Of a DNA stretch of 64,000 nt, positions 1 to 64,000 are shown piece after piece. How positions within the stretch are numbered: the first letter of the stretch is position 1; every line of letters begins with the position of its first letter. The stretch is from a virus, in IMG/VR virus record IMGVR_UViG_3300045993_000918; one strand, written 5' to 3'. Position numbers and translations under genes: made by a program. Under the pieces are notes generated by a model. It did no database searches and was not told the DNA's origin. It saw only the letters and a list, made by a program, of their open reading frames with translations.

Positions 1-3000
1 TGTCCGGCTCGGGGGTGGGGGTGGAGTCGTCCCCCTTCGTCATCGACCCATCGGTGTCGACCCGGAACCCGCGGCGGTTCGCCTCCGTGATCAGGCCGTG
101 CAGCCGGACCGGCGCGAGGCCGTCCGAGCCGTCGGCGAAGAACTTCGCGTCGGGTCCGAGTTCGGAGACCAGGTTGTTGACGTGCTGCTGGAGCTCCTCG
201 TCGGTGAGTTCGCGGATCGAGGCGTCGGTGCCGCGGAGCTGGCGGGTCAAGAAGTTGCTGTCGCCCGCGAACGCCTCAGCCGTGGCCTTGTCCGGGAATA
301 CGCCGCGCCCGCCGTTCTTCGACCCGTCGTCGTTGACCGTCCAGACCTCGTAGTGTCCGAAGTTCGGGTCGCGGGGGTCGAGGATCGGGAAGGAGCGGAG
401 CTCGGTGTCACCGAACGCCTCAGCGCGGGACTTCGTGCGGGCGTCGTCGGGGCCTGACGCCTTGTAGCTCGGGGCGTCGCCGAACTCGTCGGCCTCGCCC
501 TTCGCCCGCCGGACGGCCTCCTTGAGACGCGCGGTGAGCTTCCCACTGTCGACCGCCCCGGGGTCGGTCCGGATCGTCTCGGCGGCGTACTGCGAGAGCG
601 CCCCAAAGAACTCCGCGTCGAGGTCGGAGTCCTGAACGACGTCGACGCTGTCCGCGACGTTCTCGGCCCACTCGATCGCGGCGGCTCCGCCGTCCTCGCG
701 GTTCCCCGTGTGGTCCGAGGCGAGGCCCCAGACGGTGGAGGAGAAGCTCGGGCCGAGCCGCTTTAGCCGCTCGTCGACGACGTCGGCGCGGGCACCCAGC
801 GCAGCCTCGCGGTTCTGCTGCAGGCCGCCTACGCGGTCGTCTACGTCGAGGTACTCGCGGAGCGCGTCGGTCACGGCGCGGAGGTCCTCGTTCCGGCTCT
901 CGCCGAGCCGGTCGACGATCAGCTGCAGCGCGTTGGAGTTCTGGTCTTCGAGCGCCCGCTTCCCGACGATGCTGTTGAGCTGTTCCTTCACCGCCCAACC
1001 GAGGCCGTCGATCGCCTGGTAGTCGTCGAGGTAGTCGTCCGGGTCCTCGTAGCCGAGGCCGCCAGCGATGTCCAGCATGTTCTGGTAGGCGCGAACGAGT
1101 CGAGGCTCGAACTCGCCGTCGTTCTCGGTCGGGTCGGTACCCGACTCGAGCATGCTCCGGAACTCGTCGATCCGGGCGTCGAGGTTCCCGCCCTCGGTCC
1201 AGCTCGGGGTGTCGAAGTCCTCGAGGTTCGGACGCTGCGTCAGCGTCGTACCCTCGGGGCCGGACTCGAGCAGGTCGGAGTCGGCGAAGGGGTCGCCCCC
1301 GAGGCCCATCGACGCCGCCCGGCGCTCCTTCTCGGCCTCGAGTGCGTCGAGGATCTGCCGGTCCGACCGGCCGAACGAGCCGGGAGCCTGCTTCTCGATC
1401 TGGTGGTAGGTCTGGATCTCGTTGCTGAGCCTGCTGTCGCGCAGTGTGGTGAGGTCCGTGGTGTTGAACCTGGACTGCAGCTCCTTCTGCAGCGTAGCGG
1501 AGTCCGCGGCGGACTTCTCTGCCGCCATCTGCGACTCGGTGGTCATCCCCATCTCGTTGGCGATCCTGGTCAGCTCGTCGGGGACGGGGCGACCCTTCGA
1601 CGGAGGCGGCTCGAACCCGGCCTGCTCCGCGATCCCCGCGAGCTTCTCCATCCCGGACGGACCGTTCGGGTCGGGCGTGCCCGGGAGCGCGAGCGCGTCG
1701 GGAGGAACGACGGTGGCGTCGCCGGGGCCGGAGGGATCCCCGAAGAGCCCCTCAGCGATCGAACGGGCGGCGACCACCGACTGGCCGTGCTCGGCCTCGG
1801 GGTCGCCGTCGTAGCCCTCAGCGTCCGCAGGGTCGAGGTAACCCCACGACTCCTCCTCGCGATCGAGCACCTCAGCCAGCTTTGCGCCGAGCTGGTCGCT
1901 CAGTCCGGGCTGTTCCTTCGCGGCGGCCTCGAAGTCCGAAGCGACCGTGAGCGGGACGTTGACGGCGTCGACCAGGTCCTGACCCGCGTACCCCGCCAGG
2001 ATGTCATCCGGGTCGCCGCGGAGGAACAGGTCGCCCTGAGTCGCATCGTCCCCGACGCCAGGGTCGGCGGGGGCGCCGTCCGCCTCGGGGCGGTGCGGGA
2101 GGTCGCCGTCGTTCATGTCGGCGTAGCCGTCCTGGAGGTACCCCGACATGTCGTCGGCGGCGTCGGCCATGGCCGCGGAGTCGCCGGAGCGGATCGCCGT
2201 CGCGAGCGCGTCCATCCGAGTCTTCAGGTCGCTGTCGACCCAGGGGTCCTCGGCATCCTCGACGTTCGCCTCCTGGTAACCCTGCGCCTCGCTGAAGACC
2301 GCCTTCGCGTAGTCCTCGTTCGTCTTCGGGTCGGGGTCCCCGGAGCGCCAGTCGGAGTCGATGCCCTCGTAGTCCGCGGCGTCGTAGCCAGCCAGGTCGC
2401 CACCGTCGAAGGCGTCCGGGACGGACGGCTCGACGACGTCGGGGCCGACGGCGTGGTCGTCCTCGTACGGGCCGCCGCCCATCTCGAGGTTGTCGGCTGC
2501 CTGCTTGATCAGGTCCTCGTTGTCGCTGTCGAGCTGGAGCTCGGCGAACAGGTCGCGCAGCCCGCTCCTCTCGGTGCCGCTGGCCTGGCTCATGTCCCAG
2601 TTGCTCAGCACCTCAAGCGCGTCGTCCGGCGTCAGCTGGTCAGCGGTGTAGTCAGCGATGAACCGCTTGTAGTCGGCGCCCTCGTCGGCCTGGTCCACCT
2701 GGTCCGTGAAGGCCTTGTCGCGCTCGGGATCGTCCGGGCCGCCGCCCCAGCTCGGGTCGGCCTCGCTCTGGGCCTCGTCGGGGTGCTCCTCGTCGGAGCG
2801 GAGCTTCGCGAGGTGGGAGTCGGCGGACCCGCCGTCGAGCCGGGCCTTCGCGTCCGGGGCGTTGTCGAGGTTCTTCGGCTCGACCTCGATCAGGCTGCCG
2901 TCGTCGAGCTGGACCTGCACGACGATGTGCTTGCCCACGTTGTCCCGCGAGACTCCGACGGCCGTACCCTGCTTGCTCGGCTTGGCGAACCCGGCGCCGT

Positions 3001-3265
3001 CGTAGACGTTGACCCGGCCGCCGTTCTCGATGAACTGGCCGTCGCGACCGCGCGGGTGCAGCGCCTCGCTCCAGGCGGTCTTGATGCCCCTGACGACCTT
3101 GTCCCCGGCCCCGGCCGTGAGGCCCCAGCCCTCCGGGATCTGAGCCTCGGCGCCGAACGCCCGCGCCCTCCGGGTGACGTACCACCGGCTCTTCGGGTTC
3201 CGGTCCGCGTAGCGGATCGCCCCGTCCAGGTCAGCTGCCGAGGCCACAACGGGCACAGTGGACAT
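1..3265 (-). CDS. large acidic virion-associated protein, C-terminus runs off left edge (>1088 aa)
   Basis: Absent from track because no stop lies in the window. Hand translation of the minus strand is open from ATG 3265 (SD GGAGATGGAGA) to base 2 with high GC3: MSTVPVVASAADLDG... Asp/Glu-rich. Carries WSEALHPRGRDGQFIE module shared with 5150..12055. Confidence 0.75.
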   Translation of the reverse strand, partial: MSTVPVVASAADLDGAIRYADRNPKSRWYVTRRARAFGAEAQIPEGWGLTAGAGDKVVRGIKTAWSEALHPRGRDGQFIENGGRVNVYDGAGFAKPSKQGTAVGVSRDNVGKHIVVQVQLDDGSLIEVEPKNLDNAPDAKARLDGGSADSHLAKLRSDEEHPDEAQSEADPSWGGGPDDPERDKAFTDQVDQADEGADYKRFIADYTADQLTPDDALEVLSNWDMSQASGTERSGLRDLFAELQLDSDNEDLIKQAADNLEMGGGPYEDDHAVGPDVVEPSVPDAFDGGDLAGYDAADYEGIDSDWRSGDPDPKTNEDYAKAVFSEAQGYQEANVEDAEDPWVDSDLKTRMDALATAIRSGDSAAMADAADDMSGYLQDGYADMNDGDLPHRPEADGAPADPGVGDDATQGDLFLRGDPDDILAGYAGQDLVDAVNVPLTVASDFEAAAKEQPGLSDQLGAKLAEVLDREEESWGYLDPADAEGYDGDPEAEHGQSVVAARSIAEGLFGDPSGPGDATVVPPDALALPGTPDPNGPSGMEKLAGIAEQAGFEPPPSKGRPVPDELTRIANEMGMTTESQMAAEKSAADSATLQKELQSRFNTTDLTTLRDSRLSNEIQTYHQIEKQAPGSFGRSDRQILDALEAEKERRAASMGLGGDPFADSDLLESGPEGTTLTQRPNLEDFDTPSWTEGGNLDARIDEFRSMLESGTDPTENDGEFEPRLVRAYQNMLDIAGGLGYEDPDDYLDDYQAIDGLGWAVKEQLNSIVGKRALEDQNSNALQLIVDRLGESRNEDLRAVTDALREYLDVDDRVGGLQQNREAALGARADVVDERLKRLGPSFSSTVWGLASDHTGNREDGGAAAIEWAENVADSVDVVQDSDLDAEFFGALSQYAAETIRTDPGAVDSGKLTARLKEAVRRAKGEADEFGDAPSYKASGPDDARTKSRAEAFGDTELRSFPILDPRDPNFGHYEVWTVNDDGSKNGGRGVFPDKATAEAFAGDSNFLTRQLRGTDASIRELTDEELQQHVNNLVSELGPDAKFFADGSDGLAPVRLHGLITEANRRGFRVDTDGSMTKGDDSTPTPEPD

Positions 3266-3336
3266 CCGTATCTCCATCTCCGACGCCCTTGGCGGGGTTC
3301 GAGCTCGAGTTTATCAGACTTGAGGACAGCGAGGTA

Positions 3337-3972
3337 TCAGGACGCGTTCGCACCCCACCTCGCCTGGGCGCGCTCAAGGGCCCATGACCCGGGGCGCAGG
3401 TCGAGGGCCGCGGAGCGCTCCTTCAGGTCCTCGGGGACCTTCGCGGGCCATCTGGTCGCGAGCTCCTGCAGAGACTCGTCGTCACCCGTTCGTGCGGCCT
3501 TGAGCAGCATGCTCGTGAGCCGGGCGTCGTGCCCCATCCGGAACCGGCCGCCCTTCGTCGGCTCGCCGCAGCACTCGCAGCGTCCGGCCTTCCTCGAGGC
3601 GGTCGGCGTGCGGAAGGCGTCGGTGCCGACCGCCGAGTCGGCCTTCCGCTTCGCGTTCTGGGCCACGAGCTCGGACGCGGACTTCCCGGTCCACGCCTGC
3701 GGTGGGGTCTGCCCGTGATTGTAGCCCGCCAGGATCGCGGCGGCGCAGTTCGCCCGGTCGTGGCACTCGCCGTTCGAGTCGACCTCGTCCGGGCGTCGCG
3801 CCCGGCCGCACTGGTTGCAGCGCGCTCCGCGACTGTAGTCGCAGCCGCAGCCGCAGCGACCGGGCGCCTCGCACTCGGCGTGCGCGTCGACGGGCCGGAC
3901 CGCGGCGCTGATCCTGCCCTCCGCGAGCAGCCTAGCTGTCACGCAGGAGGAGCACACGACCGCGGCGGTCAT
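3337..3972 (-). CDS. Cys-rich hypothetical protein (211 aa)
   Basis: Track ORF with ATGA overlap to upstream stop. Motif CECCGEPTKGGRFRMGHDARL is paralogous to CGCAITPKGKNATFGMGHDIRL of the next gene. Confidence 0.7.
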   Translation of the reverse strand: MTAAVVCSSCVTARLLAEGRISAAVRPVDAHAECEAPGRCGCGCDYSRGARCNQCGRARRPDEVDSNGECHDRANCAAAILAGYNHGQTPPQAWTGKSASELVAQNAKRKADSAVGTDAFRTPTASRKAGRCECCGEPTKGGRFRMGHDARLTSMLLKAARTGDDESLQELATRWPAKVPEDLKERSAALDLRPGSWALERAQARWGANAS

Positions 3973-4736
3973 GAGACCTTCGCCAGCTTGCCATCAGCGG
4001 TCTTGCGGACGACGTGGACGACGCCCTTCGCGTCGCTGTACTCGAACTCGATCTCAGCGCCCTTCTTGTAGATCGCGACGACGCGACCGTCGTAGGACCA
4101 GCGCCCGATCTTGAGCAGCTCGCGGTCGCCGACCATCGGGCCGGTAGCTGCGGCGAGCACGGCCTTGTCGGCGTGCTTCCCGCGGTTCGCGATCCGGTCG
4201 ACGCCCGCAGCGACCGACGCCGACCAGTCGAGCTTGTCGGTGCTGTAGAAGGCGGCGAAGTCGATCGGATCGTGCTGACGGTGCGAGTCGTTGGCCGGGT
4301 CGACTTCGACGACCTTCGCTCCGGCCGCGGCGGCGCGGATCAGCTTCCCGCGCAGGCGGATGTCGTGGCCCATGCCGAAGGTGGCGTTCTTCCCCTTCGG
4401 CGTAATGGCGCAGCCACACGGGCAGTCGCCGGGAGTGATCGCGAGGATCAGGGCGGACGGGTACTGCTCACGCAGCGACCCGACGCGGTAGTCGACCGAG
4501 CTGTCGTCGATCGGCGCGTACTTGCCGGGGGTCCATCGGTTCATCTTGATTCTCCTCGTCGGGCGGCCCGTGGTTGAGCCGCAGTCTGTGTCCTGGTCGT
4601 CCTGGTCGTGCTGCGCTTCGCACCCGGGGAGGCACCCCGGCCGTGTGCACGGAAGCGTCCGGCCCTCGCTGATCCACTCGACGGGGATCAGGACCTCGGT
4701 GGCCTCGCACCAGCATGTCGCGGTGACTTGTCGCAT
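3969..4736 (-). CDS. hypothetical protein (255 aa) with Cys cluster and GMGHDxRL motif
   Basis: Track ORF. SD TGAGAGGAG upstream of ATG 4736. First gene behind promoter 4783..4812. Confidence 0.75.
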   Translation of the reverse strand: MRQVTATCWCEATEVLIPVEWISEGRTLPCTRPGCLPGCEAQHDQDDQDTDCGSTTGRPTRRIKMNRWTPGKYAPIDDSSVDYRVGSLREQYPSALILAITPGDCPCGCAITPKGKNATFGMGHDIRLRGKLIRAAAAGAKVVEVDPANDSHRQHDPIDFAAFYSTDKLDWSASVAAGVDRIANRGKHADKAVLAAATGPMVGDRELLKIGRWSYDGRVVAIYKKGAEIEFEYSDAKGVVHVVRKTADGKLAKVS

Positions 4737-4782
4737 GTCAGCCGACTCCTCTCAGAAGACGGGGTGGCCCGTCCTGGAGTCA

Positions 4783-4812
4783 AGTAAACCACACCGGGTG
4801 TCTCAAAGGCAA
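4783..4812 (-). promoter_or_regulatory. promoter: -35 TTGCCT, 18-nt spacer, TGG-TTTACT
   Basis: Minus strand CTTGCCTTTGAGACACCCGGTGTGGTTTACT, then hairpin leader and CTGAGAGGAG SD. Confidence 0.5.
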
Positions 4813-4869
4813 GACGGAGACAAAAGTCGCGCCCCGACCGCGAGACCAGTGGCGCGAGCGTCAGGTGGC

Positions 4870-5148
4870 TCAGTGGATGGCGACGCCGGGGCCCTCCGGC
4901 GGGGCGGGCTCGCTCTCCGCGACGAAGCCCGGGATCGACGCGACGACAGCGGCCAGCGTCTCGGGGTCGTCGACCGAGACGGCTCGCTGCTCGCCAGACG
5001 GTGCGGCTCCGACGTAGACTAGCTCGCCATACGCCAGCGCCACCTCGATCTCGACCCACAGCGGGCCGGTCGCGACGTACCGGCCGGGCCTCGCGAACAG
5101 GAACTCGCGCTGCCCACCGACCGTGCCGACCAGGACAACATCCGTCAT
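4870..5148 (-). CDS. hypothetical protein (92 aa)
   Basis: Track ORF. ATG 2 nt after the stop of the giant gene. Non-Arg-rich composition. Confidence 0.6.
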   Translation of the reverse strand: MTDVVLVGTVGGQREFLFARPGRYVATGPLWVEIEVALAYGELVYVGAAPSGEQRAVSVDDPETLAAVVASIPGFVAESEPAPPEGPGVAIH

Positions 5149-5149
5149 C

Positions 5150-8100
5150 TCACACCGCCTTCAGCTTTGCACCCGGAGTGCCAGGCTTGAGACCGCGTCG
5201 GACGGCCGAGTGCTCCTGGGCGAGCAGCACAATCCCGAGGTACCAGGCGCGCATCCACTTGGCCCGGTCGCGAGTCGCCTGCTCCGAGACCGGAGACACA
5301 TCGGACCGGTCGCCGAGCACGGCCTCGGACGTCATCGTCAGCAGCTCGTAGCTCGCGGTGTGCGATCCGATCTTGTCGTCGGCCCAGCTGCCCGGCGCGT
5401 ACACCTTCCCGACGTACGGACTGTAGAACTCGTCGCGGAAGGCGATCTCGTACTTGCTGTAGCCGTCGCCCGGCAGGATCGTCGCCAGCTTGGTCTTCCG
5501 GTACTTGAACAGCTCCTTCGCAGTGCCCTTCTTGACCTTCCGTTCGCCCGGCTTCCCGCGGTAGCACGAGTCGGTCATCGCAGCCCACTCGAGCCGCTTC
5601 ACCCACGCAGCATTGTTCTCGACTGCGTGGTGTTCCTCGTGGATCACCGTCGAGACGGCTTCGTGGTCGCTCGGGAGGCTCAGCTCCGCGGTGCCGCGCG
5701 AGCCGCGGCGAGCGGCCCGCACCGTCACCTTGTGGCCGTCGCCCCAGGCCGTCTCGACCATGGCGGTCGGCATCTGGCGCAGGCCTTCCTTGATCCCGCG
5801 GGCCTGCACCCGGTCCGTGCTTTCGAGCGTGACCGGAGCCTCGTGCCAGGCGTAGCTCGGAAGGCGGTCGGCTGACGTTCCGTCGCTGTACTCGAAGTGC
5901 CAGGATCCATCGGACTCCTGGCGCACGACCGTGACCGTGACCGCGCGCTTGAACTTCGTCGGCCGGTTCCGGTCGCCGCCCGAGGAGACGAGGGTGCCGA
6001 CCTTGAGCTGGCTCGGGGAGACCCACGACCGATCGGTGTCCCAGACGTACGGCGCGTCGATCTCTTCGGGCGCCCCGAACGGCACACCCAGGCGCTGCAG
6101 CAGCTCGACGTAGATCGCCTTCCGGCGCTCGAAGTACAGTCGACGCTCGTTCCCGAGCGGGTTCCCGGTGCGTGACTTGAGCGTCTGCTCGAGCCGCTCC
6201 GCCCAGGCAGCGAGCTCGGGCCCCACGGCTGCGTCGTAGTCGCGCTCCCAGTCAGAGTCGATGTAGTTCTCGTGGTAGACGTGGTCGGTCCGGTCGAGCC
6301 AGGCCATGATGTAGTCGCGCCGGTTGGTCACGCCGCGGCTCTTCAGCACGTCGGCTGCGGCCTCGTCGAACGCCTGCCACTTCGCGTCGTCGAAGTCCGC
6401 CAGCAGCTGCCGGTACTTCTTGACCTCGGTCGCGTCGGGGAAGATCTTCGCGGCGTCGAGCCCTTCGGCGGCGAGCTGCGCATCGACCTCGTCCTCGAGC
6501 GCCTGGCCCATCGCGACGACGGCCTCGAGCTGCGCGACCGTCGTCTCGCCCGGGCCACCGTCCGGCATGTAGTCGACCTGCTGGATCGAGTTCTGACCAC
6601 GCTCGAGGCGCTTCTTGAGCATCAGACGGTTGCCCTCGAGCGCGTCCCGCGCTCGGTACCGGAAGTCAGCCGCCTCCTCCGCCTGCCTGCTCATCGAGAC
6701 GGAGAGGTAGTAGTCGTCGGTGTTGGTGTGACTCCAGTAGTACGGCGACGCGTAGTTCCTGACTCGCGAGAGGAAGGCCGGATCGAACTCGTTGGCCGGG
6801 TCGAGAACCGAAGCCGGAGGCTCGACCAGCGTGATGTCCTCCGGGTCCTTCATCCCGGCGTGCTGGATCGCCTCGTACCACACGGCCAGCGCGTTGCGGC
6901 GACGCTCGTAGAACTCCGCGAGGTTCTTCTTCTTGACGTAGCCCGCGTCGGTCTCAGGGGTCCACGACCCGTCCGCGAGGGCTCGGGCGTTCGCGGCCTT
7001 CTCGGTCGAGTCGGCGGCGTTCTTGCGCAGCCTCCGCGCCCGCTTCACCGGATCCCAGTTCTCCAGCGTCTCATCGCGCAGGTTCGACTTCCCAGGGACG
7101 CCGAACGTCTCGTAGGAACCGACGCGCATGACGTACTGGAACCCGTCAGTCGTGCGCTTCCCAAGCACCCGCACTGTGCTCTTCGGGGGCGGCACGTCCT
7201 CGCTGCTGGGGTGGTCCCAGTCGTTGACGAACCCACCTGGCTCGGCGGCCCGACGCTCATACTCCGCCCGGACAGCATCGACCCAGTCCTCCCAGGCCTT
7301 CGCCTCGGCCAGGTGGGCCGTGGCCTCGCGCTCGTAGCGCCCGACCATCGCGTCCTGCTCCGGGTCCCGGTCGCCCGTCGTCAGTCCGATCTCGCTCGGG
7401 TCGTCCGGGAGCTTCTCGCGTGCCCGCGCCACGCGTGCGTGCGCACGCTCGACCGCTTCCGGGCTGAGCACGGGGAGGAACCCAGTGACCGGATCGGCGG
7501 TCAGCCCCATCTGCTCTGGAGAGATCGCGTCGGCCGGGCCGGACCGCCCTCCGGCCTCACCTTCGGAGAATATCGGGCGGTAGTCCTCGAACCGGAGCGA
7601 GCCGTCGGGGTTCTGGTGGTTCGAGACGTCGTCATCCCAGTTCTGGTTCGTGGTATAGAGCGTCTTCCCCGAGCTGAGCTTGACTTCGGGGTGTGCCCGG
7701 CTCTCGTAGGTGAAGTGGTGCTCACCGACGGCCTCGAAGTCCGCGAACTTTGGCGGAGCGTCGACATGCCCGACCCACCGGGCGAAGTGCAGGTCACCGT
7801 CGACGTCGACGGTCACCATCGCGGTGCGCGACTTCTCCGACGTACGCTTGAAGTCCCAGGGTCCCTCAGCCCCGACCTCCATCGGCGCTGCGGTCACGAG
7901 GATGTGGTTCGCGTCGACGACCTCCGCGGCCTCGATCCAGTAGATGTGGTTCGCGTCGTCGTTCGGGAGCAGCTGGCGCCCTCCGTCACTGACGTGCAGC
8001 GTCCCGCCGTCCTGCGTGATCGCGCTGGAGTGGACCATCCCGTTGTTCCCGCTGAATGTGTCGCCGTAGAGCCAGACGGAGCGGTCCCCGGGGAGGTCGA

Positions 8101-11100
8101 TCGAGAGCGAGACATCGGCGGCGCCCCACTCCGCGGTCGGGACCTTCGACCACATCGCCGCGAACCCAGCCGCACTAGTCGGAGCGGCCACCCGCGCCTT
8201 GGCCGGGACGGAGACGTGCGGTGTCTCCTGCGCCGAGATGCTAGTCTGCGGGAGCGGCGGCGCGATGGCGTCGGGGGAGTCGGCGTCAGCGTCGTCACCG
8301 TCGAGCATCGAGATCCCGACGCCAGACAGCGCAAGCGCTGCGGCTCCGCTCGCGACCAGCTTCCGGATCAGCGAGGTGCGCATCCAGTTGTGACTGTGCA
8401 CCTGCCGGGTATCCAGCGACCTGGTCTTCGCCAGGATCTCCTCGGCGGTCGGGACGACCTCCAGGACCTCGTGCACCTCGTCCGCGTCGTACGGCAGGAC
8501 GTGGTCCCCGACCCTGATCTCGGACGCGGGCGAGCTCGCGTAGTGCCGCGGCGCCCAGCTCGAGCCTTCCCACCGGTCCGACTCGTCCACGGACGGCGCG
8601 GGGCCGGACGGCGCGGGGCCGGACGGCGCGTCGCGGCGCTCCCGGCCGCCCCCTCGCACGTGGTAACCCTCGTCGATCGACTCGGCGCTGACGGAGCCCG
8701 CCGAGCCACCCGCCGACGGACGCCACCGGCCGTCTTCGAGCTTCGTGTAGAACTGACGGCCGGGTCGCTCAACGATCGTACCAGGCGAGAGCGCGTCGAG
8801 CTCTCCGAGGCTCAGCCCCTCCTTCGGGTCGAAAGGTGTAGCAGTGTACGAGCCGTCGTCGTTGATCCACCCGGCGAACGGGTCGTCGACGCGGTTCTTC
8901 TTGGTCTTCTTCCGGTGGCTCGCGACCATCCCGGCGCGCACCTCGTCCGGGTCGACCCCACGCTTCTCAGCGATCGCAGCGACGACGATCTCCATCGCCT
9001 CCCAGCTCGCGCGCTTCTGCGAGTCGGGCTTGTAGCTCCAACCGATGTAGTCCGCGGCGCCGCTCCACCAGTTCAGCGCGGCGCGCTCGGTGCGGAACGT
9101 CTCGCGGATCCCGCCGTCGTTGATCACCAGCGGCTCGCCCGTGGCCGTCGGCGCGTTGGCCTTCGCCTGCGCCTCACGCTCGAGCTTCGCTTGCGCCCGG
9201 AGTTCGCGGTCCTCCGCGGCCTTCCGCTCGTCGGGGGAGAAGATCCTGGTCTTCCGGTTCAGCGCGCTGACCGGTGCGGTCGGGTAGCACGTCGTGCAGG
9301 CCCTCTCACCAGCGTCACCGACGATCCGGTCCTCCTTCTCGTCGGCATACTCCGGCAGCCAGATGAACTCAGTGCCGCCCGACCAGGTCCCGTCGGGGCG
9401 GTACTGCCCGGGGCGGCAGGTCGAGCACTCCCGGCTCTTGTGTACGTGCCCCCCGCCGGAGGACGTCACGAGGAAGGCGCGCGTCCACCTGCCGCGGCGG
9501 TGGAACTCGCCCCTGTAGACCTCTTCGGCGGCTACCGCGACGCGACGCCTCTCCTGCAGCGCGTCGTACCGGGTACGCAGGTCGACGGTCCCGTACTCCT
9601 GAGTGGTGTAGTTGTACTCCTGCTTCGGCTCGTAGGCCGCGAGCACGTCAGCGAACGGCATCGCGTACAGGCGGTCATCCTCGCGCCACTTCGGCTTCTC
9701 ACCGGCCTTCTCGGTCCCGCCCGGCGTCGCGCGCCGGATCTGGTCCTGCAGTCGCGCAACCTCAGTCGCGACCTCGTACTGCTCGACCCAGGTCTGCTCG
9801 GTGTTGACGTCGATCTGCTTCGGTGAGAGGTCCTGGATCGCCGCGACGTCCGGATGCAGCCAGTCCTCGGTGAGTGCGGGTCGGACCGGCGGAGGGGTGT
9901 CTACGGGGTCGGAGACCTCCAGCGGAGGCGGAGGGACGGGCGCAGGCTCCGGGTCCACCGCAACCGGACCCGGAGGCGTCTTCTGGTCTACGTACGCAGC
10001 GCCGCGGTGATCGGTGGCGCTGAGCGCGTCGCGGATGGCATCGGCGCGACTGCGGAACCCGAACCGCTCACGCTGCGTACCGGGGAGCACGCCGGGCTCC
10101 GGGGCCCACGACCAGAGCGTCGCGTCCTTCCGGCTGCTCACGATCCGGCCGGAGCCTGGGCTCTTCTTGTCGATGTACCCCTCGTACGACTTGACACGGC
10201 CGAGCTTGGTTCCGTCCGGGGCGTACACACCGTAGGCCTTGCCGTCCCCCGAGCCGCTCTCGAGGACGACGGCGAACGTCTCCGGTGCGACGGGCCCCGG
10301 GTTCGGTGCGATGGGCCTCGGGAGGCCTTCGTCGGCCTTCTCGGGGGCGACGTCGCCGCGGAGCAGAGCGGCCTTCCGCTGCAGCGCCCGCAGCTGCTCC
10401 TCACGGTCGAGCTGGTAACCAGCAGCGACAGCCCGCCGCACAGCATCGGTCAGGCTGTTCGTGTCGATCGTGTCCTGAGCGCCGATAAGGGCGACGCGAA
10501 GGTCCTCGTCGTCTCCGGCGGACACGGCGTAACGCAACCCGCCCCTGCGGGAGTAGTAAGTGTGGACGACGGCGCGGGTCTGCCGGTCGCCGACGTACAC
10601 GTCGAACGTGCTGGCGTACTGGGCGACCGCCCCGGTATCGGGTCGGACCCACACGGCCTCGCCATTTGAACCGTCCACGCCCTCGATCGGGACAGACCAA
10701 CGCCCATCGGAATCCTGCCGCGCCTGGGACGGCGGGGTCAGCCCGACGCCGATGGGCTTCTCGACCACCGGAGGCGGAAGCTCCGCGGGGTCGGCCGCCT
10801 CGACGGGCTCCGATCCGCCCCTCGCCTCCTTCAGCGCGGCGTCCCGGGCGTCCGACATGTCGGTCATGCCGGTGACGGCCATGTAGCGCTGGACAGCCGC
10901 GTTGCGGGTGTCCCGCTTCTTCATCTTCTCCCGGTCGCCCTTGGGGGACGCCTGCCAGGTCGCCTCGGCCTCCGCGACCGCCGCGGCGGCCGAAGCGCGG
11001 TCGGCGCCGGGCTCCGGTACGTTCGGGGCGGGGTCGGGCTTCGGCGTCGGTGGGATGACCGCCTTCTTCCTCGGGGTCGGGTTCGTGCCGCGCTTCGTCA

Positions 11101-12055
11101 GGGCCATGGTGACGGCACCGCGGCGAGCGGCGAGCTTTGCGGAGCTGGAGCGGTACTGCGCCATCAGCTCGTCGTGCGGGAGATCGGACCGGTTGGTGAC
11201 GTCCATCTCGTCGTAGTACTCGGCATCGGCCCGGCTCATCCGGAGGACGGCCCACAGCGCGATCACCTCGCCGGTGTTGATCGACTCGCCGCGAGCGATC
11301 TTCCGAGCTCCGGAGCCGATCCTGTCGGCGAGCTCCTCGAGGGTCGGAGCGCGGTCCTTGCCCTTCTTCTCATCGTAAACCGCGGAGAGGTTGTTGAGCC
11401 CTTGAGCGCGCAGGCCGTTGAACGCGTCCTCGAGGGTGCGACCGGTCTCCGGGTCGACCACGACCTGCTCGGTCGTCCACCCGACCCGGCCCGACTTGAT
11501 CGTGTCCTCGATCTCGTACGGAGTCATCGGCCGACCGTCGTCGCCCAGCGGCGGCCACTCCGAGCTGGTCGGCCCCGAGCTCGAGGGGATCTCGGCCTTG
11601 ACCGAGGCGGTCTGGACCTGGTCGTAGTCGAAAGTCGCGTCGGTACCTCCGGCGGCCTCGGACCGAAGCACGACCTTCCCGTCGCTGAACCCGACGACGC
11701 GGCCGGACGCTACCTCCCGTGCCCCGTCGAAGACCTGCGCGAACGCGCCGACCTCGATGAACCTCCCGTCCCGCCCGCGCGGGTGGGCGTCGGCGTCCCA
11801 GACGCGCCCGAGGGCGCCCGCGACGTCGGGTGCGATGCTTGCGTGCTCAGCCATGCGGCCGATTGTACTCGCAGTCAAGCCCATTTCACGACCGCGTCGC
11901 ACGATGTGCGTGGCCGAGCCGAAGAGGTCCGGCGTACGTCCGGCTGCGAGCAGCGCCGCGATCACGTCGTCGACGTCCTCGATCGGGAGCCGACCGTCCG
12001 GCGTGGCGACGCCAGCGCGGGCCGCCTCGGCAACCCGGGACGGGGTCCAGATCAC
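5150..12055 (-). CDS. giant mosaic (polyvalent-type) virion protein, 2301 aa
   Basis: Track ORF 5150..12433. First 126 codons are Arg-rich and overlap the portal gene, so start set to GTG 12055 (GTGA overlap with portal stop). Modules: HPRGRDGRFIE, Cys/His Zn-ribbon-like GHVHKSRECSTC...ACTTC, hydrophobic helix, WLYGDTF domain, C-terminal HEEHH (HExxH). Confidence 0.8.
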   Translation of the reverse strand: MIWTPSRVAEAARAGVATPDGRLPIEDVDDVIAALLAAGRTPDLFGSATHIVRRGREMGLTASTIGRMAEHASIAPDVAGALGRVWDADAHPRGRDGRFIEVGAFAQVFDGAREVASGRVVGFSDGKVVLRSEAAGGTDATFDYDQVQTASVKAEIPSSSGPTSSEWPPLGDDGRPMTPYEIEDTIKSGRVGWTTEQVVVDPETGRTLEDAFNGLRAQGLNNLSAVYDEKKGKDRAPTLEELADRIGSGARKIARGESINTGEVIALWAVLRMSRADAEYYDEMDVTNRSDLPHDELMAQYRSSSAKLAARRGAVTMALTKRGTNPTPRKKAVIPPTPKPDPAPNVPEPGADRASAAAAVAEAEATWQASPKGDREKMKKRDTRNAAVQRYMAVTGMTDMSDARDAALKEARGGSEPVEAADPAELPPPVVEKPIGVGLTPPSQARQDSDGRWSVPIEGVDGSNGEAVWVRPDTGAVAQYASTFDVYVGDRQTRAVVHTYYSRRGGLRYAVSAGDDEDLRVALIGAQDTIDTNSLTDAVRRAVAAGYQLDREEQLRALQRKAALLRGDVAPEKADEGLPRPIAPNPGPVAPETFAVVLESGSGDGKAYGVYAPDGTKLGRVKSYEGYIDKKSPGSGRIVSSRKDATLWSWAPEPGVLPGTQRERFGFRSRADAIRDALSATDHRGAAYVDQKTPPGPVAVDPEPAPVPPPPLEVSDPVDTPPPVRPALTEDWLHPDVAAIQDLSPKQIDVNTEQTWVEQYEVATEVARLQDQIRRATPGGTEKAGEKPKWREDDRLYAMPFADVLAAYEPKQEYNYTTQEYGTVDLRTRYDALQERRRVAVAAEEVYRGEFHRRGRWTRAFLVTSSGGGHVHKSRECSTCRPGQYRPDGTWSGGTEFIWLPEYADEKEDRIVGDAGERACTTCYPTAPVSALNRKTRIFSPDERKAAEDRELRAQAKLEREAQAKANAPTATGEPLVINDGGIRETFRTERAALNWWSGAADYIGWSYKPDSQKRASWEAMEIVVAAIAEKRGVDPDEVRAGMVASHRKKTKKNRVDDPFAGWINDDGSYTATPFDPKEGLSLGELDALSPGTIVERPGRQFYTKLEDGRWRPSAGGSAGSVSAESIDEGYHVRGGGRERRDAPSGPAPSGPAPSVDESDRWEGSSWAPRHYASSPASEIRVGDHVLPYDADEVHEVLEVVPTAEEILAKTRSLDTRQVHSHNWMRTSLIRKLVASGAAALALSGVGISMLDGDDADADSPDAIAPPLPQTSISAQETPHVSVPAKARVAAPTSAAGFAAMWSKVPTAEWGAADVSLSIDLPGDRSVWLYGDTFSGNNGMVHSSAITQDGGTLHVSDGGRQLLPNDDANHIYWIEAAEVVDANHILVTAAPMEVGAEGPWDFKRTSEKSRTAMVTVDVDGDLHFARWVGHVDAPPKFADFEAVGEHHFTYESRAHPEVKLSSGKTLYTTNQNWDDDVSNHQNPDGSLRFEDYRPIFSEGEAGGRSGPADAISPEQMGLTADPVTGFLPVLSPEAVERAHARVARAREKLPDDPSEIGLTTGDRDPEQDAMVGRYEREATAHLAEAKAWEDWVDAVRAEYERRAAEPGGFVNDWDHPSSEDVPPPKSTVRVLGKRTTDGFQYVMRVGSYETFGVPGKSNLRDETLENWDPVKRARRLRKNAADSTEKAANARALADGSWTPETDAGYVKKKNLAEFYERRRNALAVWYEAIQHAGMKDPEDITLVEPPASVLDPANEFDPAFLSRVRNYASPYYWSHTNTDDYYLSVSMSRQAEEAADFRYRARDALEGNRLMLKKRLERGQNSIQQVDYMPDGGPGETTVAQLEAVVAMGQALEDEVDAQLAAEGLDAAKIFPDATEVKKYRQLLADFDDAKWQAFDEAAADVLKSRGVTNRRDYIMAWLDRTDHVYHENYIDSDWERDYDAAVGPELAAWAERLEQTLKSRTGNPLGNERRLYFERRKAIYVELLQRLGVPFGAPEEIDAPYVWDTDRSWVSPSQLKVGTLVSSGGDRNRPTKFKRAVTVTVVRQESDGSWHFEYSDGTSADRLPSYAWHEAPVTLESTDRVQARGIKEGLRQMPTAMVETAWGDGHKVTVRAARRGSRGTAELSLPSDHEAVSTVIHEEHHAVENNAAWVKRLEWAAMTDSCYRGKPGERKVKKGTAKELFKYRKTKLATILPGDGYSKYEIAFRDEFYSPYVGKVYAPGSWADDKIGSHTASYELLTMTSEAVLGDRSDVSPVSEQATRDRAKWMRAWYLGIVLLAQEHSAVRRGLKPGTPGAKLKAV

Positions 12056-13635
12056 GCCGGGACCTCCTCCTGCATCGGCACGGCCGAGAGGCCCGGGGGC
12101 GCTGCCTCGATCGCGACCGGAGCCGGAGCGGATGTGGCGGCGAGCTGCTCCTGCAGCCCGGGCGGGAACGGACTGGCCGACTGGTTCGAGGTCTGCGCCT
12201 TCTTGAGCACCTCGGGCATGAGGAACATCAGCAGCGCCTGCGAGATCTCCTCCGGGATGATCGCCTTCTCGACTGCCATCCGCCAGGTGATCTCCTCCTC
12301 GGTCGGCGCGTCGTTGTCGCCGAACCCGTGCGCCGCGCGCCAGGCCTCGCCGGAGAGGATGTACTTCTCGTACCCGCTGTCGGCGTCGTTGCTGCGGTTC
12401 GGCCGGACGACGACCTCGGACGGGTCGTACCACACGACGATCCGGTTGACATCCTCGGTCTCGTAGCCCGCGGCGCGCAGCAGCGGCCGGAGGTAGATGT
12501 CCGTGATCGCGTCGCAGAACATCAGCGCCAGCGGCTCGATGTGCGCCTTGTACAGGCCCTCGTCGATCTGGATCGCGTTGCTGTATTTGACGTTGGCCAG
12601 ACCGGTCACGATGTCCTTCGGCACGTCGATCCCCTGCAGGATCCGCTCGAGCACGCGCTCAGCCCGGTTGACCAGCGCCTCGTCGCTGTCGCGGCTCAGC
12701 TGGATGTACGCGATCTTCTCACCCTGCTCGGCCGGACCGCGAACCAGCAGCGGGACAACGCTCGCGGCGCTGCCCTCGTCGCTGATCGGCTGGGTCATCG
12801 CGGCGACGAGCTCGACCTCGAACGGATCCTCGCCCTCGGTCTCCTCCTCCCCGGGTGTGCGGGCCGAGATCGAGAGCGAGTCGGGCACGAACAGCAGACC
12901 GGCGTTGAGCCGGGAGCGGGTCGTCGCCCGGATCATCCGGCTCAGCAGCAGCAGCTCCTCGCAGTCCCCGCGGAGCGCCTTCATCGAGCTGTCCGGGTCG
13001 GCGCTGAACCGCGGGTGCGCCCGCCAGATCCGGCCGATCGGGGTGTCCTTCGGGATGACCTTCTCCCGGGCGGTGCTGGTCGAGACCGAGGCCTTGAGCA
13101 CGATCCGCCCGGCGCTGTTGACCCGCAGCTCGTCGACGGACTTCACACTCCACCGGTTCTCGATGCACACGAGGTAGCACTCGCCCGGGACGCTCATGTT
13201 CAGGCCGTAGGAGCGCAGCATCGCCGGGATCCCGTCGCCCTGACTCAGCTGCTCCATGAAGCGCTGGGCGTCCTTCGCCAGCCTGGGGTCGATCGGAGTC
13301 AGGCCCTGCAGCGGGCCGTCGTCGGCGTACTGCCCCTCGCCTTTGACGCCCGCGGCATCCGTGACGTTCGTCGGCGGGGCGTCAGAGTTGAGCACGGCGG
13401 AGGCGACGAGACGCACCCGGCTCAGCACGTTCGCGACCAGACCAAACCCGAACTTGACCTCGCCGATCGCGTCGTAGTACGCCCAGGCCTCGGCCTGCCA
13501 CTCGGCGTTCGGGCCGCTCAGACGCTCGCGCATCTGCTCGGCCTCGCCCTTCTTCGAGAGCGAGACCTTCGCAGCCGACGCAGTCAGCGTGCGGGTCTGG
13601 TTGTACGGAGCGGCCCTAGGCCTTCCGAACACCAC
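12052..13635 (-). CDS. portal protein
   Basis: 527-aa track ORF downstream of the terminase genes. Size and composition typical of SPP1-type portals. Alternative start ATG 13533 (MRERLSG). Confidence 0.75.
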   Translation of the reverse strand: MVFGRPRAAPYNQTRTLTASAAKVSLSKKGEAEQMRERLSGPNAEWQAEAWAYYDAIGEVKFGFGLVANVLSRVRLVASAVLNSDAPPTNVTDAAGVKGEGQYADDGPLQGLTPIDPRLAKDAQRFMEQLSQGDGIPAMLRSYGLNMSVPGECYLVCIENRWSVKSVDELRVNSAGRIVLKASVSTSTAREKVIPKDTPIGRIWRAHPRFSADPDSSMKALRGDCEELLLLSRMIRATTRSRLNAGLLFVPDSLSISARTPGEEETEGEDPFEVELVAAMTQPISDEGSAASVVPLLVRGPAEQGEKIAYIQLSRDSDEALVNRAERVLERILQGIDVPKDIVTGLANVKYSNAIQIDEGLYKAHIEPLALMFCDAITDIYLRPLLRAAGYETEDVNRIVVWYDPSEVVVRPNRSNDADSGYEKYILSGEAWRAAHGFGDNDAPTEEEITWRMAVEKAIIPEEISQALLMFLMPEVLKKAQTSNQSASPFPPGLQEQLAATSAPAPVAIEAAPPGLSAVPMQEEVPA

Positions 13636-13924
13636 GCGTGACCACCGCCTCTGAGACGACCGACTGGACGTACGAAGTTGAGTTTACCACGGCGGTCGTT
13701 GCCGCGGCCAGAGCCAGAGCGTACCGCAACTTCGGGGGCACCAACCCCGTCGCCACGGCCAGCCCTGCCCACAGGCTGACGCAGTGCGGACACTCGAACC
13801 AGTATGCCAGCGGACTGTCCGGCCACCGCTCGTTGACTGCTTCGCGCGCCGGACGAGTGATCTCGTCCTGCGTGACCAGCCGAGCGATGCGCCAGACAGC
13901 CGCAGCGTCGATCAGGACGCCCAT
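13616..13924 (-). CDS. membrane protein, DUF1360-like
   Basis: 102 aa; RLVTQDEITRP...WFECPHCVSLWAG pattern plus hydrophobic C-terminal half. Confidence 0.6.
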   Translation of the reverse strand: MGVLIDAAAVWRIARLVTQDEITRPAREAVNERWPDSPLAYWFECPHCVSLWAGLAVATGLVPPKLRYALALAAATTAVVNSTSYVQSVVSEAVVTRGVRKA

Positions 13925-13927
13925 CGG

Positions 13928-14326
13928 TCAGGCGGCCAGCGAGAGACTACCCTGCCCGGCGGGAACCGGGACCACCTGGGTGCGGTTGAACATGGCCAAC
14001 GCGATAGCCGAGACGGCGATGATGGCCCCGGTCTGCTCAGAAGTGAGATGAGCTCCGAATCCGATCGCCAGTGCGATCACGGTGTCGAGCAGGCCCAGGA
14101 TCAACGATGCCAGGGTCTGGAGGGTGACGTAGGCGACGTAGACCGCAAGAGCCGCGGCAACGACACCGTTGATCAGACCGATCTGCTCTGGGCTCATCAC
14201 GGCCCAGAACGCGGTGACTGCGACGAGCGCTGCCTTGATGAACCCGGCGACCAGGGCCGGTTCCCTACCGAAGATCACGATGGGCTCTCCTTCAGTTGGC
14301 GGGGCGACGCGGATCGCCGCTCCCAT
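13928..14326 (-). CDS. multi-pass membrane protein (holin-like)
   Basis: 132 aa, 3-4 hydrophobic helices. Better SD (GAAGGAGAG) precedes an internal GTG at 14278, which is an alternative start. Confidence 0.6.
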   Translation of the reverse strand: MGAAIRVAPPTEGEPIVIFGREPALVAGFIKAALVAVTAFWAVMSPEQIGLINGVVAAALAVYVAYVTLQTLASLILGLLDTVIALAIGFGAHLTSEQTGAIIAVSAIALAMFNRTQVVPVPAGQGSLSLAA

Positions 14327-14354
14327 CTTACCGCTGATCGCGGTTGCTTTGGGC

Positions 14355-14906
14355 TCATCGCAGTGAGATGAGCACGGTCACGATGCCCAGGATGATGATA
14401 ACCAGCCCACCGAAGGCCGCCCACATCGCGTAGAGTCGGGCCTGCTGCGCGGCCTGGCCGCTGTCCTTGCCGGTGTTCTGGTCCATCCGCGAGGCCAAGA
14501 CGACGTAGCGCTCGTTGTTGACCAGCCGCTCGGCGTCGAAGCGCTCGAGCAGAGACTGGAAGCGGACCTCGGCCTCGGACCGAGACATGAGGGTGGCGGC
14601 CTGGTCCGCGAGCTGGCCGCGGAACTCGTTGACCGACTCGAAGCGCTTCTCACTCGACGCCTCCGACTTAGCCACGGCCTCCTTTGCCGACTCCAGGGCG
14701 GCCTGCACCGCCTTGTCGGCGGCGATGAACGCGGTCTGCATGGCAGTGGTCTGCGCGACGTAGGCAGCGTCGGTGGCCTTGGTCTGCGTCTCGTAGCGCT
14801 CGTTGAGCTGGTCGCGCAGGTCGTCGTGCTGTCGCTGCATGAACTGCAGCGCGGTGTCCACAGTCCACCCACTGGGCTGCTGCTCCGTCTCCCCGCTCAT
14901 CGTCAT
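14355..14906 (-). CDS. coiled-coil protein with C-terminal transmembrane anchor
   Basis: 183 aa; Gln/Ala/Glu-rich helical region then AFGGLVIIILGIVTVLISL; ATGA overlap with upstream stop. Confidence 0.65.
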   Translation of the reverse strand: MTMSGETEQQPSGWTVDTALQFMQRQHDDLRDQLNERYETQTKATDAAYVAQTTAMQTAFIAADKAVQAALESAKEAVAKSEASSEKRFESVNEFRGQLADQAATLMSRSEAEVRFQSLLERFDAERLVNNERYVVLASRMDQNTGKDSGQAAQQARLYAMWAAFGGLVIIILGIVTVLISLR

Positions 14907-15061
14907 TCACCCTCCCGCCGGTGCTTGTGATCTTCGACCGAGTGCGAACCGCACTCATCGTCGTGCTCGTTGCGTCCGGTCGGCCAGTGGTAGGCGGCAA
15001 ACATCAGGATCGCAGTCTGGACCGCCGCAATCAGGGGCGCGAGGACGTAGGACCAGTCCAT
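14903..15061 (-). CDS. small membrane protein (52 aa)
   Basis: In-frame tail of track ORF 14903..15322. ATG 15061 overlaps upstream stop (TGATG). MDWSYVLAPLIAAVQTAILMFAAY helix. Confidence 0.5.
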   Translation of the reverse strand: MDWSYVLAPLIAAVQTAILMFAAYHWPTGRNEHDDECGSHSVEDHKHRREGE

Positions 15062-15453
15062 CAGGCCCCCGCCGAGGCCCTCTGGTCCGCTTTCTCCAGC
15101 AGGTAAGACCCGCTGGCGACCACCACCCAGCAGACCGAGAGCCACAGGCCCTCCAGCGTGATGTTCCCAGGGTTGACCAGCACGATCAGCCAGAACCTCG
15201 TCGCCCACACGAAGGAGGCCAGCAGCAGGCCCACCTCGGCCAAGCGCTGCGAGCTGCGGACCCAGCCAGCGACCAGGACGCCCGCAGTCAGTAGCGCCGA
15301 TCCAGCCAGCAGGTCGGCCCATGACGAGCTGTTGAGCACCCCGACGTTGGTGACCGCCGCCCAGGCGATGATGAGCATCGTGATCGTCAGCGCTAGGGCC
15401 ACGGGCTTGACTGGGCGCCCCCAGACCTTCCAGCGCAGGTTCATCGGCGGCAT
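15061..15453 (-). CDS. four-helix membrane protein (130 aa)
   Basis: Tail of track ORF 15061..15576. ATG 15453 in TGATG overlap with MuF-like stop. Four hydrophobic segments. Confidence 0.6.
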   Translation of the reverse strand: MPPMNLRWKVWGRPVKPVALALTITMLIIAWAAVTNVGVLNSSSWADLLAGSALLTAGVLVAGWVRSSQRLAEVGLLLASFVWATRFWLIVLVNPGNITLEGLWLSVCWVVVASGSYLLEKADQRASAGA

Positions 15454-16244
15454 CAGACTGGCACCGTCCGCTCGGACCGGATCACCGGGCCGACCTCCGG
15501 ACTGGTCAGCTCGATGACGCTCTCGCCCCGCTGGAACGTGCGCACCGTGGTCGGGACCAAGTAAGCCAGCCGACAACGGCAGTTCGCCGTCTCCCCGATC
15601 GGTGCGGCCGGGTCGCCGGGGTACAGGATCTCGCTGCCGTCGACGGTCACGAACGGCTCCCCGAGCGGCCGAGTCTCACCCTCGAGCGCACCGTGCGTGA
15701 GCCGGACTCGATCGTCCTTCCGGGTCCGCCAGGTCCCGCCCTCAGCACCGAGGCCCTCAGCGAGCTGAGAGCGCACCATCTCCCGGGCCCGGGTGGTCCC
15801 GGTCTGCGCCAGTCGGGCCGACCCGACCCGGACTCGGCGGTAGATGTCGGCGGTGAGCTCGTGCTGCGGCTTCGGCTTCACGACGGCGGCGCCCGGGGCG
15901 AGCCGCTCCCCGGCGGCCTGATAGGTCCCGGCGAGGCCGTCAGCGATCTGCGTCACCATCTCATCGTGCACAGCCGGTACGATCTCGTCGACTACCCGGG
16001 CGGCCGGAGCCCCGGTGACTCCTGAGCGAGTCAGGAACCGGAACGCGGTGCGCACCAGGTAGGCCTTCAGCGCGAGGCCGATCGCGTCCTGTACGAGCCC
16101 CGGCCAGGGGGCCGCGGTGAGTGACATCGGTGACGGCGTCGCTGGGTCGGTCGAAGCGAGCGCCCCCGCCAGCGCTGTGGCGATCAGCCTCTCCGTCTCG
16201 GTGGCGTCCTGCTCGTCGACGTCGTCGACGGTCCGGGCGGCCAT
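15453..16244 (-). CDS. MuF-like (SPP1 gp7 family) minor head protein
   Basis: WRTRKDDRVRLTHGALEGE...YPGDP...NCRCRL motif. Start ATG 16244 in TGATG overlap; upstream part of track ORF is Arg-rich. Confidence 0.7.
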   Translation of the reverse strand: MAARTVDDVDEQDATETERLIATALAGALASTDPATPSPMSLTAAPWPGLVQDAIGLALKAYLVRTAFRFLTRSGVTGAPAARVVDEIVPAVHDEMVTQIADGLAGTYQAAGERLAPGAAVVKPKPQHELTADIYRRVRVGSARLAQTGTTRAREMVRSQLAEGLGAEGGTWRTRKDDRVRLTHGALEGETRPLGEPFVTVDGSEILYPGDPAAPIGETANCRCRLAYLVPTTVRTFQRGESVIELTSPEVGPVIRSERTVPV

Positions 16245-16558
16245 CAGATCCCGACCTGGACGTGCCCGCGGCCCTCGTACGGGTCGAACCGACGCAGCCT
16301 CGAGCCGCAACCGCACCGGCCGGACCGGGTCACGACCACGATCCCCTCGACGACCTGCACGGCGAACCCGGAGGTGTGCGCCCCCTCGTAGCTGACGATC
16401 ACCGAGTGGTAGACGCGCTCCGGACCGGCGACCGAATCTTTCCAGATCGAGAGCTCGCCGTCGCCGAGGATGACCCGGGCGGGCTCGAAGATGAGGTCGC
16501 CGACCGGGTACCGGGCCTTGGCCGGGAACATGTCGAAGACGACCTGGACAGCGCTCAC
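16244..16558 (-). CDS. hypothetical protein (104 aa)
   Basis: Track ORF. GTG start 7 nt downstream of TGGTAGAAT (leaderless arrangement). Confidence 0.6.
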   Translation of the reverse strand: MSAVQVVFDMFPAKARYPVGDLIFEPARVILGDGELSIWKDSVAGPERVYHSVIVSYEGAHTSGFAVQVVEGIVVVTRSGRCGCGSRLRRFDPYEGRGHVQVGI

Positions 16559-16565
16559 GTCGACG

Positions 16566-16574
16566 ATTCTACCA
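16566..16574 (-). promoter_or_regulatory. extended -10 TGGTAGAAT, leaderless start
   Basis: 7 nt upstream of GTG 16558. Confidence 0.45.
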
Positions 16575-16596
16575 AAGCCGACGTCCGCGCACCAGA

Positions 16597-18051
16597 TTAG
16601 CCTGCACGGCGGCCGTTGATCGAGTTGCGCGAGGTCACCGCGGCTGCGCCGGTCGGAATCCGGCCGCGAGAGCCGGGGCCGGAGACGCTGGTCGAGCCGA
16701 CCCCGCTCCGGACCGCGGCCGGTACGATCAGCGCGGTCATCCCGTGCACCATCGCATCGAGCCGGTCCGGACTCTTCGCGGTCTCACCCGGGACCCAGGT
16801 CGTCATCTGGTCCTCGAGGCTGAGGAACCGGCCGACGTGGTGGATCCGGTGCTGGTCGTAGGCCAGCGTGACCGGCTCGGCGCGCAGCGCCTTGCCCTGC
16901 TTGGCGTGCACCAGCTTGACCGCGACCCCGGGGTCTAGGCTGTGGATGACCTCGCGCACCAGCGCCCCGCCCTGGTTCGCCTCCGCCACGATCGGGCAGC
17001 TGTACGTTCGCGCAGCCTCGACCGCCGCGGCGGCCCAGACGCTCGGCGGTCCGAGCACGGACCGGTCCGCGAGCACGAACGCCTGGCGCTCGATCGGCCG
17101 GATCTCGGAGGTCGCACCGCACACGACGATCCCGCACTCATCGCCAGGCTCGTCCGCGACCGAAGGGTCGACGCCGACGACGCGCAGCGGCGGGAGTTGG
17201 AACCCGTGCGACTCGACCCGGTCGGCGTCAATCTCCTCGAGCTTCCAGAGCGCACCCTGGACGTCGGCGAGCATCTGCGCGTACAGCTCCTGCGCACCGA
17301 GCCGGGTGCCCTCGTACCGGCGCAGGATGACGTCGAGGTAGACCTGCGCGAGGTGCGGGTTGTCGAACGTCGAAGCGGTGTGCAGCTCGACCTCGTTGGT
17401 CTCTTCCTCAGCCAGCGCGTATAGTTCACGCATAACCGGCGTGCGCTTCGGTGTGGTCGTGACGAACAGCTGCGGGTGGCTCCCGAGCCGGGTCGCGATC
17501 TGCGCGTTGTCCCAGGCGGTCAACCCGGAGTCGTCCGGCTTGTGGTCCCAGGCCGCAAGCTCGTCCGCCCAGGTGTAGTGGAACTGCGGACCTCGGAGCT
17601 GACTCGGCTCCTCAGCGCTGAAGCACAGCGCCTCGGAGCCGTTGGCGAACTCGACCTTTCGTAGGCTCGGGATGTAGCGCGGTCGCTGGCTCGGCGGGTA
17701 GACTGCGAGCAGCCCGGACTCGCCTTGGACCATGACGTCACGCACGTCGGCGACCGTGCGCCCGACCAACGCCAGCCGCACGGGTGAGTCGTGCGGCCCG
17801 GTCTTGTCCCGGATCCACTCGGCGCCGGAGCGCGTCTTACCTGATCCGCGGCCAGCGCTGAACAGGATGATCCGAGCCAGCGACCGGACCGCGGCGAGCT
17901 GGCTGGGCCGCCCCATGTAGTCCCAGTCGTGCAGTAGCGCGTCGAGCTCGAGCTCTACCAGGATCAGCGAGCGCTCCTCCTCCGAGAGGATAGCGACGCG
18001 AGACTCGAGGCTGAGGTCGAGCGGTGGCGCCTCAGGCAGCAGGGTCGTCAT
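16597..18051 (-). CDS. terL: terminase large subunit
   Basis: Walker A SAGRGSGKTRSG plus C-terminal nuclease-like region. Start uncertain (18051 MTTLLPE or 18096). Confidence 0.85.
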   Translation of the reverse strand: MTTLLPEAPPLDLSLESRVAILSEEERSLILVELELDALLHDWDYMGRPSQLAAVRSLARIILFSAGRGSGKTRSGAEWIRDKTGPHDSPVRLALVGRTVADVRDVMVQGESGLLAVYPPSQRPRYIPSLRKVEFANGSEALCFSAEEPSQLRGPQFHYTWADELAAWDHKPDDSGLTAWDNAQIATRLGSHPQLFVTTTPKRTPVMRELYALAEEETNEVELHTASTFDNPHLAQVYLDVILRRYEGTRLGAQELYAQMLADVQGALWKLEEIDADRVESHGFQLPPLRVVGVDPSVADEPGDECGIVVCGATSEIRPIERQAFVLADRSVLGPPSVWAAAAVEAARTYSCPIVAEANQGGALVREVIHSLDPGVAVKLVHAKQGKALRAEPVTLAYDQHRIHHVGRFLSLEDQMTTWVPGETAKSPDRLDAMVHGMTALIVPAAVRSGVGSTSVSGPGSRGRIPTGAAAVTSRNSINGRRAG

Positions 18052-18832
18052 CGCCCACCAGCTCAGCCTCGAAGATCTCTTCGACCGAGAGGCCACGAGC
18101 GGACGCCTCGAGCTGGACCATGGCCGCGCTGTTGAGTCGGTCGAGCCGCTCCGCGATCACCTGGGCCGGGGAAGGCCGCCCGTCGTCCTCAACGTCAGCC
18201 GCGCCGAGTCGGAGCGTGGAGGTCGGGCCGACCCCGACGCGGTCGAGTACGGCGACCGCGGCGTCGAGCCGGACCTTCTCCGAGCGGCCGTGGTCGAGCA
18301 GGTCCTCGATCACGCCGACGGCCCGCTCCGAGAGCCCGAGCAGGTGGTCCGCGACCATGCGGCTGACCATCTCGCGGTCGGCGGTCGACATGGTCTGCGC
18401 ACCGTGCCGGTGGCAGAGCTCGGACCCGGCCGGAGGCTGACGGAAGCAGCCCGGCTCGGTGCAGAGCTTCGGCGCCTCGGGGTAGAACGGGCTGGCCAGC
18501 CCGCCGACGCCGATCCGGTCCACGGCGGTGAGACCGAACTGGGTAGCGTAGTCGTCCGCGAGCAGCTTCGCGCCGACCAGGTGCGGGCTGTCCTCCCGGC
18601 GTAGCACGCGGACGACCCGCTCATGCCGGTAGAACTCGTTGAAGCTCCAACGGGTCGCGATGTGCTTCGCGGCCTCGGCCCGCTGCGCGTCGAGGTTCGT
18701 CGGCTGCAGCGCCATCCACTCGTAGAACGGTGGGATCTTCGGCTTCCGGGGCCGCTTCGCCGGTACCGGGGCAGAGCCAGCAGCGACCACGACCTTTGAG
18801 GGCGTGGGCCTCTTCGCCGGGACAGGTGCCAT
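18032..18832 (-). CDS. terS: terminase small subunit (by position)
   Basis: 266 aa directly upstream of and overlapping terL. Basic Pro/Lys N-terminus. ATG 18832 lies 6 nt downstream of TACAAT. Confidence 0.55.
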   Translation of the reverse strand: MAPVPAKRPTPSKVVVAAGSAPVPAKRPRKPKIPPFYEWMALQPTNLDAQRAEAAKHIATRWSFNEFYRHERVVRVLRREDSPHLVGAKLLADDYATQFGLTAVDRIGVGGLASPFYPEAPKLCTEPGCFRQPPAGSELCHRHGAQTMSTADREMVSRMVADHLLGLSERAVGVIEDLLDHGRSEKVRLDAAVAVLDRVGVGPTSTLRLGAADVEDDGRPSPAQVIAERLDRLNSAAMVQLEASARGLSVEEIFEAELVGDDDPAA

Positions 18833-18838
18833 GCGGCC

Positions 18839-18844
18839 ATTGTA
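18839..18844 (-). promoter_or_regulatory. -10 TACAAT, leaderless start of terS (late operon)
   Basis: 6 nt upstream of ATG 18832. Confidence 0.45.
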
Positions 18845-18960
18845 CCGGCACTTGACTTTGCGCGCCAGGTGGGGGTTTGCCCGGAAGGGCCCCTTCCCGC
18901 CCCGAAAAGCCGCACTCCCGGCCCTCACGGGTCGGGAGCGGGCGTTCGGGCCGCGAGCGG

Positions 18961-19260
18961 TCAGCGAGGGGCGTTCCGCCACTCGAAGAACGACGCGACC
19001 ACGGCCTCCGGCGTGGTCCGCCACTCCCGGCAGCAGACCCAGCAGACGCGGTCGGCCTGGGGCGCGAGCCGCGGGTGCACGCCGACCCAGTCGGCGTGGG
19101 TGAACTGGCGGCAGGCCGTGTGGCCCGGGTCGAGCGACGCGAGGTGCAGCTCGATCGGCTGCGACGGGATCCGGCGGACGAGCAGGATGCCGGTCTTCTC
19201 AGCCAGATCGGCTGCAGCGCGCTCACGGGTGAAGATCGTTGCGGTGCTTGGTGCGGGCAT
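18961..19260 (-). CDS. hypothetical protein (99 aa)
   Basis: Tail of track ORF 18961..19443; ATG 19260 preceded by AAGGAGGGG. Confidence 0.6.
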   Translation of the reverse strand: MPAPSTATIFTRERAAADLAEKTGILLVRRIPSQPIELHLASLDPGHTACRQFTHADWVGVHPRLAPQADRVCWVCCREWRTTPEAVVASFFEWRNAPR

Positions 19261-19316
19261 GGCCCCTCCTTGGGGGTTCGTCCCGGGCCACCTGTGCGGC
19301 CCGGGGGGTCTGTGGG

Positions 19317-19622
19317 TCAGAGCTCCCGGCGGGAGCGCTCGGTGTCGTCGGTGCGGCCGTTGTCGGCAGCGGCCCAGTCGACGAAGCCGCAGGAGCGGCA
19401 CTTCCCGTCCCGCATCACGTCGGTCCGGAAGCAGCGCTCGCACTGGCCGGGCTCGAGCTCGGGCGTCGGGCGGTCCGGCTGGGTGGGGCGCTGGGTCGCG
19501 GCCTGCAGGTCGTCGCAGAGCTTGTCGCAGCGGGCGCAGATCGGGACGCCGCCCAGGATCGGGTGCGGTCGCGTGAGCGTCGCCTCATTGTGGCAATTGA
19601 GGTACCACTGGCACTCGGCCAT
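19317..19622 (-). CDS. Cys-rich hypothetical protein (101 aa)
   Basis: MAECQWYLNCHNE...CARCDKLC...CERC...CRSCG. ATG 19622 in TGATG overlap. Confidence 0.6.
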   Translation of the reverse strand: MAECQWYLNCHNEATLTRPHPILGGVPICARCDKLCDDLQAATQRPTQPDRPTPELEPGQCERCFRTDVMRDGKCRSCGFVDWAAADNGRTDDTERSRREL

Positions 19623-19951
19623 CAGAGCTCGCCGATGACGGTCTGGCAGCGCGGGCAGTAGACCCAGCCGGTCGATTCGGTGAGCCGACCCGCGACGTGG
19701 ACGATCTCGCCGGGGTAGACACAGAACGCGCCGAGGTGGGCGCAGGACGCAGCGCGGGCAGTGCGCCCGAGGCGAGCCTTGAGCTCGGCGGCGCTCGGGC
19801 TGTGCGTCTCGGTGTAGTGCTTCGCGTAGCGTGCTGGGACGGTCGCGTTCTTCCGCTCCTCGATCCGCTCGCCGCACGCCGGGCAGGTCACGGCGTCCCC
19901 GTCGTCGACCCAGGTCGCGAACGGGACGCCGGTGGTGATCTTGGCGGTCAT
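19622..19951 (-). CDS. zinc-ribbon hypothetical protein (109 aa)
   Basis: ATG 19951 behind conserved leader CTGAGAGGAGCACCACC; CPACG...CPRC. Confidence 0.65.
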   Translation of the reverse strand: MTAKITTGVPFATWVDDGDAVTCPACGERIEERKNATVPARYAKHYTETHSPSAAELKARLGRTARAASCAHLGAFCVYPGEIVHVAGRLTESTGWVYCPRCQTVIGEL

Positions 19952-19995
19952 GGTGGTGCTCCTCTCAGCCGGTGGGCGTGCCCCACCGTGCCCCA

Positions 19996-20024
19996 ATTCA
20001 ATCACGCCGTTGCCTTCGAGGCAA
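19996..20024 (-). promoter_or_regulatory. promoter: -35 TTGCCT inside palindrome TTGCCTCGAAGGCAA, 17 nt, TGA-TTGAAT
   Basis: Followed by hairpin GGTGGGGCACGCCCACC and CTGAGAGGAGCACCACC-ATG. Confidence 0.5.
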
Positions 20025-20034
20025 GCCGGGGTGC

Positions 20035-20700
20035 TCAAGGCGCGAGCAGCGGGTGCTCCGCCGAGGCGATCAGCTCGAACCCTTCCGGCCCGGCGCCGAT
20101 CGCCGGGAGCTCCGGGCGGTGCAGCCGGATCGGCTCGATCGAGGGCTCGACGGTGGCGAACCGCGGATCCTGCGGGAGCTGGATCAGCCAGCCGCGCTGA
20201 AGGTCGGCCAGCGTCTCGCGCAGCAGCCGGATGCCCATCGGGAAGAGCGCCTCGGCCCACAGGTCGCTGGGGGTCCAGCGCGGGTCGACGTGGCAGAAGT
20301 CCTGCTTCGCGATCGGGCCGGTGTCGACCCCGGCGTCGGCGTAGAACCAGGTGAACCCGGTGACCGGGTCGCCCATCCGGACGGTCCACTCGACGCTCGA
20401 GCGCCCACGGTGCCGCGGGAGCAGGGAGGGGTGCCCGACCAGCGCACCGAGCCGGGTCGCCGCTCGGCTGTCCTTCCCGATGTAGGCGTGACAGTGTGCC
20501 GCGACGATCAGGTCGGCCTGCACCATCTTTACCCAGGCCGGGTGGAGCTCCGGCGCCCAGCTGAGGCCGTGGCGACCCGCAGCGTCATGCAGCTTGTCGT
20601 CGAGCGGCGCGACCACGCCGACGACTGCGTGCCCGTCCTTGAGCACCTGCTCGAGCGCGGCGACGCCGAACGACTTCGTGCCTGCAACGATGACCCTCAT
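20035..20700 (-). CDS. formyltransferase (Fmt/PurN/ArnA-like N-terminal domain)
   Basis: MRVIVAGTKSFG...HPSLLPRHRGRSSVEW...DAGVDTGPI motifs; SD AAGAGGTAGGGG. Confidence 0.7.
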   Translation of the reverse strand: MRVIVAGTKSFGVAALEQVLKDGHAVVGVVAPLDDKLHDAAGRHGLSWAPELHPAWVKMVQADLIVAAHCHAYIGKDSRAATRLGALVGHPSLLPRHRGRSSVEWTVRMGDPVTGFTWFYADAGVDTGPIAKQDFCHVDPRWTPSDLWAEALFPMGIRLLRETLADLQRGWLIQLPQDPRFATVEPSIEPIRLHRPELPAIGAGPEGFELIASAEHPLLAP

Positions 20701-20705
20701 GACCC

Positions 20706-21233
20706 CTACCTCTTGTACCTGAACCCGGCGACGCTTCTCCAATGGCCTCCAAACTCCATCTTCAAGTCCTTGCTCACCCGGCTCCCGGCCCCGCCGATCA
20801 GCTTCTGGCTGACCTGGTGCCAGTCCGGGTTCCGACGCAGCGCAGCGCAGAGCGCGGGGTGCGCGGTGTGCATCAGCGTCGGGACGGGCGAGCCGATGAA
20901 GCCGTCGCCGAGGAACTCGCGCTCAGCCAGGTGGTTCAGGAACCGCAGGCCCACGCCAGCACCCTGCCACTCCGGGTGCGTCACCATCCGGCAGGCTCGG
21001 GCGATCCGACGCTGGCCCGCCCAGAACCCGCTCATCCCGAGGAAGACGACCGGGTCGCCGCTGACCGCCTCGAACCCGGTGTAGGCGGTGCTGAACGGCA
21101 TCGGCTTCGCGTCGTGGAGGTAGTGGTGGTAGCGCGCCCACTCGAACCATGGACCCCAGCCCGTCTCGACCACCTCGAGCACGATCGGCTCGCGCTGGAA
21201 GATCTCGGGCGCCGCGAGCACCAGCTGCGTCAT
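20706..21233 (-). CDS. GNAT-like acetyltransferase
   Basis: 175 aa; THPEWQGAGVGLRFLNHL (Q/RxxGxG-type acetyl-CoA loop); ATGA overlap with ATPase stop. Confidence 0.55.
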   Translation of the reverse strand: MTQLVLAAPEIFQREPIVLEVVETGWGPWFEWARYHHYLHDAKPMPFSTAYTGFEAVSGDPVVFLGMSGFWAGQRRIARACRMVTHPEWQGAGVGLRFLNHLAEREFLGDGFIGSPVPTLMHTAHPALCAALRRNPDWHQVSQKLIGGAGSRVSKDLKMEFGGHWRSVAGFRYKR

Positions 21234-21922
21234 GCGACCACCTGGCCGACCGTGGGTGAGTCGAAGCCGTCGCGGCGCGTGACCGTCGGCTCGACGGCCG
21301 ACCAGTCGTCGCCTACGGTCGGGACGCCCTCGAGGCTCGTGCGCAGCACCCAGTCGGGCTGGAGCCAGGGCAGGATGTCGTCGTGCGGGGTCAGCATGAC
21401 GATCCGGCGTTCCTCCCCGCGACGCCACGCCTTCGCGAATGCGCCCGCCCCCACACGTGCGACGTTCCGGTCCAGCACGCTGGTGAACTCGTCGAACCAG
21501 ACCCGGTCCGGACGGTCGGCGAGCAGCCGGGCGAGCTCGGCGCGGTACTTCTCGCCGTTCGAGAGGACGTGGTAGGGCCGGAGCCACGAAGGTACCGTTC
21601 CGAGGCCGACGGAGGCCAGCACGGACGTCACGGCGTCGAAGTCGCCGTCGGGGGCGATCGCGTCGATGAGGGCCGAAGAAGGCCACGGTTCGGAGCCCCA
21701 CTCGGTCCAGCCCTCGGCGCTCAGCGCCCGGCCGACGCTGGTCTTCCCCGAGCCGGACGGCCCGACGACGACGCCGATCCGCCAGCCGTCCTCCTCGACC
21801 GGGATCTCGACGTCGAAGCAGAACTCCGCACCCATGCTCTCTTGGACGTTGAAAAGCCCCAGCGCGCGGTCGACGCGGTAAGAGCGCGGGAGCTCCAGGC
21901 GGTTCCGTACCTCGATCCTCAT
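21230..21922 (-). CDS. ABC-type ATPase
   Basis: Walker A GPSGSGKT, signature-like LSNGEKYRAELARLL, Walker B VWFDEF; TGATG overlap with ParB-like stop. Confidence 0.7.
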   Translation of the reverse strand: MRIEVRNRLELPRSYRVDRALGLFNVQESMGAEFCFDVEIPVEEDGWRIGVVVGPSGSGKTSVGRALSAEGWTEWGSEPWPSSALIDAIAPDGDFDAVTSVLASVGLGTVPSWLRPYHVLSNGEKYRAELARLLADRPDRVWFDEFTSVLDRNVARVGAGAFAKAWRRGEERRIVMLTPHDDILPWLQPDWVLRTSLEGVPTVGDDWSAVEPTVTRRDGFDSPTVGQVVA

Positions 21923-22494
21923 CAGATCGCCACGACGCGGACGGTCAGCCCTTCGGCCACGAATCGGTCGTAGAGCTCGCGCTGGTGGTCCTCGTCGCGG
22001 CACTCGATCACCAGGCCGAACTGGCGCTCGAAGTCCTCGTCGTCAGGCTCGGGCACGATCTTCTCGTCCTCGTCGACGAACACCGCGAGCTCCTCGAGGT
22101 CGACGTCGAAGCCCGTGCCGGTCAGGTCGCCGAGCTCCTCGAGCACGCGGTCGAGGATGTCGCGGTTGTAGCCCGCCCGGTCGGAGGTGGCGTTGTCCGC
22201 GAGCAGAATCCGGATCGCCTCGACGTCGTCGGCGACCACGACCATGCACGGGACCTCCGCGATCCCCTTGCGCCGGGCAGACTCGACCCGGCCGTGCCCG
22301 GCGAGGATCTGCCAGGCCTGGGCGGGGAGGCCGTCGTCGGCCGGGAGCTCGCGGACGGTGACGGTGCCGTAGAAGTCGTTGGTCTCCATCGAGCTGTCGA
22401 TCGCGGCCTCGTCATGAGTGCGCGGGTTGTCCGGGTGCGGGACCAGCTGCACGATCGGGAGGGTCAGGAACTGCTGCTCACGGATGACTGCCAT
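21922..22494 (-). CDS. ParB/Srx-like N-terminal (nuclease) domain protein
   Basis: LVPHPDNPRTHDE...LAGHGRVESARRKG motif. ATG 6 nt downstream of TGATAGACT. Confidence 0.7.
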   Translation of the reverse strand: MAVIREQQFLTLPIVQLVPHPDNPRTHDEAAIDSSMETNDFYGTVTVRELPADDGLPAQAWQILAGHGRVESARRKGIAEVPCMVVVADDVEAIRILLADNATSDRAGYNRDILDRVLEELGDLTGTGFDVDLEELAVFVDEDEKIVPEPDDEDFERQFGLVIECRDEDHQRELYDRFVAEGLTVRVVAI

Positions 22495-22500
22495 GACGCC

Positions 22501-22509
22501 AGTCTATCA
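22501..22509 (-). promoter_or_regulatory. extended -10 TGATAGACT, leaderless
   Basis: 6 nt upstream of ATG 22494. Confidence 0.45.
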
Positions 22510-22532
22510 TGCCTAGCGGGCACTCTGTAACC

Positions 22533-22781
22533 CTACGACGACCGCGGTTGCACCAGGTCGACGTACCCGTCGCGGATGAGCATCGTGATGTTCGCGCACG
22601 AGGCGCAGGTGATCCGGTCGTGCACCGTCACAGGAGCCGGGACCAAGTCGGTCCGGATCCCGCATAGGGTGCGGCCAGCCCCCATGATCGAGACATGGAG
22701 CTGGCCGCGGTACCCATCCTGGAGGTAGATCGTCCCGACCGTAGGTCGGGCCATCTGCCCTGTCTTCGGTATCCTGCCCAT
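22533..22781 (-). CDS. hypothetical protein (82 aa)
   Basis: Track ORF, plausible composition, abuts upstream stop. Confidence 0.55.
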   Translation of the reverse strand: MGRIPKTGQMARPTVGTIYLQDGYRGQLHVSIMGAGRTLCGIRTDLVPAPVTVHDRITCASCANITMLIRDGYVDLVQPRSS

Positions 22782-23638
22782 TACCCGCCCGTGCTCCCGA
22801 ACCCACGTTCACCGCGACCGTCCCCGGGGACGGCGGCGAACTCCTCCGGCGTAGCCCAGCTTGCGAAGTACTGGTTCGCGACGAGGTCGTGGAGGATCAG
22901 CTGCGCAACGCGCTCGCCAGCCTCCAGTATCACCTGCGTCGGAGACAGGTTCCGGACTCCGGCGAACAGCGGCCCGCGGTACCCCTGGTCGATGACCCCG
23001 TCGGCGACGAGCAGGCCCTTCCGCCGCAGCGTCGAGCTCCGACCGGTGATCCGCGCCCAGACCCCGGGCGGGAGGGCCGCGCGGACGCCGCACGGGACGT
23101 CAACGAATGAGTCGTGCCGGACCACGGTGCGCTCCGCGACGTAGAGGTCGAAGGCAGCGTCGCCCTCGTAGGCCCGGGTCGGGAGCACCGCGTCCGGATA
23201 GTCCGGCTCGGCCATGAACCGGAGCGGCTCACCAGCCAGCGCGGCAGTCTGCTCCCCGACCCAGGCCGCGAGACCGGGGGCGGAGGCGGTGCTGAACGGG
23301 AACCGGCGGCAGTCGGTCGCCGACCAGAGGTTCCCGTCCGCGACCACGGCGACGGGCTTCAGCATCGAGCGGGCGGCCTCGATCTCGCGCCCGACCCCGA
23401 GCGTCGGGATCCCCGGCGGGAGCAGCGCGACGACCACGTCGGCGGACCGCAGCGCCTCACGGTTGACGCGCTCGAGCCGAGGGTCCGGGGAGACCTGCGG
23501 GTGGACCAGGAACGCGCGCTCCGGACGGTAGACCAGGTGCTCCTGGAACCGAAGCTCGGAATCGATCTCGTCGAGGACGTGGTGCCAGCCGTCATCCTCT
23601 CCGGACCGGTCGACGGGTCGCGCCCTGTAGACGAACAT
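22781..23638 (-). CDS. fusion: nucleoside 2-deoxyribosyltransferase-like domain + trimeric dUTPase/dCTP deaminase-fold domain
   Basis: N-terminal ADVVVALLPPGIPTLGVGREIEAARSMLKPV (NDT/Rcl-like pattern). C-terminal GVIDQGYRGPLFAGVRN...GERVAQLIL...GERGFGSTG (dUTPase motifs). Confidence 0.65.
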   Translation of the reverse strand: MFVYRARPVDRSGEDDGWHHVLDEIDSELRFQEHLVYRPERAFLVHPQVSPDPRLERVNREALRSADVVVALLPPGIPTLGVGREIEAARSMLKPVAVVADGNLWSATDCRRFPFSTASAPGLAAWVGEQTAALAGEPLRFMAEPDYPDAVLPTRAYEGDAAFDLYVAERTVVRHDSFVDVPCGVRAALPPGVWARITGRSSTLRRKGLLVADGVIDQGYRGPLFAGVRNLSPTQVILEAGERVAQLILHDLVANQYFASWATPEEFAAVPGDGRGERGFGSTGG

Positions 23639-23943
23639 CAGGCCACCAGACCTTCGACCCGGGAGCAGAGCTGGTCCGAGAGAGCCTCGAGCTCGAACGG
23701 AGTGGTGCCGGGGTGGATCCTCGTCCGCTCGTGCTCCTCGTGGAACGCAGAGCGACCGCCAGGCCGCACCCAGGTGTCCACCACGAACTCACCCCCAGCG
23801 TACGCAGTCCGGACCCAGATCTCGCCGCTCGGATTGACCAGCTCGCCCGCGCTGTTCGCGTGGACGAACCCACAGGCGAGCAGCCTGTTGCGGAAGCCCT
23901 TGACCATCGCGGCGAGCCGCTCCGTCTGCTCCGTCGATCCCAT
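23638..23943 (-). CDS. hypothetical protein (101 aa)
   Basis: Track ORF; SD AGGAGTAAC. Confidence 0.6.
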   Translation of the reverse strand: MGSTEQTERLAAMVKGFRNRLLACGFVHANSAGELVNPSGEIWVRTAYAGGEFVVDTWVRPGGRSAFHEEHERTRIHPGTTPFELEALSDQLCSRVEGLVA

Positions 23944-24029
23944 GTTACTCCTAGCTCCGGCCCCGCAGCGTCCTGACGCGCAGGGCGTGTTGTACGACCC
24001 ATCCTAGCTGCCTGGCCGGGGATTCCGCC

Positions 24030-24356
24030 TCAGAGCACGCTGTGGTACTCCTCGTGGTAAGCCCGGGCGGCCCGCGAGAGCTGGATCCGATAGATCCCCT
24101 CGACGTACCTGGTGGCCGTCGCGGCGTCGCCCGCCTCCCACGCCCTCCGAGCCTCTTCGTACTTGGCCGGATCGCCGGTCTTGGCGAACAGCAGCGCCGC
24201 CCACACCGTCATCCCCGGGTGCATCGGCGTACGCTCACGCAGCCGCCGCATCGTCCAGTGGTAGAGCCAGTTCGGCAGCTGGTTCGCCGCCTGCGACTTC
24301 GCGATGAGGATCGCCTCAGCGTAGTCACGCTCGGTGACCTCACTCTCGTCAGCCAT
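24030..24356 (-). CDS. hypothetical protein (108 aa)
   Basis: Track ORF, overlaps upstream gene end. Confidence 0.6.
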   Translation of the reverse strand: MADESEVTERDYAEAILIAKSQAANQLPNWLYHWTMRRLRERTPMHPGMTVWAALLFAKTGDPAKYEEARRAWEAGDAATATRYVEGIYRIQLSRAARAYHEEYHSVL

Positions 24357-24630
24357 TGGTCCCCTCCTCCTCTCGCCGAGCGATCGATGCGTTGGCGAAG
24401 AACACGACCTCGTCGAGGTGCGTGAGTGCGAGCGCCTGCTCCCGGCTGGCGGGGGTCAGCTCCACGATCAGCCGGGCCAGGTGCAGCGCCCCGGAGCGGA
24501 GCGCGACGTAGCGCTCGGGCTGATCGCCCGTCGGTGCGTGGTAGCTGAACCGCGTGAGCAGCTCCTCGTCGGTCAGGAGCGCGTCAGTCCGGATGGTGAC
24601 CTCCACCGGGATCTTCGGCATCTGGGCCAT
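24349..24630 (-). CDS. hypothetical protein (93 aa)
   Basis: ATG 24630 in TGATG overlap; FSYHAPTGDQPERYVALR...SREQALALTHLDEVVFFANASIAR. Confidence 0.6.
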   Translation of the reverse strand: MAQMPKIPVEVTIRTDALLTDEELLTRFSYHAPTGDQPERYVALRSGALHLARLIVELTPASREQALALTHLDEVVFFANASIARREEEGTNG

Positions 24631-24887
24631 CAGACTACCTCCTCGTACGTGGCCTCGAAGATCTCGGGCTTGCACGGGTAGAACTCGCCCGCGACGCCGC
24701 AGATGATCCAGTCACCGAGGTCGGCGCGCATCGGCCCCTCGAGCGTCTGGATTAGCAGGAACGCGACGCGGTTGCCCTCCTTGACCATCGATGCCCCACA
24801 CCACTCAACGAGTGGCGCGTACGGCTGCTCGACCCGGCGGGCCTCGATCACGACCGGCAGCTTCCGGAACCGGCCCATCACGGCCAC
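24630..24887 (-). CDS. hypothetical protein (85 aa)
   Basis: Track ORF; KLPVVIEARRV...GDWIICGVAGEFYPCKPEIFEATYE. Confidence 0.6.
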   Translation of the reverse strand: MAVMGRFRKLPVVIEARRVEQPYAPLVEWCGASMVKEGNRVAFLLIQTLEGPMRADLGDWIICGVAGEFYPCKPEIFEATYEEVV

Positions 24888-25261
24888 CTCCCCGTCTCTC
24901 GTGCGAACATCGCCATCGAGGCGTACACCAGCGTGTCGCTCCAGGTGTCGAAGCTCGGCGTCTTGCCCTTGAGCATCGCATCGGCGACGCGCTGCACCTT
25001 CCCGTAGACGTAGAGGAAGCAGCCGATCTCGACGGCCTCCCGCTCCTCGATCTCGCGGCCCTGGCCGCGGGCGAAGATCCGGCCCATCTCGACCAGCGAG
25101 TTAGTCCCGTACTCCTCAGCCTTCGCCGCGATCGTCGGCGCGTTCGCGTCGACCCAGGCGTGGAACCAGTCCGGGTACGCGACCGGCGGGGCGACGACCC
25201 CGGTGATCGCGGACGGGTGCCGGGTCATCGACTCCGACCGCATGCCCTCCTCGTCCGTCAC
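24878..25261 (-). CDS. MazG-like all-alpha NTP pyrophosphohydrolase candidate (MazZ-like)
   Basis: 127 aa, GTGA-coupled to the purA-like gene. Acidic helix motifs AEEYG, EIEEREAVE, DTWSD. Assignment is by pattern and context only. Confidence 0.4.
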   Translation of the reverse strand: MTDEEGMRSESMTRHPSAITGVVAPPVAYPDWFHAWVDANAPTIAAKAEEYGTNSLVEMGRIFARGQGREIEEREAVEIGCFLYVYGKVQRVADAMLKGKTPSFDTWSDTLVYASMAMFARETGRWP

Positions 25262-26340
25262 AGCCAGGCCGATGGGTTGTAGACGCTCATCGTGTTCGGG
25301 CCCGTACCGACCAGCGCGACCGGCGCGGCAGCCTCGATCGCGATCGTGTCGAGGAAGTCGCGGTGCGTCTCCTTGAACTCGTCCGGCCGGGCATCACGCA
25401 GCTCCGGGTACTTCTGGTCGAGCATCGAGAGCGCGAGCACGACGTCGCGGCTCGGGCCGCCGTTCGCGCGCACCGCCTGGCTGACCCAGTCGGCGTCCCA
25501 GTCCCCGACGCGACGCACCTTCTTCGTCACCGTGGTCAGCTCCTCGGGCAGCCCGAGCGCCTCCCAGGTCGTCTCGGACGCGAGGTATCCGCTGTTGCCC
25601 GCGACGCGGATCGGATAGACCCGCACGACGACCACGACGCGGACCCGGCTCACGCCCTCGGCCCACGGGCTGACCCCGGCCATCGAGAGGAAGTCGATCG
25701 CCCGGCAGTCCGCCGTGGTGCACTTCGGGTAGTGCCCGGCGTGCAGCCCGAGCTGGTAGCCCTGGACGCCCTCGATCACGACGTGCCAGCCCTCGCTCAG
25801 GCGCCGGGAGAGCAGCGCCGCGGTGTTGACCACCCGGCCGGGCACCCCGCCGTTGACGGCGAAGTCGCCGATCAGCCGGGCGCCGCGCAGCATCCGGTCC
25901 GCCCGAGCGGCGCCGACGCCCTTCGCCGTCGAACCGATCGCCTTGTGCAGGTCGAGCGCAGCCTCGGTGTCCTTGTGCTTCTGCTCGATCACCGTCGACT
26001 CCGGGTCGACCCAGAGCCGATCCGCGATCCGGTGCCCGGCGGCCTCGAGCTCGGAGACCTCGGACCGGAGCACGTCGAGGTCGATCTCGGACCCGGCGGC
26101 GATCACCAGCGCGGCGTTCGGGTTGACGAAGCTGACGGGCACGTGCCGGAGTGGCCAGGCGCGGCCGGAGTCGTCGTAGACCGTGTGCCCAGCCTGGCTC
26201 CCCCCGACCCGCACCCCGACATGCGGGGTCTTCGAGCTCGCGTCCTCGTAGGCGAGGAAGCCGGTCGCGGCCCCCTTCGCCTCCGAGCCCGCCTGGCCGC
26301 CTACCACCACGGTGATCAGGCCCTGTCGTGAGATGGTCAT
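25258..26340 (-). CDS. purZ: short adenylosuccinate synthetase homologue, PurZ candidate
   Basis: 360 aa. Aligns by eye to PurA: GGQAGSEAKGA vs GDEGKGK P-loop (Asp to Ser), GGSQAGHTV, IGSTAKGVG, IEGVQGYQLG..GHYP, TTVTKKVRRVGDWD, VGTGPN. SD AGGAGGA. Confidence 0.7.
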   Translation of the reverse strand: MTISRQGLITVVVGGQAGSEAKGAATGFLAYEDASSKTPHVGVRVGGSQAGHTVYDDSGRAWPLRHVPVSFVNPNAALVIAAGSEIDLDVLRSEVSELEAAGHRIADRLWVDPESTVIEQKHKDTEAALDLHKAIGSTAKGVGAARADRMLRGARLIGDFAVNGGVPGRVVNTAALLSRRLSEGWHVVIEGVQGYQLGLHAGHYPKCTTADCRAIDFLSMAGVSPWAEGVSRVRVVVVVRVYPIRVAGNSGYLASETTWEALGLPEELTTVTKKVRRVGDWDADWVSQAVRANGGPSRDVVLALSMLDQKYPELRDARPDEFKETHRDFLDTIAIEAAAPVALVGTGPNTMSVYNPSAWL

Positions 26341-26371
26341 CAGTCCTCCTGCTAGGGGCGGTCGGGAACAG

Positions 26372-26406
26372 CCCGGCCCGGCCCCAATCGTAGCAGCCGG
26401 GCCGGG
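26372..26406 (-). promoter_or_regulatory. perfect 11-bp stem-loop in purZ leader
   Basis: cccggcccggc / gccgggccggg arms, 13-nt loop, about 30 nt upstream of ATG 26340. Confidence 0.6.
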
Positions 26407-26417
26407 ACTCTAGCTCG

Positions 26418-26426
26418 AGGCTACCA
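26418..26426 (-). promoter_or_regulatory. extended -10 TGGTAGCCT upstream of purZ candidate
   Basis: Overlaps the stop of the upstream gene. Transcript would begin just before the 11-bp hairpin at 26372..26406. Confidence 0.35.
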
Positions 26427-27020
26427 GCACTGCTTCGGCGGGTAGCTCCAGTTCGAGCGCCCCTTGCCACCAGCGAAGAGCTTGTAGAACGCGGCGTCCT
26501 GGATCGCGCTCGAGTAGTCCTTCGCCGAGCCGGGCAGGCCGGTCACGGCCCGCCAGGTCGAGTCGATGAACTGGTACGCGCCAGACGCACTCGAGTAGCG
26601 ATTCTGCGCCCGGTAGTTCCCGTGGCTCTCCCGGGCAACGATGCAGCGCCGGACCGCCTCGACCCAGGCCGAGCCGCGCGCCGCTGGCGGCAGCGCCTTC
26701 GGCTTCTGGACGACCTTCTTCTTCTGCTGGACGACCGCCTCCTTGACCGCGGGCCTCGGAGCGGCCTTCTTCGCCGCGGGCGCGACCACGGCCACCCGCG
26801 TGGTCGTTCGCGAGGCGGGCGGTGCGAGCCGCAGGCGGGCGACCGGGTCCGGCACGAGGTCCGGGGACGCCCCGTCGTACACCACGTTGGGGGTCTCGGC
26901 GGCCTGAGCGACCTGGGTCGGGCCGTCGGGCCCGAGGGCCGCCCCGAGAACGACGAAAGCCCCGGCGACTGCGATCGCGGCCAGGGCCTTCGGGGAGCGA
27001 ACAGAGCTGTGTACCTTCAC
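26421..27020 (-). CDS. secreted peptidoglycan hydrolase, Rpf/transglycosylase-like C-terminal domain
   Basis: GTG 27020 after GAGGAAGAGG. N-terminal signal/TM ALAAIAVAGAFVVLGAA. C-terminal CIVARESHGNYRAQNRYSSASGAYQFIDSTW. Confidence 0.65.
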   Translation of the reverse strand: MKVHSSVRSPKALAAIAVAGAFVVLGAALGPDGPTQVAQAAETPNVVYDGASPDLVPDPVARLRLAPPASRTTTRVAVVAPAAKKAAPRPAVKEAVVQQKKKVVQKPKALPPAARGSAWVEAVRRCIVARESHGNYRAQNRYSSASGAYQFIDSTWRAVTGLPGSAKDYSSAIQDAAFYKLFAGGKGRSNWSYPPKQCW

Positions 27021-27200
27021 TTCGACCTCTTCCTCGTGGCCGACGCTGACCCTGAGGCACGGTCCCGCGAGGTACCGCGCCCGGTTCGAATGCTCGCGTT
27101 CACGATGAGCAGAGATGGGCCAGCGTCGACGTGCGAGGGTGGCCGGTCGGTTGACCGACCACCGCCGAACCCGCGGTAGCAAGCCCGCGGGGACTCACCC

Positions 27201-27209
27201 AGCCTACCA
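27201..27209 (-). promoter_or_regulatory. extended -10 TGGTAGGCT
   Basis: Starts the leader of about 175 nt for the Rpf-like gene. Confidence 0.4.
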
Positions 27210-27222
27210 CAGGCCGGGCGAC

Positions 27223-27498
27223 TCAGGCACCAGGGACGACCCCGGCCCCCGCGCACGGCCACGAGTTCCGGACGCTCGAGCCCACGCGGTGCGACCCGAC
27301 CGAGCCGTCCACCCGGAGGTTGACCTCCGCGCCGCATACCGGACACGCGATCGTCGGCGACCCGCTCCGGCCCGAGGACAGGTTCCGGACCGTGCTGAGC
27401 TCGGTGTTCGGCTTCCCGATGAGCGCGGTGCCGCCCCCGGCTGCGCGTCCGCCGCGCCCCTTGCCCCGGTTCCCGTACCGCCCCGGCTTACTCGACAT
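27223..27498 (-). CDS. small zinc-ribbon protein (91 aa)
   Basis: Track ORF. ACPVCGAEVNLRVDGSVGSHRV...PC is paralogous to 33599..33751. Confidence 0.5.
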   Translation of the reverse strand: MSSKPGRYGNRGKGRGGRAAGGGTALIGKPNTELSTVRNLSSGRSGSPTIACPVCGAEVNLRVDGSVGSHRVGSSVRNSWPCAGAGVVPGA

Positions 27499-27778
27499 CG
27501 GGAGCCTGCTCCCGGGCGACGGGCGGTGTGGACTCGGCGTGGACCATCGCCCACCACTCGATGATCCACTGGCAGACCGGGCAGTCCGGGTCGAGCGGCC
27601 CCTCCATGCAGCTGCAGCCGATCGGCCCGCCGCAGTGGTAGCAGTGCTCGTCGAACCAGGCGCTCTCGCCCTTCCCGAGGTGGCGGTACCCGACCCCGGT
27701 CGACGTCCCGTCGCCGTTGTTGGTCGGGAGCTCGGTCGGTCGGGTGGCTAGCAGCTCGTCTCGCGTTCTGGCGGCCAT
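27488..27778 (-). CDS. Cys-rich hypothetical protein (96 aa)
   Basis: ATG 27778 behind leader CTGAGAGGAGCACCACC; CYHCGGPIGCSC...CPVC. Confidence 0.65.
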   Translation of the reverse strand: MAARTRDELLATRPTELPTNNGDGTSTGVGYRHLGKGESAWFDEHCYHCGGPIGCSCMEGPLDPDCPVCQWIIEWWAMVHAESTPPVAREQAPDVE

Positions 27779-27818
27779 GGTGGTGCTCCTCTCAGGTCGG
27801 GCGTAAGTGCCCGGCCCG

Positions 27819-27848
27819 ATTTTACCACACGGCTTGCCTAAGAGGCCA
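27819..27848 (-). promoter_or_regulatory. promoter: -35 TGGCCT, 18 nt, TGG-TAAAAT
   Basis: GGCTGGCCTCTTAGGCAAGCCGTGTGGTAAAAT, hairpin leader, CTGAGAGGAGCACCACC-ATG. Confidence 0.55.
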
Positions 27849-27857
27849 GCCGGGAGC

Positions 27858-28337
27858 TCAAGGCTTCGGGGCGGCCAGCCGGATCGCGGCGGCGTCGAGC
27901 CGCAGGGCCGAGATGCCCACCGCCTCCGCGTCCTTCGCGTGCCCGCCATGCCCGTGCGCCCGCCACTGGTACCCGAGCGCGGAGGCGCGCTGGATCGAGG
28001 CCGAGCGGTTGGACGGCTCGATCGGGATCAGCGGCACCCCGGCCCAGCGGCACAGCGTCCGGATCACCCCGATCAGCTCGACCTCGGGGAACGTCGAGCC
28101 CTGCTGCTGCAGCGCGCCCTGACCGCCCCGCAGCCGGAAGGTCTCGTACGCGACTCCGAGACCACCGTTCGTCCCTACCGCGAGCAGATCACGCAGTGTG
28201 TCGGCGAAGTCGTTCGGCGTCAGCTCGACCGCGCTAGCGCAGGCCCAGAACCCCGGGTCGTCGGACCAGGTCGAGACGCCGACGTGCACACCGCCCGGGT
28301 CGACGGCGATCAGCCGGTGCAGCACGGGGTCAGGCAC
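27858..28337 (-). CDS. ruvC: RuvC-like Holliday junction resolvase
   Basis: IAVDPGGVHVG N-terminal Asp motif, HAKDAEAVG C-terminal motif, 159 aa. Confidence 0.7.
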   Translation of the reverse strand: MPDPVLHRLIAVDPGGVHVGVSTWSDDPGFWACASAVELTPNDFADTLRDLLAVGTNGGLGVAYETFRLRGGQGALQQQGSTFPEVELIGVIRTLCRWAGVPLIPIEPSNRSASIQRASALGYQWRAHGHGGHAKDAEAVGISALRLDAAAIRLAAPKP

Positions 28338-28455
28338 GGTTGGCCAGCAAGGTGACCAGCAGCGTGGTCAGCAACAGCAGCGCGAGCGCGGCCGTCCAGG
28401 CGCCGAGCACCAGCATCGCCCGGAGCTGACCGCAGCGGACGGGCTCCTCAGTCAC
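28330..28455 (-). CDS. small membrane protein (41 aa; shorter ATG start possible)
   Basis: Hand-found ORF below the track cutoff; LVLGAWTAALALLLLTTLLVTLL helix; overlaps both neighbours. Confidence 0.4.
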   Translation of the reverse strand: MTEEPVRCGQLRAMLVLGAWTAALALLLLTTLLVTLLANRA

Positions 28456-28669
28456 AGCCGCACGCCCCGTTCCTGGCCTTCACCATGAAGCAGCGCGGGC
28501 AGGTCTCCGTCGGCTCGGGCGGGCGGACCGCCGTCGCGCAGCCCTCGTGCACCGTGACCAGCTCGCCGTCGCCACCCACGTCGGACCACGTCACAGCGTC
28601 GCCGGGGTCGATCGGGTCATCGCAGGCCCGGCAGCGCCCGGCGTAGTGCGCGGGCCAGGACGGGGTCAT
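28448..28669 (-). CDS. Cys-rich hypothetical protein (73 aa)
   Basis: Track ORF; CRAC...CPRC...CGC. Confidence 0.6.
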   Translation of the reverse strand: MTPSWPAHYAGRCRACDDPIDPGDAVTWSDVGGDGELVTVHEGCATAVRPPEPTETCPRCFMVKARNGACGCD

Positions 28670-28776
28670 GACGCCAGCCCCAGCGCCTCGAGCAGCAGGG
28701 CGCAGTCATCCGCGTCGACCGCGCATGCGGCGACGACGCGCCGGGCCAGGTCAGCAAGCTCAGGCTCCACGGTCAT
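28666..28776 (-). CDS. possible 36-aa protein
   Basis: Hand-found. SD GAGGAGCGGG before ATG 28776. ATGA overlap with next gene. Overlaps upstream gene by 17 nt. Confidence 0.3.
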   Translation of the reverse strand: MTVEPELADLARRVVAACAVDADDCALLLEALGLAS

Positions 28777-29143
28777 CCCGCTCCTCATCAGCTCGGTCGT
28801 TGTCATCATCAGCTCGTCCATCGGGGTCCTCCAGGGTGGGCAGCACGGGCAACGTGATCACCACGCCGTACTCGAGCCGGATCGGCACCGGGGGCAGACC
28901 CCAGAGGCCGACGTTCCGCACGTGCGTCCGGGCGATCGCGCCCGCCACATCGGGTCTGAGCCCGGCGGTGACGAGGATCCCCATGTAGCGCAGCACGTCG
29001 ATCTGCAGCCCGGAGAGCTCGCGGGCGTAGCCCGAACCGGGCGTGAACTCCGGCCGGTTCCCGTCGACGAACCCAGCCCGGAGCCAGTAGTCGATCTTGC
29101 GGTAGCTGAGCCCGGTCTGCTTCGAGAGCACTCTGGTGATCAC
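28760..29143 (-). CDS. MerR-like helix-turn-helix DNA-binding protein
   Basis: N-terminal VLSKQTGLSYRKIDYWLRAG; acidic tail. Confidence 0.55.
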   Translation of the reverse strand: MITRVLSKQTGLSYRKIDYWLRAGFVDGNRPEFTPGSGYARELSGLQIDVLRYMGILVTAGLRPDVAGAIARTHVRNVGLWGLPPVPIRLEYGVVITLPVLPTLEDPDGRADDDNDRADEERDDRGA

Positions 29144-29164
29144 CGGCCCGCCCCGGCCAGCGCC

Positions 29165-29296
29165 CTACGCATCGCGGCTCGCCCTGCTGTCGCGGACGGC
29201 GAACCGGACGAGCCAGTACAGGAGCCCAGCCGGGATCAGCAGGACCGCCCCGTACACGAGCAGGAACAGCAGCGTGCCGAGTGCGTCGTCGAGCAT
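29165..29296 (-). CDS. small membrane protein (43 aa)
   Basis: Hand-found; SD GGAGGGAAG; LGTLLFLLVYGAVLLIPAGLLYWLV helix. Confidence 0.45.
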   Translation of the reverse strand: MLDDALGTLLFLLVYGAVLLIPAGLLYWLVRFAVRDSRASRDA

Positions 29297-29339
29297 CACA
29301 GCGCTTCCCTCCAGTCGATCGTTCCCGGGCATCGGGCCC

Positions 29340-29348
29340 AGCGTACCA
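29340..29348 (-). promoter_or_regulatory. extended -10 TGGTACGCT
   Basis: Intergenic, upstream of 29165..29296. Confidence 0.35.
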
Positions 29349-29362
29349 CGCTGGGTCGGGCT

Positions 29363-29563
29363 TCAGGGATCGACGCGCACGACCCGGCATACGACGGGCA
29401 GCATCGCGGCGTGGAATCTGGCCGCGGACTCGGCTGAGCGCCTGAACCAGAAGAGCATGTCGGGGTCGGCGTTGCACAAGTCGGCGAGGTCCTGGCTGAG
29501 CGTGAGCAGCCCGCCCGTCGGAGCGTCAACCGGGGAGGCTACGACCCTCCAGCGCTTCCTCAC
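29363..29563 (-). CDS. hypothetical protein (66 aa)
   Basis: Track ORF, ATGA-type overlap with upstream stop. Confidence 0.5.
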   Translation of the reverse strand: MRKRWRVVASPVDAPTGGLLTLSQDLADLCNADPDMLFWFRRSAESAARFHAAMLPVVCRVVRVDP

Positions 29564-30021
29564 GTCCCCGCCTCCGTCGTCGGCTCAGCCGGGGCGCGAC
29601 GGATGTCCGCTGCCATCTGCGTCCGCACGCGGGCCTCGATGAGCGGGAGGACGGCGGCTACGGCGAGTGCGGCGAACTTCTCCCGCTCGTGGAGGTGCAG
29701 CGGACCCTCACTGACCTCGGAGTCGGCCATCGCCTCGCTCGCAGCCCGCACGATCGCCTCGTCGGAGATGTTCTCGCTGACGAGACGACGGCCGTGCCGT
29801 TCGATCGCGGCCAGGTGGTTCAGGAAGTCGGGGTGCGACGAGAAGGTGATGCCGCACTCCACACACTTGACTGGGCGGTACTCCACTACGGCTCGGTCGG
29901 TGGTCGGTGCGGGAGCGACGTAGGAGGGGCAGGCGCAACCTTCCTTGAAGCATTGAGGCCCTGCGGAGAAGTGCTGATACTTGTCGTGCGCGCAGTTGGC
30001 GCAGGCTCGGTCGGTGGTCAC
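29560..30021 (-). CDS. zinc-finger hypothetical protein (153 aa)
   Basis: Track ORF; CANCAHDKYQH...CFKEGCAC...CVECG. Confidence 0.65.
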   Translation of the reverse strand: MTTDRACANCAHDKYQHFSAGPQCFKEGCACPSYVAPAPTTDRAVVEYRPVKCVECGITFSSHPDFLNHLAAIERHGRRLVSENISDEAIVRAASEAMADSEVSEGPLHLHEREKFAALAVAAVLPLIEARVRTQMAADIRRAPAEPTTEAGT

Positions 30022-32009
30022 TTCTCGAACCCGCTCTCATCGCAGCTGCCGGGGATCCCGAAGTGCTCGAGCCAGGACTCGGCGGTCATCGCCTTGATCT
30101 GCGCGACGATCTCGTCGGCCTCGTCCTCGCGGAGGTCCAGGAGGACGGAGTCGTGGACGGTCAGCACCAGGGCCTCCTGCGGGGCGGTGAGCCGCTCGAC
30201 CATCGGGAGCCAGACGTTCCCGACCCAGCGCGCGAGGCTGCCCTGGACCCGGCGGTTCCAGGCCGTGTTCGGGTAGTCGGTCGGGCCGCCCATCCAGCTG
30301 AACGTCCCATCGTAGAGCGGCACCCGCTTGTTGACCTGCGCGTAGTCGCTCCAGCTCTCGTACTCAACGCCGAACTCCGGGTAGGACGCGCGCCAGGCCA
30401 CCACAGCGTCGCGGCAGCGCGAGAGCTCCCACTTGACCCCGGCGAGCTGCATCAGCGTCGCCTGGAACCGCGGCGCGCCGATCATGAAGATCGAGCCGAA
30501 GGTCAGCCGCTTCGCGATATCCCGGTACTCGCTCCAGCCCTCGTCGCCGGGGTGCAGCCCGAAGACCTGCGTGGTGGTCCGGCCGTGGAAGTCGGCCCCC
30601 TCGGCGAGGTCGGTGACCATGGGCTTGCAGTCCGCGAGCTGCGCAGCGATCCGGAGCTCAGCCTGCGCGAGGTCGAGGTTGACCCGCCGACGGCCCTCCG
30701 GCACGCCGAAGAGGCTGCGCGGCTCCGGCAGCACGTCCCCGAGCAGCGTGATCCCCGTGTGCTTCGGCAGCGCCTGCGCCTGGAACCGCTCGACGCTCAT
30801 CCGCCCCGACTTGACCCAGGCCTGGCGGAAGGACGTGCGCAGCCGACGGTCCGGTCCGGCGAGCTCCGCGTAGTTCCGGTAGAACATCCGGTTCGCCATC
30901 GTGAGGTCGACGAACTCCGCGTACTCGGCCGCGCCCGGCACGCCCTGGGCCGCCATCCGGCGCGAGACGTCAACGGTCAGCGTGCCCTGCTTCTCGACCT
31001 TCGTCTCGCCGGGCTTCTTGAGGTTCGGCGCGAGTACGCGGCGCTCCTCGCCCGGCTCCCACGGCGCGAGCCCGAGCTCGTCGAAGAAGTACGCCGTCGC
31101 GACCGTCGCAGTGGCCGGGGAGAACGGGAGCGCCGTCGCGAGGTCCGCGATCCGGGCCTCGACCCGGTCCGCGATCGCAGCGGAGCGCTCGACCTCGTAC
31201 GGCCCGAGGCCGCGGCGCTCGATCCGGTACAGGATCCGGGCCAGCCGGACCGCCGCGGCGTACTCCTCGTACGGCAGCTCGCCAGAGTCGATCCGCTCCA
31301 TCTGGAGCTCATGGAGCCGGAGCGCGAGCACCGCGTCAGCGAAGACGTACGGCCCGAGGATCTCCCACGGCACGAGGTCGTAGCGGGGCCCGTGCTCGGC
31401 CCGGAGCCCGTAGCGCTTCTTCACGTCGATCAGCGCCTGCCTCTGGTCGGCGGCCTCCTCGACCGCCTCAGCTCCCCAGTACCTCGCCGCGGTCGGCTTC
31501 AGCGACGTGGTCCCGGCGGTCGGGTCGAGCACGCTCGTGCCCAGCATCGTGTCGTAGAGCTTCCCGGCCGGGATGTACGGCTCGATGTCGACACCGCACC
31601 AGCCCCAGGGCGCCCCGCCGCGGAGCATGTGCATGTCGAACTTGACGTTCTGGTTGACGTACCCGACGCGGCTCACGGCGCGTACGATCCAGTCCAGCAG
31701 GTAGTCCCACTCCTCACGGGGGAGGTTCGGCTGCGGGTCCTCCCAGCTGTCGTTGCCCCCGCGGGCGGCGCCGGACTTGAGTCGCTGGACCGAGAAGCCC
31801 TTCCGGGCGGAGTCCCCGACGTCGAACGGGAAACCGTGCGCCTGGATGAAGCCGGGGTCGTCGGAGCGGCGGTAGGCCAGGCCGCCCGCGACGGTGTAGG
31901 CGCCGTCGTCGACGAACAGCCCGGTCGTCTCCAGGTCGGCGCACAGCGGCCCGACGAGCAGCTCCGGGTCGGGCAGGACCATGCTGGGAAGCTCGAGTTC
32001 GAAGGTCAT
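30018..32009 (-). CDS. family A DNA polymerase with 3'-5' exonuclease domain (DpoZ candidate)
   Basis: Exo I CADLETTG; motif A NLDLAQAELRIAA; motif B RDIAKRLTFGSIFMIG; motif C VLTVHDSVLLD. ATG 6 nt downstream of TGGTAGGCT. Confidence 0.85.
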   Translation of the reverse strand: MTFELELPSMVLPDPELLVGPLCADLETTGLFVDDGAYTVAGGLAYRRSDDPGFIQAHGFPFDVGDSARKGFSVQRLKSGAARGGNDSWEDPQPNLPREEWDYLLDWIVRAVSRVGYVNQNVKFDMHMLRGGAPWGWCGVDIEPYIPAGKLYDTMLGTSVLDPTAGTTSLKPTAARYWGAEAVEEAADQRQALIDVKKRYGLRAEHGPRYDLVPWEILGPYVFADAVLALRLHELQMERIDSGELPYEEYAAAVRLARILYRIERRGLGPYEVERSAAIADRVEARIADLATALPFSPATATVATAYFFDELGLAPWEPGEERRVLAPNLKKPGETKVEKQGTLTVDVSRRMAAQGVPGAAEYAEFVDLTMANRMFYRNYAELAGPDRRLRTSFRQAWVKSGRMSVERFQAQALPKHTGITLLGDVLPEPRSLFGVPEGRRRVNLDLAQAELRIAAQLADCKPMVTDLAEGADFHGRTTTQVFGLHPGDEGWSEYRDIAKRLTFGSIFMIGAPRFQATLMQLAGVKWELSRCRDAVVAWRASYPEFGVEYESWSDYAQVNKRVPLYDGTFSWMGGPTDYPNTAWNRRVQGSLARWVGNVWLPMVERLTAPQEALVLTVHDSVLLDLREDEADEIVAQIKAMTAESWLEHFGIPGSCDESGFEK

Positions 32010-32015
32010 GGGACC

Positions 32016-32024
32016 AGCCTACCA
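32016..32024 (-). promoter_or_regulatory. extended -10 TGGTAGGCT, leaderless DNA polymerase start
   Basis: 6 nt upstream of ATG 32009. Confidence 0.45.
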
Positions 32025-32049
32025 CAGGGGTCCGACAATCGGGCTCCCC

Positions 32050-32213
32050 CGCACAAGAGCGGAGGCGGCCGAAGGCTTGGGGCCCCGGCCGCCTCCTGAC
32101 CCGCCTAGGGCCGCACTGATCGGCGGGGTCGTACCGAATCCGGGTGCGCACCCGGGCGGCCCTCGTTCACGACCCCGGCGGGGCGGAAGGCACCAACCCA
32201 CACCCCGCCGGGG
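32050..32213 (-). ncRNA. candidate small RNA 2 (about 160 nt)
   Basis: Starts at 11-bp hairpin 32173..32213 behind TGGTACGCT, contains CCGGGTGCGCACCCGG, ends at hairpin 32062..32095. Confidence 0.3.
32062..32095 (-). terminator. 9-bp GC stem-loop (gaggcggcc / ggccgcctc)
   Basis: Perfect inverted repeat, followed on the minus strand by CGCTCTTGT. Sits just upstream of the polymerase promoter. Confidence 0.45.
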
Positions 32214-32219
32214 AGCCCC

Positions 32220-32228
32220 AGCGTACCA
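32220..32228 (-). promoter_or_regulatory. extended -10 TGGTACGCT inside non-coding region
   Basis: Directly followed by the 11-bp hairpin 32173..32213. Confidence 0.35.
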
Positions 32229-32249
32229 CGCGGAGGCACGACTCTGGCT

Positions 32250-32478
32250 CGGAGGAAAGAGGCCTCGGCCCCCGAGGTCACCGTGGCTGAAGACGGAACC
32301 TCGAGGGCCGAGCCTGCCCGTTCCCTAGTTCTGCTCTCCAGACACACACGCGGTGGGCCAACCGTCCTGGAGCGGCTCCGCGGTAACGACCGGCATGCCG
32401 CGGTTTCTCAAGTGGGGCCCCGCCGCTACTGTTGTCCCCGTAGGCAGTGCGCTCCGAACCCGACCCGGTCTGAGATCT
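32250..32478 (-). ncRNA. candidate small RNA 1 (about 225 nt)
   Basis: Bounded by the TGGTACGAT promoter and hairpin CCUCGG-GGG-CCGAGG followed by CUCUUUCC. Internal stems CCGCGG...CCGCGG and GGAGC-C-GCUCC. No convincing SD-led ORF. Confidence 0.3.
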
Positions 32479-32484
32479 GAACCG

Positions 32485-32493
32485 ATCGTACCA
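32485..32493 (-). promoter_or_regulatory. extended -10 TGGTACGAT inside non-coding region
   Basis: Just downstream of the stop at 32519. Confidence 0.35.
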
Positions 32494-32518
32494 GCCGACC
32501 TGGCTACTCTGTCTCGCG

Positions 32519-32779
32519 CTACTCGTCCCGCCCGTACGACCCGTCGCGGGCCTTCCGCAGCAGCCGGATCAGCCGGTTGATCGCGGACCGGTCGAGGTTC
32601 TCGGTGTAGAGCCCGTCGCGGTACGCCTCGAGCTCGTTGGCCGGGGCGGTCACCCCGAGCTGGACCGTCCCGACGTTGTCCCAGCCGATGTCGATCCGGC
32701 TGACGACTACGCCTTCGACCTCGCGGCCGTCCGCATCTGCGACGGTCCGGCTCACGCTTACGCTCTCCCTGGGCATCAC
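32519..32779 (-). CDS. hypothetical protein (86 aa)
   Basis: Track ORF; SD GGAAGGAGGG. Confidence 0.6.
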   Translation of the reverse strand: MMPRESVSVSRTVADADGREVEGVVVSRIDIGWDNVGTVQLGVTAPANELEAYRDGLYTENLDRSAINRLIRLLRKARDGSYGRDE

Positions 32780-32875
32780 GCCCTCCTTCCTGTGCCCGGC
32801 TCACCCGGGCGTGCTGCGGCGGAAAGCCGCGGACCCGAGCCTACCGTGCGGCTCGGGTCCGAGGGAAGAGGGCGG

Positions 32876-33517
32876 TCAGCCGGGGTACCCGCCCGGGTAG
32901 TTGACCTGACGGCGGATCAGGCCGTTGCGCATGTCCGCGCCCTTCGGGCAGGTCAGGTGCGTCCCGTCGATGAGGTACCCGGGCGTGGCCGCGATCGAGC
33001 TCCACGCGACGTACTCGACGCCCGCGAGCCCGGCGACGTAGTCGTTGAGGTACGCAGACTCAGCCGGGTACCCGGAGCGGTAGACGTCGACCCAGACCAG
33101 CCGGGTCGTCGGCGGCAGTACGATCCGGGCGCGCTGGACCTGGCGCCGCACCTGGTACGGGTAGTTCAGGTCGTTGGTCCCGGCAGCGAGCACGACCACT
33201 GCGGGCGAGCGGAGGTCAGCGTCCGCGACAAGCAGGTCGACCGCAGTCGTCACGGTCCGGCCCCAGCGACCGTCGACGGCGAGCCCGAGGTCGAGCAGGC
33301 CAGCCCAGCTCTGGACGGTGATCGAGTCGCCGTAGAGGTAGGTCCGCGCGGTGTGGAACGTCGCGGCGGAGCTCCGGACGTACCGAGCGGCGCCGATCGC
33401 GTCCTCGGGGAGTAGGCAGGGGGCCGACGCGGACGCGGCGGTCGGGGTCACAGCGAGCACCGAGGCGGCCAGCGCGAGTGCGGCGGCAGCTCCGGTCAGG
33501 GTGCGGGTCAGGGTCAT
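32876..33517 (-). CDS. secreted SGNH/GDSL-family hydrolase (esterase)
   Basis: ATG 33517 after GAGAGGAAGCACC. Signal peptide MTLTRTLTGAAAALALAASVLAVTPTAASA. Block I YLYGDSIT. AAGTND. DGTHL near C-terminus. Confidence 0.7.
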   Translation of the reverse strand: MTLTRTLTGAAAALALAASVLAVTPTAASASAPCLLPEDAIGAARYVRSSAATFHTARTYLYGDSITVQSWAGLLDLGLAVDGRWGRTVTTAVDLLVADADLRSPAVVVLAAGTNDLNYPYQVRRQVQRARIVLPPTTRLVWVDVYRSGYPAESAYLNDYVAGLAGVEYVAWSSIAATPGYLIDGTHLTCPKGADMRNGLIRRQVNYPGGYPG

Positions 33518-33549
33518 GGTGCTTCCTCTCATGGGTGTACCGTGCCTCC

Positions 33550-33555
33550 ATTGTA
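33550..33555 (-). promoter_or_regulatory. -10 TACAAT upstream of SGNH hydrolase gene
   Basis: GGGAGTACAATGGAGG...GAGAGGAAGCACC-ATG. Confidence 0.3.
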
Positions 33556-33598
33556 CTCCCACGGAGGCCCCCGACGCCTGCCGAAGACGGATGTGGGG

Positions 33599-33751
33599 TC
33601 ACACCGCCCTGCGGGGGCAGGGCAGGTCGCGGAACGTCTTCCCGACCGGTCGGTGGCCCGGAAGTGCGCCGTCGTTCCTGAGCCGGAGCTGACGGGTGCA
33701 GGTCGGGCAGCGCACCCAACCGGGCAGCAGCCGGTGCGGTCGCTGGCTCAC
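33599..33751 (-). CDS. small zinc-ribbon protein (50 aa)
   Basis: Tail of track ORF 33599..33949. GTGA start. RCPTCTRQLRLRNDGALPGHRPV...PC is a paralogue of 27223..27498. Confidence 0.4.
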   Translation of the reverse strand: MSQRPHRLLPGWVRCPTCTRQLRLRNDGALPGHRPVGKTFRDLPCPRRAV

Positions 33752-33873
33752 GCTCCGGCCGCCGGGGCGAAGGCCTCGCGCAGCCCGACCTCGAGGTGAT
33801 CGAGGCAGAACGCTACGCCGTCGATCCCGGTCAGGTGCTTGGTCGAGCCGCAGTCGCGGCAGGTAGAGCTCAT
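33748..33873 (-). CDS. small Cys protein (41 aa)
   Basis: Hand-found; SD GAGGAGAACG before ATG; MSSTCRDCGSTKH... Confidence 0.4.
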   Translation of the reverse strand: MSSTCRDCGSTKHLTGIDGVAFCLDHLEVGLREAFAPAAGA

Positions 33874-33936
33874 CGTTCTCCTCATGGCGGGGTCCGAGCC
33901 AGGGGTCGTGCGGGGGCGCGCGCTGCGGCTCGGGCT

Positions 33937-34071
33937 CTAGGGCAGCCACCTGCTCTGCTGCGCCGGGCAGCCCGCGCAGAACCGGACCTGGACCCAGCCC
34001 TCGTCCGGGTCCTCCGGGTCGGCGTCGGCCCAGGGACTCCAGTTGTGGCGGTGCAGCGTCAAGAGCTTCAC
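33937..34071 (-). CDS. small protein (44 aa)
   Basis: GTGA overlap with methyltransferase stop; MKLLTLHRHNWSPW...FCAGC. Confidence 0.35.
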   Translation of the reverse strand: MKLLTLHRHNWSPWADADPEDPDEGWVQVRFCAGCPAQQSRWLP

Positions 34072-34646
34072 AGCGGCCTCCGATCGAAGAGGAACGTGGA
34101 CGTCACGACACCCACCTTGTGCGCACTCGAGCCCGGGAACGCCTCGAGGAACCGCTCGACGCTCCAGTCGTCCTCGACGTGCGTCTCGTAGGGGTTCCCG
34201 TCGATCGGGCCCTGCGGGAAGTGCATGGTCGGGAGGCTGACCACGACGAGCTCGGCCCACTCGCGCATGCGCGCGAGCAGCACCCTCGCCTCGTCCTCAG
34301 CCATGTGCTCGAGCACGTCGCCGAGGATCGCGACCCGGGTCGGCTCCTCGTTCCACTCCGCCCACGGGTTCGGGACCTCGCTCAGGTCGAACTCGCGGAC
34401 GTCCGCGCAGACGACCTGCCAGTACCGGACCCCGAGGTCGAACCGGGCGATGCTCGGCTCCCACACCTCGAGCGCGACCCAGGCCTGCCGAGCTCCGATG
34501 TCCTGCAGAGCGGAGTGGACCACGTCGAGCCAGGTCCCACCCCCAGCCCCGACGTCTAGGAAGAGGTACGGACGGCCGGTCGCGAGGGCGTCACGGCGGA
34601 TCGCCGAAGCGGCCCACCACTTCCCCTCGGTCGAGGACCAGGGCAT
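34068..34646 (-). CDS. class I SAM-dependent methyltransferase
   Basis: Motif I LFLDVGAGGGTW and acidic loop. ATG 34646 in TGATG overlap. No DPPY/NPPY DNA-MTase motif seen. Confidence 0.6.
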   Translation of the reverse strand: MPWSSTEGKWWAASAIRRDALATGRPYLFLDVGAGGGTWLDVVHSALQDIGARQAWVALEVWEPSIARFDLGVRYWQVVCADVREFDLSEVPNPWAEWNEEPTRVAILGDVLEHMAEDEARVLLARMREWAELVVVSLPTMHFPQGPIDGNPYETHVEDDWSVERFLEAFPGSSAHKVGVVTSTFLFDRRPL

Positions 34647-35392
34647 CAGGCGACCCGCAGGTCGACCGCAGCGAGCATGCCTGGCCCGGGCGTCGTGAGG
34701 TCGCCGCGGAGCCAGCCGAGGCTGTGCGTCACGGCGGCCTGGTAGCGGTAGACCGCCTCCGTCATCGCCTTCGTCTCGTTCCCGTAGTAGCCGGTCGCAC
34801 CGTTCGGGTTGAGCGTCCCGAGCCGTCCGACCTTCGCGAGGAACGCCCGGAGCGCCCGCTGGTAGACCAGCACGTCGTTGTTCCGGAGCCCGTAGCGCAG
34901 CAGCGCGAGGTGCACGGCCGGTCGGGTCAGAGCGTCGCGCGCAGCAGCGATGTCCGCTGGGTACCGGTCGTACCAGCGCTGGAACGCGGCCTGGATCATC
35001 GACCAGGCCTCGAGGTTCGAGTCGTGGAGGTTCCCAGCCCAGCCGGTGAGCCCGAGCCCCCAGGTCCCCCAGTTCGATCCCCCGCCGGTCCACTTGAACG
35101 CGAGCGAGGCGTTGAATGCGGGCTCGAGGATCTTCGCCCAGTCCGCCTCACCGATCCCGGGACGGTGCACGCTCTCGTTGATCTGGAACAGCCCGTAGTC
35201 GTACGAGCCGTTCGGGTTCGGTCCGCCGACGATGTCGTAGTACCCGCCGGACTCGGCCATCGCCTTCGCCCAGGCGGTCCGGCGCCGGTAGAGACCGACC
35301 GGGCTGGTGGTGGTCGGGTAGTCCGGGTCGGGGAATCCCGCCTCGATGAGGGCCTGGTCGAGCGCGAGGGCGTCGAGCTTGTGTAGGGTCAT
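34646..35392 (-). CDS. lysozyme-like lytic transglycosylase with C-terminal cell-wall-binding-like domain
   Basis: AESGGYYD...YDYGLFQINESVH (GH23/SLT-type motif). C-terminal LVYQRALRAFL...GYYGNETKAMTEAVYRYQ. Confidence 0.65.
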   Translation of the reverse strand: MTLHKLDALALDQALIEAGFPDPDYPTTTSPVGLYRRRTAWAKAMAESGGYYDIVGGPNPNGSYDYGLFQINESVHRPGIGEADWAKILEPAFNASLAFKWTGGGSNWGTWGLGLTGWAGNLHDSNLEAWSMIQAAFQRWYDRYPADIAAARDALTRPAVHLALLRYGLRNNDVLVYQRALRAFLAKVGRLGTLNPNGATGYYGNETKAMTEAVYRYQAAVTHSLGWLRGDLTTPGPGMLAAVDLRVA

Positions 35393-35721
35393 GCCGACGA
35401 GTCTACCGGACCGTCCCCTTGCTCAAGCTCTACCGTGGTCTCGGCCACCAGCCGCTGCACCACGTCCTCGGCGGGGTCCTCCTGATCGCGCTTGGCGATG
35501 TCGGCTTCCTGGGCGACCTCGACCCGGGCCGCCTGCCACGCGGACCAGTGACCCGAGACCAGCGCCCACAGCGAGAGCGCGGAGACGTAGGCGACGATGT
35601 TGACCCAGCCGGTGGCGAAGCTGACCGGGATCATCGCCACCCAGAAGATCGTCAACCAGCCGTTCACCCGGCGCATGAAGACCGGGTCGCCCTGCACCGA
35701 GGCCCACAGCGACTTGATCAC
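35389..35721 (-). CDS. two-helix membrane protein (holin-like, by position)
   Basis: GTG 35721 (GTGA overlap); WLTIFWVAMIPVSFATGWVNIVAYVSALSLWALV; ATGA-coupled to the transglycosylase. Confidence 0.5.
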   Translation of the reverse strand: MIKSLWASVQGDPVFMRRVNGWLTIFWVAMIPVSFATGWVNIVAYVSALSLWALVSGHWSAWQAARVEVAQEADIAKRDQEDPAEDVVQRLVAETTVELEQGDGPVDSSA

Positions 35722-35906
35722 GCGATCGCCCTCCCGCTCTGGGCGGCGCAGTCGGAGCACTCAGCCCCGGTCTGGATCCGGTCGTAGATCCCATCGGACG
35801 GGAACGTCACGTGCCGCAGGTACCGCTCGCCCGGATCGATCCGCCGATCGCATCCCCCGCACCGGTGCGGCTTCCGGGCGGTGCGAGTCTGCACCTTCCA
35901 GCTCAC
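35718..35906 (-). CDS. small Cys protein (62 aa)
   Basis: GTGA-coupled; HRCGGCDRRI...CSDC. Confidence 0.45.
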   Translation of the reverse strand: MSWKVQTRTARKPHRCGGCDRRIDPGERYLRHVTFPSDGIYDRIQTGAECSDCAAQSGRAIA

Positions 35907-36085
35907 GCGGTCGCCCTCCAGGTCGCCGCGATCGCGCCGCGCAGCCACTCCGCTGCGCAGGACTCCGCCTCGTACGGGGACCAGTCGTCGGCCAGGAGCT
36001 TGGCTCGGAGTCCCTTCGCCGCCTCTAGGATCGGGTCCAGCTGCTCCATCGCGGTGACCAGGGCCTCGGCCAGTTCGTCGCTCAC
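35903..36085 (-). CDS. small helical protein (60 aa)
   Basis: GTGA overlap with purB stop; MSDELAEALVTAMEQL... Confidence 0.45.
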   Translation of the reverse strand: MSDELAEALVTAMEQLDPILEAAKGLRAKLLADDWSPYEAESCAAEWLRGAIAATWRATA

Positions 36086-37278
36086 GACGAGCCCTCCTCG
36101 TCGGCCACGGAGGCCTCTTTCGTCGCCTCGGGGGCACCGGTGGGTCCTGGCCCCCGACCGGCCCCTCGCCCGACCTCGTAGGCGGCTTCGTGGCTCATCC
36201 CGTCGGCGACCCGACGCCACAGCTCGGCTGGGCTCTCCGGGATCCGGGCGAGGTTCGCCTCGCAGACCCGGGCGTCGACGGTCAGACCGCGAGCGACGTT
36301 CGTCGCCTCGACCAGGCAGTACGCCGTGAGTCCGACCAGCTGGGGGACCACGACCCGCTCGACGCTGCTCGCGGAGAGGTCGCGCTGGTCCCACCAGACG
36401 ACGTTGGCGTCGAGCGCCCCCGCTAGTGCCCGCGTGACGCGCTCGAGCCCACAGATCCGCTCGGACCGAGTCGGGTTCTGCTTGAACGCCATGCTCGAGC
36501 TCCCGACGTAGCGCGAGACTCCGGTCGGCTCGAAGAGCTCACCGTCGCGGGCCCCGAGCCGGACCTGTAGCGCGAAGTGCGCCGCGGCGGTCGCGAGGTC
36601 GGCGACGCTCCGGCCCCACCGCGCGATCTGGTCCCGCCGGACAGCCTGCTCCGAGTGCGACTCGAGCACGACTCCGAGCATACCGGAGGCCCGTACGGCA
36701 GCCTGCCGACTGAACGTCTCGTACCGCCCCGTCGGACCGCCGAGGCTGGCCCGGAGCCCGGCGGTGGCGTCGAAGAGCTCCATCCTGGCGCCGAGCACCC
36801 GGGCGGCCCAGGCCTGGCCCTGGACCGAGAGGTACGAGGCCTCCGCGAGCTGGCCGTGCGTCCTAGAGGCCCGCGCCACCGAGGGCAGCGCTTCGAGCGT
36901 CTGACCGAGCGTCCCAGCCTCTGCCCCGAGCCAGGAGGCCGCGGAGTGCAGCGTCATCACCAGGCTCGTGTCGACCAGATTCGAGGACGTGAGCCCGAAG
37001 TGGACCCAGTCCCGGGTATCGGACGCGACGACTTCGCGGACCACGGAGAGGAACGCAGCGACGTCGTGCCCGAGCTCAGCCTCCCTCTGGGCCATCACGA
37101 CGAAGTCGGTCTCGTTGAACCGGTCCGGGACCGTGTCAGGCTCGACCGAGCTCGGGACCAGCCCGTGGGCCCGGGCAGCCCGGAGCACCTCGCGGCTCAC
37201 GGCCAGCCACCCCGCAGCGGTCGCCTCGGCGGAGAACAGGTCCTCGACCCACTGGACAGAGTAGCGATCGGTCGTCAT
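36082..37278 (-). CDS. purB: adenylosuccinate lyase
   Basis: Fumarate-lyase signature GSSSMAFKQNPTRSE, WVHFGLTSSNLVDTSL, RTHGQLAE, WWDQRDLSASSVER. Collinear by eye with bacterial PurB. ATG 7 nt downstream of TGGTAGACT. Confidence 0.85.
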   Translation of the reverse strand: MTTDRYSVQWVEDLFSAEATAAGWLAVSREVLRAARAHGLVPSSVEPDTVPDRFNETDFVVMAQREAELGHDVAAFLSVVREVVASDTRDWVHFGLTSSNLVDTSLVMTLHSAASWLGAEAGTLGQTLEALPSVARASRTHGQLAEASYLSVQGQAWAARVLGARMELFDATAGLRASLGGPTGRYETFSRQAAVRASGMLGVVLESHSEQAVRRDQIARWGRSVADLATAAAHFALQVRLGARDGELFEPTGVSRYVGSSSMAFKQNPTRSERICGLERVTRALAGALDANVVWWDQRDLSASSVERVVVPQLVGLTAYCLVEATNVARGLTVDARVCEANLARIPESPAELWRRVADGMSHEAAYEVGRGAGRGPGPTGAPEATKEASVADEEGSS

Positions 37279-37280
37279 GC

Positions 37281-37445
37281 TCAGGAGTCTACCACAGGGA
37301 CGCGGAGCTCGAGCTCCTGGCGGCCAGTACCGGCGCAGCGCGGACAGCGAGCCAGCGTGCTGAGCAGAGCCCCGGTGAGCCGGTCGGTGACCGTCACGGG
37401 CACTCGACCGTCCGAGCAGCTCGGGCAGGGCGCGGACTCAGCCAC
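37281..37445 (-). CDS. small zinc-ribbon protein (54 aa)
   Basis: Hand-found; CPSCSDG...CPRCAGTG; overlaps upstream stop. Confidence 0.4.
   Translation of the reverse strand: MAESAPCPSCSDGRVPVTVTDRLTGALLSTLARCPRCAGTGRQELELRVPVVDS
37286..37294 (-). promoter_or_regulatory. extended -10 TGGTAGACT, leaderless purB start
   Basis: 7 nt upstream of ATG 37278. Confidence 0.45.
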
Positions 37446-37719
37446 GGCCGCTCGCCTCCCGACGCATCTCGTCCTGGACCCGACCGAGCTCGGCCAGAGC
37501 GGCGAGGCGAACGTCCGTGGTGCTCTGCTCGGCCCACGGGGTCGTGCGTCGGGTCACGCCCCAGGCCGTCGCCGCAGCCAGCGCCAGCGTCGCGTGGACC
37601 TGAGCCTCGAGCAGCTCGGTGGTCGCCTCGAGGCTGTCGAGCTCCCCTGCGGCCTCGATCGCCGCCAGGGCCGCCTGACCTTCCCGGACGTACCGGTCGT
37701 ACTCACCCTGCTCGCTCAC
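37438..37719 (-). CDS. hypothetical helical protein (93 aa)
   Basis: Tail of track ORF 37438..38016; GTG 37719 after GGAGG. Confidence 0.5.
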   Translation of the reverse strand: MSEQGEYDRYVREGQAALAAIEAAGELDSLEATTELLEAQVHATLALAAATAWGVTRRTTPWAEQSTTDVRLAALAELGRVQDEMRREASGRG

Positions 37720-37792
37720 GCCGTGCCTCCGAGGTCCAAATCTGCTATTTTGTCCGGGGCGGAACTCGTGGCCCCGTACTAGAATTGCTCCC

Positions 37793-37798
37793 ATCCTA
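37793..37798 (-). promoter_or_regulatory. -10 TAGGAT
   Basis: CGGTAGGAT, then hairpin CGGGGC...GCCCCG and GGAGG before GTG 37719. Confidence 0.3.
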
Positions 37799-37830
37799 CC
37801 GCCGACCTGCGCGGTTCCGTCTCCTGGGCT

Positions 37831-38134
37831 GATTGGGCGATGTCCCCGCGGACCTCGCGCGTTACGGCGCAAGCGCGCGGCGCGAGACGTACGCGGCGCC
37901 CGCGTGCATAACCCCGTCTGATCGCCCATACCGCCCAATGACCCCTTTAAGACCCTCTTTTCCGCGGAAGAAGCATTGGCCGGACCCCTCCCAATGACCT
38001 CCCAATCGCCGCCCAATGACCCCCTCCCAGCCGCCCAATCGCCTCGTTTGCCTCAAAGGCCCGCACCTCCCAGTCACGCCCCCCATACTGATTGGGAAGC
38101 CCCATTGGGCGGCTATTGGGTGGGTCATTGGGCG
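37831..38134. repeat. iteron array: CCCAAT(G/C)(A/G)CC direct copies facing inverted ATTGGG copies
   Basis: Direct copies at about 37933, 37990, 38001, 38012, 38034. Inverted copies at about 37832, 38081, 38104, 38115, 38127. Palindrome TTGCCTCAAAGGCC at 38048..38061 lies between the two sets. Confidence 0.7.
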
Positions 38135-38137
38135 ACC

Positions 38138-41083
38138 TCAGCCGCCCGCGACGACGGTCCGAGCGTGCTTCGTCAGCACCCGGTACTCCGCCATGCCGCC
38201 CTTGTACCGAGCGACGTAGCGGACCGGCTTCCCGTCCTCGTCGGCCACGCACAGAGCCGAGATCTGGTTCTCGATCGCGTTCTTCGCGACGTTCCTCACG
38301 TCGTCACTCACCCCTGCCCTCCGCCCCTCGTCCGAGGTCGCCCAGAGGTAGAGCTCGCGCCCTCGCACGGCCACCATCAGCGTCTCCGCCTCCTCCGGGT
38401 TGACCAGCCCCGAGGCTACGATCCGGATCACGGGCGGAGCCTTCGTCCGCACCACCTCGGTCCCTCCGACCGTCCGGGCGTCGAAGCCCTCTTGGCAGGC
38501 TCGCCCCAGCAGCGTCGAGGGCGAGACCTCGTCCTCCAGCACCTTCTGCCACTCGGCCTTCGTCACTGTGAACGCCTTCGTCGCACTCGCGCTGGCCAGC
38601 GCTCGAGGCAGCAGCTCCGTGGCTGCGTAGGTGTCCAGCCCGGCGTATGCCAGCTCCCGCGAGAGCGCCTCGCGCTCGGCCGCCTCCCTCGCGACCGTAG
38701 CCTCGATCAGGTCCGCCTCTTCGTCGTACCCCCACACCCTCAGCCAGTCAGCCAGCACTACCGCTCCGACCCGCAGGAACCGGCCTACCCGGGCCTCACG
38801 CGCTCCCGTGGGCGCTCCGACCCGGTCGTCCCACGCGACCCCTCGGCTCGCCTTCCACAGCCCGCGGACGACCCAGCCCGCGTAGTCGGTCAGGATCTCG
38901 TGGTCGTAGAGGTCGCCCGCCCCCAGCTTCAGCATGTCGTCCCACTGCGGACGAGAAGGGTCCTTCCGGCTCATCCGGTCCTGCGCCCGCTCCGTGAACT
39001 CCACCGAGACCATCCGGTCGCGCATCGCCTTCTCCTCGCCACGCGACTCCGCCTCCGCCGAGATCACGATCAGCGCCTCGCTCTTCTGCTCGATCGTCGC
39101 GCTGTCGGTGTCGGCCTTCGCCCTGACCCTCCCGCCCCCGGTTGCAGCTCCGCGGATCGCGGAGAGGATCTCCTCCATCGCGGGTCCGGCCTCGTCGTCG
39201 AGCCAGTACGGCCCGGTCCCCGTTGCGACGTCCCGGCCGAATGCGGCCACCGTCGTGTTCGACTGGCCGTACCCCAGCGACCCGAACGCCCTCAGCGCCA
39301 GCCGCAGGTACGTCGTCTTCCCTGTGTTCGAGAGTCCGTGCACGCTCACCACTCGCAGCATCCCGGCTACGGCGTCCGTGACCGGCCGCACCGTGTTCGC
39401 GGCCAGCGCCGCGAGCAGCACGCACGACTCCTCGGGCCGCCTGAACCACACGAGCTCGGCGACCTGCCGAGCAGCCACGGACTCGCCTGACTCCTCGCCC
39501 TCCGGAGCGCCCAACCCGTACCGCCACAGCTCGCGGGTCCGATCGGCCCGGATCGCCTGCCCCGTACCGATCACGGCCCCTTCGTAGCCCGCGAAGTGCC
39601 ACTCCCGGTCCTGCTGGTTCCAGCCGCAGACGGGCCGGACCATCGTCGGGGTCAGCCGCCCGCTGTGGTGCCGCAGCCAGGTCGAGATCGAAGGTACTCC
39701 GCCGTTCCGCCCGCCCAGCAGCTGCAGCGCCCCACCGGTCGGGACGGCGACCTTCCCGGCCCAGCTCTGCGCCGACGCGATCGCGGCGGCCTCGATCCGG
39801 AACGTCCGGAGCTCACCGGTCTCGACCTCGGCCCACTCGACGCTCCAGGCTGCGTGCGTCCCTTCGGGGTCGACCTCGACGCCGACGACCTCGGGTGCGA
39901 CCGCGAGCACGGGCACGAGCGTGAACCCGGCCATCGCGTCGAGCGGCTCCCCGCCTCCCTCCTTCGCCTTCGCGCGCCCACGCGTGACGTGACAGAGCAC
40001 GGCGTGCGTCGAGTCCGGCGGGACGGTCGTGACCAGCATGCCGGTCTGGACGGAGAACTCGCCGTACGGGTCCTCGGCCTCGAGGTCCTCGTCCGTGACC
40101 TCCCCGACCACCATCCGCTCGCGCCACTTCAGCCCGTAGAAGTCGACGGCCTGCGCGAGGTCCCTCGCACGCTCCGGCGGGTACAGGATCTCGACGCTGC
40201 TCCCGCCTGCGATCAGCGAGGGTCCCACGGCCCCGACGATCCGCGCTACGCGCCTCCGCCCAGCGGGGTCGTTGTCCCCGACTACGACGACCCGGACCAC
40301 CCGCCCGACGCAGAGCTCCGCCACGGCGTTCGCGATCCGCTCGACGTCCTCGTTCGCCCCGCCTCCGGCGGTGGTCGCGATCCGGCCCTCAGCTCCGGCG
40401 ACGGGTTTCTTCGCAGCCTTGTCCGCCTCGAACTGGAGTTGGGCGAAGTACGCGTCCTTCTCGCCCTCGGTGAGCCAGAGCTCGGCCCCGCCCGCGGCTG
40501 CCCAGGCCCGGAGCTCCGGCCCGCGCCACAGCGGCTCGAGCTCGTACTCGCCCCTCCCGGGCTCCCAGGCGTCCTTCCCGACGTAGTGCTTCCAGATGAA
40601 CTTCGCGCCCTCGGTGAGCCGGTACTCCCGGACGTGCGCAGCAACGATCGCGTCGGCGCGGCCCTCCTCCTCGACCCCGCACCAGTGGTACTCGGTGCTC
40701 ATCGGGGAGAGCTGGTACATCTGGAGCTCGAGCGCGGCCACGACCTCGGTGGTCTCGCACGAGGCCTGGCACTTGACCAGCACCCGGCCGTCCGGGGTCA
40801 CGCTCCAGCGCAGCGACTCGACCCGGTCGTCGTGGGCTGGGCAGGTCACCGTGTAGTTCCCGCTCAGGTCCGGGCGCCCCATCGCGATCCCGCGCAGCCC
40901 TAGCGCCCGGACCCAGACCGCCTCCGGCTCCTGGCCGATCCGCCGTACGTAGGCCTCGACCCGTTCGCCCGCAGGCAACGGGGCCGCTTCGTCGCCCTCG
41001 GACGCGCTCCCGGGCCGATCGGACCCGGACCCTCCGTCTGTGCTCGTCGTTAGGCCTTCGTTGCCCTCGTCCGGGTCCGACAC
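38138..41083 (-). CDS. DNA primase-helicase (zinc finger + Toprim + P-loop helicase)
   Basis: CPAHDDRVESL...CQASC zinc motif. Toprim LWLTEGEKDA and VVVVGDNDPAGRR. Walker A GLSNTGKTT. GTG after GAGAGGAGCGGGGC. Confidence 0.85.
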   Translation of the reverse strand: MSDPDEGNEGLTTSTDGGSGSDRPGSASEGDEAAPLPAGERVEAYVRRIGQEPEAVWVRALGLRGIAMGRPDLSGNYTVTCPAHDDRVESLRWSVTPDGRVLVKCQASCETTEVVAALELQMYQLSPMSTEYHWCGVEEEGRADAIVAAHVREYRLTEGAKFIWKHYVGKDAWEPGRGEYELEPLWRGPELRAWAAAGGAELWLTEGEKDAYFAQLQFEADKAAKKPVAGAEGRIATTAGGGANEDVERIANAVAELCVGRVVRVVVVGDNDPAGRRRVARIVGAVGPSLIAGGSSVEILYPPERARDLAQAVDFYGLKWRERMVVGEVTDEDLEAEDPYGEFSVQTGMLVTTVPPDSTHAVLCHVTRGRAKAKEGGGEPLDAMAGFTLVPVLAVAPEVVGVEVDPEGTHAAWSVEWAEVETGELRTFRIEAAAIASAQSWAGKVAVPTGGALQLLGGRNGGVPSISTWLRHHSGRLTPTMVRPVCGWNQQDREWHFAGYEGAVIGTGQAIRADRTRELWRYGLGAPEGEESGESVAARQVAELVWFRRPEESCVLLAALAANTVRPVTDAVAGMLRVVSVHGLSNTGKTTYLRLALRAFGSLGYGQSNTTVAAFGRDVATGTGPYWLDDEAGPAMEEILSAIRGAATGGGRVRAKADTDSATIEQKSEALIVISAEAESRGEEKAMRDRMVSVEFTERAQDRMSRKDPSRPQWDDMLKLGAGDLYDHEILTDYAGWVVRGLWKASRGVAWDDRVGAPTGAREARVGRFLRVGAVVLADWLRVWGYDEEADLIEATVAREAAEREALSRELAYAGLDTYAATELLPRALASASATKAFTVTKAEWQKVLEDEVSPSTLLGRACQEGFDARTVGGTEVVRTKAPPVIRIVASGLVNPEEAETLMVAVRGRELYLWATSDEGRRAGVSDDVRNVAKNAIENQISALCVADEDGKPVRYVARYKGGMAEYRVLTKHARTVVAGG

Positions 41084-41128
41084 GCCCCGCTCCTCTCATG
41101 CCTCCCGGTCAGCAGACCGGGGTCCCCA

Positions 41129-41157
41129 ACGATACCACTCGCGTCGGCGGGAGGCCA
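41129..41157 (-). promoter_or_regulatory. promoter: -35 TGGCCT, 17 nt, TGG-TATCGT (primase-helicase)
   Basis: Leader hairpin CCCGGTC...GACCGGG then GAGAGGAGCGGGGC-GTG. Confidence 0.5.
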
Positions 41158-41223
41158 GACACGTCGGCCCCGGACCGGAGTCTCCTCCGACCCGGGGCCG
41201 TGTGCCTTCCCCGACCCCGCGGA

Positions 41224-41706
41224 TCAGAACTCCGCGGGGTTCACCTTTGCCACTCCGGCGCCGACCTTCGACTCGGTCTTCCCGGCCGCGGCGGCGGGCG
41301 GCGCCGCAGCGTCCCCGTCCGGCAGCGTCGCGTCGACGTTGTTCCCGAGCTGGCCGGTCTTCGCGCCGGACTGGATCACGCGCTGGCTGACCACCAGCCG
41401 GACGGTCCCGCCCAGCAGCTCGTCGGTGTGCGTGTCGCTCCCGACGCCGAAGGCGTCGAAGAACTCCTTGACCTTCCACAGCGCGGTCTCGACGAAGACC
41501 AGGTTGGTCCAGAGGTACCGGCCGGTGTGCGGCCCCTCGATGACCTCCCACTCGGCGGTCCACATCGAGTTGCCCGTCGACGCGGTCTTCGGCGTCACGG
41601 ACCGGAGCCGGGCGCGGTACTCGTCCGGGGGCAGTGGCTCCCGGCTACCGGCGGTCGACTCCTGAGCGTCGACCTGCTTCGCGAGGTCGTCATTGAGCCT
41701 GGGCAT
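41224..41706 (-). CDS. DUF669-like protein (SSB-like partner of Sak4-type ATPases)
   Basis: 160 aa; position next to the ATPase; PPDEYRARL...GNSMWTAEWEVIEGPHTGRYLW pattern. Confidence 0.55.
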   Translation of the reverse strand: MPRLNDDLAKQVDAQESTAGSREPLPPDEYRARLRSVTPKTASTGNSMWTAEWEVIEGPHTGRYLWTNLVFVETALWKVKEFFDAFGVGSDTHTDELLGGTVRLVVSQRVIQSGAKTGQLGNNVDATLPDGDAAAPPAAAAGKTESKVGAGVAKVNPAEF

Positions 41707-41768
41707 ACTCGTCTCTTCTCTACTCTGCTCGCCGCGGCGGGCTGTCCGCCCGGTGGCCTAACCCGACT

Positions 41769-41774
41769 ATCCTA
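41769..41774 (-). promoter_or_regulatory. -10 TAGGAT
   Basis: GGGTAGGAT overlapping the ATPase stop codon, upstream of the DUF669-like gene. Confidence 0.3.
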
Positions 41775-42677
41775 CCCCTCGGCCGACGCTTCCGTCTCGG
41801 CAGCCTCGGGCTCGACGACCCCTCCTCCCTCGACCTTCTCGGCCACCACGGCGGCGGCCTCGCCAGCGGCGGCCATCGCGGCGTCGCGGGCGGCCTGCTG
41901 GCGCGGGTCCTCGCTACGCTCGAGGTTCCCGTCGATGTACGCGACCATCCGGAGTGCGGAGGGGTCGACCATCCGGCCGGGCAGCAGCCCGAACCGGTCC
42001 TTCGCCTTCCGCTTGTTGATCGGCGTCGTGGTCCCGAGGTAGAACGTCTCGTCCCCGATCGGCTCGACCGTGTTGTAGCAGACCACGTCGACGAGTCCCA
42101 TCGTGTCGTTCGCGATCGAGGGCCCCATCGCCGGGCCGTACGCGACCGACCCGTCGTCGTCCTGGTCCCGACGCTCGAGGGCGGTCAGCACGACGTGCAA
42201 CGGCAGGTCGGTGAACCGGCGCAGCACCGAGCGCATCATCGAGCTGCTCGTCCCGTAGTCCTCGAGGTTGATCTGGAACCGGTCGCGCTGCTTCCCGAGC
42301 CGGGCGGCCTTCTCCAGTGCGGCCTTCGTCACCGTCTCGAGCAGCCGACGCGAGAGCTCGGTCATTGAGTCGATCATGACCCCGGCGTAGGCGTTCGGGT
42401 CATCCAGCAGCTCGGTCCGGAGCTCGACGTACATCGCCTCGACCGCATCGTAGGTCAGCGCCTCGGGCCCGTCCGGCGGCCACAGCAGGATGTTCTTCGC
42501 GACCACGCCGTGCTGCTCGAGCGCCCGCTTCTTCGCGCCACCCTCAGCGTCGATCACGATCAGCGGGCCGAGCTGCGAGAGCGACGCGCCCGCGGTGGTC
42601 TTCCCCGTTCCGGGCGGCCCGTAGTTCAGCACCCGGAGGTACGTCCTCTGCTCGGTGAGCGGCTTCCCGATCGTCAC
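41772..42677 (-). CDS. RecA-fold P-loop ATPase (Sak4-like)
   Basis: Walker A NYGPPGTGKTT; Walker B-like GVMIDSMTE; 301 aa. Confidence 0.7.
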   Translation of the reverse strand: MTIGKPLTEQRTYLRVLNYGPPGTGKTTAGASLSQLGPLIVIDAEGGAKKRALEQHGVVAKNILLWPPDGPEALTYDAVEAMYVELRTELLDDPNAYAGVMIDSMTELSRRLLETVTKAALEKAARLGKQRDRFQINLEDYGTSSSMMRSVLRRFTDLPLHVVLTALERRDQDDDGSVAYGPAMGPSIANDTMGLVDVVCYNTVEPIGDETFYLGTTTPINKRKAKDRFGLLPGRMVDPSALRMVAYIDGNLERSEDPRQQAARDAAMAAAGEAAAVVAEKVEGGGVVEPEAAETEASAEG

Positions 42678-42721
42678 TTGGTTTCTCCTCTACTCGGTCC
42701 GCCTCCGGCGGACTACCCCGA

Positions 42722-42916
42722 TCAATCCCGATCGGGGCGTGGTCCCGATCCTACCAGCCCGGACGGGTACTCGGGGACGAACGGGAGCAGCGGGTACCGC
42801 ATCCTGTCGTCGCGCACCAGCACGAGGATCTCGAACTCCTTCGTGGCCGGGTGCCCCGTCCCGTCGGCGTGAGCGCACCAGCCGAGCAGCACCACCGTCC
42901 CGCGGACCAGTTCCAA
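42722..42916 (-). CDS. small protein (64 aa, TTG start)
   Basis: Tail of track ORF 42722..43111; SD GAGGAGGA 9 nt upstream of TTG. Confidence 0.4.
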   Translation of the reverse strand: MELVRGTVVLLGWCAHADGTGHPATKEFEILVLVRDDRMRYPLLPFVPEYPSGLVGSGPRPDRD

Positions 42917-42921
42917 CGCTC

Positions 42922-43086
42922 TCAGTCCTCCTCGGACCAGCTCTCGAGCACGCCCATCGCCCGCTCCCGGCGGTATACGTCGCGTAGCGTCCGGTCGCGC
43001 CGGAACCGCAGCTCGCGCTGCGCCCAGACGACAGCGAGCCCGACCAGCAGCCCGACTAGCGCGGGGACGACCAGCCCGCCGATCAC
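42922..43086 (-). CDS. small membrane protein (54 aa)
   Basis: Hand-found; GTGA overlap; MIGGLVVPALVGLLVGLAVVW helix. Confidence 0.45.
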   Translation of the reverse strand: MIGGLVVPALVGLLVGLAVVWAQRELRFRRDRTLRDVYRRERAMGVLESWSEED

Positions 43087-43394
43087 GCCACCCACCTCCG
43101 CAGCGCCTCACGGACCTGCGGGCTCAGCGCCGCAGCGTCGACCCCGGATCCGTTCGTGCCGCGCCCGAGCTCGATCTGGATCGAGCCGAGCTCCCCGCCG
43201 AACTCCATACTGACCGAGACGACCCGCACGCCGTCGAACTCGATCGGCTTCGACTCGGGCACGGCCAGCCCGGCTGCTACGAGCAGCAGCCCGAGCCCGG
43301 TCAGCGCGAACTGCCAGTGGTACGGGCTCCAGATCGCGACGAGCAGCGACGCGCCCGCACCGGCCCCGACGACCCAGGGCAGGTTGTGCCTCAC
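43083..43394 (-). CDS. membrane protein (103 aa)
   Basis: Track ORF; two hydrophobic helices at the N-terminus. Confidence 0.6.
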   Translation of the reverse strand: MRHNLPWVVGAGAGASLLVAIWSPYHWQFALTGLGLLLVAAGLAVPESKPIEFDGVRVVSVSMEFGGELGSIQIELGRGTNGSGVDAAALSPQVREALRRWVA

Positions 43395-43636
43395 CCTTCC
43401 TCACGCTCCACGTCGTCCATGACCTCGTAGTCGCCGTCCTCGAGCTGCAGGATCCGGATCGCGTACTCCTCCGCGAGCTTTCGCACCTCATCCTCGGTCT
43501 CGGCGACGACGGTCAGGCCCACCATCTCCGAGCTCTCGTGGTCGAAGACCATCGCGCCCCAGCGCGGCCCCTCCGCGGCGTCCCAGCCGCGGGTGTCGCC
43601 CGTCACTCGCGACAACAGTTCGGCGTCGGTCAGCAT
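43391..43636 (-). CDS. acidic hypothetical protein (81 aa)
   Basis: Track ORF. Confidence 0.6.
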   Translation of the reverse strand: MLTDAELLSRVTGDTRGWDAAEGPRWGAMVFDHESSEMVGLTVVAETEDEVRKLAEEYAIRILQLEDGDYEVMDDVEREEG

Positions 43637-43755
43637 GGCTCACCCTCCTCGTCCAGCAGCGCCAGCAGCGCCACGACCCCGGAGTCGTCGAGCCTGTACT
43701 CGACCATCACCGGGTGCCCCTCGTCGTTAACGTAGTGGATCGAGATCCTGCGCAT
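43630..43755 (-). CDS. small protein (41 aa)
   Basis: Hand-found; TGATG overlap with exonuclease stop; MRRISIHYVNDEGHPVMVEY... Confidence 0.4.
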   Translation of the reverse strand: MRRISIHYVNDEGHPVMVEYRLDDSGVVALLALLDEEGEPC

Positions 43756-44726
43756 CACGACGCGGCCTCCTTCACCGCAGCGAGTCCGGCGTCGGCCGCC
43801 TCCTTCTCGGCAGCGCGGCGAGCCTCGTCCTCGCGGTGCGTGTCCGGCACCCAGCCGAACCCGGACACCGCGTCGGCCATCGAGCGCCCGGACCGGCGAG
43901 CGTGGAGGTGCGCCTCCTTCGCGTCACACTTCCACTTGCACTCGGACGGGTTCGGCGAGCTGTAGGGCTCCTCCGGGCGGCGTTGCGTCGTGAGCATCGC
44001 GCGGGCGACCTTCCCGGCGTCGACCCACAGCGCGCGGAGCTCCTCCTCTCCGCGGAACACCAGCGTCCGGCCGGAGCGTTCCTCCAGCGTCATCTTCCGC
44101 ACCAGCTTGTCGCTCCGGAGCCGACCGTAGACCGCACCGAAGACGTCGATCCCCTCACGCTGCATCGCGGCGATGTAGATCCCGAGCTGGTCGTCGATGT
44201 CCAGCTCGCGGTCGTACGCCGCGCCGGAGGCGTCGCGCCCCTTCGCAGTCTTCCAGTCGATGATCCAGATCCGACCCTGCAGGTCGCTCACCAGCAGGTC
44301 GGCGCGGTACTGCATCCGGACGTGCTCGCCCGCGGAGCGGGTCAGGAACGCGTCACCCTTGACCTCGACGCCGAGGATCTCCCTCCACTCCGGATCGACC
44401 CTATAGCGCTCGACGTAGCCCTCGTACATCCAGGCCACGTTCGCGATCGTCTCCGCGTCGAGTCCGGCCTGGCCCTCGAACCCGTCGGCCCAGTCCTGGA
44501 GCACCGCGTCGACCGCGGCGCCCGCCTCGATGAGGTTCCGCGGGCGACCCTCCCCGTCGTTGCGCTGCAGCGAGCGGAAGTGCGCCTCCATCACGGCGTG
44601 CAGGCACGAGCCCTGCGAGAGCGCGTGGGCCTGCTCCGGCGGCCGGAGCCGCAGCGTGTAGTGGACGTAGTGCTTGAGCGGGCACTGGCGGTACGTGTCG
44701 AGCTCGCTGTAGCTCGTCTTGATCAT
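43755..44726 (-). CDS. PD-(D/E)XK exonuclease, Cas4/RecB-like
   Basis: N-terminal SYSELDTYRQCPLKHY, IWIIDWKTAKG, C-terminal Cys residues CKWKC. Confidence 0.75.
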   Translation of the reverse strand: MIKTSYSELDTYRQCPLKHYVHYTLRLRPPEQAHALSQGSCLHAVMEAHFRSLQRNDGEGRPRNLIEAGAAVDAVLQDWADGFEGQAGLDAETIANVAWMYEGYVERYRVDPEWREILGVEVKGDAFLTRSAGEHVRMQYRADLLVSDLQGRIWIIDWKTAKGRDASGAAYDRELDIDDQLGIYIAAMQREGIDVFGAVYGRLRSDKLVRKMTLEERSGRTLVFRGEEELRALWVDAGKVARAMLTTQRRPEEPYSSPNPSECKWKCDAKEAHLHARRSGRSMADAVSGFGWVPDTHREDEARRAAEKEAADAGLAAVKEAAS

Positions 44727-45043
44727 GACTCATCCTCTCCTGGTTCCTGGCTGGCCGGGATGATCGTCGCGATCAGCTCGGCGATCGATCGTACCGCGGC
44801 TGCCCGGATCTCGAGCACCGTCCGTTCGCGCAGCTCCGGCTCGAGCGCCTCGAGTGCCAGCACGATCGGGTCACCGTCGACCGGGACCCCGGTCCACGTC
44901 TCGCTCCAGCCCCGGCCGTCCAGCGCCCGGAGCAGCGAGATCTTCGCCAGCGACGTCCCGTCGTACGGGCTGGGCGCGTCCAGCGTGGCGAGCACGGCGG
45001 CCCCGATCAGCGGCCGAGCGGTGATCGACACGAGGCCCGTCAC
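44723..45043 (-). CDS. hypothetical protein (106 aa)
   Basis: GTG 45043 (GTGA overlap); tail of track ORF 44723..45163. Confidence 0.5.
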   Translation of the reverse strand: MTGLVSITARPLIGAAVLATLDAPSPYDGTSLAKISLLRALDGRGWSETWTGVPVDGDPIVLALEALEPELRERTVLEIRAAAVRSIAELIATIIPASQEPGEDES

Positions 45044-45300
45044 TGTCCGCCCCTGTCCGGTCCGCGGGTCTCTCCGTACCCGACGTCCTCCTTGTCCAGG
45101 AAGATCGTGGTGAAGCGCCGACCCCGCTCTGGGCTGGCCGGGTACAGCGCCCTGAACCCCCAACCGTCCGGGACGGTCAGGATCAGCGTCTCGCCGTCGT
45201 CGACCAGCTTCAACTCAGCTCGGCCGCGCTCGAGCGAGAGCGCGATCACTGCCCTCGGCTCGGGCTCGGCCTCGACGATGGCCGTCCTGTCCTCGCTCAT
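45040..45300 (-). CDS. hypothetical protein (86 aa)
   Basis: Track ORF. Confidence 0.6.
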   Translation of the reverse strand: MSEDRTAIVEAEPEPRAVIALSLERGRAELKLVDDGETLILTVPDGWGFRALYPASPERGRRFTTIFLDKEDVGYGETRGPDRGGQ

Positions 45301-45851
45301 CTCTGTCCTCTCGTGTTGCGCCGGAGCGGTACGCCCAGCGTGCGTCTTAGCTGGCTCAGTGCGTTCAGTAGGGAGCGGTGGTCGCTGGCCGTGACGGGCA
45401 GCGTCACCAGCCGGTCGCCGTTCGAGTTCGAGACGGCTAGGTGCTTCCCGCCCTGCTCAACCTCGAACCCGTCGGCTCGTAGCATCGTGATGAGCTCCTC
45501 CCAGCTCGTCGGGTTCAGGTTCCCCGCCCCACCTCGCCCCCGGGCGACCCCGGTCGTGTTCTTCGCGACCTCGGCCTTCCTCGCGGCCGTCTCCGCCCGG
45601 GCCTCGTCCATCTGGTCCGGCGTGCGCACCCGGAACCCGACGACGATGTCCAGCGTGGACAGCACCGCGGTGACGTGGCCGTCGTGGACCTGCAGCCCGC
45701 CGAACGGGTGGTCGTGCGGGGTCGAGTGGTACGAGCCGCGTCTGCTCCGGTGTCGGAGCGCGAGCGCCGCTACCTCGTCGGCGATCCCGTCGCGGATCGC
45801 TCGGTCTAGTACGGACGGCGCCCACGGGACGCCTCCGTGCCAGGCGCTCAT
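45297..45851 (-). CDS. protein with C-terminal HicA-like domain
   Basis: C-terminal SWEELITMLRADGFEVEQGGKHLAVSNSNGDRLVTLPV...SLLNALSQLRR resembles the HicA/YcfA pattern (GF..., G-x-H, tvP). Confidence 0.5.
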   Translation of the reverse strand: MSAWHGGVPWAPSVLDRAIRDGIADEVAALALRHRSRRGSYHSTPHDHPFGGLQVHDGHVTAVLSTLDIVVGFRVRTPDQMDEARAETAARKAEVAKNTTGVARGRGGAGNLNPTSWEELITMLRADGFEVEQGGKHLAVSNSNGDRLVTLPVTASDHRSLLNALSQLRRTLGVPLRRNTRGQR

Positions 45852-46117
45852 CGCCCTCCCCTCCCCGCCCGCCCCGGACGGAAGATACCCACGACGACCC
45901 GTTCGTTGGTCGCGGAGACGTACTCCCAGTCGTAGCGCCGTCCGTCGACGGCGCCCGCGTCAGCGACGCACCAACCGCCGGAGTCGCGACGCCAGCCGTC
46001 GAGCCACTGGCCGTTCCCGCCGGAGCGGGTCACGACCACGGAGCCGTACTCCGGCTCATCCTCGAAGTCCAGCCCGAACGCGCTGACCTGCGCGAGCGGG
46101 AGCGGCTTGTCAGCCAT
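45848..46117 (-). CDS. hypothetical protein (89 aa)
   Basis: Tail of track ORF 45848..46237, start ATG 46117. Confidence 0.55.
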   Translation of the reverse strand: MADKPLPLAQVSAFGLDFEDEPEYGSVVVTRSGGNGQWLDGWRRDSGGWCVADAGAVDGRRYDWEYVSATNERVVVGIFRPGRAGRGGR

Positions 46118-46247
46118 GAGTCCACCCCCACAGCGCGAGCACAGCCATGAGCACCAGTAGCGCGAGCAGTGCAGCGCCGATGGTCGGGCCAGGCAGCTCC
46201 ACCATCTCGCGGTCCGGGTTCGGCTTCGGCGCTCCATAACCTCTCAT
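46110..46247 (-). CDS. small membrane protein (45 aa)
   Basis: Hand-found; ATGA/ATGGCTGA overlaps; GPTIGAALLALLVLMAVLALWGW. Confidence 0.45.
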   Translation of the reverse strand: MRGYGAPKPNPDREMVELPGPTIGAALLALLVLMAVLALWGWTHG

Positions 46248-46372
46248 CGGATCCATCCTTCGATTGCGGCGGGCAGGGACAGGGCCAGCACCAGCCCGAC
46301 CAGCACCACGCTGGGTACGACCACCCAGCGTACCACCGACCGGAGCTGGCGGCCCCGGCGGGTCAGAGTCAC
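46244..46372 (-). CDS. small membrane protein (42 aa)
   Basis: Hand-found; GTGA overlap; VVVPSVVLVGLVLALSLPAAI. Confidence 0.45.
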   Translation of the reverse strand: MTLTRRGRQLRSVVRWVVVPSVVLVGLVLALSLPAAIEGWIR

Positions 46373-46854
46373 ATCGGCTCCCACTCGGAGACGATCCAGA
46401 CCTCGGACGCCTGGGTCAGCCACTTCTCGACCAGCGTGTCGAAGGTGACCGGTACTCCGGCCTGGCGCGGGCCCGACACGAACCAGCGGTCGGTGATCTT
46501 GATCGCCGTGTAGGTGAACACCGTCGGCGCCCCGGAGAACCGGACCTTGAACAGCAGCACGGTCTCGTCCGGGTAGTCCTCGTCAGTGCCGAACTGCGAC
46601 ACGGCCTCGGCCCTGGCGTACAGGCGCTCGAGCCTGCGCTCGGCCCTCTCGATCTCGCTCTGAACGTGCGTCATCGCCTTGCTCCTCTCACCGGTTCTGA
46701 TCTCGATTCCCGGGTGGATGAATCCACCGCAGCTGCAGCCCCTTCGGCTACAGCGGATGTCCGGCACGAACGCCGGTACGTGGTCACTGATGTCAGCGGC
46801 CCAGTCCAGAGCTTCGCTCTGGTCCTCGTAGTAGCGGGCCATCTCGCCGATCAT
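46369..46854 (-). CDS. hypothetical protein (161 aa; strong internal SD before Met at 46680)
   Basis: Tail of track ORF 46369..47004. ATG 46854. In-frame GGTGAGAGGAGCAAGGCG-ATG inside the gene. Confidence 0.55.
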   Translation of the reverse strand: MIGEMARYYEDQSEALDWAADISDHVPAFVPDIRCSRRGCSCGGFIHPGIEIRTGERSKAMTHVQSEIERAERRLERLYARAEAVSQFGTDEDYPDETVLLFKVRFSGAPTVFTYTAIKITDRWFVSGPRQAGVPVTFDTLVEKWLTQASEVWIVSEWEPM

Positions 46855-46858
46855 GACC

Positions 46859-47236
46859 TCACCCCTCCACGTCGTCAAAGCGCGAGTCCCAGGCAGCGTC
46901 CGGGTCCGGACCGTGCTCGTCGCGCTCGTCCTCCTCGTACTCGTGCCCACAGACCGGGCAGCCCCAGTGCAGCGCGCCGCTAGACGCCCAGGCGTAGACC
47001 TCACCGTCGATGAATGGGCACCGCTCAGCGGTCAGGGTCACGGCCGCAGCCGCGAGCTCTGCCGCCGTCGTGGCGCGCGGGTTGCGCTGCACCCCGACCA
47101 GCATGCGCTGCGCCTCGACACCGAGGATCGCGATCTCGACGTCGACCTGGTCGCAGCTCCGCTCGATCTCGCCCTCCCAGGACGGCCCGGCGATCGCTCT
47201 CTCGCGGCCGGTCACGCCCGGCGGGTAGTTGCTCAT
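46859..47236 (-). CDS. hypothetical protein (125 aa)
   Basis: Track ORF; CPFIDG...CPVCGHEYEEDE. Confidence 0.6.
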   Translation of the reverse strand: MSNYPPGVTGRERAIAGPSWEGEIERSCDQVDVEIAILGVEAQRMLVGVQRNPRATTAAELAAAAVTLTAERCPFIDGEVYAWASSGALHWGCPVCGHEYEEDERDEHGPDPDAAWDSRFDDVEG

Positions 47237-47448
47237 CGCCGATCACCCTCCTTCAACAGCGCCTTGTTGGGCGCGTCGGGCAGGCACTCCGGGCTGCAGG
47301 CGAAGAACTCGGCCTGCAGGCCACAGGACGCGTCCCTCACCATCCCGGTCCAGCCGTACTCCAACACCTCGCCCTTTGGGATGAAGTACGTCTTCCCGCA
47401 GCTGTCGCAGGTGAACTCGGTCACCGAGATCGTCCGCTTGCTCATCAC
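47233..47448 (-). CDS. zinc-ribbon protein (71 aa)
   Basis: Track ORF; CDSCGKTYF...CSPEC. Confidence 0.6.
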   Translation of the reverse strand: MMSKRTISVTEFTCDSCGKTYFIPKGEVLEYGWTGMVRDASCGLQAEFFACSPECLPDAPNKALLKEGDRR

Positions 47449-47900
47449 CGATCACCCTTTCGCCACGCCGTGTTGATCCGGGCCCGCACCACGGCCTGCA
47501 GTGCGTCGATCTCCGGGAAGCTGCGGCAGTTGGCCGCGATCGCCTCGAGCTCACGCAGCGCGTGGTCCAGCTCGCCCGGCTTGGCCATTCGCTTCTCGGC
47601 GTCATTCTTTCGCTTCTCGAGCCTGTCGGCCTGGTCGCGCGCCTGCAGGATCAGGACCTCGTCGCCGTCCAGGTCGAGCTCGTTCAGGGACTCGGGCGGG
47701 TAGGCGCGTGCGCCACCGCTCTCGCCCCGGAGCACCCGCACCTGGTAGGCGCCCCCGACCACCCGCCCGGCCAGCTTCGGCCACAGTCCCTCGGACCCGC
47801 TCGGGTCGCGCCAGCAGTGCACCAACCGGCCGTCACGAGCCAGCCGCTGACCCAGGTAGACCCAGCGCTCGGTCGTCGGCTCGACCTTCAGCTCACTCAT
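47445..47900 (-). CDS. hypothetical protein (151 aa)
   Basis: Track ORF. Confidence 0.6.
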   Translation of the reverse strand: MSELKVEPTTERWVYLGQRLARDGRLVHCWRDPSGSEGLWPKLAGRVVGGAYQVRVLRGESGGARAYPPESLNELDLDGDEVLILQARDQADRLEKRKNDAEKRMAKPGELDHALRELEAIAANCRSFPEIDALQAVVRARINTAWRKGDR

Positions 47901-48270
47901 CCGAGCTCGCCTCCTCGCTGAACGAGTCGGCCAGCACCGTGAAGGTGACTTGGTTGTCCACGAACCGGCGCAGGCACAGCGCGCACAGCGTGCCGCCGAA
48001 CGCAGACTGGCGGCGGGGCGAGACCGAGATCTCCCGACCGACTGCGGTCCGGATCACCTCGGGCAGGTGCACGGTGCAGCACGACCGGCTGGCACGTCGC
48101 GTCTCCGGCTCGTCCGGCAAGACCTCGAGCGGCAGGGCCGCGCTCTTGATCGTCACGCTGGTGTTCGGGCGGTAGACGCCCTGCACCTGCCAGCGCGCCT
48201 GGTCGGACTCCGCCAGCTCGATGCTGTCGTAGATGTACTCCATCAGGCGGAGCACTCGAATCTTGCTCAT
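47893..48270 (-). CDS. hypothetical protein (125 aa)
   Basis: Track ORF; leader CTGAGAGGAGCAAGCTG. Confidence 0.6.
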   Translation of the reverse strand: MSKIRVLRLMEYIYDSIELAESDQARWQVQGVYRPNTSVTIKSAALPLEVLPDEPETRRASRSCCTVHLPEVIRTAVGREISVSPRRQSAFGGTLCALCLRRFVDNQVTFTVLADSFSEEASSDE

Positions 48271-48295
48271 CAGCTTGCTCCTCTCAGTGACTCGC

Positions 48296-48301
48296 AGTAT
48301 A
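48296..48301 (-). promoter_or_regulatory. -10 TATACT, palindromic with plus-strand TATACC
   Basis: In the divergent gap between 48270 (-) and 48343 (+). Confidence 0.3.
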
Positions 48302-48342
48302 CCGGGTGGGGTCGGGGTTCCATCTCAGGGGTCGCACCGGGT

Positions 48343-48801
48343 ATGCTTGGACCCGTGACTCTCTCCCTCCGTGACTGGCTGCTGGTCGACCTCGACGACG
48401 ACGTCGAAGAGTTGATCCGAGAAGTCGACGCCTCGGAGGACCGAGATCGGCGGCAGACCCGCCTGCTGGTGGCCATCCTGGCCGGACAACGACGATTGGA
48501 ACAGAAGATGACCGAGCTCAGCCAGGCAGTGGCCGACCTGCAGACCGCCGTGCAGGGGGTCGCCGACCGTGTCGGCCCGACCGTGCAGGACCTCAAGGAT
48601 CAGCTCGCCGCGGCTGCCGCGACCGCTGCCGAGATGGCCGCCGCGGACGCCACCGAGGACGCGAACTACGACCAGACCATCGCGGACCTGCAGGCCCAGC
48701 TCGCAGGTCAGCTGGCAGCTGCGACGGACGCCGCGACCACGATCGAGGCCAACGTCGGGCAGCTCAACGCGATCGCCGCGCCGGAGGCCCCTCCGGTCTG
48801 A
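48343..48801 (+). CDS. Ala/Gln-rich coiled-coil protein (152 aa), only plus-strand gene
   Basis: C-terminal part of track ORF 47950..48801. High GC3 from ATG 48343 (GTG 48356 is an alternative). ADLQ heptad-like repeats. Confidence 0.55.
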   Translation: MLGPVTLSLRDWLLVDLDDDVEELIREVDASEDRDRRQTRLLVAILAGQRRLEQKMTELSQAVADLQTAVQGVADRVGPTVQDLKDQLAAAAATAAEMAAADATEDANYDQTIADLQAQLAGQLAAATDAATTIEANVGQLNAIAAPEAPPV

Positions 48802-48812
48802 CCGACAGCTGC

Positions 48813-49199
48813 TCACGACGGCCGGGCCTCCAACGCCACGCGGAGCGCTCGGCCGTCGTGCGTGTAGTCCTGAATCTCGGGGTCGAGCTCGAGTCCGTGC
48901 GCGCGGGCCGCGGCGACCAGCCGGGTGGCGACGCCCTGACGTCGGGCGTTCGGCCGCACGATCAGCGAGACGGTACCGGGGCGGTCCCACCAGGGTGCGG
49001 GTGAGCCGACCGGGAAGTGCATCAGCGCGCCGCGCAGGAACCCGTTCTCGTCGTAGTCCAGGAAGGCGTCGATCGGGACGTCGAACCCGACCTCGGCCGC
49101 CGGGTCGTAGTAGCGCACCGAGTTCGGCTCCCCGACCATCGGGTAGCCCTCCTGGACGAAGTAGCTCCAGCGGTAGATCCGGGGCAGCTCAGCCATCAC
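48813..49199 (-). CDS. GNAT-family acetyltransferase
   Basis: 128 aa; VRPNARRQGVATRLVAAA acetyl-CoA loop pattern. Confidence 0.55.
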   Translation of the reverse strand: MMAELPRIYRWSYFVQEGYPMVGEPNSVRYYDPAAEVGFDVPIDAFLDYDENGFLRGALMHFPVGSPAPWWDRPGTVSLIVRPNARRQGVATRLVAAARAHGLELDPEIQDYTHDGRALRVALEARPS

Positions 49200-49434
49200 C
49201 GCGCCTCGTTCCGGCGCAGGTCCTCACGTAGATCTCACGCTCGACGGTGACGCAGACCATCGCGTCCGCGCCGCTCAGCGTGACGGGCGCCCAGATCGTG
49301 AGCTCGACGTAGTCGAGCGAGCCGGAGCCCAGGTCGACCAGCCGGGCGCCCTCGACCAGCCGGTACTTCTCGGTCAGCCCGCGGATCAGCACCCAGTCGG
49401 CCGACTTGACCTCGTCGGCGCGGATCGCCCTCAC
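49189..49434 (-). CDS. hypothetical protein (81 aa)
   Basis: Only the last 81 codons of track ORF 49189..50064 look coding; GTGA overlap with upstream stop. Confidence 0.5.
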   Translation of the reverse strand: MRAIRADEVKSADWVLIRGLTEKYRLVEGARLVDLGSGSLDYVELTIWAPVTLSGADAMVCVTVEREIYVRTCAGTRRGDG

Positions 49435-50123
49435 GGGAGGTCCACCTCGAGCGCGGCCCGGGCTGCGTCGCGCAGCTGCTCCATGGCCTCGTCGTCGGGC
49501 TCGTCGTTGTCGTCGGCGTCGACGGTGCCCTCGCCGTCGCAGGCGCTGCAGTCGATCTTGCCGGTGCCGGAGCAGGCGTCGCAGTCGAGCGTCTCGCCCT
49601 CGTTCTCGGGGTCTTCGAGCTGGCCCTCGCCGGAGCAGGTCTCGCACTCGATCTCGGTCTCGCCCTCGCAGTCCACGCACTGCTTCTTGAGCTCGACGTC
49701 GCTGAGGTCGATGCTCTCGATCTCGTCGGCCGCGGACTCCAGCGTGTCGGCGCGCTCGATCGAGTCCGGGCTCCACTCGGTGCCGTTGTCGTCGGTGCCC
49801 GCCTCGCGGTACTCCTCGCCGACCTCGCGCACGGCGCCCGCGTACTCTTCCAGCGCGGACTCGATGTCGGACTTGCAGCCCGCGCTCGAGAGCGCGTCCT
49901 CGAAGCTCTCCTGCGCGTCCCAGACGGTGGCCATCTTGCTGCCGTCGAGCTCGCTGTTCCGCGGGGTGCACTCGGGCTTCATGCACCGGATGCTGCGGTA
50001 CCGGGTGCGGAACCCGACCTTGTACCAGCGGTACGTGCTGCCCTTCGGCAGCTCCTCGCGGCACTTGCCGCAGGTGTAGGGCTTCAGGCTCTTCGTCACC
50101 GTGGTGACGCGGGCGATGCTCAT
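49431..50123 (-). CDS. protein with DnaJ-type CxxCxGxG zinc-finger repeats
   Basis: ATG 50123 behind leader. CVDCEGE..CETCSGEG..CDACSGTG..CSACDGEG. Acidic linker. Confidence 0.65.
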   Translation of the reverse strand: MSIARVTTVTKSLKPYTCGKCREELPKGSTYRWYKVGFRTRYRSIRCMKPECTPRNSELDGSKMATVWDAQESFEDALSSAGCKSDIESALEEYAGAVREVGEEYREAGTDDNGTEWSPDSIERADTLESAADEIESIDLSDVELKKQCVDCEGETEIECETCSGEGQLEDPENEGETLDCDACSGTGKIDCSACDGEGTVDADDNDEPDDEAMEQLRDAARAALEVDLP

Positions 50124-50155
50124 GGTGCTTCCTCTCAGGTGGGGTCCGGACGGCG

Positions 50156-50185
50156 ATTTTACCACACGGCTTGCCTAGCAGGCCA
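50156..50185 (-). promoter_or_regulatory. promoter: -35 TGGCCT, 18 nt, TGG-TAAAAT
   Basis: GGCTGGCCTGCTAGGCAAGCCGTGTGGTAAAAT; near-identical to 27819..27848. Confidence 0.55.
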
Positions 50186-50196
50186 GCCGGGGGTGC

Positions 50197-50544
50197 TCAA
50201 GCCGATCGGCGGGCCGCTCGCTTCGCCCTCCGGCGAGCTCGGGTCTCGGCCGCGGTGACCTTCGACTGCTCGTTGACCGAGCGGAACTGCGCCAGGATCG
50301 ACGGGGGCCGGTCCGGGCTGGGCGCGGTCAAGTCGATCACGACCACGCTCGGCCTGGACCACGTCGCGCCGATCAGCCACGGGATGATCCACAGCCCGCA
50401 GGTCACGATGGTCATGACGATGTTCCCGAGCACGTGGTTCTCGACTGGCTTGACCAGTACGACCTCAGTCTCGCTGCAGGCCTGGATCGAGTAGCCGTCC
50501 TCGAGCAGCTCCTGTATGTCGTAGCGCTGCAGGCTGTTGCTCAT
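50197..50544 (-). CDS. membrane protein (115 aa)
   Basis: Track ORF; GNIVMTIVTCGLWIIPWLIGATW helix; basic tail. Confidence 0.6.
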   Translation of the reverse strand: MSNSLQRYDIQELLEDGYSIQACSETEVVLVKPVENHVLGNIVMTIVTCGLWIIPWLIGATWSRPSVVVIDLTAPSPDRPPSILAQFRSVNEQSKVTAAETRARRRAKRAARRSA

Positions 50545-50564
50545 TCGTGCTTCCTCTCAAGTGG

Positions 50565-50585
50565 CCCTTCGTGGGGCACGAAGGG
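50565..50585 (-). promoter_or_regulatory. 9-bp stem, 3-nt loop hairpin abutting an SD
   Basis: cccttcgtg ggg cacgaaggg, immediately upstream of TTGAGAGGAAGC-ATG 50544. A second hairpin lies at 50612..50628. Confidence 0.4.
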
Positions 50586-50639
50586 GTCTTTCGCTGTCTG
50601 GGACGGTGGCCCGGCCCCGGAAGGGCCGAGCGGGTGCCG

Positions 50640-51599
50640 TCAGAGCCTTCCGCTGCAGACCGGGCCGATCCCGGCCTCGATCGAGCGCTCGTCGGTGAGC
50701 GTGCGCCCGCAGACGCAGCACGTGCCGTAGAGCGCGCCGAACGCCTTGGCGGCCTCGAGGCTCATCCGGTCGGCCGCGGTCAGCTTGCGGATCGCACCGG
50801 CCTCGTACTCGAAGCTGGCCTTCTCGCCGAACTCGCCGGGGACCAGGCGCTTCGCGTAGAGGTGGCCGGAGCCGTGGACCGCGAGCTGGACCTTGTAGAT
50901 CGCGCCGTCGGCGAGCTGGTACATCCCGGCCTCGATCGCGGAGTTGGCGGTCGTGACCGTCGCCCGCGGGAGGCCGAACAGCACGTCGATGAGCTTCGAC
51001 GCGACGTGCTTCGGGAGCTGGCTGGCCTCGGCCACGCCCGCGAGGTCGCAGGCCGTCGCGATGGCCTCGGCTGCGCCCTGCTTCTCGTTTGTGAGCTTCG
51101 CGATCAGGGCGGCCTGCTTCTCCGAGAGCACGGGCGCGTTCGGGACGCGTGGGTTCTGCGGCAGCGTCAGCAGCCACTCGATGAGGTCGGAGGCGTAGCG
51201 CTTGTTGAGCTCGCCGCGGCGGAACGCCGCGAGGGCGGCCTGCTCGCCGCCGGTCTCGGGGATCACGCGCTCAGCGACGAGCCGCGCGACGAAGGAGAGC
51301 TGTGCGGCGGAGGGAGTGTGGACCTTGAAGACGCCGTACTGGTTCGAGGCCGCGGCACCGCCCACCGGGCGGTTCGAGGCCAGCTCGGGCCGGGGCGTCG
51401 CGTCAGAGCGGACGCGCCCGGCGAGCTCGTCGAGGACGGTCAGGCGGAAGTGCGAGACTGCGATCTGGTAGTCGTTGTCCGGCTCGGCGTCGGAGATGAC
51501 GTCGAGGCTGATCTCGCGGTAGAGCGCGCGGGTCCCGGCGTCCGCGGCGATGACGGCGGCGCGGATCTGGTCCTGCACCTGCGGGCTGATCGTGGTCAT
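50640..51599 (-). CDS. hypothetical protein with C-terminal CxxCGR...GIGPVC motif
   Basis: ATG 51599 behind leader CTGAGAGGAGCACCCACC. C-terminal GTCCVCGRTLTDERSIEAGIGPVCSG. Confidence 0.65.
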   Translation of the reverse strand: MTTISPQVQDQIRAAVIAADAGTRALYREISLDVISDAEPDNDYQIAVSHFRLTVLDELAGRVRSDATPRPELASNRPVGGAAASNQYGVFKVHTPSAAQLSFVARLVAERVIPETGGEQAALAAFRRGELNKRYASDLIEWLLTLPQNPRVPNAPVLSEKQAALIAKLTNEKQGAAEAIATACDLAGVAEASQLPKHVASKLIDVLFGLPRATVTTANSAIEAGMYQLADGAIYKVQLAVHGSGHLYAKRLVPGEFGEKASFEYEAGAIRKLTAADRMSLEAAKAFGALYGTCCVCGRTLTDERSIEAGIGPVCSGRL

Positions 51600-51643
51600 G
51601 GTGGGTGCTCCTCTCAGGGTGGGTATGGGACCCACCGAGACCA

Positions 51644-51673
51644 AGTAAACCACGTCTAGTGCCTCAAAGGCAA
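51644..51673 (-). promoter_or_regulatory. promoter: -35 TTGCCT, 18 nt, TGG-TTTACT
   Basis: CTTGCCTTTGAGGCACTAGACGTGGTTTACT; hairpin GGTGGGT...ACCCACC; CTGAGAGGAGCACCCACC-ATG. Confidence 0.5.
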
Positions 51674-51831
51674 GTCGGGTCCTCGATCGCGTCCTCGGAC
51701 GCGGCGGTGTGCTGCTCGCCCCACTGGTCCGCGCGGGCACGCGTCTGCGTGGGCACGGAGGCCCAGCCGCAGGCGCAGGTGGCGACGAACAGGCCGTCGT
51801 GGCCGCGCTTGGTGACCGCGTTGTGCTTCAT
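51664..51831 (-). CDS. small protein (55 aa)
   Basis: Tail of track ORF 51664..52035; MKHNAVTKRGHDGLFVATCACGW... Confidence 0.45.
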   Translation of the reverse strand: MKHNAVTKRGHDGLFVATCACGWASVPTQTRARADQWGEQHTAASEDAIEDPTCL

Positions 51832-51848
51832 GTCCGGTAGCGTACCAG

Positions 51849-53183
51849 CTAGGCGGCTGACCTGATCTCGGCCGGGGTCAGCACGGCCCGGATGTGGGCG
51901 GCCTTCGCGAACAGGATGTCCCACTGGTTCCGGTCGACGGTCTTCGGCGTCACGAGCTGCCGGACCGTGACCGGCCGGAGCTGCCCGATCCGGTGCAGCC
52001 GCCGGACGACCTGCTCGACCTGGTCCGGGCGCCACGGTCGCTCGACGAGGATCAGCTCGTCGGAGGCGGTCAGCGTCAGGCCCTCGCCGATCACCAGCGC
52101 GGAGCCGATCAGCACGTCGAGCTCGCTACGCTGGAACGCTGCGATCGCCTCGCCTCGGGCCTTCGGGCTGGTGCTCTGTCCGACCGCGACGTAGCGCAGG
52201 CCCATCCGCTCGGCCACCCGGACCAGAGCCGCAGCCGTGTCCTTGAAGTAGCAGGCGACCAGCGTCGGCCGGTCGCGGTCCGAGAGCAGCTCGGCGACGG
52301 CGGCGAGCTTCCCGGAGTGCCGGTCGTCGGCGTCGGGATCAGCGACGCACAGTCCGGTGCTCATCATGCACAGCTTGATGAACTTCGAGGACGAGGTGAG
52401 CGCCTCGATCGAGACGCCCTCGGCCGGGAGCTCGGCGAGGAAGGTCTTCTCCATCTGCTTGTACGCCTGGCGTTGCGTCAGCGTCATCGGCGTGTAGAGC
52501 GGCTCGTCCACGCCGAGCAGCGGCGGGAGGTCGGGCTGGACGTCAGCGCGCAGCCGCCGGAGCATCCAGTCGGAGAGCTCCGCGTCGGCGAAGGCCTTCC
52601 AGTGCTCGCAGGACGACTCGAGGTTGATCGGCCCGCAGACGATCGGGTTGCAGCCCTTCAGCCCGGCGACCTCGTAGGCGGTCCACTGGCCGTGCACGAC
52701 GTCGAAGTACTGCCGCACCCAGTTCCAGTACGCCGGGCGCTCAGGGTCCAAGATCTTGAGCGGCGCCCAGAGCTCGACCGCCACGTTCGGGACCGGGGTG
52801 CCGGAGGCGAGGTGCACGCGGTCAGCGCGGTTCGCGAGCTTCGTCATCGCGAGGTTCCAGGACACCTTGCGGTCCTTGAGTCGGACGGCCTCGTCGGCGA
52901 GGACCACGGGGAAGGGGCGGCGGGTCGCCTCGGTCTTGACGATCTGGTGGTAGCTGATCACCGTGAGGTTCTCAGGATCGTGCCCGATCCGCTCGGCCTC
53001 CTGCTCCCAGACCTTCGCGTCCCGGATCATGCCCGGCGCAATCACGAGCGTCTCGACGTCGCCCGCGGCGGTCAGGAGCTGGGCGGTCTTCCCGACGCCA
53101 GCTTCGTCCGCGAGGTACGACCGCGGGTGCTCGCGCAGCCAGTCGACGCCCTGCTGCTGGTACGGGAAGAGCTCAGGCCGCAT
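51849..53183 (-). CDS. SNF2/RAD54-family helicase
   Basis: LFPYQQQGVDWL, LADEAGVGKT (motif I), VLADEAVRLKD (motif II), LTLTASDELILVERPWRPDQVEQVVRRLHRIGQ (motifs V-VI). Confidence 0.85.
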   Translation of the reverse strand: MRPELFPYQQQGVDWLREHPRSYLADEAGVGKTAQLLTAAGDVETLVIAPGMIRDAKVWEQEAERIGHDPENLTVISYHQIVKTEATRRPFPVVLADEAVRLKDRKVSWNLAMTKLANRADRVHLASGTPVPNVAVELWAPLKILDPERPAYWNWVRQYFDVVHGQWTAYEVAGLKGCNPIVCGPINLESSCEHWKAFADAELSDWMLRRLRADVQPDLPPLLGVDEPLYTPMTLTQRQAYKQMEKTFLAELPAEGVSIEALTSSSKFIKLCMMSTGLCVADPDADDRHSGKLAAVAELLSDRDRPTLVACYFKDTAAALVRVAERMGLRYVAVGQSTSPKARGEAIAAFQRSELDVLIGSALVIGEGLTLTASDELILVERPWRPDQVEQVVRRLHRIGQLRPVTVRQLVTPKTVDRNQWDILFAKAAHIRAVLTPAEIRSAA

Positions 53184-53418
53184 CGCCTGGGACCTCGAAG
53201 GCCCGGAACAACAGCTCCACCCACGGCTCACGCTCTCCGGAGCTCGCGAGCGCACTCGCCCGGGTGAGCTCGTCGAGCGAGACGCCGAACTCCTCCGCGA
53301 TCCTCACCGCGGTCCTCGGCGAGGCGATTCGCTCTCCGCGGCGCATGCGCGAGACAGCCGAATGGCTGAGGCCGAGCCTCTCGGCTACAGCATCGTTCGT
53401 CAGCTGGCTCATGGTCAT
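53173..53418 (-). CDS. XRE/Cro-like helix-turn-helix regulator
   Basis: 81 aa; LTNDAVAERLGLSHSAVSRMRRGER. First gene of the early block. ATG 6 nt downstream of TATACT. Confidence 0.7.
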   Translation of the reverse strand: MTMSQLTNDAVAERLGLSHSAVSRMRRGERIASPRTAVRIAEEFGVSLDELTRASALASSGEREPWVELLFRAFEVPGDAA

Positions 53419-53424
53419 GCTCCT

Positions 53425-53430
53425 AGTATA
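53425..53430 (-). promoter_or_regulatory. -10 TATACT, leaderless start of HTH gene (early operon)
   Basis: 6 nt upstream of ATG 53418. Confidence 0.45.
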
Positions 53431-53475
53431 CCCGACGGACTACCTGCGGCGCCAGCCTGCGAGACAAACCGCGAC

Positions 53476-53937
53476 CTACCAGATGATCCACCAGACGTGG
53501 ACTGACCCAGCGATCGCGATGTTGGCCTTGACCCAGTACGCCCGGAACCGGAACTGCGTGGCGGTGAACGACCCGGATATCGGCTGGACCGCGGCCACGT
53601 CGGTCCCGGCCTCGGCGATCGCGAGCCCCATGACCCCGGAGTCGGGAGTGAACCCGGCGCCGTGAGTCACCGTCGCCTCGCCGTTCGCGTCGGTAGTGAC
53701 CGTGTCCGTGCTGAAGGACGGCTTGTGGTTCGGCAGGTTCGTGTGGGTGTGGTTCCCGAGCGAGACCTGCGTGCTGCTGGTGCCGGTCGGGAGAGTCGCG
53801 ATCGTATGCGAGTGCGAGCTCGCGCTCTTGGCCGCCAGCGCCGTGTCGAGCGCGAGCGCGAGGTCCATGATCGCGTCCGGCCCGTCCGACGCGTCGAGGT
53901 AGGAGGGGTACGGCAGGCCGCCGGGAGTCGTAGGCAT
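53476..53937 (-). CDS. minor tail protein (fibre-like, 153 aa)
   Basis: ATG 53937 (ATGA overlap). N-terminal PGGLPYPSYLD motif common in actinophage tail fibres. Confidence 0.55.
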   Translation of the reverse strand: MPTTPGGLPYPSYLDASDGPDAIMDLALALDTALAAKSASSHSHTIATLPTGTSSTQVSLGNHTHTNLPNHKPSFSTDTVTTDANGEATVTHGAGFTPDSGVMGLAIAEAGTDVAAVQPISGSFTATQFRFRAYWVKANIAIAGSVHVWWIIW

Positions 53938-54878
53938 CAGCTCAGCCCCAGTCGTGTCCAGGTGGCGAGGTCGGTCTGCCCGGAGGCGGGCAGGCCGTGG
54001 CCGCGCTGGAAGGCGAGCAGCGCGTTGTGGTCGGTAGTGCCCCAGGTCGTCGACGGCCCGACCAAGTACCTGTGGCCGTAGCCGAGCACCGTCAGGGCGC
54101 AGCCGACCAGCAGCGCGTTGTGGCCCCGAGGCGTGAGCGTGCGCGGCCACGGAGTCTTCGGTACGGCCTGCTCCCACGCGCGCTTCCAGGTGAGCGAGCC
54201 GGGGTGCCCGTCGGCGTCCGAGCCACGCCAGCCCTCGCTGAGCTGGAAGGCCTTCGTCGCGGCTTCAACGCCGCTCGTCCAGCTGTGCGAGAGCTGGCCG
54301 GTGCGAAGGTGCCCGAGCAGAACCATCCGCGACCCCCACTCCAGGATCGAGTCGCTGCTCTTCCCGCTCTGGAACGCCGCGGCCCCGGGGAAGGTGGGCA
54401 CGGAGTTCCCGGGTCGCGGGTAGGCGGGGTTGAGCCACGGAGCCACCGGCGGGACTGGAGATGTCACCGGCTTGAGGTTGATCGCGCCGGAGGGCGTCCG
54501 GACGATCCAGCCGAGCTGCCGGAGGCCCCAGCTGTCGTGGACCAGCCTGAGCGGGACCTTGTCGATCTCGCCGCGCTTGAGGATGTCGTTGCTGTAGCAG
54601 TAGCCGCCCTCGGCCATGTAGACGACGTGCCCGGCCTCACCGCTGACCCGAGGATCGTCAAAGTAGACGAGGCTACCGGCCCGGGGCGTCCCGGTGCGCC
54701 GGTCGCGGGTTGGGGTCGCGTGCCAGGCGCCGAGCGCCGAGGCGGCCCAGCTGTTCGCGCCGACGCAGTTCCTCGCGAACATCTGGCAGAGTCGGTACCA
54801 GTCGTCCGGGTCGCCGGGTGGGTTCGGGTTCCGGCGCTGGCTCTCAGCGTACGCGAGGCCCGCGGCGTAGGACCTCAC
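53937..54878 (-). CDS. cell-wall hydrolase: NlpC/P60- or CHAP-like peptidase + two PG-binding repeats (lysin)
   Basis: GTG 54878. Cys in YRLCQMFARNC and His in GEAGHVVYMAEGG. C-terminal NALLAFQRGHGLPASGQTDLATWTRL. Confidence 0.65.
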   Translation of the reverse strand: MRSYAAGLAYAESQRRNPNPPGDPDDWYRLCQMFARNCVGANSWAASALGAWHATPTRDRRTGTPRAGSLVYFDDPRVSGEAGHVVYMAEGGYCYSNDILKRGEIDKVPLRLVHDSWGLRQLGWIVRTPSGAINLKPVTSPVPPVAPWLNPAYPRPGNSVPTFPGAAAFQSGKSSDSILEWGSRMVLLGHLRTGQLSHSWTSGVEAATKAFQLSEGWRGSDADGHPGSLTWKRAWEQAVPKTPWPRTLTPRGHNALLVGCALTVLGYGHRYLVGPSTTWGTTDHNALLAFQRGHGLPASGQTDLATWTRLGLS

Positions 54879-55042
54879 GTCTCGTCCTCGACGTCGGGCG
54901 CCGGGTCGGAGTCGACGTCCTGGACGAGCTCTTCGTCCTCGGCGAGGTCGGCGTACGGGAGAGGCGCGACCTCGACCTCCAGGTCCGCGGGGTCGATCGC
55001 CTCGGGGTCGTCGTCGTAGGCGCCCGCTTGCTCCTCCACCAT
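54875..55042 (-). CDS. small highly acidic protein (55 aa)
   Basis: Hand-found. SD GAGAGGAGGA before ATG 55042. MVEEQAGAYDDDPEAIDPADLEVE... GTGA overlap with lysin start. Confidence 0.45.
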   Translation of the reverse strand: MVEEQAGAYDDDPEAIDPADLEVEVAPLPYADLAEDEELVQDVDSDPAPDVEDET

Positions 55043-55108
55043 GCGTCCTCCTCTCTCCGGCCCCCATCGTACCTCAACGCGACCGGTCGAGTGAACCCGA
55101 CCTGGAAG

Positions 55109-56164
55109 TCACGCAGCCGCCTCGCACAGCGCGAGGTTCGACTGCAACCGCGGGACCTGGTCGCTCGGCGCCAGCTCGATCGCGGCCCTGGTCAGCTCGG
55201 CCGCTCGGGCGGGATAGCCGAGGTAGTACGACGCCACCCCGGCGACGTCGTACGGCGCCCAGCCCCAGGCATCCGGCTCGCAGAGGTAGACCATCGGCTT
55301 CTCGGTGATCGCCAGCGCCCGCTCGGCCGCCTCCAGCGCTTCGCTCCAGTCGCGGCTGGCTAGCCGGTCCCTCGAGAGATCCACCCACGGCTCGCGGAGG
55401 AACGGGCAGAGTTCCGTGGCGGCGACGAACCAGCGCGAGTCCCCTGTGATCTTCCCGAGGTAGCGCATCGAGGAAGCCCGCTCCGGCGCCCACACGGAGC
55501 TCGGCAGCGCGAGGTGCCGCCGGAACTCCGCCTCCGCGGCCCCGGGCTGGCCGGAGAAGAACAGGTCGCGAGCGTAGTAGTAGGCGTTCCGGTCGTTGTG
55601 CGGGTCTTCAGCGACGGCCATCGCGAGCAGCGGGAGGTACTGCGCCCGACTCTTGGCTGGGTCCGGGTGGTGGTGGATCTCGAGGTCGACGTAGCCTTCG
55701 ATCTGGACCTGCCCACCGTACGCGGAGCAGGTCTCGTGCACGGGTCCGCGCCAGCGGTATCCGCGCCGAGCGTGGATCTTGTCCCCTCCGTACTGCAGCC
55801 CGGGTGAGCCGTCCTCGTTCCAGCTCCAGGTGTAGACGTAGCGCGGCCGGGTCAGCCCGAGCTCGAAGCCCGCCTCGAGCGCGGCCCGCCAGCCCGGTAC
55901 GAGGACCTCGTCGAGGTCGAGCGCCACGCAGTAGTCGACATCGGCGCTGACGGCCGCAAGAGCGGCGTTCCGCGCGTCGTCGAACCGCCAAGGGGCGATC
56001 GTACCGTAGACCACCCGGCAGCCCGCTTCGGAGGCCTTCGTGGCCGTTTCGTCGGTACTCCCGGTGTCGAGCAGGACGATCTCGTCCGCCTCAGCGGCGC
56101 TGGCGGCCCAACGCTCGACGAACGCCTCCTCGTTAAGCGCGATGGCGTAGACAGCGACCTTCAT
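55109..56164 (-). CDS. family 2 glycosyltransferase with C-terminal TPR-like region
   Basis: ATG 56164 (TGATG overlap). MKVAVYAIALNEE...LLDTGSTDET...ALDLDE (DxD). Confidence 0.7.
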   Translation of the reverse strand: MKVAVYAIALNEEAFVERWAASAAEADEIVLLDTGSTDETATKASEAGCRVVYGTIAPWRFDDARNAALAAVSADVDYCVALDLDEVLVPGWRAALEAGFELGLTRPRYVYTWSWNEDGSPGLQYGGDKIHARRGYRWRGPVHETCSAYGGQVQIEGYVDLEIHHHPDPAKSRAQYLPLLAMAVAEDPHNDRNAYYYARDLFFSGQPGAAEAEFRRHLALPSSVWAPERASSMRYLGKITGDSRWFVAATELCPFLREPWVDLSRDRLASRDWSEALEAAERALAITEKPMVYLCEPDAWGWAPYDVAGVASYYLGYPARAAELTRAAIELAPSDQVPRLQSNLALCEAAA

Positions 56165-57057
56165 CAGACCCACTTCGTATAGGTGATCTTGAGCAGCGGC
56201 GGACTCGACTGGTTCGGGCCCCGGAAGTACCCGTAGTACTCGAGCGCGGTGGACGGACCTGGCCCGACCACGACCCCGTGGGTCGTGCTGGGCCAGTCGT
56301 CGGCCATCGCCGTGATGTTGCACCACTTCCCGCCGGACTTCGTCGACCAAGCCACGCGGACCTCGTCCTCGGCCGCGCTCGCGCCCGTGTGCGTGGCCGG
56401 TTCTGAGGTGAGGATGTGGTACCCGATCGAGGCGGTGCCCCCGGAGTCCGGCCCCCAGTGAATCGCGTAGAGCCACAGCTCAACCTTCGTCACCGTCGCG
56501 CCGGAGAGGTCAGACTGGATCGTAGCCGGGAACCCGATCAGGCTGCGCTGGTTCCCGTTGGTGCTGTCGAACTGACCCTGGTGCAGTTCGTCCGTCGCGC
56601 GCTTGTCGCCGTCCCCCTGGTACGAAGCTGCCCAGCTTGGCGCGTAGTTCTTGACGAACGTGGTCAGGACCTTCCGGACGACCGTCTTCGACGCCGAGGT
56701 CGAGGCCAGGTTTCCGGCTCCCGGGGTGTAGACCGCACGCCAGCTCCGGCTTGCCGCCTCGGTGTTCCCGGTGCGTGACCACGCTCCGGCAGAGACGGCG
56801 ACGGCTGCGCCCGAGTTGATCCAGCTGCCGCTGTAGTACTGGACTTGGACCGTGCCGTTCGTGACGTTCGCCCCAGCGAGCGTCTTGACCGTGCCGCTGA
56901 CGGTGAAGGCGGTATCACCGTTGGTAGAAGCCGGGACCGACGTCATCACCGTGGCAGTAGCGGCTGAGCCAGCGACGTTGAACGCCGCAGCCACGGGAGC
57001 GGCTGACGGGCGCCAGGCAGCGCCGTCCCACCACTTGACTCGATCGTAGGCGGCCAT
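56164..57057 (-). CDS. minor tail protein (297 aa)
   Basis: Track ORF; Ser/Thr/Gly/Ala-rich beta-type composition; tail module position. Confidence 0.6.
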   Translation of the reverse strand: MAAYDRVKWWDGAAWRPSAAPVAAAFNVAGSAATATVMTSVPASTNGDTAFTVSGTVKTLAGANVTNGTVQVQYYSGSWINSGAAVAVSAGAWSRTGNTEAASRSWRAVYTPGAGNLASTSASKTVVRKVLTTFVKNYAPSWAASYQGDGDKRATDELHQGQFDSTNGNQRSLIGFPATIQSDLSGATVTKVELWLYAIHWGPDSGGTASIGYHILTSEPATHTGASAAEDEVRVAWSTKSGGKWCNITAMADDWPSTTHGVVVGPGPSTALEYYGYFRGPNQSSPPLLKITYTKWV

Positions 57058-59540
57058 CAGGCCTCGCTCACGGTGATCTTCGTGAACCGACTGTTGCCGC
57101 GCGGGATGAAGTGGAACAGCGCCGAGAGCAGGCGAGCGGTGACGGCCGCTGCAGCGGTCCCGCCCAGGTAGTGCGCGAACTCGATGCTCGCTCCGACCCC
57201 TTCGTCGACCGCGCTAATCTCGATGACGTTCTGGCTGGTGAATCGCACCTCGCCGGTCGACGTGCCGCCGGTATGGCGGTTCTGTCCGTTGCTCTGCACG
57301 AGCTGGGTGGCCGTGCATCCGATCGCCGTCTTGGCGCGGACCTCCCAACCGATGAAGGCGTTCGCGGTGGAGCACTTCAGCAGCCCGCCGAAGTCGATGG
57401 TGAGCAGCCCGTCGCAGGGGAAGTCGATCGTCCAGGTGGACCAGCCCGCCTGCTCGAGGATCGTGCCGTTCAGAGTGCCCGGCGTGTGCTGCGTGCCTGA
57501 GTTGTTCTCCACCAGCACCCAGAACTCTTCGGCGTCGGCCTTCGAGGTGTCGTACCAACCTTGCCCGGGGTCGAGCACCGGCTCCGTGCCGGAGAATGTG
57601 ATCCCCGGCGGCGCGATCTCCTCCCAGTGTCCGACGCCGATCTCGTCCGAGGACCAGACCCAGCCAGTCGGACCACCCGCGGCGATGTCCTCGTCCGACG
57701 GCGGAAGCTGCAGGTCTCCGATCGTGGCCTGCTCGAATATCGCCTCCGTCGCGACCACCGAAGTGGCGATGACTCCGGCCGGTACGCGCACTGAGGCGTC
57801 GAGTCGGTAGATCTCGATCGAGTCCAGGTCGAAGACACCCGAGGCGCTGAGCCCGTTGACGACGCGGACGAACGGGCGCCAGTACCGCACGTCCTCGGCG
57901 ACCACGACGGCGGTATCCCAGTCGGCGTAGTAGACGGTGTCCGTGGTCGCGTACGCCCTGACATCGTCGACCCACGCCTGCTGCCCTGCGGTCGCGCCCC
58001 CCGACGGCCAGATCCCCAGGGTGTGGGCGGTGGCGGTCGGGACGAACTCCAGGGTGACCAGGTCGAACGCGTCCCTCACCGGGGACGAGTGCCCGACCTT
58101 CAGCCCGGCGATGACCAGTTGCAGCCCGGGGTGGCCGGTTGGCACGTACGCCTGGATGGTGACGCGGGTCACTTCGCCGACGGTGAGCCCAGTCAGCACG
58201 AGGCTGACGGTCGGCAGGAGACCGCCCGCGCCCCAGGTGATGAGCATGGACTTGGTGCCGACGTCGTAGGCGTGCGTGGCCGAGTTGGAGATGGCCGGTG
58301 GAACGGTCCCGCCCGTACTCCATGAGCCGGTCGTCCCGGCCTCGAACGAGGAATTCTCCGCGGACACCAGGTTGGTCAGCCCGCCCGCCCCGGACGGGAT
58401 CCGTTGCGCGCCCCCGACGTCGGCCCGACCCGAGATGTACGCTGCGGCGTTAGCTGGGATGTCGATCCAGGCGTCCGCGGACCCAGTCGGGATTGGGTAG
58501 TCGACCAGCGCGGAGTGCGGGTCGGTCAGCACCGCGGTGTTGTGCGCGTCGACGATGGTGGTGCGGTCCGCGGCGTAGCAGACGAACCCGGCGTGGATCG
58601 CGCCAGCGTTCGCGAATGCGGCGTTGGCCTTCCCTCGCATCCGGATCCGGTACAGGTCGTCGAGGCCGTACGGCAGCGGAGCTCCGAGCCACTCGGCCAT
58701 CGCGTCGTCCCCGGCCGCGGCGAGGGAGAACCGCATGACGCCCGGCACGGTCGGGGAGGCGGTGTCATTGTACCAAGCGACCGTCGAGGCGGCATCGCCC
58801 GCCACTTTCTCCCATGGGGAGATCCCCTGTTCCGGACCGAACCAGTTGATCAGCACGGGGTCGGTGACGATGTCGGCGATCACCGCGGCTGCAGGCGACC
58901 AGACGCCCGTGCCATCCGCCCCGGTGGCCGTGAGCACGTCCCCAGCCTCGACCGTCCCGACGAGCTGCGTGACCCGAAGGCCGCCGTCGAGGACGAGCAA
59001 GCCGGTCATCGTGTCGCCACCGACGTTGACGTAGGACGAGTCGTGGTTGTGCGCGTGGCCGTGCGCGTCGAAGGTCTGCTTGGTGATCGGCTCGAGCGGA
59101 GCTGTCGCGTCCGCTGACAGGACGAGCGGGCCAGTCATCGTGTCGCCGTCGATGTTGACGTAGACCGCGTCATGGCCGTGCGCGTCGAAGAACTGCTTGG
59201 TGACGGCCTCGAGCGGGTCCTCAGGGTCGAGTGCGAGGTAGAGGCGGCCGGTCATCGTGTCGCCAGACTTCAGCACGTACCCGACAGTTCCCGGGATCCC
59301 GGTGTCGCCTTCGATGGGGGTGTCCGTCGCGAGCGAGCCCACGACGACCATGCGCTCAGCTCGAGACAGGACGACCACGACGTCCTTGACTCGCGGCGAG
59401 TACGACCCGATCCGCGGGACTACGACGGCGGTCCCGGCCCCGAGGTCTACGCCGACCATCAGCGTGTCGCTGTAGATCTCCGTCAGCACCCCGGTGAGCA
59501 TCCGGACGGTGTCGGTCGGGAGGATCTGGCGCTCGGTCAC
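57057..59540 (-). CDS. tail fibre / minor tail protein (827 aa) with GDTMTG repeats
   Basis: Track ORF 57057..60407 trimmed to GTG 59540 (GTGA overlap). Three tandem repeats of about 40 aa: GDTMTGxL...PLE..TKQ.FDAHGH..YVN. Confidence 0.75.
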   Translation of the reverse strand: MTERQILPTDTVRMLTGVLTEIYSDTLMVGVDLGAGTAVVVPRIGSYSPRVKDVVVVLSRAERMVVVGSLATDTPIEGDTGIPGTVGYVLKSGDTMTGRLYLALDPEDPLEAVTKQFFDAHGHDAVYVNIDGDTMTGPLVLSADATAPLEPITKQTFDAHGHAHNHDSSYVNVGGDTMTGLLVLDGGLRVTQLVGTVEAGDVLTATGADGTGVWSPAAAVIADIVTDPVLINWFGPEQGISPWEKVAGDAASTVAWYNDTASPTVPGVMRFSLAAAGDDAMAEWLGAPLPYGLDDLYRIRMRGKANAAFANAGAIHAGFVCYAADRTTIVDAHNTAVLTDPHSALVDYPIPTGSADAWIDIPANAAAYISGRADVGGAQRIPSGAGGLTNLVSAENSSFEAGTTGSWSTGGTVPPAISNSATHAYDVGTKSMLITWGAGGLLPTVSLVLTGLTVGEVTRVTIQAYVPTGHPGLQLVIAGLKVGHSSPVRDAFDLVTLEFVPTATAHTLGIWPSGGATAGQQAWVDDVRAYATTDTVYYADWDTAVVVAEDVRYWRPFVRVVNGLSASGVFDLDSIEIYRLDASVRVPAGVIATSVVATEAIFEQATIGDLQLPPSDEDIAAGGPTGWVWSSDEIGVGHWEEIAPPGITFSGTEPVLDPGQGWYDTSKADAEEFWVLVENNSGTQHTPGTLNGTILEQAGWSTWTIDFPCDGLLTIDFGGLLKCSTANAFIGWEVRAKTAIGCTATQLVQSNGQNRHTGGTSTGEVRFTSQNVIEISAVDEGVGASIEFAHYLGGTAAAAVTARLLSALFHFIPRGNSRFTKITVSEA
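58986..59267 (-). repeat. three tandem GDTMTG-type repeats in the tail fibre
   Basis: SGDTMTGRLYL..PLEAVTKQFFDAHGHDAVYVNI / DGDTMTGPLVL..PLEPITKQTFDAHGHAHNHDSSYVNV / GGDTMTGLLVL. Confidence 0.75.
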
Positions 59541-60703
59541 GATGCACCTCCCCCACTCTCGAGCGCAGCGTCGAGTGCGGTCTTGCTCGCGGCCACGGTC
59601 AGCGACATCGGGCTGATCCTCTCCCCGAGCGGGATGGTGACGCCGATGACCTTGACCTTGATCTCGAGCTGGGAGGGTAGGACCAAGGTGAGGATGTCGT
59701 TCGGCTCGATCGCGGGGTTCGGCACGATCTGGACCGTGAACTGGACCTCCTGGTCCTTCTTGAGATTCGTCAGGCGGGTCCGGGCGCTGGCGTCGGCCGC
59801 GGCCTGCGTGGTGATGAACGGCGAGCTGAAGAACCCCGGGACCTGCCCGTACGGGCCGGTCCAGCGTGTCGGGCTGCTCGGGTCGTTGTCGTACGCCACC
59901 GACCAGTACGGCGCGATCGTTGCGCCGTCCTCGCCGCGAGCGACGATCGCATTGTAGATCGAGCTTCGGGAGTTGGTCGAGTCGATCGAGATCGCGACGC
60001 CCTGGCGTCCAGCTCCGATGCTCAGACCCGAGTCGACTGGAGTGGTGTGCTGCACGCGGAGGTCTCCGGCTCCGTCGATGTAGCAGTAGGCGTTGAGCGT
60101 AGAGGCGAGCTTCGCGACCGCTTCCGCTCGGTCCTCCTGGTAGACCAGGCCGCCCGGCGCGGCACGGTCGATCACGCGGAGGTCGACGACGCCCATCGGG
60201 ACGATCCCCGCGACTAGCCGAGCGATCTCCTGCAGGCAGGTGTTGCCGGGCACGGGCTGGGACTGCGTGACGAACCGGGCGTCGACGACCTTCGCCATCC
60301 GGTCCATGGCGTTGAGCGAGATGTCGGCGCCGGACCGGACCCAGTCCTCCCCGTTCGGGTGGACAGTCCACCGCTCGTCGGCTTTGAAGTCCTCGATCCG
60401 GAACCACCCCAGCTCGAGCGTCTCCTCCGAGCTCGGCCAGGCAACACCGGAGCGAACCCGCAGCTCCTGCCCGTAGACGTTGAGCGGGTCGTTCCCCTGC
60501 CGAGGCACCAGGTCGCCGATCCGGTCAGCCACCCGGATCGAGAGCTGGCCTTGCACCATGTCTGTGCGCGTGAGCGTGACCGTGCCACTCTCGATCGGGA
60601 GATCCGGGTAGACCAGCGCGCCGTCGTAGTAGGCGTCGACGTGCGACGCCACGGTGTGCGAACTCGCGACGGCGGCGAGGAACTCTGGAGAGGTGGCCTT
60701 CAT
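59537..60703 (-). CDS. Tal-like minor tail protein (388 aa)
   Basis: Track ORF; position after the Dit-like gene. Confidence 0.6.
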   Translation of the reverse strand: MKATSPEFLAAVASSHTVASHVDAYYDGALVYPDLPIESGTVTLTRTDMVQGQLSIRVADRIGDLVPRQGNDPLNVYGQELRVRSGVAWPSSEETLELGWFRIEDFKADERWTVHPNGEDWVRSGADISLNAMDRMAKVVDARFVTQSQPVPGNTCLQEIARLVAGIVPMGVVDLRVIDRAAPGGLVYQEDRAEAVAKLASTLNAYCYIDGAGDLRVQHTTPVDSGLSIGAGRQGVAISIDSTNSRSSIYNAIVARGEDGATIAPYWSVAYDNDPSSPTRWTGPYGQVPGFFSSPFITTQAAADASARTRLTNLKKDQEVQFTVQIVPNPAIEPNDILTLVLPSQLEIKVKVIGVTIPLGERISPMSLTVAASKTALDAALESGGGAS

Positions 60704-61543
60704 TCAGACCGCCGACGGGTCGTTCAGGGCCTGCAGCCAGGTCATGCCGCGGTCAAGCAGGACCTGCCACGTGGCGTTCCCGTCCTTGACCTCTTGCCAG
60801 GAGTTCCCGACCTTCGTCATCTGCGCGACGTCCGGCTCGGCTGCGACGGCATAGGGCAGCACCCAGCGCCGCTCCGGCCGACGGACGTCCGGTATGACTC
60901 GACTGATCGAGACGTCCCCGATCTGGGCGTAGAACATCGCGTGCTCGGGGTCGGCCTCCTCGGGGATCCGGACCAGCACGACTCGGCCGGAGCTGAGGAT
61001 GGCGCGCAGCGCCTCCGCTTCGTTGGCCGTGTGCGTGAGCACCTCGAAGGAACCGGAGGCGCTGGAGCGGACCCCGCCGACCGCGACACGGTCGGGTCTC
61101 CCGATCACGTCGAAGACCACCCCGCGAGCGGTGAGCGTCTGGTCCTGCGACCCGTACGACCAGGTGCCGACCGCCTCGAGCCCGGGGTTGACCGGGTCGT
61201 TGACCACGACTGGGTAGCAGCCCGCAGGCGAGCTCGGGAACGGCATCGTGATGTCGATCGTAGCCGAGTGGTCGATGGCGTCGACGGTGTACGTCACGTC
61301 GTAGTAGGTGATCCCGCCGAGGCGCGGGGCCGCGTCGGCGATCACTAGCACGTCGTTCCCGGAGACGGCCTCGGCGTTCGCGTTCGCGAGCGTCTGCGCG
61401 GTCAGCCGCTGGTTGTCACGCCGCTTGATCGTGATGACGGTCGGCTGGTTGGAGGCAGTGGTCGCGATGATCCGGACCGAGCCCTGAGTGGCGGGCTCCA
61501 CCAGGACGTTGCCGTAGACACCGATGACTGCTGAGCTGCTCAC
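60704..61543 (-). CDS. distal tail (Dit-like) minor tail protein
   Basis: 279 aa immediately downstream of the tape measure gene. Confidence 0.55.
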   Translation of the reverse strand: MSSSAVIGVYGNVLVEPATQGSVRIIATTASNQPTVITIKRRDNQRLTAQTLANANAEAVSGNDVLVIADAAPRLGGITYYDVTYTVDAIDHSATIDITMPFPSSPAGCYPVVVNDPVNPGLEAVGTWSYGSQDQTLTARGVVFDVIGRPDRVAVGGVRSSASGSFEVLTHTANEAEALRAILSSGRVVLVRIPEEADPEHAMFYAQIGDVSISRVIPDVRRPERRWVLPYAVAAEPDVAQMTKVGNSWQEVKDGNATWQVLLDRGMTWLQALNDPSAV

Positions 61544-64000
61544 AGCTGACCCACCCCGACCCTGGCGTAGACGGCGTTCCGCGCGGCGGCGCTGCTCCCG
61601 CGGTCGACCTCTACCTTCACGATGTCGGTGAGCTCGCGGTCGCCGATGAAGACCCGGACCTCTCCGACTCCCCCTCCCGTGAGTGCCGCGATCAGCGCCC
61701 TGTCACGGTTGCTCAGGCCGTTCTGGTCGAGCGGCTCGACGCGCTCCGGCCGACCCGCCTCGGCGATCGTTGCCAGCACGCCCCCAGGACGCGGGAAGAC
61801 GGTACCACCGGCGGCGAGCCGAGGGATCGTCGGGATATCCGGTCCGGGGACGTTGTTCAGGATGTCGATCGCGCCGTTCGCCTTGTCGATGATCCACTCG
61901 TTGATCCAGTCCTTGATCGAGTTGAAGGCGCCCTTCACCCCGTTAGAGACGGTGGTCCAGACGGCTCCGAGCACCTTGCCAAGACCCTCCCAGATCCCCT
62001 TGACCTGGTTGTATACGACCTGGAACGCCGTGCGGATCGGGTCTAGCGCTGTCCCGATCGCGCTGGTGATCGTGGACCAGACCCCGCTGATGAACGTGCC
62101 GATCCTCCCGAACCAGGTCGAGGCCCAGGTCCAGATCGATCGGAACACCCCGCCGATCCACCCGGCGACTGTACTGATCCGCGCCCAGATCCAGCCGAAG
62201 ACGGTCGAGACCACGGTCCAGACGGCGTTCCAGACGGTGCTGGCGACCTTGAACATGATCTGGAACCAGATCCCGATCATGGTGACGACCTTCCCGACGA
62301 TCGCGTAGATCGCCTGGAACACCCACGAGACGACACCCCACATGGCCTGGAAGGCCCCGACGAGTACGGTCCCGATGAACTTCCCGACCTCGAACAGGAC
62401 GTTCCACATCGCCGTGACGATCGGCACCACGTAGTCGCGGATCCAGCCGAACACGGTGACGGTGATGGCCCACAGCGCCTTGAACGCAGCGACCAGCACG
62501 TTGACGATGAACTTCCCGACCTCGAACAGGACGTTCCAGACGTTCCGGAGGATCGGGATCAGCGTGCCCGTGATCCAGCCGAAGACCGCCGTGAGGACGG
62601 CCCACCAGATCTTGAAGGCCCCGACCAGGACCCCTCCGACAAACTTCGCAACGGTGACCAGGATCGGGAAGACGTTATCTCGGATCCAGCCGAAGACGCT
62701 CTGGATGATCGGGAGCGCGGTGTCCTGGAACCAGGCCCAGACCGACTGCATCTTCTCCCACATCCAGAGGGCACCAGCTACGATCACTTCCCACGCCTTG
62801 TCGATCGCGGCGCGGAACCAGTCGACGTTGTTGTAGGCCCAGATCAGCCCGGCGATGAGCGCGGCGATCGCGGCGGCGATCACGATCAGCCATCCGACGC
62901 TGATCCCGAGCGCGGCAGACAGTGCCGCCACGGCTGGGATCACGATCGACCGGATGACCGTCGTTGCGATCCACTGCAGCAGACCGCCGACAAGCTTGAG
63001 TACCCCGCCGAACCCGGGGATGAAGCTGACCGCCTTGAGGAACGCGAAGATCGAGAGTGTCCACCCGGCGATCTGCCCGATGACTGGGGCGGCCAGGATC
63101 TTTGCCAGCACGGTGAAGACCGTCTGCAGGGCGGTGGTGAACGCGCCGAGCGCCCCGCTCTTTCCCATCTGCTCGAAGAAGTCGCCGATCGAGGCGAACA
63201 GCGCGCTCAGCCCTGGTCCGGCGTTGCTGAACGCTTTCGCGATCTGGACCAGTGTCGGGAGGATCTGCGTGCGGATCGTCTTGATGAACTCGATCGTACC
63301 CTTGTTCCCGCCCCCGGTCATGCCTTCACCCAGCAGCCGGAACACGTCGCCGATCAAGCCGTTGAACTCGTGCACCACGGGGAGCGCGTCGGCGAACCAC
63401 TTCGACATCTTGTTCTTCCCGCCGACCGAGCTCGTCCAGGTCGCCCACTTCAGCGTCAGCGCCTCGATCCGATCGAGCAGCGTCTGCCCGGCCGGAGAGG
63501 CGGCCTTGAGAACGTCCCAGATCGCGTAGAAGACGTTGTGGAAGATCCGCCCGAGTTGGCTCGCGCTCTTGCCAGCTCGCTCCATGAACGCAGCGAGCTT
63601 GCCGTTGGCCTCGCCGTTCTTCGCGGCGAGGTTCGCACCGACCGCGAGCTTCTCGACCCACTTCCCGAACTGCTCGGTGAGCGGTCGGGCGGCGGAGAGC
63701 AGGATGACCGCCGTGTCGGCGATCGCGACGAACGCTGTGCCGAAGCTGCGCAGGGCGTTGTTGTTGCCCTTCATCACGTTTGCGAGCCGGGCCTGGAACA
63801 GCGGGTTCTCCGTCATCGCGGCGAACTGGCCCGAGATGCGCCCGACGATCCGGCCAGTCTGGACGAGCCGAGCCTGCATCGTCGGGAGCACCGCGTCGGT
63901 GATCCGGGTCAGCGACTGCCCGAAGACCGGCAGCACCTCGCGCTGGATCGCCTGCCCGACCTTCGACCACTCCTTCCCGATCGCGGAGGTGACCTCCTTG
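61540..64000 (-). CDS. tape measure protein, N-terminus beyond right edge
   Basis: Reading frame stays open to base 64000. Hydrophobic helical repeats VFGWIRD..P....WNVLFEVGKFI..VLV.AF. Precedes Dit/Tal-like genes. Confidence 0.8.
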   Translation of the reverse strand, partial: KEVTSAIGKEWSKVGQAIQREVLPVFGQSLTRITDAVLPTMQARLVQTGRIVGRISGQFAAMTENPLFQARLANVMKGNNNALRSFGTAFVAIADTAVILLSAARPLTEQFGKWVEKLAVGANLAAKNGEANGKLAAFMERAGKSASQLGRIFHNVFYAIWDVLKAASPAGQTLLDRIEALTLKWATWTSSVGGKNKMSKWFADALPVVHEFNGLIGDVFRLLGEGMTGGGNKGTIEFIKTIRTQILPTLVQIAKAFSNAGPGLSALFASIGDFFEQMGKSGALGAFTTALQTVFTVLAKILAAPVIGQIAGWTLSIFAFLKAVSFIPGFGGVLKLVGGLLQWIATTVIRSIVIPAVAALSAALGISVGWLIVIAAAIAALIAGLIWAYNNVDWFRAAIDKAWEVIVAGALWMWEKMQSVWAWFQDTALPIIQSVFGWIRDNVFPILVTVAKFVGGVLVGAFKIWWAVLTAVFGWITGTLIPILRNVWNVLFEVGKFIVNVLVAAFKALWAITVTVFGWIRDYVVPIVTAMWNVLFEVGKFIGTVLVGAFQAMWGVVSWVFQAIYAIVGKVVTMIGIWFQIMFKVASTVWNAVWTVVSTVFGWIWARISTVAGWIGGVFRSIWTWASTWFGRIGTFISGVWSTITSAIGTALDPIRTAFQVVYNQVKGIWEGLGKVLGAVWTTVSNGVKGAFNSIKDWINEWIIDKANGAIDILNNVPGPDIPTIPRLAAGGTVFPRPGGVLATIAEAGRPERVEPLDQNGLSNRDRALIAALTGGGVGEVRVFIGDRELTDIVKVEVDRGSSAAARNAVYARVGVGQL
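62077..62754 (-). repeat. tandem hydrophobic repeats of about 37 aa inside the tape measure
   Basis: VFGWIRDNVFPIL.. / VFGWITGTLIPILRNVWNVLFEVGKFIVNVLVAAF / VFGWIRDYVVPIVTAMWNVLFEVGKFIGTVLVGAF / VFGWIWARI.. Confidence 0.7.

Follow-up and report, generated by a model that had tools for sequence, protein, structure and literature searches.

Packaged effectors decide the first minutes of a phage infection, serving anti-restriction, takeover and entry. To our knowledge, the recognition that loads them is understood for only a few model phages (T4 internal proteins, P1 DarB), and their signals do not generalise. N-terminal capsid-targeting sequences direct the packaging of T4 IPIII and of P1 DarB, a 250-kDa protein whose gene adjoins that of the portal; the DarB signal comprises at most 30 residues, and no consensus exists among the Dar proteins (PMC9024508). 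Phage-type polyvalent proteins carry many (2-15) unrelated globular domains on one polypeptide, and for those that include a zincin peptidase domain, packaging is predicted (Iyer et al. 2017, J Bacteriol; PMC5512222).

The 64,000-nt stretch of viral DNA analysed here (the window) encodes a giant protein that partly resembles each of these systems. Like the polyvalent proteins (PMC5512222), the giant strings together unrelated modules beside portal and terminase genes, has an HExxH (zincin-like) domain, and contains modules that are also found as solo phage proteins. Unlike them, it has no detectable Pfam-catalogued domain, LPD families included, and its only link to LPD29 runs via the gene neighbouring a homologue of its WLYGDTF domain in viral contig L017. 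Its conserved N-terminal HPRG/barrel tag is absent from the main text of the polyvalent-protein paper, where the string 'HPR' has 0 matches (PMC5512222). Like P1 DarB, the giant is very large, is encoded by a portal-adjacent gene and has a proposed N-terminal loading signal. In contrast to DarB and the T4 internal proteins, with which no sequence similarity was detected, its tag is a predicted folded module of ~150 residues that occurs in hundreds of proteins and is duplicated within phages. The giant is also comparable to MuF/SPP1 gp7 (PF04233) in following the portal, in having an N-terminal module proposed for head association and in its variable C-terminal domains. The family of its HExxH domain also terminates many MuF proteins; the Phage_Mu_F domain itself (PF04233) had no match in the giant at E<=1.

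An uninterrupted frame coupled to the portal gene

As originally predicted, a single frame of 6.9 kb (5150..12055) translates stop-free into 2,301 aa; the frame is on the minus strand, a detail absent from the prediction (Table 1). The chance of a stop-free run of this length is ~5e-21. GC3 ranges from 0.84 to 0.94 and is the top codon position in all 23 blocks of 100 codons, so the giant codes throughout as a single frame and nothing in it suggests fused genes. An identical protein is already recorded from a JGI assembly. The giant gene is thus real. Its start also falls at the portal stop as had been claimed, with GTG (12055-12053) overlapping TGA (12054-12052) in the string GTGA. The overlapping start and stop, together with the upstream Shine-Dalgarno-like sequence, indicate by position that the giant is co-translated with the portal.

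A tape-measure protein was ruled out: no family of that kind was matched, and the giant gene sits between the portal and the head-side genes. There are no tail genes within the 64,000-nt window, and the 'siphovirus' label given earlier is not visible from it. No capsid, scaffold or protease gene of the phage is seen before the window ends, and exact-match scans of metagenome and viral contigs returned no continuation past the left window edge.

Table 1. Coordinates of the giant gene, its segments and neighbouring features in the window
Feature	Position (nt)	Strand	Residues (aa)	Remarks
Giant ORF	5150..12055	minus	2,301 + stop	GTG start
HExxH domain	5153..5830	minus	2076-2301	C-terminal; predicted zincin-type metallopeptidase
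Small beta-rich segment	5831..6073	minus	1995-2075	precedes HExxH domain; low-confidence model
Long, mostly helical acidic region	6074..7540	minus	1506-1994	from composition
WLYGDTF domain	7541..8203	minus	1285-1505	predicted all-beta
TM-like hydrophobic helix LVASGAAALALSGVGISML	8303..8359	minus	1233-1251	Kyte-Doolittle mean 1.86
Two small beta-rich segments	8360..8869	minus	1063-1112 and 1158-1232	Gly/Ser/Pro linker between
Module M5, Cys4/His2	8870..9874	minus	728-1062	matches phrog_15500, phrog_2433
Module M4	10010..10294	minus	588-682	common to tag-bearing P0030
Module M3	10376..10738	minus	440-560	globular by composition; no relatives found
Module M2	11111..11554	minus	168-315	globular by composition; no relatives found
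Tag part B	11588..11800	minus	86-156	W..xHPRGRDGRFIE and five-stranded small beta-barrel ending 'KAEI'
Tag part A	11801..12055	minus	1-85	five predicted helices; AF2 pLDDT 64-88
Shine-Dalgarno-like GGAGGAGG	12063..12070	minus		ends 7 nt upstream of giant GTG; read from sequence
Portal gene	12052..13635	minus	527	phrog_776, E=2.6e-105; directly upstream of giant
Terminase large subunit	16597..18096			upstream of giant gene
Second tag-bearing protein	1..3265	minus	>1,088	starts at 3265; runs off window edge

A mosaic of unrelated modules

By composition, the giant divides into ~13 segments joined by Pro/Ala/acidic linkers. All the motifs listed in the original prediction (HPRGRDGRFIE, the Cys/His unit, the hydrophobic helix, WLYGDTF and HExxH) are present. 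At least four segments have independent histories, namely the tag, the Cys4/His2 module, the WLYGDTF domain and the HExxH domain; the last three recur elsewhere independently, which bears out the predicted mosaic of unrelated modules. The only near-relative, P0002 (3,124 aa), occupies the same place after its own portal. Comparison with this homologue showed just two shared parts, the N-terminal module and the HExxH domain, apart from a single weak similarity in the helical acidic region of the giant (aa 1832-1892). Module M4 is 41% identical to P0030 over aa 603-656, and the paired beta-rich segments gave only a sub-threshold PDZ_4 match.

No curated Pfam or NCBIfam family was found on any part of the giant, and Pfam, NCBIfam and PHROGs were as uninformative for the second tag protein and eight further tag proteins as for the giant. 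Neither a methylase or helicase nor an ART, ParB or RNAP module turned up in the giant. Against GenBank phages, megablast of the gene had no match, and tblastn of the whole protein matched only within the module at aa ~745-1066. A word-indexed protein search, poorly suited to long or low-complexity queries, returned essentially the giant itself for both the whole protein and a linker-free concatenate. Composite MAFFT alignments were discarded since their fragment rows were smeared.

The Cys/His unit predicted at 9254..9511 was located there, with GHVH (aa 869-872), CSTC (877-880) and CTTC (920-923) lying inside it at nt 9287-9451. Stand-alone homologues of this module are encoded in 55 GenBank phage records, and it is found as a free protein of 250-320 aa in phages of Gordonia, Mycobacterium, Rhodococcus and Streptomyces, where it lies in non-structural, early-type neighbourhoods. 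Alignment A17, which comprises 6 sequences from 4 host genera, retains C877, C880, C920, C923, H870 and H872 without exception, and the module is putatively metal-binding. A PDB sequence search with the region revealed no relative, and a classical zinc-ribbon fold is no more than a candidate.

The TM-like helix is the only hydrophobic helix in the 2,301 aa and is flanked by a basic N-side (RTSLIRK) and an acidic C-side (DGDDADAD). The WLYGDTF domain that follows (VWLYGDTF at aa 1327-1334) had no Pfam, NCBIfam or PDB sequence match; at ~220 aa, we find it short for a five-bladed form of the beta-propeller-like fold that the original prediction proposed. A stand-alone protein in L017, 48% identical to it, adjoins the LPD29 gene in a non-structural, early-type neighbourhood and has no signal sequence. 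Exported homologues (41-46% identical) were identified in Intrasporangiaceae and Nocardioides genome bins, two of these actinobacterial proteins carrying a signal peptide or lipobox. The giant matched no muralytic family.

The HExxH domain, whose family is present at 50 viral loci, contains HEEHH (aa 2139-2143), PYVGKVY (2213-2219) and YELLTMTSE (2236-2244). Alignment A10 (31 sequences) has an invariant R, H-E-x-x-H, E, Y-G-K-Y and E, with H2139, E2140 and H2143 conserved in 31/31 and with E2146, a D and an M nearly invariant. In zincins a third metal ligand (Glu, His or Asp) sits on a downstream helix; candidates here are E2146 and two invariant Glu residues, one in 'Y..E' and one in 'TE..SMG.E'. 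The domain is C-terminal to Phage_Mu_F in 10/28 viral proteins and is likewise found at the end of tag proteins P0038 and P0040. A zincin fold consists of an N-terminal helix, a three-stranded sheet and two C-terminal helices. The secondary-structure order of an AF2 model, which places HExxH on a helix, is compatible with it but unreliable (three MSA rows, pLDDT 38); snapalysin-type small zincins topped a PDB profile search with only E=0.04, and a PDB sequence search with the region gave nothing significant. The domain is plausibly a metallopeptidase, an assignment that is statistically insecure.

An N-terminal tag with unrelated bodies

The N-terminal module, here called the tag, consists of a helical part A, which includes the segment 'PDGrlPIeDvdD...GR...H..rRgreLG', and a barrel-forming part B predicted at pLDDT 92-97. 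The original prediction counted HPRGRDGRFIE (aa 91-101) as one module among many; the motif is indeed present, yet it marks a conserved N-terminal tag and not one effector. H-P-R-G..G.F-I is invariant in tag alignments A1, A2 and A7. Residues 3-69 match the C-terminal tail of the head-maturation protease of contig L011 (31% identity, pairwise E=2e-10), which is assigned to phrog_18402 (E=6e-60); the likeness to protease tails comprises this one metagenomic protease and a 22-residue match under one annotated protease gene. By tblastn, the 'PDGSFPI' leader gave few short matches only, and the tag of the second protein found nothing. Fold matches of the barrel were of KOW/SH3-like type only (best E=0.013, none <=0.001), the closest being the statistically weak ones to KOW domains of Spt5/NusG and ribosomal L24. 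A barrel of this kind might just as well bind nucleic acid or some other partner.

The window contains exactly two copies of the tag and the related contig L001 likewise two, all of them on large proteins at 70-100 aa from the N-terminus. The second gene in the window begins 1.9 kb downstream of the giant, and its product joins an N-terminal module ALHPRGRDGQFIE to a very acidic body. An exhaustive HMM search identified the tag in 710 protein clusters, 289 of them at E<=1e-10, usually at the N-terminus of proteins of 700-3,000+ aa. For the 151 proteins redetected by local re-search among the top matches listed, the median length is 1,014 aa; in 127 of them, the tag begins no later than residue 40. 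A word-indexed search with the tag alignment yielded 13 short fragments only. The tag is conserved and N-terminal.

In 12 of 15 loci, including that of the cultured Gordonia phage Phendrix, the tag gene lies just downstream of a homologous portal that is 37-53% identical to the portal of the window. The intervening distance is 100-600 nt in most of the 12 and ~1.2 kb in L002; the gene order of portal, then tag is conserved. The GodonK locus stands outside the 15-locus set, its gene being matched by the tag. Similar tags head large head-module genes in Streptomyces phage Gilgamesh, where gp48 (~4,624 aa) comes after a 'portal and MuF-like fusion protein', and in the haloarchaeal virus HHTV-1, where gp13 sits in the head module; GodonK and Sixama proteins were among the BFVD fold matches. 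Phendrix gp66 shares the N-terminal tag, portal family and gene position with the giant, and GodonK gp67 and Gilgamesh gp48 share the N-terminal tag. Beyond the tag, no similarity of these three proteins to the giant was detected by whole-protein tblastn against GenBank phages. Both size and domain combination had been called unusual; the size proves less exceptional, given similar unannotated giants in cultured actinophages such as Gilgamesh gp48.

The bodies behind the tag are mutually unrelated. The effector-type domains recognised there (n=31) include Zeta_toxin in 8/31, AAA_33 in 6/31, and WGR and GNAT in 1/31 each, and the cargo is a mosaic. On visual inspection alone, tag proteins showed ParB-like 'DGHHRW' and HEFGHH motifs. 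Searching the literature for the tag motif and for the cultured tag phages returned nothing relevant.

Proposed packaging and alternative explanations

From gene context, we consider it moderately probable that the giant is a polyvalent cargo protein, packaged in the head and ejected, with an undescribed incorporation tag. The best support for packaging is that the tag is shared with a second large protein and with hundreds of portal-adjacent ones. The position of the tag near the N-terminus in 127 of 151 proteins, its presence on two proteins of one phage and its likeness to a protease tail hint indirectly at a capsid-targeting signal of the T4 IPIII, P1 DarB or HK97 protease type. Regarding the 'polyvalent' architecture originally proposed, the mosaic reading is well supported by module recurrence and P0002; encapsidation, ejection, proteolysis, metal binding and envelope activity are what we infer beyond it. 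The first ~150 residues would act as a dedicated incorporation tag that docks the giant, as the head assembles, onto the portal or the inside of the procapsid, and the second tag-bearing protein would dock by the same tag. At infection the giant would leave the head with the DNA. The Cys4/His2 unit, produced by other actinophages as a free early protein, is a putative metal-binding module, the helix and the exported-type all-beta domain are candidates for membrane or cell wall action during entry, and the HExxH domain may cleave the chain into functional fragments or target proteins of the host. Several observations count against a packaged cargo: a membrane helix with an exported-type domain is awkward in a protein that has to remain soluble in the producing cell, the tag barrel resembles only generic KOW/SH3-like folds, the protease-tail likeness comes down to one metagenomic protease and a 22-residue match, and the zincin assignment is insecure (E=0.04, pLDDT 38).

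The giant might instead be a resident head or portal accessory, an analogue of MuF/SPP1 gp7 that stays with the particle and whose extra modules decorate or adhere. MuF-type genes usually stand directly after the portal, as the giant does; none of the ORFs scanned, giant and portal included, showed a MuF domain, and the HExxH family is otherwise attached to MuF proteins. We nevertheless regard this role as unlikely. A MuF-like gene coexists with a tag protein in Gilgamesh and HHTV-1, and the tag is therefore no plain substitute for MuF; moreover, hypervariable bodies with Zeta toxin and GNAT fit delivered effectors better, and two different tag proteins per phage speak against a single structural role. 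Tight linkage to portal and terminase, conserved across a whole clade, and translational coupling to the portal likewise make it quite unlikely that the giant is a non-virion late intracellular polyprotein, whose tag would bind RNA polymerase, ribosome or DNA and whose modules would manipulate the producing cell. Such a role would suit the KOW folds of Spt5/NusG and L24 as nearest neighbours of the barrel, and the non-structural, early-type neighbourhoods of the Cys4/His2 module and the L017 WLYGDTF copy; however, the KOW matches are statistically weak, tag part A resembles a prohead-protease tail and the HExxH domain co-occurs with MuF.

A protein for envelope penetration or an ejection conduit, comparable to T7 gp14-16 or the P22 E-proteins, would have the helix and exported-type domain as its core and the remainder as spacer. 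The great length and abundant linkers of the giant agree with this, as does the TM-like helix immediately before a domain of which two actinobacterial homologues have a signal peptide or lipobox. Since most tag proteins elsewhere have no WLYGDTF domain, the L017 homologue has no signal sequence, a single hydrophobic helix serves 2,301 aa and no muralytic family was detected, we rate it as very unlikely. Finally, high-GC DNA does yield long spurious ORFs, such as the 771-aa plus-strand frame at 1403..3718, and the giant could be an artefact, either a chance frame in DNA of 70% GC or several ordinary genes that assembly or sequencing errors had joined. This is hardly credible given the GC3 lead in 23/23 blocks, the identical JGI protein, the syntenic 3,124-aa relative and the many tag proteins of 2,000+ aa.

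There is also a wider proposal, which we hold tentatively and with the balance tipping slightly towards doubt: the W..LHPRGxDG[KRQ]F-I-E/barrel module, with an optional protease-tail-like helical leader, may be a widespread undescribed encapsidation domain and a universal adaptor for interchangeable cargo. Actinobacterial phages and at least one haloarchaeal virus would then load their heads through one adaptor, the cargo including both toxin-type enzymes and giant polyproteins with lengths of 2,000 to 7,000 aa. The module would be a natural portable delivery tag and the first such recognisable family to span bacterial and archaeal viruses. It would also indicate a large stock of effector domains yet to be explored and provide a handle for engineering protein-delivering phages. 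Being recognisable in sequence, it would allow genome-wide prediction of cargo in actinophages, including 'hypothetical' genes of SEA-PHAGES; the tag genes of Phendrix, GodonK and Gilgamesh are all annotated 'hypothetical protein'.

The giant gene and its setting

The original prediction of a single uninterrupted frame beginning at the portal stop was borne out: the coordinates were right, the frame lies on the minus strand, and its GTG (12055-12053) shares bases with the TGA (12054-12052) of an upstream ORF that encodes a portal protein. Each of the motifs that had been listed for the protein (hereafter the giant) was also found where it had been placed. Spurious long ORFs can arise in DNA of ~70% GC, which is the GC content of the window, where the minus strand carries nearly all genes. 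Against such an origin, however, GC3 was the top codon position in all 23 consecutive 100-codon blocks of the giant (0.84-0.94), and the chance of a stop-free run of this length was ~5e-21. In addition, an 84.8-kb metagenome contig from JGI encodes an identical protein. The gene itself is secure.

Composition points to ~13 globular segments in the giant, with Pro/Ala/acidic linkers between them. The protein has a net charge of -69, only five cysteines and a single hydrophobic helix, at aa 1233-1251. No match was obtained for it in Pfam (E<=1), NCBIfam or the PDB sequence set, or for its gene in GenBank phages by megablast, and the PHROGs matches, to families whose function is unknown, were confined to aa 744-1063.

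Features of the window discussed in the text
Feature	Position	Strand	Details
Giant ORF	5150..12055	-	2,301 codons, no internal stop
Shine-Dalgarno-like sequence	12070-12063	-	GGAGGAGG, before the GTG of the giant, read from sequence
Portal ORF	directly before giant	-	527 aa; phrog_776, E=2.6e-105
Terminase large subunit	16597..18096		T4-type; upstream of portal
Second tag-bearing ORF	1..3265	-	>1,088 aa; start at 3265, runs past left edge of window; tag includes ALHPRGRDGQFIE
ORF between tag proteins	3337..3972	-	211 aa
ORF between tag proteins	3969..4736	-	255 aa
PurZ-like homologue	25258..26409	-	adenylosuccinate-synthetase homologue
Family-A DNA polymerase	30018..32018	-	
Primase/polymerase-like protein	38138..41095		985 aa
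DUF6011 protein	50640..51827	-	395 aa; domain at end (4.7e-15)
SNF2-type helicase	51849..53303		adjoins DUF6011 protein

The N-terminal tag and the loci that carry it

The first ~150 residues of the giant form a conserved module, the tag, with two parts. Part A (aa 1-85) is a helical leader of the pattern 'PDGxxPI..D...A...GR....H..RR...LG', and part B (aa 86-156) opens with W..xHPRGRDGxFIE and continues into a beta-rich stretch with the end 'KA.L'. An AlphaFold2 model based on a 39-sequence alignment was confident (mean pLDDT 82.7; 92-97 for aa 90-150) and showed five helices, with a small barrel of five strands after them. A fold search in the PDB returned only generic KOW/SH3-like barrels (best E=0.013, none <=0.001). 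The best BFVD matches fell at the N-termini of further large and uncharacterised actinophage proteins, those of Sixama and GodonK among them. In many tag proteins the HPRG core follows other leaders, such as a 'LY..W..EL.Q..REPD..L[IV]ASLE.EA..RG.DL' helix pair or repeated 'LR.RVHG' motifs, suggesting several interchangeable part-A modules.

When 1.84 billion representative proteins were searched exhaustively with a profile, the tag appeared in 710 clusters, 289 of them at E<=1e-10. Among the listed top matches, local re-search detected 151 tag proteins, whose median length was 1,014 aa with many of 2,000-3,100 aa, and the tag started within 40 residues of the N-terminus in 127 of these 151. 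Two tag proteins were longer still, with 17 tag-like stretches in P0040 (7,334 aa) and 16 in P0061 (5,313 aa). The sole close relative of the giant, P0002 (3,124 aa), has its start on the final base of an ORF that is portal-sized and holds the portal homologue, and another tag-bearing protein of 1,416 aa is encoded downstream on its contig. Each of these two phages has exactly two copies of the motif, all of them 70-100 aa away from the N-terminus of their protein. The second tag protein of the window is extremely acidic, with no detectable family.

The gene order recurred in other phages. In 12 of 15 fetched tag loci, a portal 37-53% identical to that of the window preceded the tag gene, generally with 100-600 nt between the end of the portal alignment and the tag gene (~1.2 kb in locus L002), and seven of the 12 carried homologous terminases further upstream. 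The cultured Gordonia phage Phendrix was among the 12 (portal gp65, then gp66 of 1,479 aa). No portal related to that of the window was found by tblastn at the loci of Streptomyces phage Gilgamesh and haloarchaeal HHTV-1. Gilgamesh gp48 (~4,624 aa) is preceded by a 'portal and MuF-like fusion protein', HHTV-1 gp13 (1,100 aa) lies within the head module ahead of a gpF-like gene, and both have the motif near the N-terminus. Gene 13 of HHTV-1, an archaeal tailed virus of Haloarcula (KC292025, L015, 7620-10922), encodes WNPALHPRGPDGKF at ~aa 130-150 and two HExxH motifs; this occurrence of the tag motif means that the family spans the divide between bacteria and archaea.

Outside the tag, these proteins had almost no similarity to the giant. 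Pfam domains among 31 of them included Zeta_toxin (8/31), AAA_33 (6/31), WGR (1/31) and GNAT (1/31); ParB-like 'DGHHRW' and HEFGHH motifs were by-eye sightings only. Loci L010 and L012 belong to one viral contig (IMGVR_UViG_3300018481_000019, 93.8 kb) with two tag proteins ~13 kb apart, each having two tag copies; by eye, and with Pfam negative, one ends in the ParB-like region and the other has the HEFGHH motif and ART/GNAT-like stretches. In one phage clade, the portal gene is directly followed by genes for proteins with a constant N-terminal module and freely exchanged cargo.

Cargo domains and proposed delivery

Stand-alone homologues of the Cys4/His2 module (aa 728-1062) were present in 55 GenBank phage records, in non-structural regions such as that of TinaLin gp34, which has a DNA-binding protein on one side and an integrase on the other. 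GHVH and both CxxC pairs did not vary among six sequences, which came from phages of Gordonia, Mycobacterium, Rhodococcus and Streptomyces; this conservation favours the predicted zinc binding originally proposed for this Cys/His unit.

A stand-alone protein 48% identical to the WLYGDTF domain (aa 1285-1505) adjoins an LPD29 gene on a viral contig. Homologues with 41-46% identity and a signal peptide or lipobox occurred in Intrasporangiaceae and Nocardioides genome bins; taken with the hydrophobic helix that shortly precedes the domain in the giant, they suggest an envelope-facing role. These two bins (L068 and L069) held the only genomic relatives, and this confinement to two actinobacterial lineages may be a clue to which hosts the phage infects.

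The C-terminal HExxH domain (aa 2076-2301) is likely a zincin peptidase. R, HExxH, E, Y-G-K-Y and E were invariant in it, and E2146, D and M nearly so. Its relatives occupied 50 viral loci of very different GC content, and Phage_Mu_F preceded it by ~300 residues in 10 of 28 host proteins. It also forms the C-terminal end of the tag proteins P0002, P0038 and P0040 (aa 7160-7332 of the last). The best PDB profiles were small zincins at only E=0.04, and the AlphaFold2 model was unusable (pLDDT 38).

Within part A, aa 3-69 matched the tail at the C-terminal end of a head-maturation protease encoded on a viral contig (phrog_18402, E=6e-60) with 31% identity (pairwise E=2e-10), and a short match also lay under the annotated capsid maturation protease of Microbacterium phage Cece. 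The HK97 protease is brought into the procapsid by its C-terminal tail. N-terminal capsid-targeting signals have precedents in T4 IPIII and P1 DarB, the latter a 250-kDa protein that the P1 ORF order places beside the portal, as ORFs 10 and 11 (PMC9024508). Most economically, the tag would dock cargo to the inner capsid or the portal as heads assemble, the cargo would leave the head together with the DNA, and the chain would be processed by the HExxH domain; we consider such delivery of the giant moderately probable. The giant and its tag family fit, and extend, the idea of polyvalent phage proteins as published (PMC5512222). Both polyvalent proteins and capsid-targeting signals are already known. 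For the folded, widely conserved and duplicated tag family, no annotation was found in Pfam, NCBIfam, PHROGs, UniProt/BFVD or GenBank, nor is the family mentioned in the main text of the polyvalent survey of 2017 (PMC5512222).

Other genes of the window

The 211- and 255-aa ORFs that lie between the tag genes, each Cys-rich in its N-terminal part, share a '[FR][GR]MGHD.RL...L..AA' motif and look like paralogues; the longer one has a small beta-rich segment at its end. The PurZ-like protein was recognised by phrog_1211 (E=3e-80) and Pfam Adenylsucc_synt (2.9e-35), and its presence near a family-A DNA polymerase suggests a phage with 2-aminoadenine in place of adenine (Z-genome).

Follow-up and report, generated by a model that had tools for sequence, protein, structure and literature searches.

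A membrane helix and a shortened, distant relative of GH183/DUF4185 glycosidases as a conserved cassette in a portal-adjacent giant phage protein

Why should a giant phage protein encoded next to the portal carry, deep in its interior, a hydrophobic helix followed by a domain that resembles wall-degrading glycosidases? The question arises from a viral DNA of 64,000 nucleotides (the window), in which a sequence-only reading had quoted several peptides as parts of one giant protein. These peptides are real: all of them are encoded on the minus strand, in a single uninterrupted open reading frame (5150-12055, 2301 aa plus stop) for a portal-adjacent, multi-domain ('polyvalent'-type) head-region protein, and the database protein P0213 is identical to its product at equal length. 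The gene starts with GTG, is preceded by AGGAGGAGG and lies directly behind the stop codon of the portal protein gene (12052-13683, minus strand), which is located immediately upstream and matches the portal family phrog_776 with an E value of 2e-105. The portal protein shares 45% identity with that of Actinomycetia phage DSL-LC01 and 41% with that of Gordonia phage GodonK. A plus-strand open reading frame at 6272-9826 was rejected as a gene, as it is a high-GC shadow of the true gene at 5150-12055 on the minus strand.

The glycosidase-like domain comprises about 205 residues (giant protein aa 1291-1496; 7568-8182, minus strand), in good accord with the range of aa 1290-1500 proposed beforehand. 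It begins with WGAADVSLSIDLPGDRSVWLYGDTF; the motif peptide AADVSLSIDLPGDRSVWLYGDTFSGNNG maps to 8039-8122 (-) and the peptide IYWIE to 7931-7945 (-). Based on its homologues, an AlphaFold2 model and Foldseek, we describe it as a short-form GH183/DUF5005-like domain of the beta-propeller type. A word-indexed search returned 92 homologues with E values from 1e-29 to 1e-80 (best 3.5e-80), and an exhaustive profile search with the domain family yielded 743 cluster representatives at E<=1e-3, 117 of them with E<=1e-30. The module of helix and domain is also carried by other uncultured phages of actinobacteria. No direct match to the domain was obtained in Pfam, NCBIfam or PHROG. The Pfam search for DUF4185 (PF13810), which the sequence-only reading had named as a check on its assignment, left the giant protein and the isolated domain unmatched at E<=1, and the family consensus and eight of nine family members unmatched at E<=10. 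The best match among the family members (E 0.016, 14.8 bits) covers profile positions 10-40 only, and membership of PF13810 is set at a gathering score of 39.5 bits.

Distant homology to DUF4185 is nevertheless evident from more sensitive comparisons. Profile A2, which represents 93 sequences of the domain's family, matches proteins of 340-480 aa with whole-library E values of 1e-20 to 1e-35. Ten of these long proteins were scanned; eight match Pfam DUF4185 at E<=0.01 and four exceed the cut-off of 39.5 bits (P0350, 64.7; P0319, 62.8; P0314, 47.8; P0322, 41.8). An hhalign comparison of A2 with the GMA6-clade DUF4185 alignment (E 4.9e-5, probability 68%, 30 columns) superimposed both invariant aspartates of each family, and phmmer connects the intermediate protein P0350 at about 1e-3 with both 8IC1 and 4HBS. 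These results support the view that the domain is a real but distant DUF4185/GH183 relative, which by the Pfam criterion lies outside the family; the designation 'DUF4185-like' thus stands for homology but not for membership.

The AlphaFold2 model of the domain is of high confidence (pLDDT 95.9) and contains 14 strands. Foldseek ranks 4hbs (BACOVA_04882, E 6.2e-5) first, together with EndoMA1 (8ic1, E 2.7e-3, probability 1.0), followed by GH32, GH43 and GH68 propellers. Structure prediction, the second check that had been suggested, therefore favours the proposed relationship in its top matches, but it also reveals a shortened fold whose match is only partial, because the TM-scores are low (0.42, query-normalised) and the RMSD is large. 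Alignment of A2 to the long proteins breaks into an N-terminal and a C-terminal piece, separated by about 100-125 additional residues of the long proteins, and the span from the nucleophile to the closing strand measures 174-186 aa in the short form versus 302-306 aa in the full-length relatives. With its approximately 205 residues, the domain falls short of a five-bladed propeller of about 300 residues. From these alignments, it is best described as lacking about 125 middle residues, roughly two blades, while the C-terminal closing strand is kept.

For comparison with characterised enzymes we considered the GH183/DUF4185 (PF13810) endo-D-arabinofuranases EndoMA1 (PDB 8HHV/8IC1), Rv3707c, DgGH4185a/b, EatA and the lysin domain of Gordonia phage GMA6 gp45. 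The window domain shares with them the N-terminal blade motif W-G-x-x-D-x(17)-D-[ST]-F, bearing the nucleophile and acid/base aspartates, as well as a C-terminal closing-strand motif (QNWDD...DYRPIF versus SQWNT...PYrvmQF). The likeness extends to their setting, as these enzymes are extracytoplasmic, act on actinobacterial walls and are in some cases encoded by phages. In contrast to them, the window domain is Pfam-negative, has about two blades fewer, including the Arg198/Glu243 region, and is joined to a membrane helix in a portal-adjacent giant protein instead of residing in a lysis cassette. The tie between DUF5005 (PF16396) and the uncharacterised BACOVA_04882 of Bacteroides ovatus (PDB 4HBS) runs via the phmmer and Pfam matches of P0350. 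Although the N- and C-terminal motifs of 4HBS are common to the window domain, the DUF5005 model has 443 positions and the 4HBS chain, from Bacteroidota, 406-416 aa, whereas the window domain, from actinobacterial phages, reaches about half this length. At E<=10, it is not matched by the current Pfam DUF5005 model. Precomputed PF16396 matches, weak or faint, exist for about 40 of the 92 homologues.

The membrane-anchor-like helix that had been noted inside the giant protein is confirmed as its only strongly hydrophobic segment. This single helix (LIRKLVASGAAALALSGVGISML; 8303-8371 (-), aa 1229-1251) accounts for the sole 19-residue window with a mean Kyte-Doolittle value of at least 1.6 in 2301 aa, and it is conserved together with the domain. 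It lies upstream of the motif as stated, but at a distance of 60 aa and not of about 50. Basic residues on its N side and the acidic run DGDDADAD on its C side predict an N-in/C-out anchor, and this charge pattern is kept among carriers. The helix forms part of a cassette (7568-8560 (-)) that is composed, in this order, of a domain of about 60 aa, a basic juxtamembrane stretch with the helix, an acidic Pro-rich linker and the domain of about 205 aa. The small N-terminal domain (8384-8560 (-), aa ~1166-1224) displays the motif L..GD.VL...VHEV..V and is followed by the basic juxtamembrane stretch. BLASTP similarity to 11 other carriers begins at this small domain, and the only parts of the giant protein common to these otherwise unrelated carriers are the small domain, the helix and the glycosidase-like domain. 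The linker that joins the helix to the catalytic-type domain (8186-8302 (-), delimited by translation) varies among homologues in both length and sequence.

Ten carriers have the cassette in an internal or extended form, and in each of them the helix stands immediately before the domain. In stand-alone homologues, the helix aligns with the signal or anchor at the N-terminus; 83 of these 92 proteins possess an N-terminal hydrophobic segment, many with lipobox-like ..GC.. motifs. The cassette exists on its own, as a secreted or anchored protein, and also as a module within giant phage proteins associated with portal or MuF. These alignments support helix and domain as a conserved cassette, in which the helix is a functional partner of the domain and no accident. 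The module, an anchor plus a shortened relative of enzymes for the cleavage of mycobacterial arabinan, lies outside every family model searched (Pfam, NCBIfam, PHROG).

The gene neighbourhoods of the carriers bear on how such a module might be used. All six large carriers examined either belong to a portal/MuF/prohead-protease block or form a fusion with portal or MuF: the giant gene of the window comes directly after its portal gene, P0219 has the portal gene on one side and the S78 protease and capsid genes on the other, P0246 is encoded upstream of a Peptidase_S78_2 gene and P0230 downstream of a portal-MuF fusion, while P0257 is itself a portal fusion and P0235 a fusion of Phage_Mu_F with the cassette. 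The earlier suggestion that the protein is ejected fits this context. 2H phosphoesterase and topoisomerase IB domains are further parts of sister carriers, next to which zeta-toxin genes are encoded. A very large multi-domain protein encoded directly after the portal, its HExxH motif, and sister carriers with MuF, portal, 2H phosphoesterase and topoisomerase domains beside zeta-toxin genes are all reminiscent of the polyvalent proteins (Iyer et al. 2017), for which a matching domain repertoire, a delivery-with-DNA model and wall-breaching enzyme domains as a component have been described (PMC5512222). The wall enzymes named there are lysozymes, SpoIID-like transglycosylases and DD-peptidases, and the terms 'transmembrane' and 'glycoside hydrolase' have no occurrence in that paper (PMC5512222). 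A zincin-like MPTase (HExxH) is the commonest hub domain of polyvalent proteins, although it is not universal (PMC5512222). In the giant protein, the HEEHH motif near the C-terminus (5627-5641 (-)) marks, by motif only, a candidate zincin-type metallopeptidase site. This region has no Pfam match, no homologues were found for the C-terminal 796 aa, and a single-sequence model of the C-terminal part was unusable (pLDDT 35). No MuF or MPTase-PolyVal domain was detected in the giant protein by Pfam. As a module carrier of a large, high-GC actinobacterial phage, it fits the 'polyvalent' head-associated class.

On the basis of these results, we consider it the best reading, with a probability of roughly 0.55, that the giant protein is a packaged, probably processed, multi-domain head protein through which a wall glycosidase with a membrane anchor would reach the host at infection. 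Its packaging, its ejection and its cleavage by a protease are suggested by synteny. According to this model, the capsid would take up the protein, which would be cut into fragments that exit the virion together with the DNA; the helix of the cassette fragment would insert into the host membrane with the glycosidase-type domain toward the wall, and the domain might then cut a wall glycopolymer locally and aid genome entry. The substrate need not be D-arabinan. Digestion of the envelope from inside, as envisaged by the sequence-only reading, represents only one possible topology. A DNA topoisomerase IB domain is located C-terminal to the cassette in two other carriers, which argues for cleavage of the polyprotein and not for a simple split by the helix into inner and outer halves. 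Virion-borne wall hydrolases, exemplified by the lytic transglycosylase gp16 of T7 and by hydrolase motifs in tape-measure proteins, open the wall locally during genome entry and are accompanied by membrane-interacting segments, the same concept as proposed for the giant protein. These systems, however, act on peptidoglycan and have folds unrelated to the window domain, which in addition has its own single-pass anchor; to our knowledge, its family is known only for furanoside-type (arabinan) hydrolases.

It is possible, though rather doubtful, that the cassette acts from within the infected cell and not at entry. The host's Sec/YidC machinery would then insert the giant protein or a fragment late in infection, so that an outward-facing glycosidase remodels or strips wall glycopolymer. 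The outcome could be easier lysis, the loss of receptors that would otherwise trap progeny, or a block to superinfection. In agreement, stand-alone members are equipped with a classical signal peptide, a lipoprotein signal or a signal anchor, a few family members occur in cellular genomes as ordinary secreted proteins, and the sole characterised phage GH183 domain, the Gordonia phage GMA6 lysin, is part of a lysis cassette (PMC10115798). Stand-alone copies in other phage contigs are situated amid early or replication genes, away from virion genes, which implies that the cassette can also work from within the infected cell. For a purely intracellular lysis factor, however, the association of six out of six large carriers with portal/MuF/protease blocks or fusions is hard to explain, and the window encodes a separate endolysin candidate at 53937-55067, apart from the giant gene.

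GH183 enzymes use as catalytic residues two aspartates that are 17-22 residues apart (PMC10115798; PMC10509167; PMC13444075). The corresponding residues are Asp1314 (D31 of the domain alignment; 8114-8116 (-)), the predicted nucleophile, equivalent to EndoMA1 Asp33, and Asp1332 (D49, in YGDTF; 8060-8062 (-)), the predicted acid/base, equivalent to EndoMA1 Asp51. Both are invariant in the 93 sequences; hhalign pairs D31 with D29, which is invariant in the GMA6-clade DUF4185 alignment, and D49 aligns with the FGDT aspartate of DUF4185 (D47 of its alignment). Their spacing of 18 residues equals that in P0350, 4hbs, GMA6 and EndoMA1. Polar residues conserved to at least 90% comprise H59, S60, Q65, H71, Q78, W90, H164, Y167, H172, N189, W190 and R210, and all of them, as well as D31 and D49, are intact in the window copy.

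This pattern, with both aspartates retained in 93 of 93 sequences amid a dense conserved polar set, is typical of an active site under selection and makes it unlikely that the short domain is a non-enzyme which binds carbohydrate or acts as an anchor and in this way ties the fragment to a wall glycan. Such a role would agree with the absence of about 125 residues and with the partial match to five-bladed hydrolases (query-normalised TM-score 0.42). In EndoMA1, Arg198 and Glu243 are essential, and their mutation abolishes activity (PMC10509167). The stretch of EndoMA1 that contains both (about residues 150-280) aligns to a segment of intermediate proteins without counterpart in the short form; arabinanase activity, and catalysis by the domain, are therefore not to be assumed. 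Other conserved residues, for example R210, H164 or H172, might take over their role. On the other hand, the E381A mutation of a conserved glutamate in DgGH4185b leaves activity largely intact (PMC10115798), and a third acidic residue is hence not universally required.

Finally, it is highly improbable that the cassette is a separate product, secreted after translation from an internal start at Met 8381-8383, or that the 2301-aa frame is a mis-assembly or fusion artefact: in the alignment, this Met falls exactly on the initiator Met of stand-alone homologues, but no Shine-Dalgarno-like sequence precedes its ATG, whereas the giant start has AGGAGGAGG, carrier homology starts about 65 aa upstream of it, all 2301 codons are free of stops with uniform GC3 (0.84-0.94), and independent contigs display the same embedded arrangement.

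The nature of the host bears on the substrate. Full-length cellular homologues are present in about 8 of the 185,579 species genomes searched, none of them in Mycobacteriales. The endolysin candidate matches only Streptomyces phage endolysins. As indirect indicators, these two observations speak against arabinan as the substrate of the domain. The PurZ encoded in the window is likewise closest to those of Streptomyces phages. The hint at an arabinogalactan-containing host thus finds no backing, and the host likely is devoid of this polymer; endolysin and PurZ together point to a Streptomyces-like bacterium.

The DUF4185-like feature lies within a minus-strand open reading frame (ORF) of 2427 codons (5150-12433), in a window of 70% G+C with nearly all genes on the minus strand. 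The true start of this gene is a minus-strand GTG at 12055, which is preceded by AGGAGGAGG and located after the stop of the upstream gene, encoding a portal protein (phrog_776, E 2e-105). From this start the giant protein comprises 2301 aa, and P0213 in the public protein set is identical and of equal length. The observation made in the sequence-only reading is real, as all peptides quoted there were found on the minus strand: the hydrophobic helix LIRKLVASGAAALALSGVGISML at 8303-8371, the motif peptide AADVSLSIDLPGDRSVWLYGDTFSGNNG at 8039-8122 and IYWIE at 7931-7945. The helix is the sole 19-residue stretch with a mean Kyte-Doolittle hydropathy of at least 1.6 across the entire 2301 aa. Translation starting at the Met that precedes the helix is unlikely, because no ribosome-binding site accompanies this Met and homology with other carriers of the domain reaches upstream of it. 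A plus-strand ORF (6272-9826) was rejected as a gene, its Arg/Val/Leu/Gly-rich translation being that of a high-GC shadow ORF, and a recent horizontal insertion visible in base composition was dismissed, given the uniform GC3 along the giant gene.

Searches of Pfam with the domain and the giant protein yielded only sub-threshold noise (PDZ_4, SPAN). NCBIfam gave nothing for either, and the domain had no match in PHROGs, none by tblastn against 50,697 deposited phage genomes and none at E<=1e-3 in the viral fold library BFVD, and PDB sequence searches with the giant protein and the family profile returned only spurious UMP1 matches (E ~1). For the giant protein together with the domain, PHROGs gave only phrog_15500/2433, of unknown function, at aa 870-1189 of the 2427-codon ORF. 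A metagenome-scale protein set contained 92 homologues (37-57% identity, E down to 3.5e-80), nearly all of them stand-alone proteins of 220-300 aa, whose start Met aligns with the window Met of 'MRTSLIRKLV...', directly before the helix. A hydrophobic segment is present at the N terminus of 83 of the 92, frequently accompanied by a lipoprotein-like ..GC.. motif, and the family is therefore normally secreted or membrane-tethered. Exhaustive HMM searching with the 93-sequence alignment of this short form recovered 743 representatives of clusters at 50% identity with E<=1e-3, 231 with E<=1e-10 and ~117 with E<=1e-30; the compact branch is thus common in metagenomes at the strictest of these thresholds, yet is not covered by Pfam, NCBIfam or PHROGs. 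The family resides in phage-like contigs, in ten IMG/VR viral contigs and rarely in cellular genomes, with full-length short-form genes limited to about 8 of 185,579 species genomes.

Recognition of the GH183 enzymes dates only from 2023; to our knowledge, they so far comprise housekeeping arabinanases, one phage lysin domain and one type VII-secreted toxin. The kinship of the short-form family with GH183-type glycosidases rests on four independent lines: intermediate sequences, profile-profile comparison, fold and motifs. At E-values of 1e-20 to 1e-35, the exhaustive search retrieved intermediate proteins of 340-480 aa; of ten that were scanned, eight matched Pfam DUF4185, often with a weaker DUF5005 match alongside, and four exceeded the DUF4185 gathering score of 39.5 bits (P0350, 64.7; P0319, 62.8; P0314, 47.8; P0322, 41.8). 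For profile-profile comparison by hhalign, a DUF4185 alignment was built around the active domain of the lysin from Gordonia phage GMA6, the activity of which has been shown experimentally (PMC10115798). The family aligned with it at E 4.9e-5 across the first-blade motif, and its two invariant aspartates were superposed on the two invariant aspartates of DUF4185; the comparison is informative only with this alignment, the single GMA6 sequence giving an insignificant result (probability 1%).

The AlphaFold2 model of the window domain (pLDDT 95.9, pTM 0.91) had its best Foldseek match in the PDB with BACOVA_04882 (4HBS, E 6.2e-5), a protein tied to DUF5005 by sequence searches with relatives of the family, and its second with the GH183 endo-D-arabinanase EndoMA1 (8IC1, E 2.7e-3), followed by five-bladed propellers of GH32, GH43 and GH68. 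The N-terminal signature W-G-x-x-D-x(17)-D-[ST]-F is common to the short form, P0350, 4HBS, GMA6 and EndoMA1, and the short-form C-terminal motif HP..L..G..L..T.QNWDD...DYRPIF recurs in 4HBS as HP..L..G.L..S.N...W...DFYRPYF; the ending of DUF4185, SQWNT...PYrvmQF, is similar to it. The nucleophile of EndoMA1 is Asp33 and its acid/base is Asp51 (PMC10509167); their equivalents, Asp1314 and Asp1332 of the giant protein, are invariant in 93 of 93 family sequences. The sequence-only reading had called the domain DUF4185-like and proposed a Pfam HMM search and structure prediction. Its identification of the motif was accurate, and distant kinship holds by profiles, fold and the Asp pair, but membership does not: the domain is shortened and has no DUF4185 match in Pfam at E<=1. 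In Foldseek, the predicted structure matched EndoMA1 with probability 1.0. The domain represents a new branch of the DUF4185/DUF5005 (GH183-related) superfamily, reduced in length, and is not a DUF4185 member.

The shortening affects a defined region. The family profile matches full-length DUF4185-type proteins in two pieces, profile positions ~34-175 corresponding to protein residues ~30-185 and positions ~208-256 to residues ~320-375, and the 100-125 residues in between have no short-form counterpart. The short form spans 174-186 aa between the nucleophile Asp and the closing YRP.F strand, compared with 302-306 aa in P0333, GMA6 gp45 and a mycobacterial DUF4185. The 14 strands of the AlphaFold2 model would suffice for about three blades of four strands each and a closing strand, a probable blade count in agreement with the modest TM-scores of 0.42 against five-bladed enzymes in Foldseek. 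The absent middle corresponds to the EndoMA1 segment bearing Arg198 and Glu243. Mutation of Glu243 abolished the activity of EndoMA1 (PMC10509167), and mutation of the conserved glutamate in DgGH4185b left activity largely intact (PMC10115798). Every highly conserved polar residue of the family is kept in the window copy, which makes it an intact representative of a family under selection; with its predicted GH183 catalytic dyad in place, the window domain is a putative hydrolase.

BLASTP of the giant protein against the larger matches of the exhaustive search gave one segment each, giant aa ~1166-1500, and nothing else. This cassette consists of a ~60-aa small conserved domain with the motif L..GD.VL...VHEV..V, a basic juxtamembrane stretch (K/R-S-x-I-K/R-K/R), the hydrophobic helix, and an acidic, proline-rich linker leading into the propeller-type domain. 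A hydrophobic helix immediately precedes the domain in each of the ten carriers whose cassette is internal or extended, and the conserved charge asymmetry around it predicts an N-in/C-out orientation. Besides the window protein (P0213, 2301 aa), encoded immediately after the portal gene, the carriers include P0219 (1756 aa), flanked by the portal gene on one side and by the S78 prohead protease and capsid genes on the other; P0257 (3015 aa), a portal protein with the cassette at its C terminus, followed by a protein of >3800 aa with zeta-toxin and helicase domains; P0246 (1522 aa), upstream of a Peptidase_S78_2 gene; P0230 (1065 aa), after a portal-MuF fusion and with a 2H domain within; and P0235 (656 aa), in which Phage_Mu_F precedes the cassette. 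P0219, on contig L089, carries a 2H phosphoesterase (nuclease-type) domain N-terminal to the cassette and a topoisomerase IB catalytic domain C-terminal to it; the latter arrangement recurs in P0297. Anchor and domain together are a mobile cassette, a cargo of portal/MuF-associated polyvalent phage proteins.

Both the domain repertoire and the genomic setting of the carriers are those of the polyvalent proteins of Iyer et al., who proposed packaging of such proteins and their delivery alongside the DNA, a role for their lysozyme-type domains in breaching the wall during invasion, and processing of the polyprotein by HExxH metallopeptidase domains (PMC5512222). Transmembrane segments and the glycosidase type seen in the cassette have no occurrence in that paper. 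The window protein contains an intact representative of a family that is secreted or anchored, its single-pass anchor is conserved, and the cassette is recurrently embedded in portal/MuF-linked giant proteins. Tentatively, with a probability of about 0.3, we propose for the short form an active, minimal glycosidase with ~3 blades, functioning either as an unusually small propeller or by assembly with a second copy, and that it serves as a phage-specialised anchored depolymerase, delivered from the capsid via portal/MuF-linked polyvalent proteins and acting on a non-arabinan wall glycopolymer of Streptomyces-like actinobacteria. More broadly, and as the likeliest mechanism, the giant protein would be packaged in the capsid, ejected and cut into fragments, since in P0219 and P0297 an uncut single chain could not hold both topoisomerase IB and 2H domains in the cytoplasm. 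The cassette fragment would anchor in the membrane of the host, its glycosidase turned towards the wall, and locally open a wall glycopolymer.

As the main alternative, the domain may act from within the infected cell, as a lysis aid or in receptor destruction or exclusion. Stand-alone copies in other phages are located among early or replication genes, and the sole characterised phage GH183 domain belongs to a lysin (GMA6), both of which favour this explanation; we nonetheless regard it as less likely. Should the short form prove an active enzyme delivered from the capsid, head-packaged polyvalent cargo would gain a non-peptidoglycan wall glycosidase with its own membrane anchor, and with it a new cargo class for ejected phage proteins and a new CAZy family or subfamily. 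An active short form would be the smallest catalytic unit of the GH183/DUF5005 propeller superfamily, showing how far the propeller fold can shrink, and a possible source of enzymes for dissecting actinobacterial wall glycopolymers.

An arabinogalactan-bearing host, at which the domain had been taken to hint, is not supported. The approximately eight species genomes with the short form are MAGs of Nanopelagicales, Intrasporangiaceae, Jatrophihabitans, Pseudonocardiales, Nocardioides and unclassified Actinomycetota, and none belongs to Mycobacteriales. The endolysin candidate (53937-55067, minus), which has a C-terminal PG_binding_1 domain, matched Streptomyces phage endolysins in 38 of 38 records by tblastn among deposited phages, a hint of a Streptomyces-like host. 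The closest relatives of the PurZ-like gene are in Streptomyces phages Galactica and Hiyaa, and a minor tail protein is closest to those of Arthrobacter and Streptomyces phages; only terminase and portal lean partly to Gordonia phages. No LysB-type esterase/cutinase, a marker of mycolata hosts, was found among the ORFs scanned, a result that is not conclusive because the window is part of a genome. A DUF4185-like motif alone is no sign of an arabinogalactan-bearing host.

By terminase, the nearest isolated phages are Actinomycetia phage DSL-LC01 (54% identity) and Gordonia phages GodonK and GMA2 (~50%). The nearest isolated phages also have giant genes after the portal gene (3289 aa in DSL-LC01, and 1479 aa). 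The cassette is absent from them, and BLASTP detected no similarity of the giant protein to GodonK gp67 or the 3289-aa DSL-LC01 protein. Neither the giant gene DNA, compared with deposited phage genomes, nor the portal protein, used to scan IMG/VR, gave a match.

Elsewhere in the giant protein, a homologue search with the C-terminal 796 aa found none. A HEEHH motif lies near the C terminus (5627-5641); for a metallopeptidase fold at this candidate site there was no Pfam match, and the single-sequence AlphaFold model of the C-terminal 292 aa (pLDDT 35) was discarded and kept out of the fold search. The N terminus has AHPRGRDGRFIEVG, which is similar to Arg/Gly-rich motifs upstream of the cassette in several carriers, such as VRxVRTPxGxxHxGQPIGSV and RVPxGNGxxSGRWL (8186-8560, minus, in the carrier alignment), and these may represent a linker or targeting motif that recurs among such head proteins.

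Downstream of the giant gene, a second huge ORF (2-3310, minus) of at least 1103 aa runs off the window end. It has no Pfam or PHROG match, and a 57-aa stretch of it is similar to the beginning of the >3800-aa protein encoded after the portal-cassette fusion in contig L090; it may be another polyvalent protein. Zeta_toxin/AAA_33 genes are located directly downstream of cassette genes in two unrelated contigs, at 11238-12428 in L001 (stand-alone P0009) and from 17358 onward in L090 (P0257), an adjacency that may reflect functional pairing of a wall-precursor kinase with a wall glycosidase.

A tRNA scan of the window found none. Genes for a PurZ-like adenylosuccinate synthetase (25258-26409), a Lyase_1 (PurB-like) protein (36082-37437) and a family-A DNA polymerase (30018-32018), all on the minus strand, are present, and the phage probably substitutes 2-aminoadenine for adenine (Z-genome); the PurZ-like protein matches Pfam at 2.9e-35 and is 47-51% identical to the 'PurA-like / 2-aminooxy adenylosuccinate synthetase' of Galactica and Hiyaa. 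Two wall-enzyme-like genes on the minus strand lie among the replication genes, one with an Rpf-type Transglycosylas domain (26421-27194, Pfam E 7.8e-6, just under the cut-off) and one with an SLT_3 lysozyme-like domain (34646-35422, E 2.2e-12). The C-terminal region of a 220-aa ORF (45297-45959, minus) weakly resembles HicA_toxin (E 2.4e-4, below the Pfam cut-off). A family-2 glycosyltransferase with C-terminal TPR repeats (55109-56476, minus), encoded close to the tail and lysis region, may modify a host wall or surface glycan.

Follow-up and report, generated by a model that had tools for sequence, protein, structure and literature searches.

A divergent DmtZ-DutZ fusion as the probable dATP-clearing enzyme of an uncultured, Hiyaa-like PurZ0 actinophage

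How would a phage with a 2-aminoadenine (Z) genome clear dATP if it carries no HD-type DatZ? The question arises from a 64,000-nucleotide stretch of the virus record IMGVR_UViG_3300045993_000918 (hereafter the window), in which a first-pass annotation had noticed a gene joining a nucleoside 2-deoxyribosyltransferase (NDT)/Rcl-like half to a dUTPase-fold half. That annotation proposed an alternative route for removing dA nucleotides, in which the triphosphate is hydrolysed first and the base is then cleaved off, and homology to an enzyme of measured activity in phage Wayne supports the proposal. We consider it probable, at roughly 85%, that the product of the gene is a bifunctional DmtZ-DutZ enzyme that clears dATP in a PurZ0-type Z-genome actinophage. 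The source is an uncultured Hiyaa-like actinophage with a divergent copy of a known family. The dATP-clearing mechanism itself was already published in February 2026 (PMC12884076), and the earlier proposal is a rediscovery from sequence only.

The fusion is known as DmtZ-DutZ from its characterisation in Arthrobacter phage Wayne (ALY10777.1; Poubanne et al., NAR 2026, PMC12884076). There, DutZ was defined as a monophyletic group that converts dATP, dGTP, and dUTP to dNMPs, including dGMP, the PurZ substrate, while DmtZ cleaves dAMP to adenine and deoxyribose-5-phosphate (PMC12884076). Wayne DmtZ-DutZ turned dATP mainly into adenine; with the halves apart, the C-terminal domain gave dAMP and the N-terminal domain turned only dAMP into adenine (PMC12884076). 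[quoted passage not shown] Domain placement in the structure model of the fused Wayne protein was of low confidence (pTM 0.498), and in the 98 PurZ0 genomes surveyed dutZ was found in 98/98 and dmtZ in 85/98, with the two fused in 77/98 (PMC12884076). In purZ0 phages, DutZ, DmtZ, and DUF5664 took the place that DatZ mostly has in purZ phages (PMC12884076). The Z-base transfer, the production of dGMP, and the hydrolysis of dUTP with the highest kcat of the Wayne enzyme were all missing from the first-pass annotation.

The fusion ORF occupies 22781..23638 on the minus strand, starts with ATG, and encodes 285 amino acids followed by a stop codon. Its GC3 is 0.90 in a window of 69.7% GC, and it overlaps the neighboring ORF by one base at each end, which indicates an operon-like arrangement. 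Plus-strand ORFs over the gene (e.g., 23114..24007) were taken to be antisense shadows, such as a high-GC gene casts, and were set aside because the convincing genes of the window all lie on the minus strand. The protein is homologous over its full length to Wayne DmtZ-DutZ (34% identity, E = 5e-40) and shares its order of NDT-like N-terminus, linker, and dUTPase C-terminus, as well as the fused architecture of gp69 from Streptomyces phage Hiyaa (35% identity); identity to characterised enzymes overall is 29–35%. When a 5-kb stretch that includes the gene was compared by megablast with 50,697 phage records, no nucleotide match emerged. Beyond Wayne and Hiyaa, metagenomes yielded over 100 fused proteins homologous to it along their full length. 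We divided the gene into a predicted DmtZ domain (aa 1 to ~135; 23234..23638, minus strand), a linker (aa ~136–147; 23198..23233, minus strand), and a predicted DutZ domain (aa 148–285; 22784..23197, minus strand). The linker boundary is an estimate: the final helix in the model of the N-terminal domain ends at aa 134, beyond which pLDDT falls, and the dUTPase match begins at aa 148–150.

Structure prediction confirmed the NDT/DNPH1 alpha/beta fold for the N-terminal domain. The AlphaFold2 model of aa 1–140 had a pLDDT of 93.6 and a pTM of 0.88, and its best 50 Foldseek matches in the PDB were all NDT, DNPH1, or MilB proteins (TM 0.55–0.71, E down to 5.6e-6). A profile built from 30 sequences of the domain matched rat DNPH1/Rcl (4FYH) best, at E = 4.5e-4, and the NDT 7M5H at E = 2e-3, in keeping with the NDT/Rcl-like assignment of the first-pass annotation, whose quoted motif DVVVALLPPGIPTLGVGREIEAA is present at aa 67–89. 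As a single sequence, the domain scored 16.9 bits against PF05014 (Nuc_deoxyrib_tr), below the gathering cut-off of 28.8. DmtZ is not defined by passing PF05014; the DmtZ proteins also fell outside Pfam coverage for the authors who described them, who built their own HMM (PMC12884076). The domain alone matched the Wayne enzyme at E = 5e-6, the stand-alone Sapo "nucleoside deoxyribosyltransferase" (a DmtZ) at E = 1e-6 and, in a second comparison, at 6e-11, and Archimedes DmtZ at E = 8e-11.

The residues expected of a DmtZ active site are also in place. Invariant columns, numbered on Ghobes DmtZ, were Y6, D12, P57, N77, G99, E103, and W124, to which Y4, D10, P39, N59, G81, E85, and W105 of the window protein correspond in that order. 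Among the 104 fused homologues, D10, G81, and E85 were each found in 104/104, P39 and N59 each in 103/104, and Y4 in 102/104. W105 was kept in 73/104, with F, V, M, or Y in the rest. In the profile alignment, E85 falls on the Glu of the Rcl GVGYE motif, which we take to be the Rcl nucleophile. The putative catalytic triad is Y4/N59/E85, matching Tyr6/Asn77/Glu103 of Ghobes. In the Ghobes enzyme, E103A, Y6A, D12A, and D12R left dAMP hydrolysis undetectable and E103A and Y6A abolished transfer as well, Asp12 is proposed to read the adenine 6-amino group, and Trp124 is a lid residue (PMC12884076). Judging from the alignment, the window protein retains all of the residues for which a critical role in Ghobes DmtZ has been demonstrated or suggested, including the mutagenised Y6, D12, P57, N77, and E103, and the published critical residues hold across the more than 100 metagenomic fusions.

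The C-terminal half matched PF00692 over aa 150–284 (E = 5.7e-22), phrog_135 (E = 1.8e-36), and PDB structures of M. tuberculosis Dut (E = 6e-15), the last aligned through motif V, in agreement with the dUTPase fold first suggested for it. All five dUTPase motifs are present (I–V: DAAFDL, GRSS, GVIDQGYRG, RVAQL, and RGERGFGSTG); the previously quoted GVIDQGYRG lies at aa 214–222 and GFGSTG at aa 279–284. These matches are well beyond chance and point to a complete trimeric-type dUTPase. A dCTP-deaminase reading of the domain was rejected, as PF22769 and phrog_1663 covered it only in part with scores far below those for dUTPase, and motif V (RGxxGFGSTG) also counters it. Identity was 45–56% to DutZ-type enzymes versus 28–45% to canonical phage dUTPases. 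The split was bimodal: the dUTPases of Korravirus, Ghobes, and some Microbacterium phages shared 50–56% identity (107–113 bits), while the remaining phage dUTPases among the matches listed shared 28–45% (50–71 bits). Identity to the DutZ of Sapo was 49% and to that of Archimedes 45%. Judged by similarity rather than from a tree, the domain thus appears to group with the DutZ clade and not with the canonical phage dUTPases. The methods, results, and discussion text of the published study names no residues that allow DutZ to accept purines (PMC12884076), so purine activity is not readable from the window sequence.

The surroundings of the gene fit a Z-genome phage, as the first-pass annotation had assumed. 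A purZ0-type 2-aminoadenylosuccinate synthetase of 360 aa is encoded at 25258..26340 on the minus strand (PF00709, E = 2e-35). It shares 45–48% identity with the PurZ0 proteins of Wayne, Hiyaa, Sapo, and Archimedes versus 31–33% with the PurZ of S-2L and phiVC8, and its alignment shows the invariant Ser19 in GSEAKG common to the PurZ0 references. The family A DNA polymerase at 30018..32009 (minus strand; PF00476) resembles that of Wayne (30% identity, E = 5e-73) and is DpoZ-1-like by similarity; phiVC8 DpoZ gave no significant match to it. A PurB-like adenylosuccinate lyase of 398 aa at 36082..37278 (minus strand; PF00206, Lyase_1) is 33% identical to the Hiyaa PurB-like lyase (E = 7e-31). The same cassette was found in metagenomic phage contigs of 89 kb and 92 kb, and metagenomic fragments of 1–2.7 kb had the same gene order as the window. 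Within the phage collection, matches to the N-terminal domain came solely from Arthrobacter, Gordonia, and Streptomyces phages, and each such locus inspected had a purZ homologue 2–3 genes upstream of the gene for the domain.

The reported absence of an HD-type DatZ held up across the 64-kb window, outside of which lies ~20 kb of the 84,788-bp source contig. No HD, MazG, DUF550, or DUF5664 family came up when Pfam was searched with the fusion protein, with 40 other ORFs, and with the rest of the selected minus-strand ORFs, 39 in number (cut-off for neighbors, E ≤ 0.01). In tblastn searches of the six-frame translation of the window, matches to S-2L DatZ, phiVC8 DatZ, and S-2L MazZ did not rise above noise (E ≥ 0.3), and there was none to Wayne DUF5664 at E ≤ 10.

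By analogy with the published Wayne and Ghobes enzymes, we infer the following substrates and products for the window protein, whose DmtZ-DutZ role is supported by homology. The DutZ domain would convert dATP to dAMP and pyrophosphate, dGTP to dGMP that feeds PurZ0, and dUTP to dUMP. In the DmtZ domain, Glu85 would serve as the nucleophile with Tyr4 and Asn59 in support, and Asp10 would read the adenine 6-amino group. The domain would cut the glycosidic bond of dAMP to give adenine and deoxyribose-5-phosphate, or hand the deoxyribose-5-phosphate to free 2-aminoadenine, yielding dZMP. Together the two domains would take dATP irreversibly out of the pool, so that the phage polymerase incorporates dZTP. 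DmtZ-DutZ would thereby fill the job held by HD-type DatZ and MazZ in PurZ-type phages. DatZ and MazZ/DUF550 of S-2L and phiVC8 perform the same task of dATP exclusion and dGMP supply with unrelated folds and chemistry: DatZ yields deoxyadenosine and triphosphate, in contrast to the DmtZ-DutZ course from dATP through dAMP to adenine and deoxyribose-5-phosphate.

A more conservative reading would make the protein an ordinary housekeeping dUTPase that guards against uracil in DNA, with an N-terminal domain that is inert, structural, or regulatory. The C-terminal domain does carry all of the canonical dUTPase motifs, and public records of the relatives read simply "deoxyuridine triphosphatase". 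The Wayne orthologue also prefers dUTP by kcat (16.4 s-1, its highest, versus 5.9 s-1 for dATP; PMC12884076). We nevertheless regard this reading as extremely improbable, because the NDT triad and Asp10 vary hardly or not at all among the 104 fused homologues, a sign of a functional active site, and the orthologous N-terminal domain of Wayne is an active dAMP hydrolase/transferase (PMC12884076). The purZ homologue 2–3 genes upstream at every inspected locus of the domain points the same way. The fallback of the first-pass annotation, a plain dUTPase that carries an accessory domain, is left unsupported by the same near-invariant N-terminal catalytic residues.

If the N-terminal domain is instead granted activity as a classical NDT, it would act on nucleosides (e.g., dA + Z to dZ + A), uncoupled from the product of the dUTPase. 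A preprint described the stand-alone NDT of a predicted dZ phage as a purine/purine nucleoside transferase that prefers dA (10.1101/2025.10.22.683976), many true NDTs were among the best Foldseek matches, and Pro39, a transferase hallmark, is conserved. However, the closest characterised relatives, the DmtZ of Wayne and that of Ghobes, work on dAMP (PMC12884076), the best sequence-profile match was the dNMP hydrolase DNPH1/Rcl, and the fusion partner produces dNMPs, which fits a dNMP substrate. A nucleoside NDT is therefore very improbable here. DNPH1/Rcl and the bacterial NDTs share with the window domain the alpha/beta fold, a Glu nucleophile in G-V-G-x-E, and a Tyr near the N-terminus. They differ in the third triad residue, which is Asn in DmtZ and usually Asp in these proteins, in that the published DmtZ relatives are dAMP-specific, and in that the duality of hydrolase and phosphodeoxyribosyl-transferase has been reported only for DmtZ.

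A narrower doubt leaves the pathway role intact and concerns the transfer step. The window protein and 13 relatives (14/104) have GVGRE before the nucleophile where most DmtZ have GVPxE, and this minority subclade has Arg where Ghobes has Gln13. With these substitutions the balance of hydrolase and transferase activity, or the specificity, might differ from that of the published enzymes. In the strongest form, DmtZ of the GVGRE subclade would be a pure dAMP N-hydrolase like DNPH1/Rcl that has lost Z-base transfer. GVGRE does resemble the GVGYE of Rcl rather than GVPxE, and nine of the GVGRE proteins have Arg at positions 5 and 11, but the "water-excluding" transferase residue Pro39 and Trp105 are kept. 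In Ghobes DmtZ, P57A did not selectively change transfer (PMC12884076), which makes hydrolase/transferase predictions from single residues weak. We therefore hold complete loss of transfer to be unlikely and retain the bifunctional DmtZ-DutZ with both hydrolysis and transfer as the preferred reading.

Among the known systems, Wayne and Hiyaa share the fused plan of the window. Like the window, Wayne has a purZ0-type gene a few genes upstream of its fusion, no DatZ or MazZ in its genome, and the same critical residues in the fusion protein. At 285 aa, the protein of the window falls short of the 306 aa of Wayne, has a shorter linker, and carries GVGRE in place of GVPAE, and it comes from a phage of ~85 kb or more while Wayne is a 44-kb Korravirus. 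The domains of Gordonia phage Ghobes and its relatives Sapo and Archimedes are similar to those of the window (45–49% identity for DutZ, 30–37% for DmtZ) but are encoded as separate genes (in Ghobes, gp53 for DmtZ and gp55 for DutZ), and Ghobes DmtZ hydrolyses dZMP as well (PMC12884076). Hiyaa resembles the window in its large genome (83 kb), in its phage PurB-like lyase, and in the order of PurZ0, a protein with the 127-aa-family domain described below (in Hiyaa the C-terminus of gp68), and fusion, although it has no nucleotide-level similarity to the window. For dATP clearance, the locus serves as confirmation: with it the DmtZ-DutZ family reaches a divergent, uncultured phage of high GC content with a source contig of ~85 kb, and the locus is consistent with PurZ0 phages clearing dATP by a dUTPase-fold diphosphatase and an NDT-fold dAMP glycosidase/transferase, not by DatZ.

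Of more use is a side result, a conserved family without annotation that both synteny and gene fusion link to purZ0. Directly downstream of purZ0, at 24878..25261 on the minus strand, the window encodes an all-alpha protein of 127 aa, separated from the fusion by four small genes that Hiyaa lacks, one of which has an Acb2/Tad1 hairpin domain. In Wayne the slot after purZ0 is occupied by an unrelated protein, the dATP/dGTP pyrophosphohydrolase DUF5664. This position, together with a KAEEYG motif, had suggested that the 127-aa protein is a divergent DUF5664/MazZ-type pyrophosphohydrolase, a reading we rejected after five kinds of search gave it no support. The protein had no Pfam match even at E ≤ 10, while Wayne gp51 matched PF18909 at 3.5e-32 in the same comparison. 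Nothing was significant in PHROGs, where the best match was phrog_28536 (function unknown) at E = 0.05. A 53-sequence profile of the family aligned with Wayne DUF5664 and with S-2L MazZ at a probability below 1% each by hhalign. Foldseek found nothing in the PDB at E < 1, with the MazG-like DR2231 only at a probability of 0.3, and a sequence profile search of the PDB returned no match.

The 127-aa family comprises 918 cluster representatives. The protein always lies directly after purZ0. Homologues include Archimedes gp51, the C-terminus of Sapo gp51, and the C-terminus of Hiyaa gp68, a 419-aa protein, so that Sapo and Archimedes share with the window a gene of this family after purZ0. The gene has the same synteny in L012 and L014, and in at least two metagenomic proteins (P0243 and P0260) the family is fused to PurZ0-like proteins. 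We tentatively suggest, with rather less than even confidence, that the Z-DNA cassette of the Hiyaa-like lineage holds one more dedicated component in this protein, which might act on the nucleotide pool as a new enzyme or serve as a partner of PurZ0. The published pathway scheme leaves room for "uncharacterized phage proteins", and the family offers a concrete candidate for them.

The fusion gene lies at 22781..23638 on the minus strand, begins with ATG, and encodes 285 aa. It overlaps both its upstream and its downstream neighbor by 1 base, like a tightly packed operon. GC content was 69.7% for the window and GC3 was 0.90 for the fusion ORF. All convincing genes in the window were on the minus strand, and plus-strand ORFs overlapping the fusion gene were rejected as antisense shadows for that reason. 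The first-pass annotation had described an NDT/Rcl-like domain joined to a dUTPase, and every motif that it quoted was present in the ORF. Domain, profile, and structure comparisons confirmed this architecture. The C-terminal half (aa 148-285) is predicted to be a complete trimeric-type dUTPase, with matches to Pfam PF00692 (E 5.7e-22), phrog_135 (E 1.8e-36), and M. tuberculosis Dut structures (E 6e-15, with the alignment reaching through motif V), and all five dUTPase motifs were kept across homologs. The single-sequence Pfam NDT match of the N-terminal half was sub-threshold (16.9 bits, cut-off 28.8), but a 30-sequence profile matched rat DNPH1/Rcl (4FYH, E 4.5e-4) and an NDT (7M5H, E 2e-3). 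That alignment paired Glu85 with the Glu of the Rcl GVGYE motif, which we take to be the Rcl nucleophile. An AlphaFold2 model of aa 1-140 had a pLDDT of 93.6 and a pTM of 0.88, and its top 50 Foldseek matches in the PDB, a comparison that the annotation had suggested, were exclusively NDTs, DNPH1, and MilB (TM 0.55-0.71).

The same architecture has already been characterized (Poubanne et al., NAR 2026, PMC12884076): Arthrobacter phage Wayne has the fused enzyme, named DmtZ-DutZ, and Gordonia phage Ghobes encodes DmtZ and DutZ as two proteins. DutZ converts dATP, dGTP, and dUTP to dNMPs (Wayne apparent kcat 5.9, 0.56, and 16.4 s-1, respectively) and DmtZ releases adenine from dAMP; cooperative kinetics were reported (PMC12884076). 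In Ghobes DmtZ, the substitutions E103A, Y6A, D12A, and D12R abolished detectable dAMP hydrolysis, E103A and Y6A likewise abolished transfer, and N77D impaired both activities (PMC12884076). Among 98 surveyed genomes with the PurZ0-type synthetase, dutZ was present in all 98 and dmtZ in 85, with the two fused in 77 (PMC12884076). Pools are regulated by DutZ, DmtZ, and DUF5664 in PurZ0 phages, and by DatZ with MazZ-2 or DUF550 in most PurZ phages (PMC12884076). Another group also noted a 'dUTPase/NDT dual protein' in Wayne-like dZ phages without DatZ and MazZ (preprint 10.1101/2025.10.22.683976). The concept of the fusion as a dATP-clearing enzyme is thus already published.

Judged by its sequence, the window gene is a new, divergent member of this known family. 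A full-length search returned 212 homologs, of which more than 100 were full-length fusions (275-320 aa, 35-73% identity), almost all metagenomic. The fusion was also found in other purZ phages, where the annotation had proposed looking: the window protein was 34% identical to Wayne DmtZ-DutZ over its full length (E 5e-40) and 35% identical to Hiyaa gp69. The N-terminal domain alone matched Wayne (E 5e-6) and a stand-alone 'nucleoside deoxyribosyltransferase' of Ghobesvirus Sapo (E 1e-6), and in the phage collection it was found only in Arthrobacter, Gordonia, and Streptomyces phages. The C-terminal domain split phage dUTPases cleanly and bimodally in identity and bits: it was 50-56% identical (107-113 bits) to enzymes of Korravirus, Ghobes, and some Microbacterium phages, versus 28-45% (50-71 bits) for all other phage dUTPases among the matches listed. 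Its membership in the DutZ clade was judged by this similarity proxy, not by a tree. The dUTPases of Microbacterium phages Sucha (MK737942.1), SBlackberry (MZ747515.1), and PermaG (MZ150782.1), at 50-53% identity, were as close to the C-terminal domain as those of Korravirus and Ghobes, and the N-terminal domain matched no Microbacterium phage in the collection. These three may belong to the PurZ0 phages and carry dutZ alone, or may be non-Z phages whose enzymes resemble DutZ.

Invariant columns of the alignment, numbered by Ghobes DmtZ, were Y6, A8, P10, D12, P57, A60, N77, P92, G99, E103, V114, D119, and W124, and they included every residue reported as catalytic or important (PMC12884076). 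The window equivalents of Y6, D12, P57, N77, G99, E103, and W124 are Y4, D10, P39, N59, G81, E85, and W105. Of these, D10, G81, and E85 were invariant in the 104 fused proteins compared, and Y4, P39, and N59 were each kept in at least 102. Conservation of this N-terminal active site makes an ordinary dUTPase carrying an inactive accessory domain most improbable; the annotation had named a dUTPase with an accessory domain as its fallback reading. The N-terminal domain could also be a nucleoside-level NDT; this is possible but clearly disfavored, as its closest characterized relatives use dAMP and it is fused to a producer of dNMPs. A DmtZ variant limited to hydrolysis is unlikely, if less remote. 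Together with 13 of the others, the window protein forms a minority subclade (14/104) that has an Rcl-like GVGRE in place of GVPxE before the nucleophile Glu (aa 83 differs). In nine of the 14, positions 5 and 11 are both Arg; position 11 corresponds to Ghobes Gln13 and is Arg in the window protein. These differences might shift the hydrolase/transferase balance.

The N-terminal fold, dUTPase-family match, critical residues, homology, and genomic context together point to a DmtZ-DutZ enzyme that probably clears dATP by the DutZ and DmtZ steps in place of DatZ (probability roughly 0.85). The proposed role in removing dA nucleotides is thus supported by homology to the characterized Wayne enzyme, and we infer substrates and products from those of Wayne and Ghobes. 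DutZ would remove pyrophosphate from dATP, dUTP, and dGTP, the last yielding dGMP to feed PurZ0. In the DmtZ half, Glu85, positioned by Tyr4 and Asn59, would attack dAMP, with Asp10 selecting the adenine 6-amino group. Adenine would be set free, and the deoxyribose-5-phosphate would pass to water or to free 2-aminoadenine, giving dZMP. The net result would be irreversible removal of dA nucleotides, instead of via DatZ. The combination of a dimer-forming NDT fold and a trimer-forming dUTPase fold in one protein suggests that it forms a higher-order complex, in which dAMP might be handed from one site to the other.

The window covers part of a phage genome, with large terminase, portal, lysis, tail, and replication genes. 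Its PurA-family, PurZ0-type synthetase (25258..26340, minus strand) shared 45-48% identity with its PurZ0-type counterparts in Wayne, Hiyaa, Sapo, and Archimedes, but only 31-33% with PurZ of S-2L and phiVC8. The PurZ hallmark Ser (S19) sits within the GSEAKG motif common to the PurZ0 references, where the PurZ references have GSTGKG. A family A DNA polymerase (30018..32009, minus strand) resembled that of Wayne (E 5e-73), not phiVC8 DpoZ. The PurB-like adenylosuccinate lyase (36082..37278, minus strand; PF00206) was 33% identical to a Hiyaa 'PurB-like' protein, and its presence suggests that the lineage may bring its own post-PurZ0 enzyme rather than depend on host PurB.

HD, MazG, DUF550, and DUF5664 families were absent from the fusion protein, 40 further ORFs, and the 39 remaining minus-strand ORFs selected for scanning. 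Six-frame searches of the window with S-2L and phiVC8 DatZ and S-2L MazZ returned only noise (E >= 0.3), and Wayne DUF5664 gave no match at E <= 10. The earlier statement that the window lacks an HD-type DatZ was therefore correct. The source contig is 84,788 bp, as recorded for the 127-aa protein encoded beside purZ0, and ~20 kb of it lies outside the window. Since the large ORFs at the window ends had no nucleotide-metabolism matches, we infer that this remainder holds mostly virion genes. Megablast of the 5 kb surrounding the fusion gene against 50,697 phage records found no nucleotide match, and the 127-aa protein was also recorded on short fragments of JGI metagenomes (samples 3300045825, 3300045970, 3300045918, and 3300045971). 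The source is an uncultured, Hiyaa-like actinophage.

The part most worth following is the domain encoded directly downstream of purZ0, a 127-aa all-alpha protein (24878..25261, minus strand) with four predicted helices. Homologs occupy the same position in other phages, as Archimedes gp51 and as the C-terminus of both Sapo gp51 and Hiyaa gp68, whereas in Wayne DUF5664 fills this slot. The family has a strongly conserved ~95-residue core and 918 cluster representatives at E <= 1e-3. It had no relative in Pfam, PHROG, or PDB, and its profile showed no link to DUF5664 or MazZ. Two metagenomic PurZ0-like enzymes (P0243 and P0260) carry the domain fused at the C-terminus. A cassette running from PolA, by way of PurZ0, the domain, and small ORF(s), to a ~300-aa NDT-dUTPase fusion recurred in 89-kb and 92-kb metagenomic contigs, followed in the 89-kb contig by a PurB-like lyase. 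A keyword search of the text of PMC12884076 found no mention of the purZ0-adjacent gene. The protein may reasonably be considered a candidate for a further Z-pathway component.

Two further small genes lie between purZ0 and the fusion gene. The product of 24630..24887 (minus strand, 85 aa) matched phrog_419 (unknown function, E 2.6e-29) and, more weakly, the N-terminal part of phrog_4159 ('nucleotide pyrophosphohydrolase', E 1.4e-7) and Pfam PGDYG (E 0.012). That of 24349..24675 (minus strand) has an Acb2/Tad1 hairpin domain (PF24729, E 1.8e-16), a family name given to the anti-CBASS/anti-Thoeris signal sponges; short JGI fragments carry the same gene, annotated on them as 93 aa. Elsewhere, the gene at 20035..20742 (minus strand) lies upstream of the terminase and downstream of ParB-like and ABC-like ATPase genes; its 235-aa product, which has a formyltransferase N-terminal domain (PF00551, E 3.4e-21), is an unexpected enzyme for a phage. 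Two minus-strand ORFs were unusually large: one of 2427 aa (5150..12433) after the portal-region genes, and one of >1100 aa (1..3310) running off the left window end.
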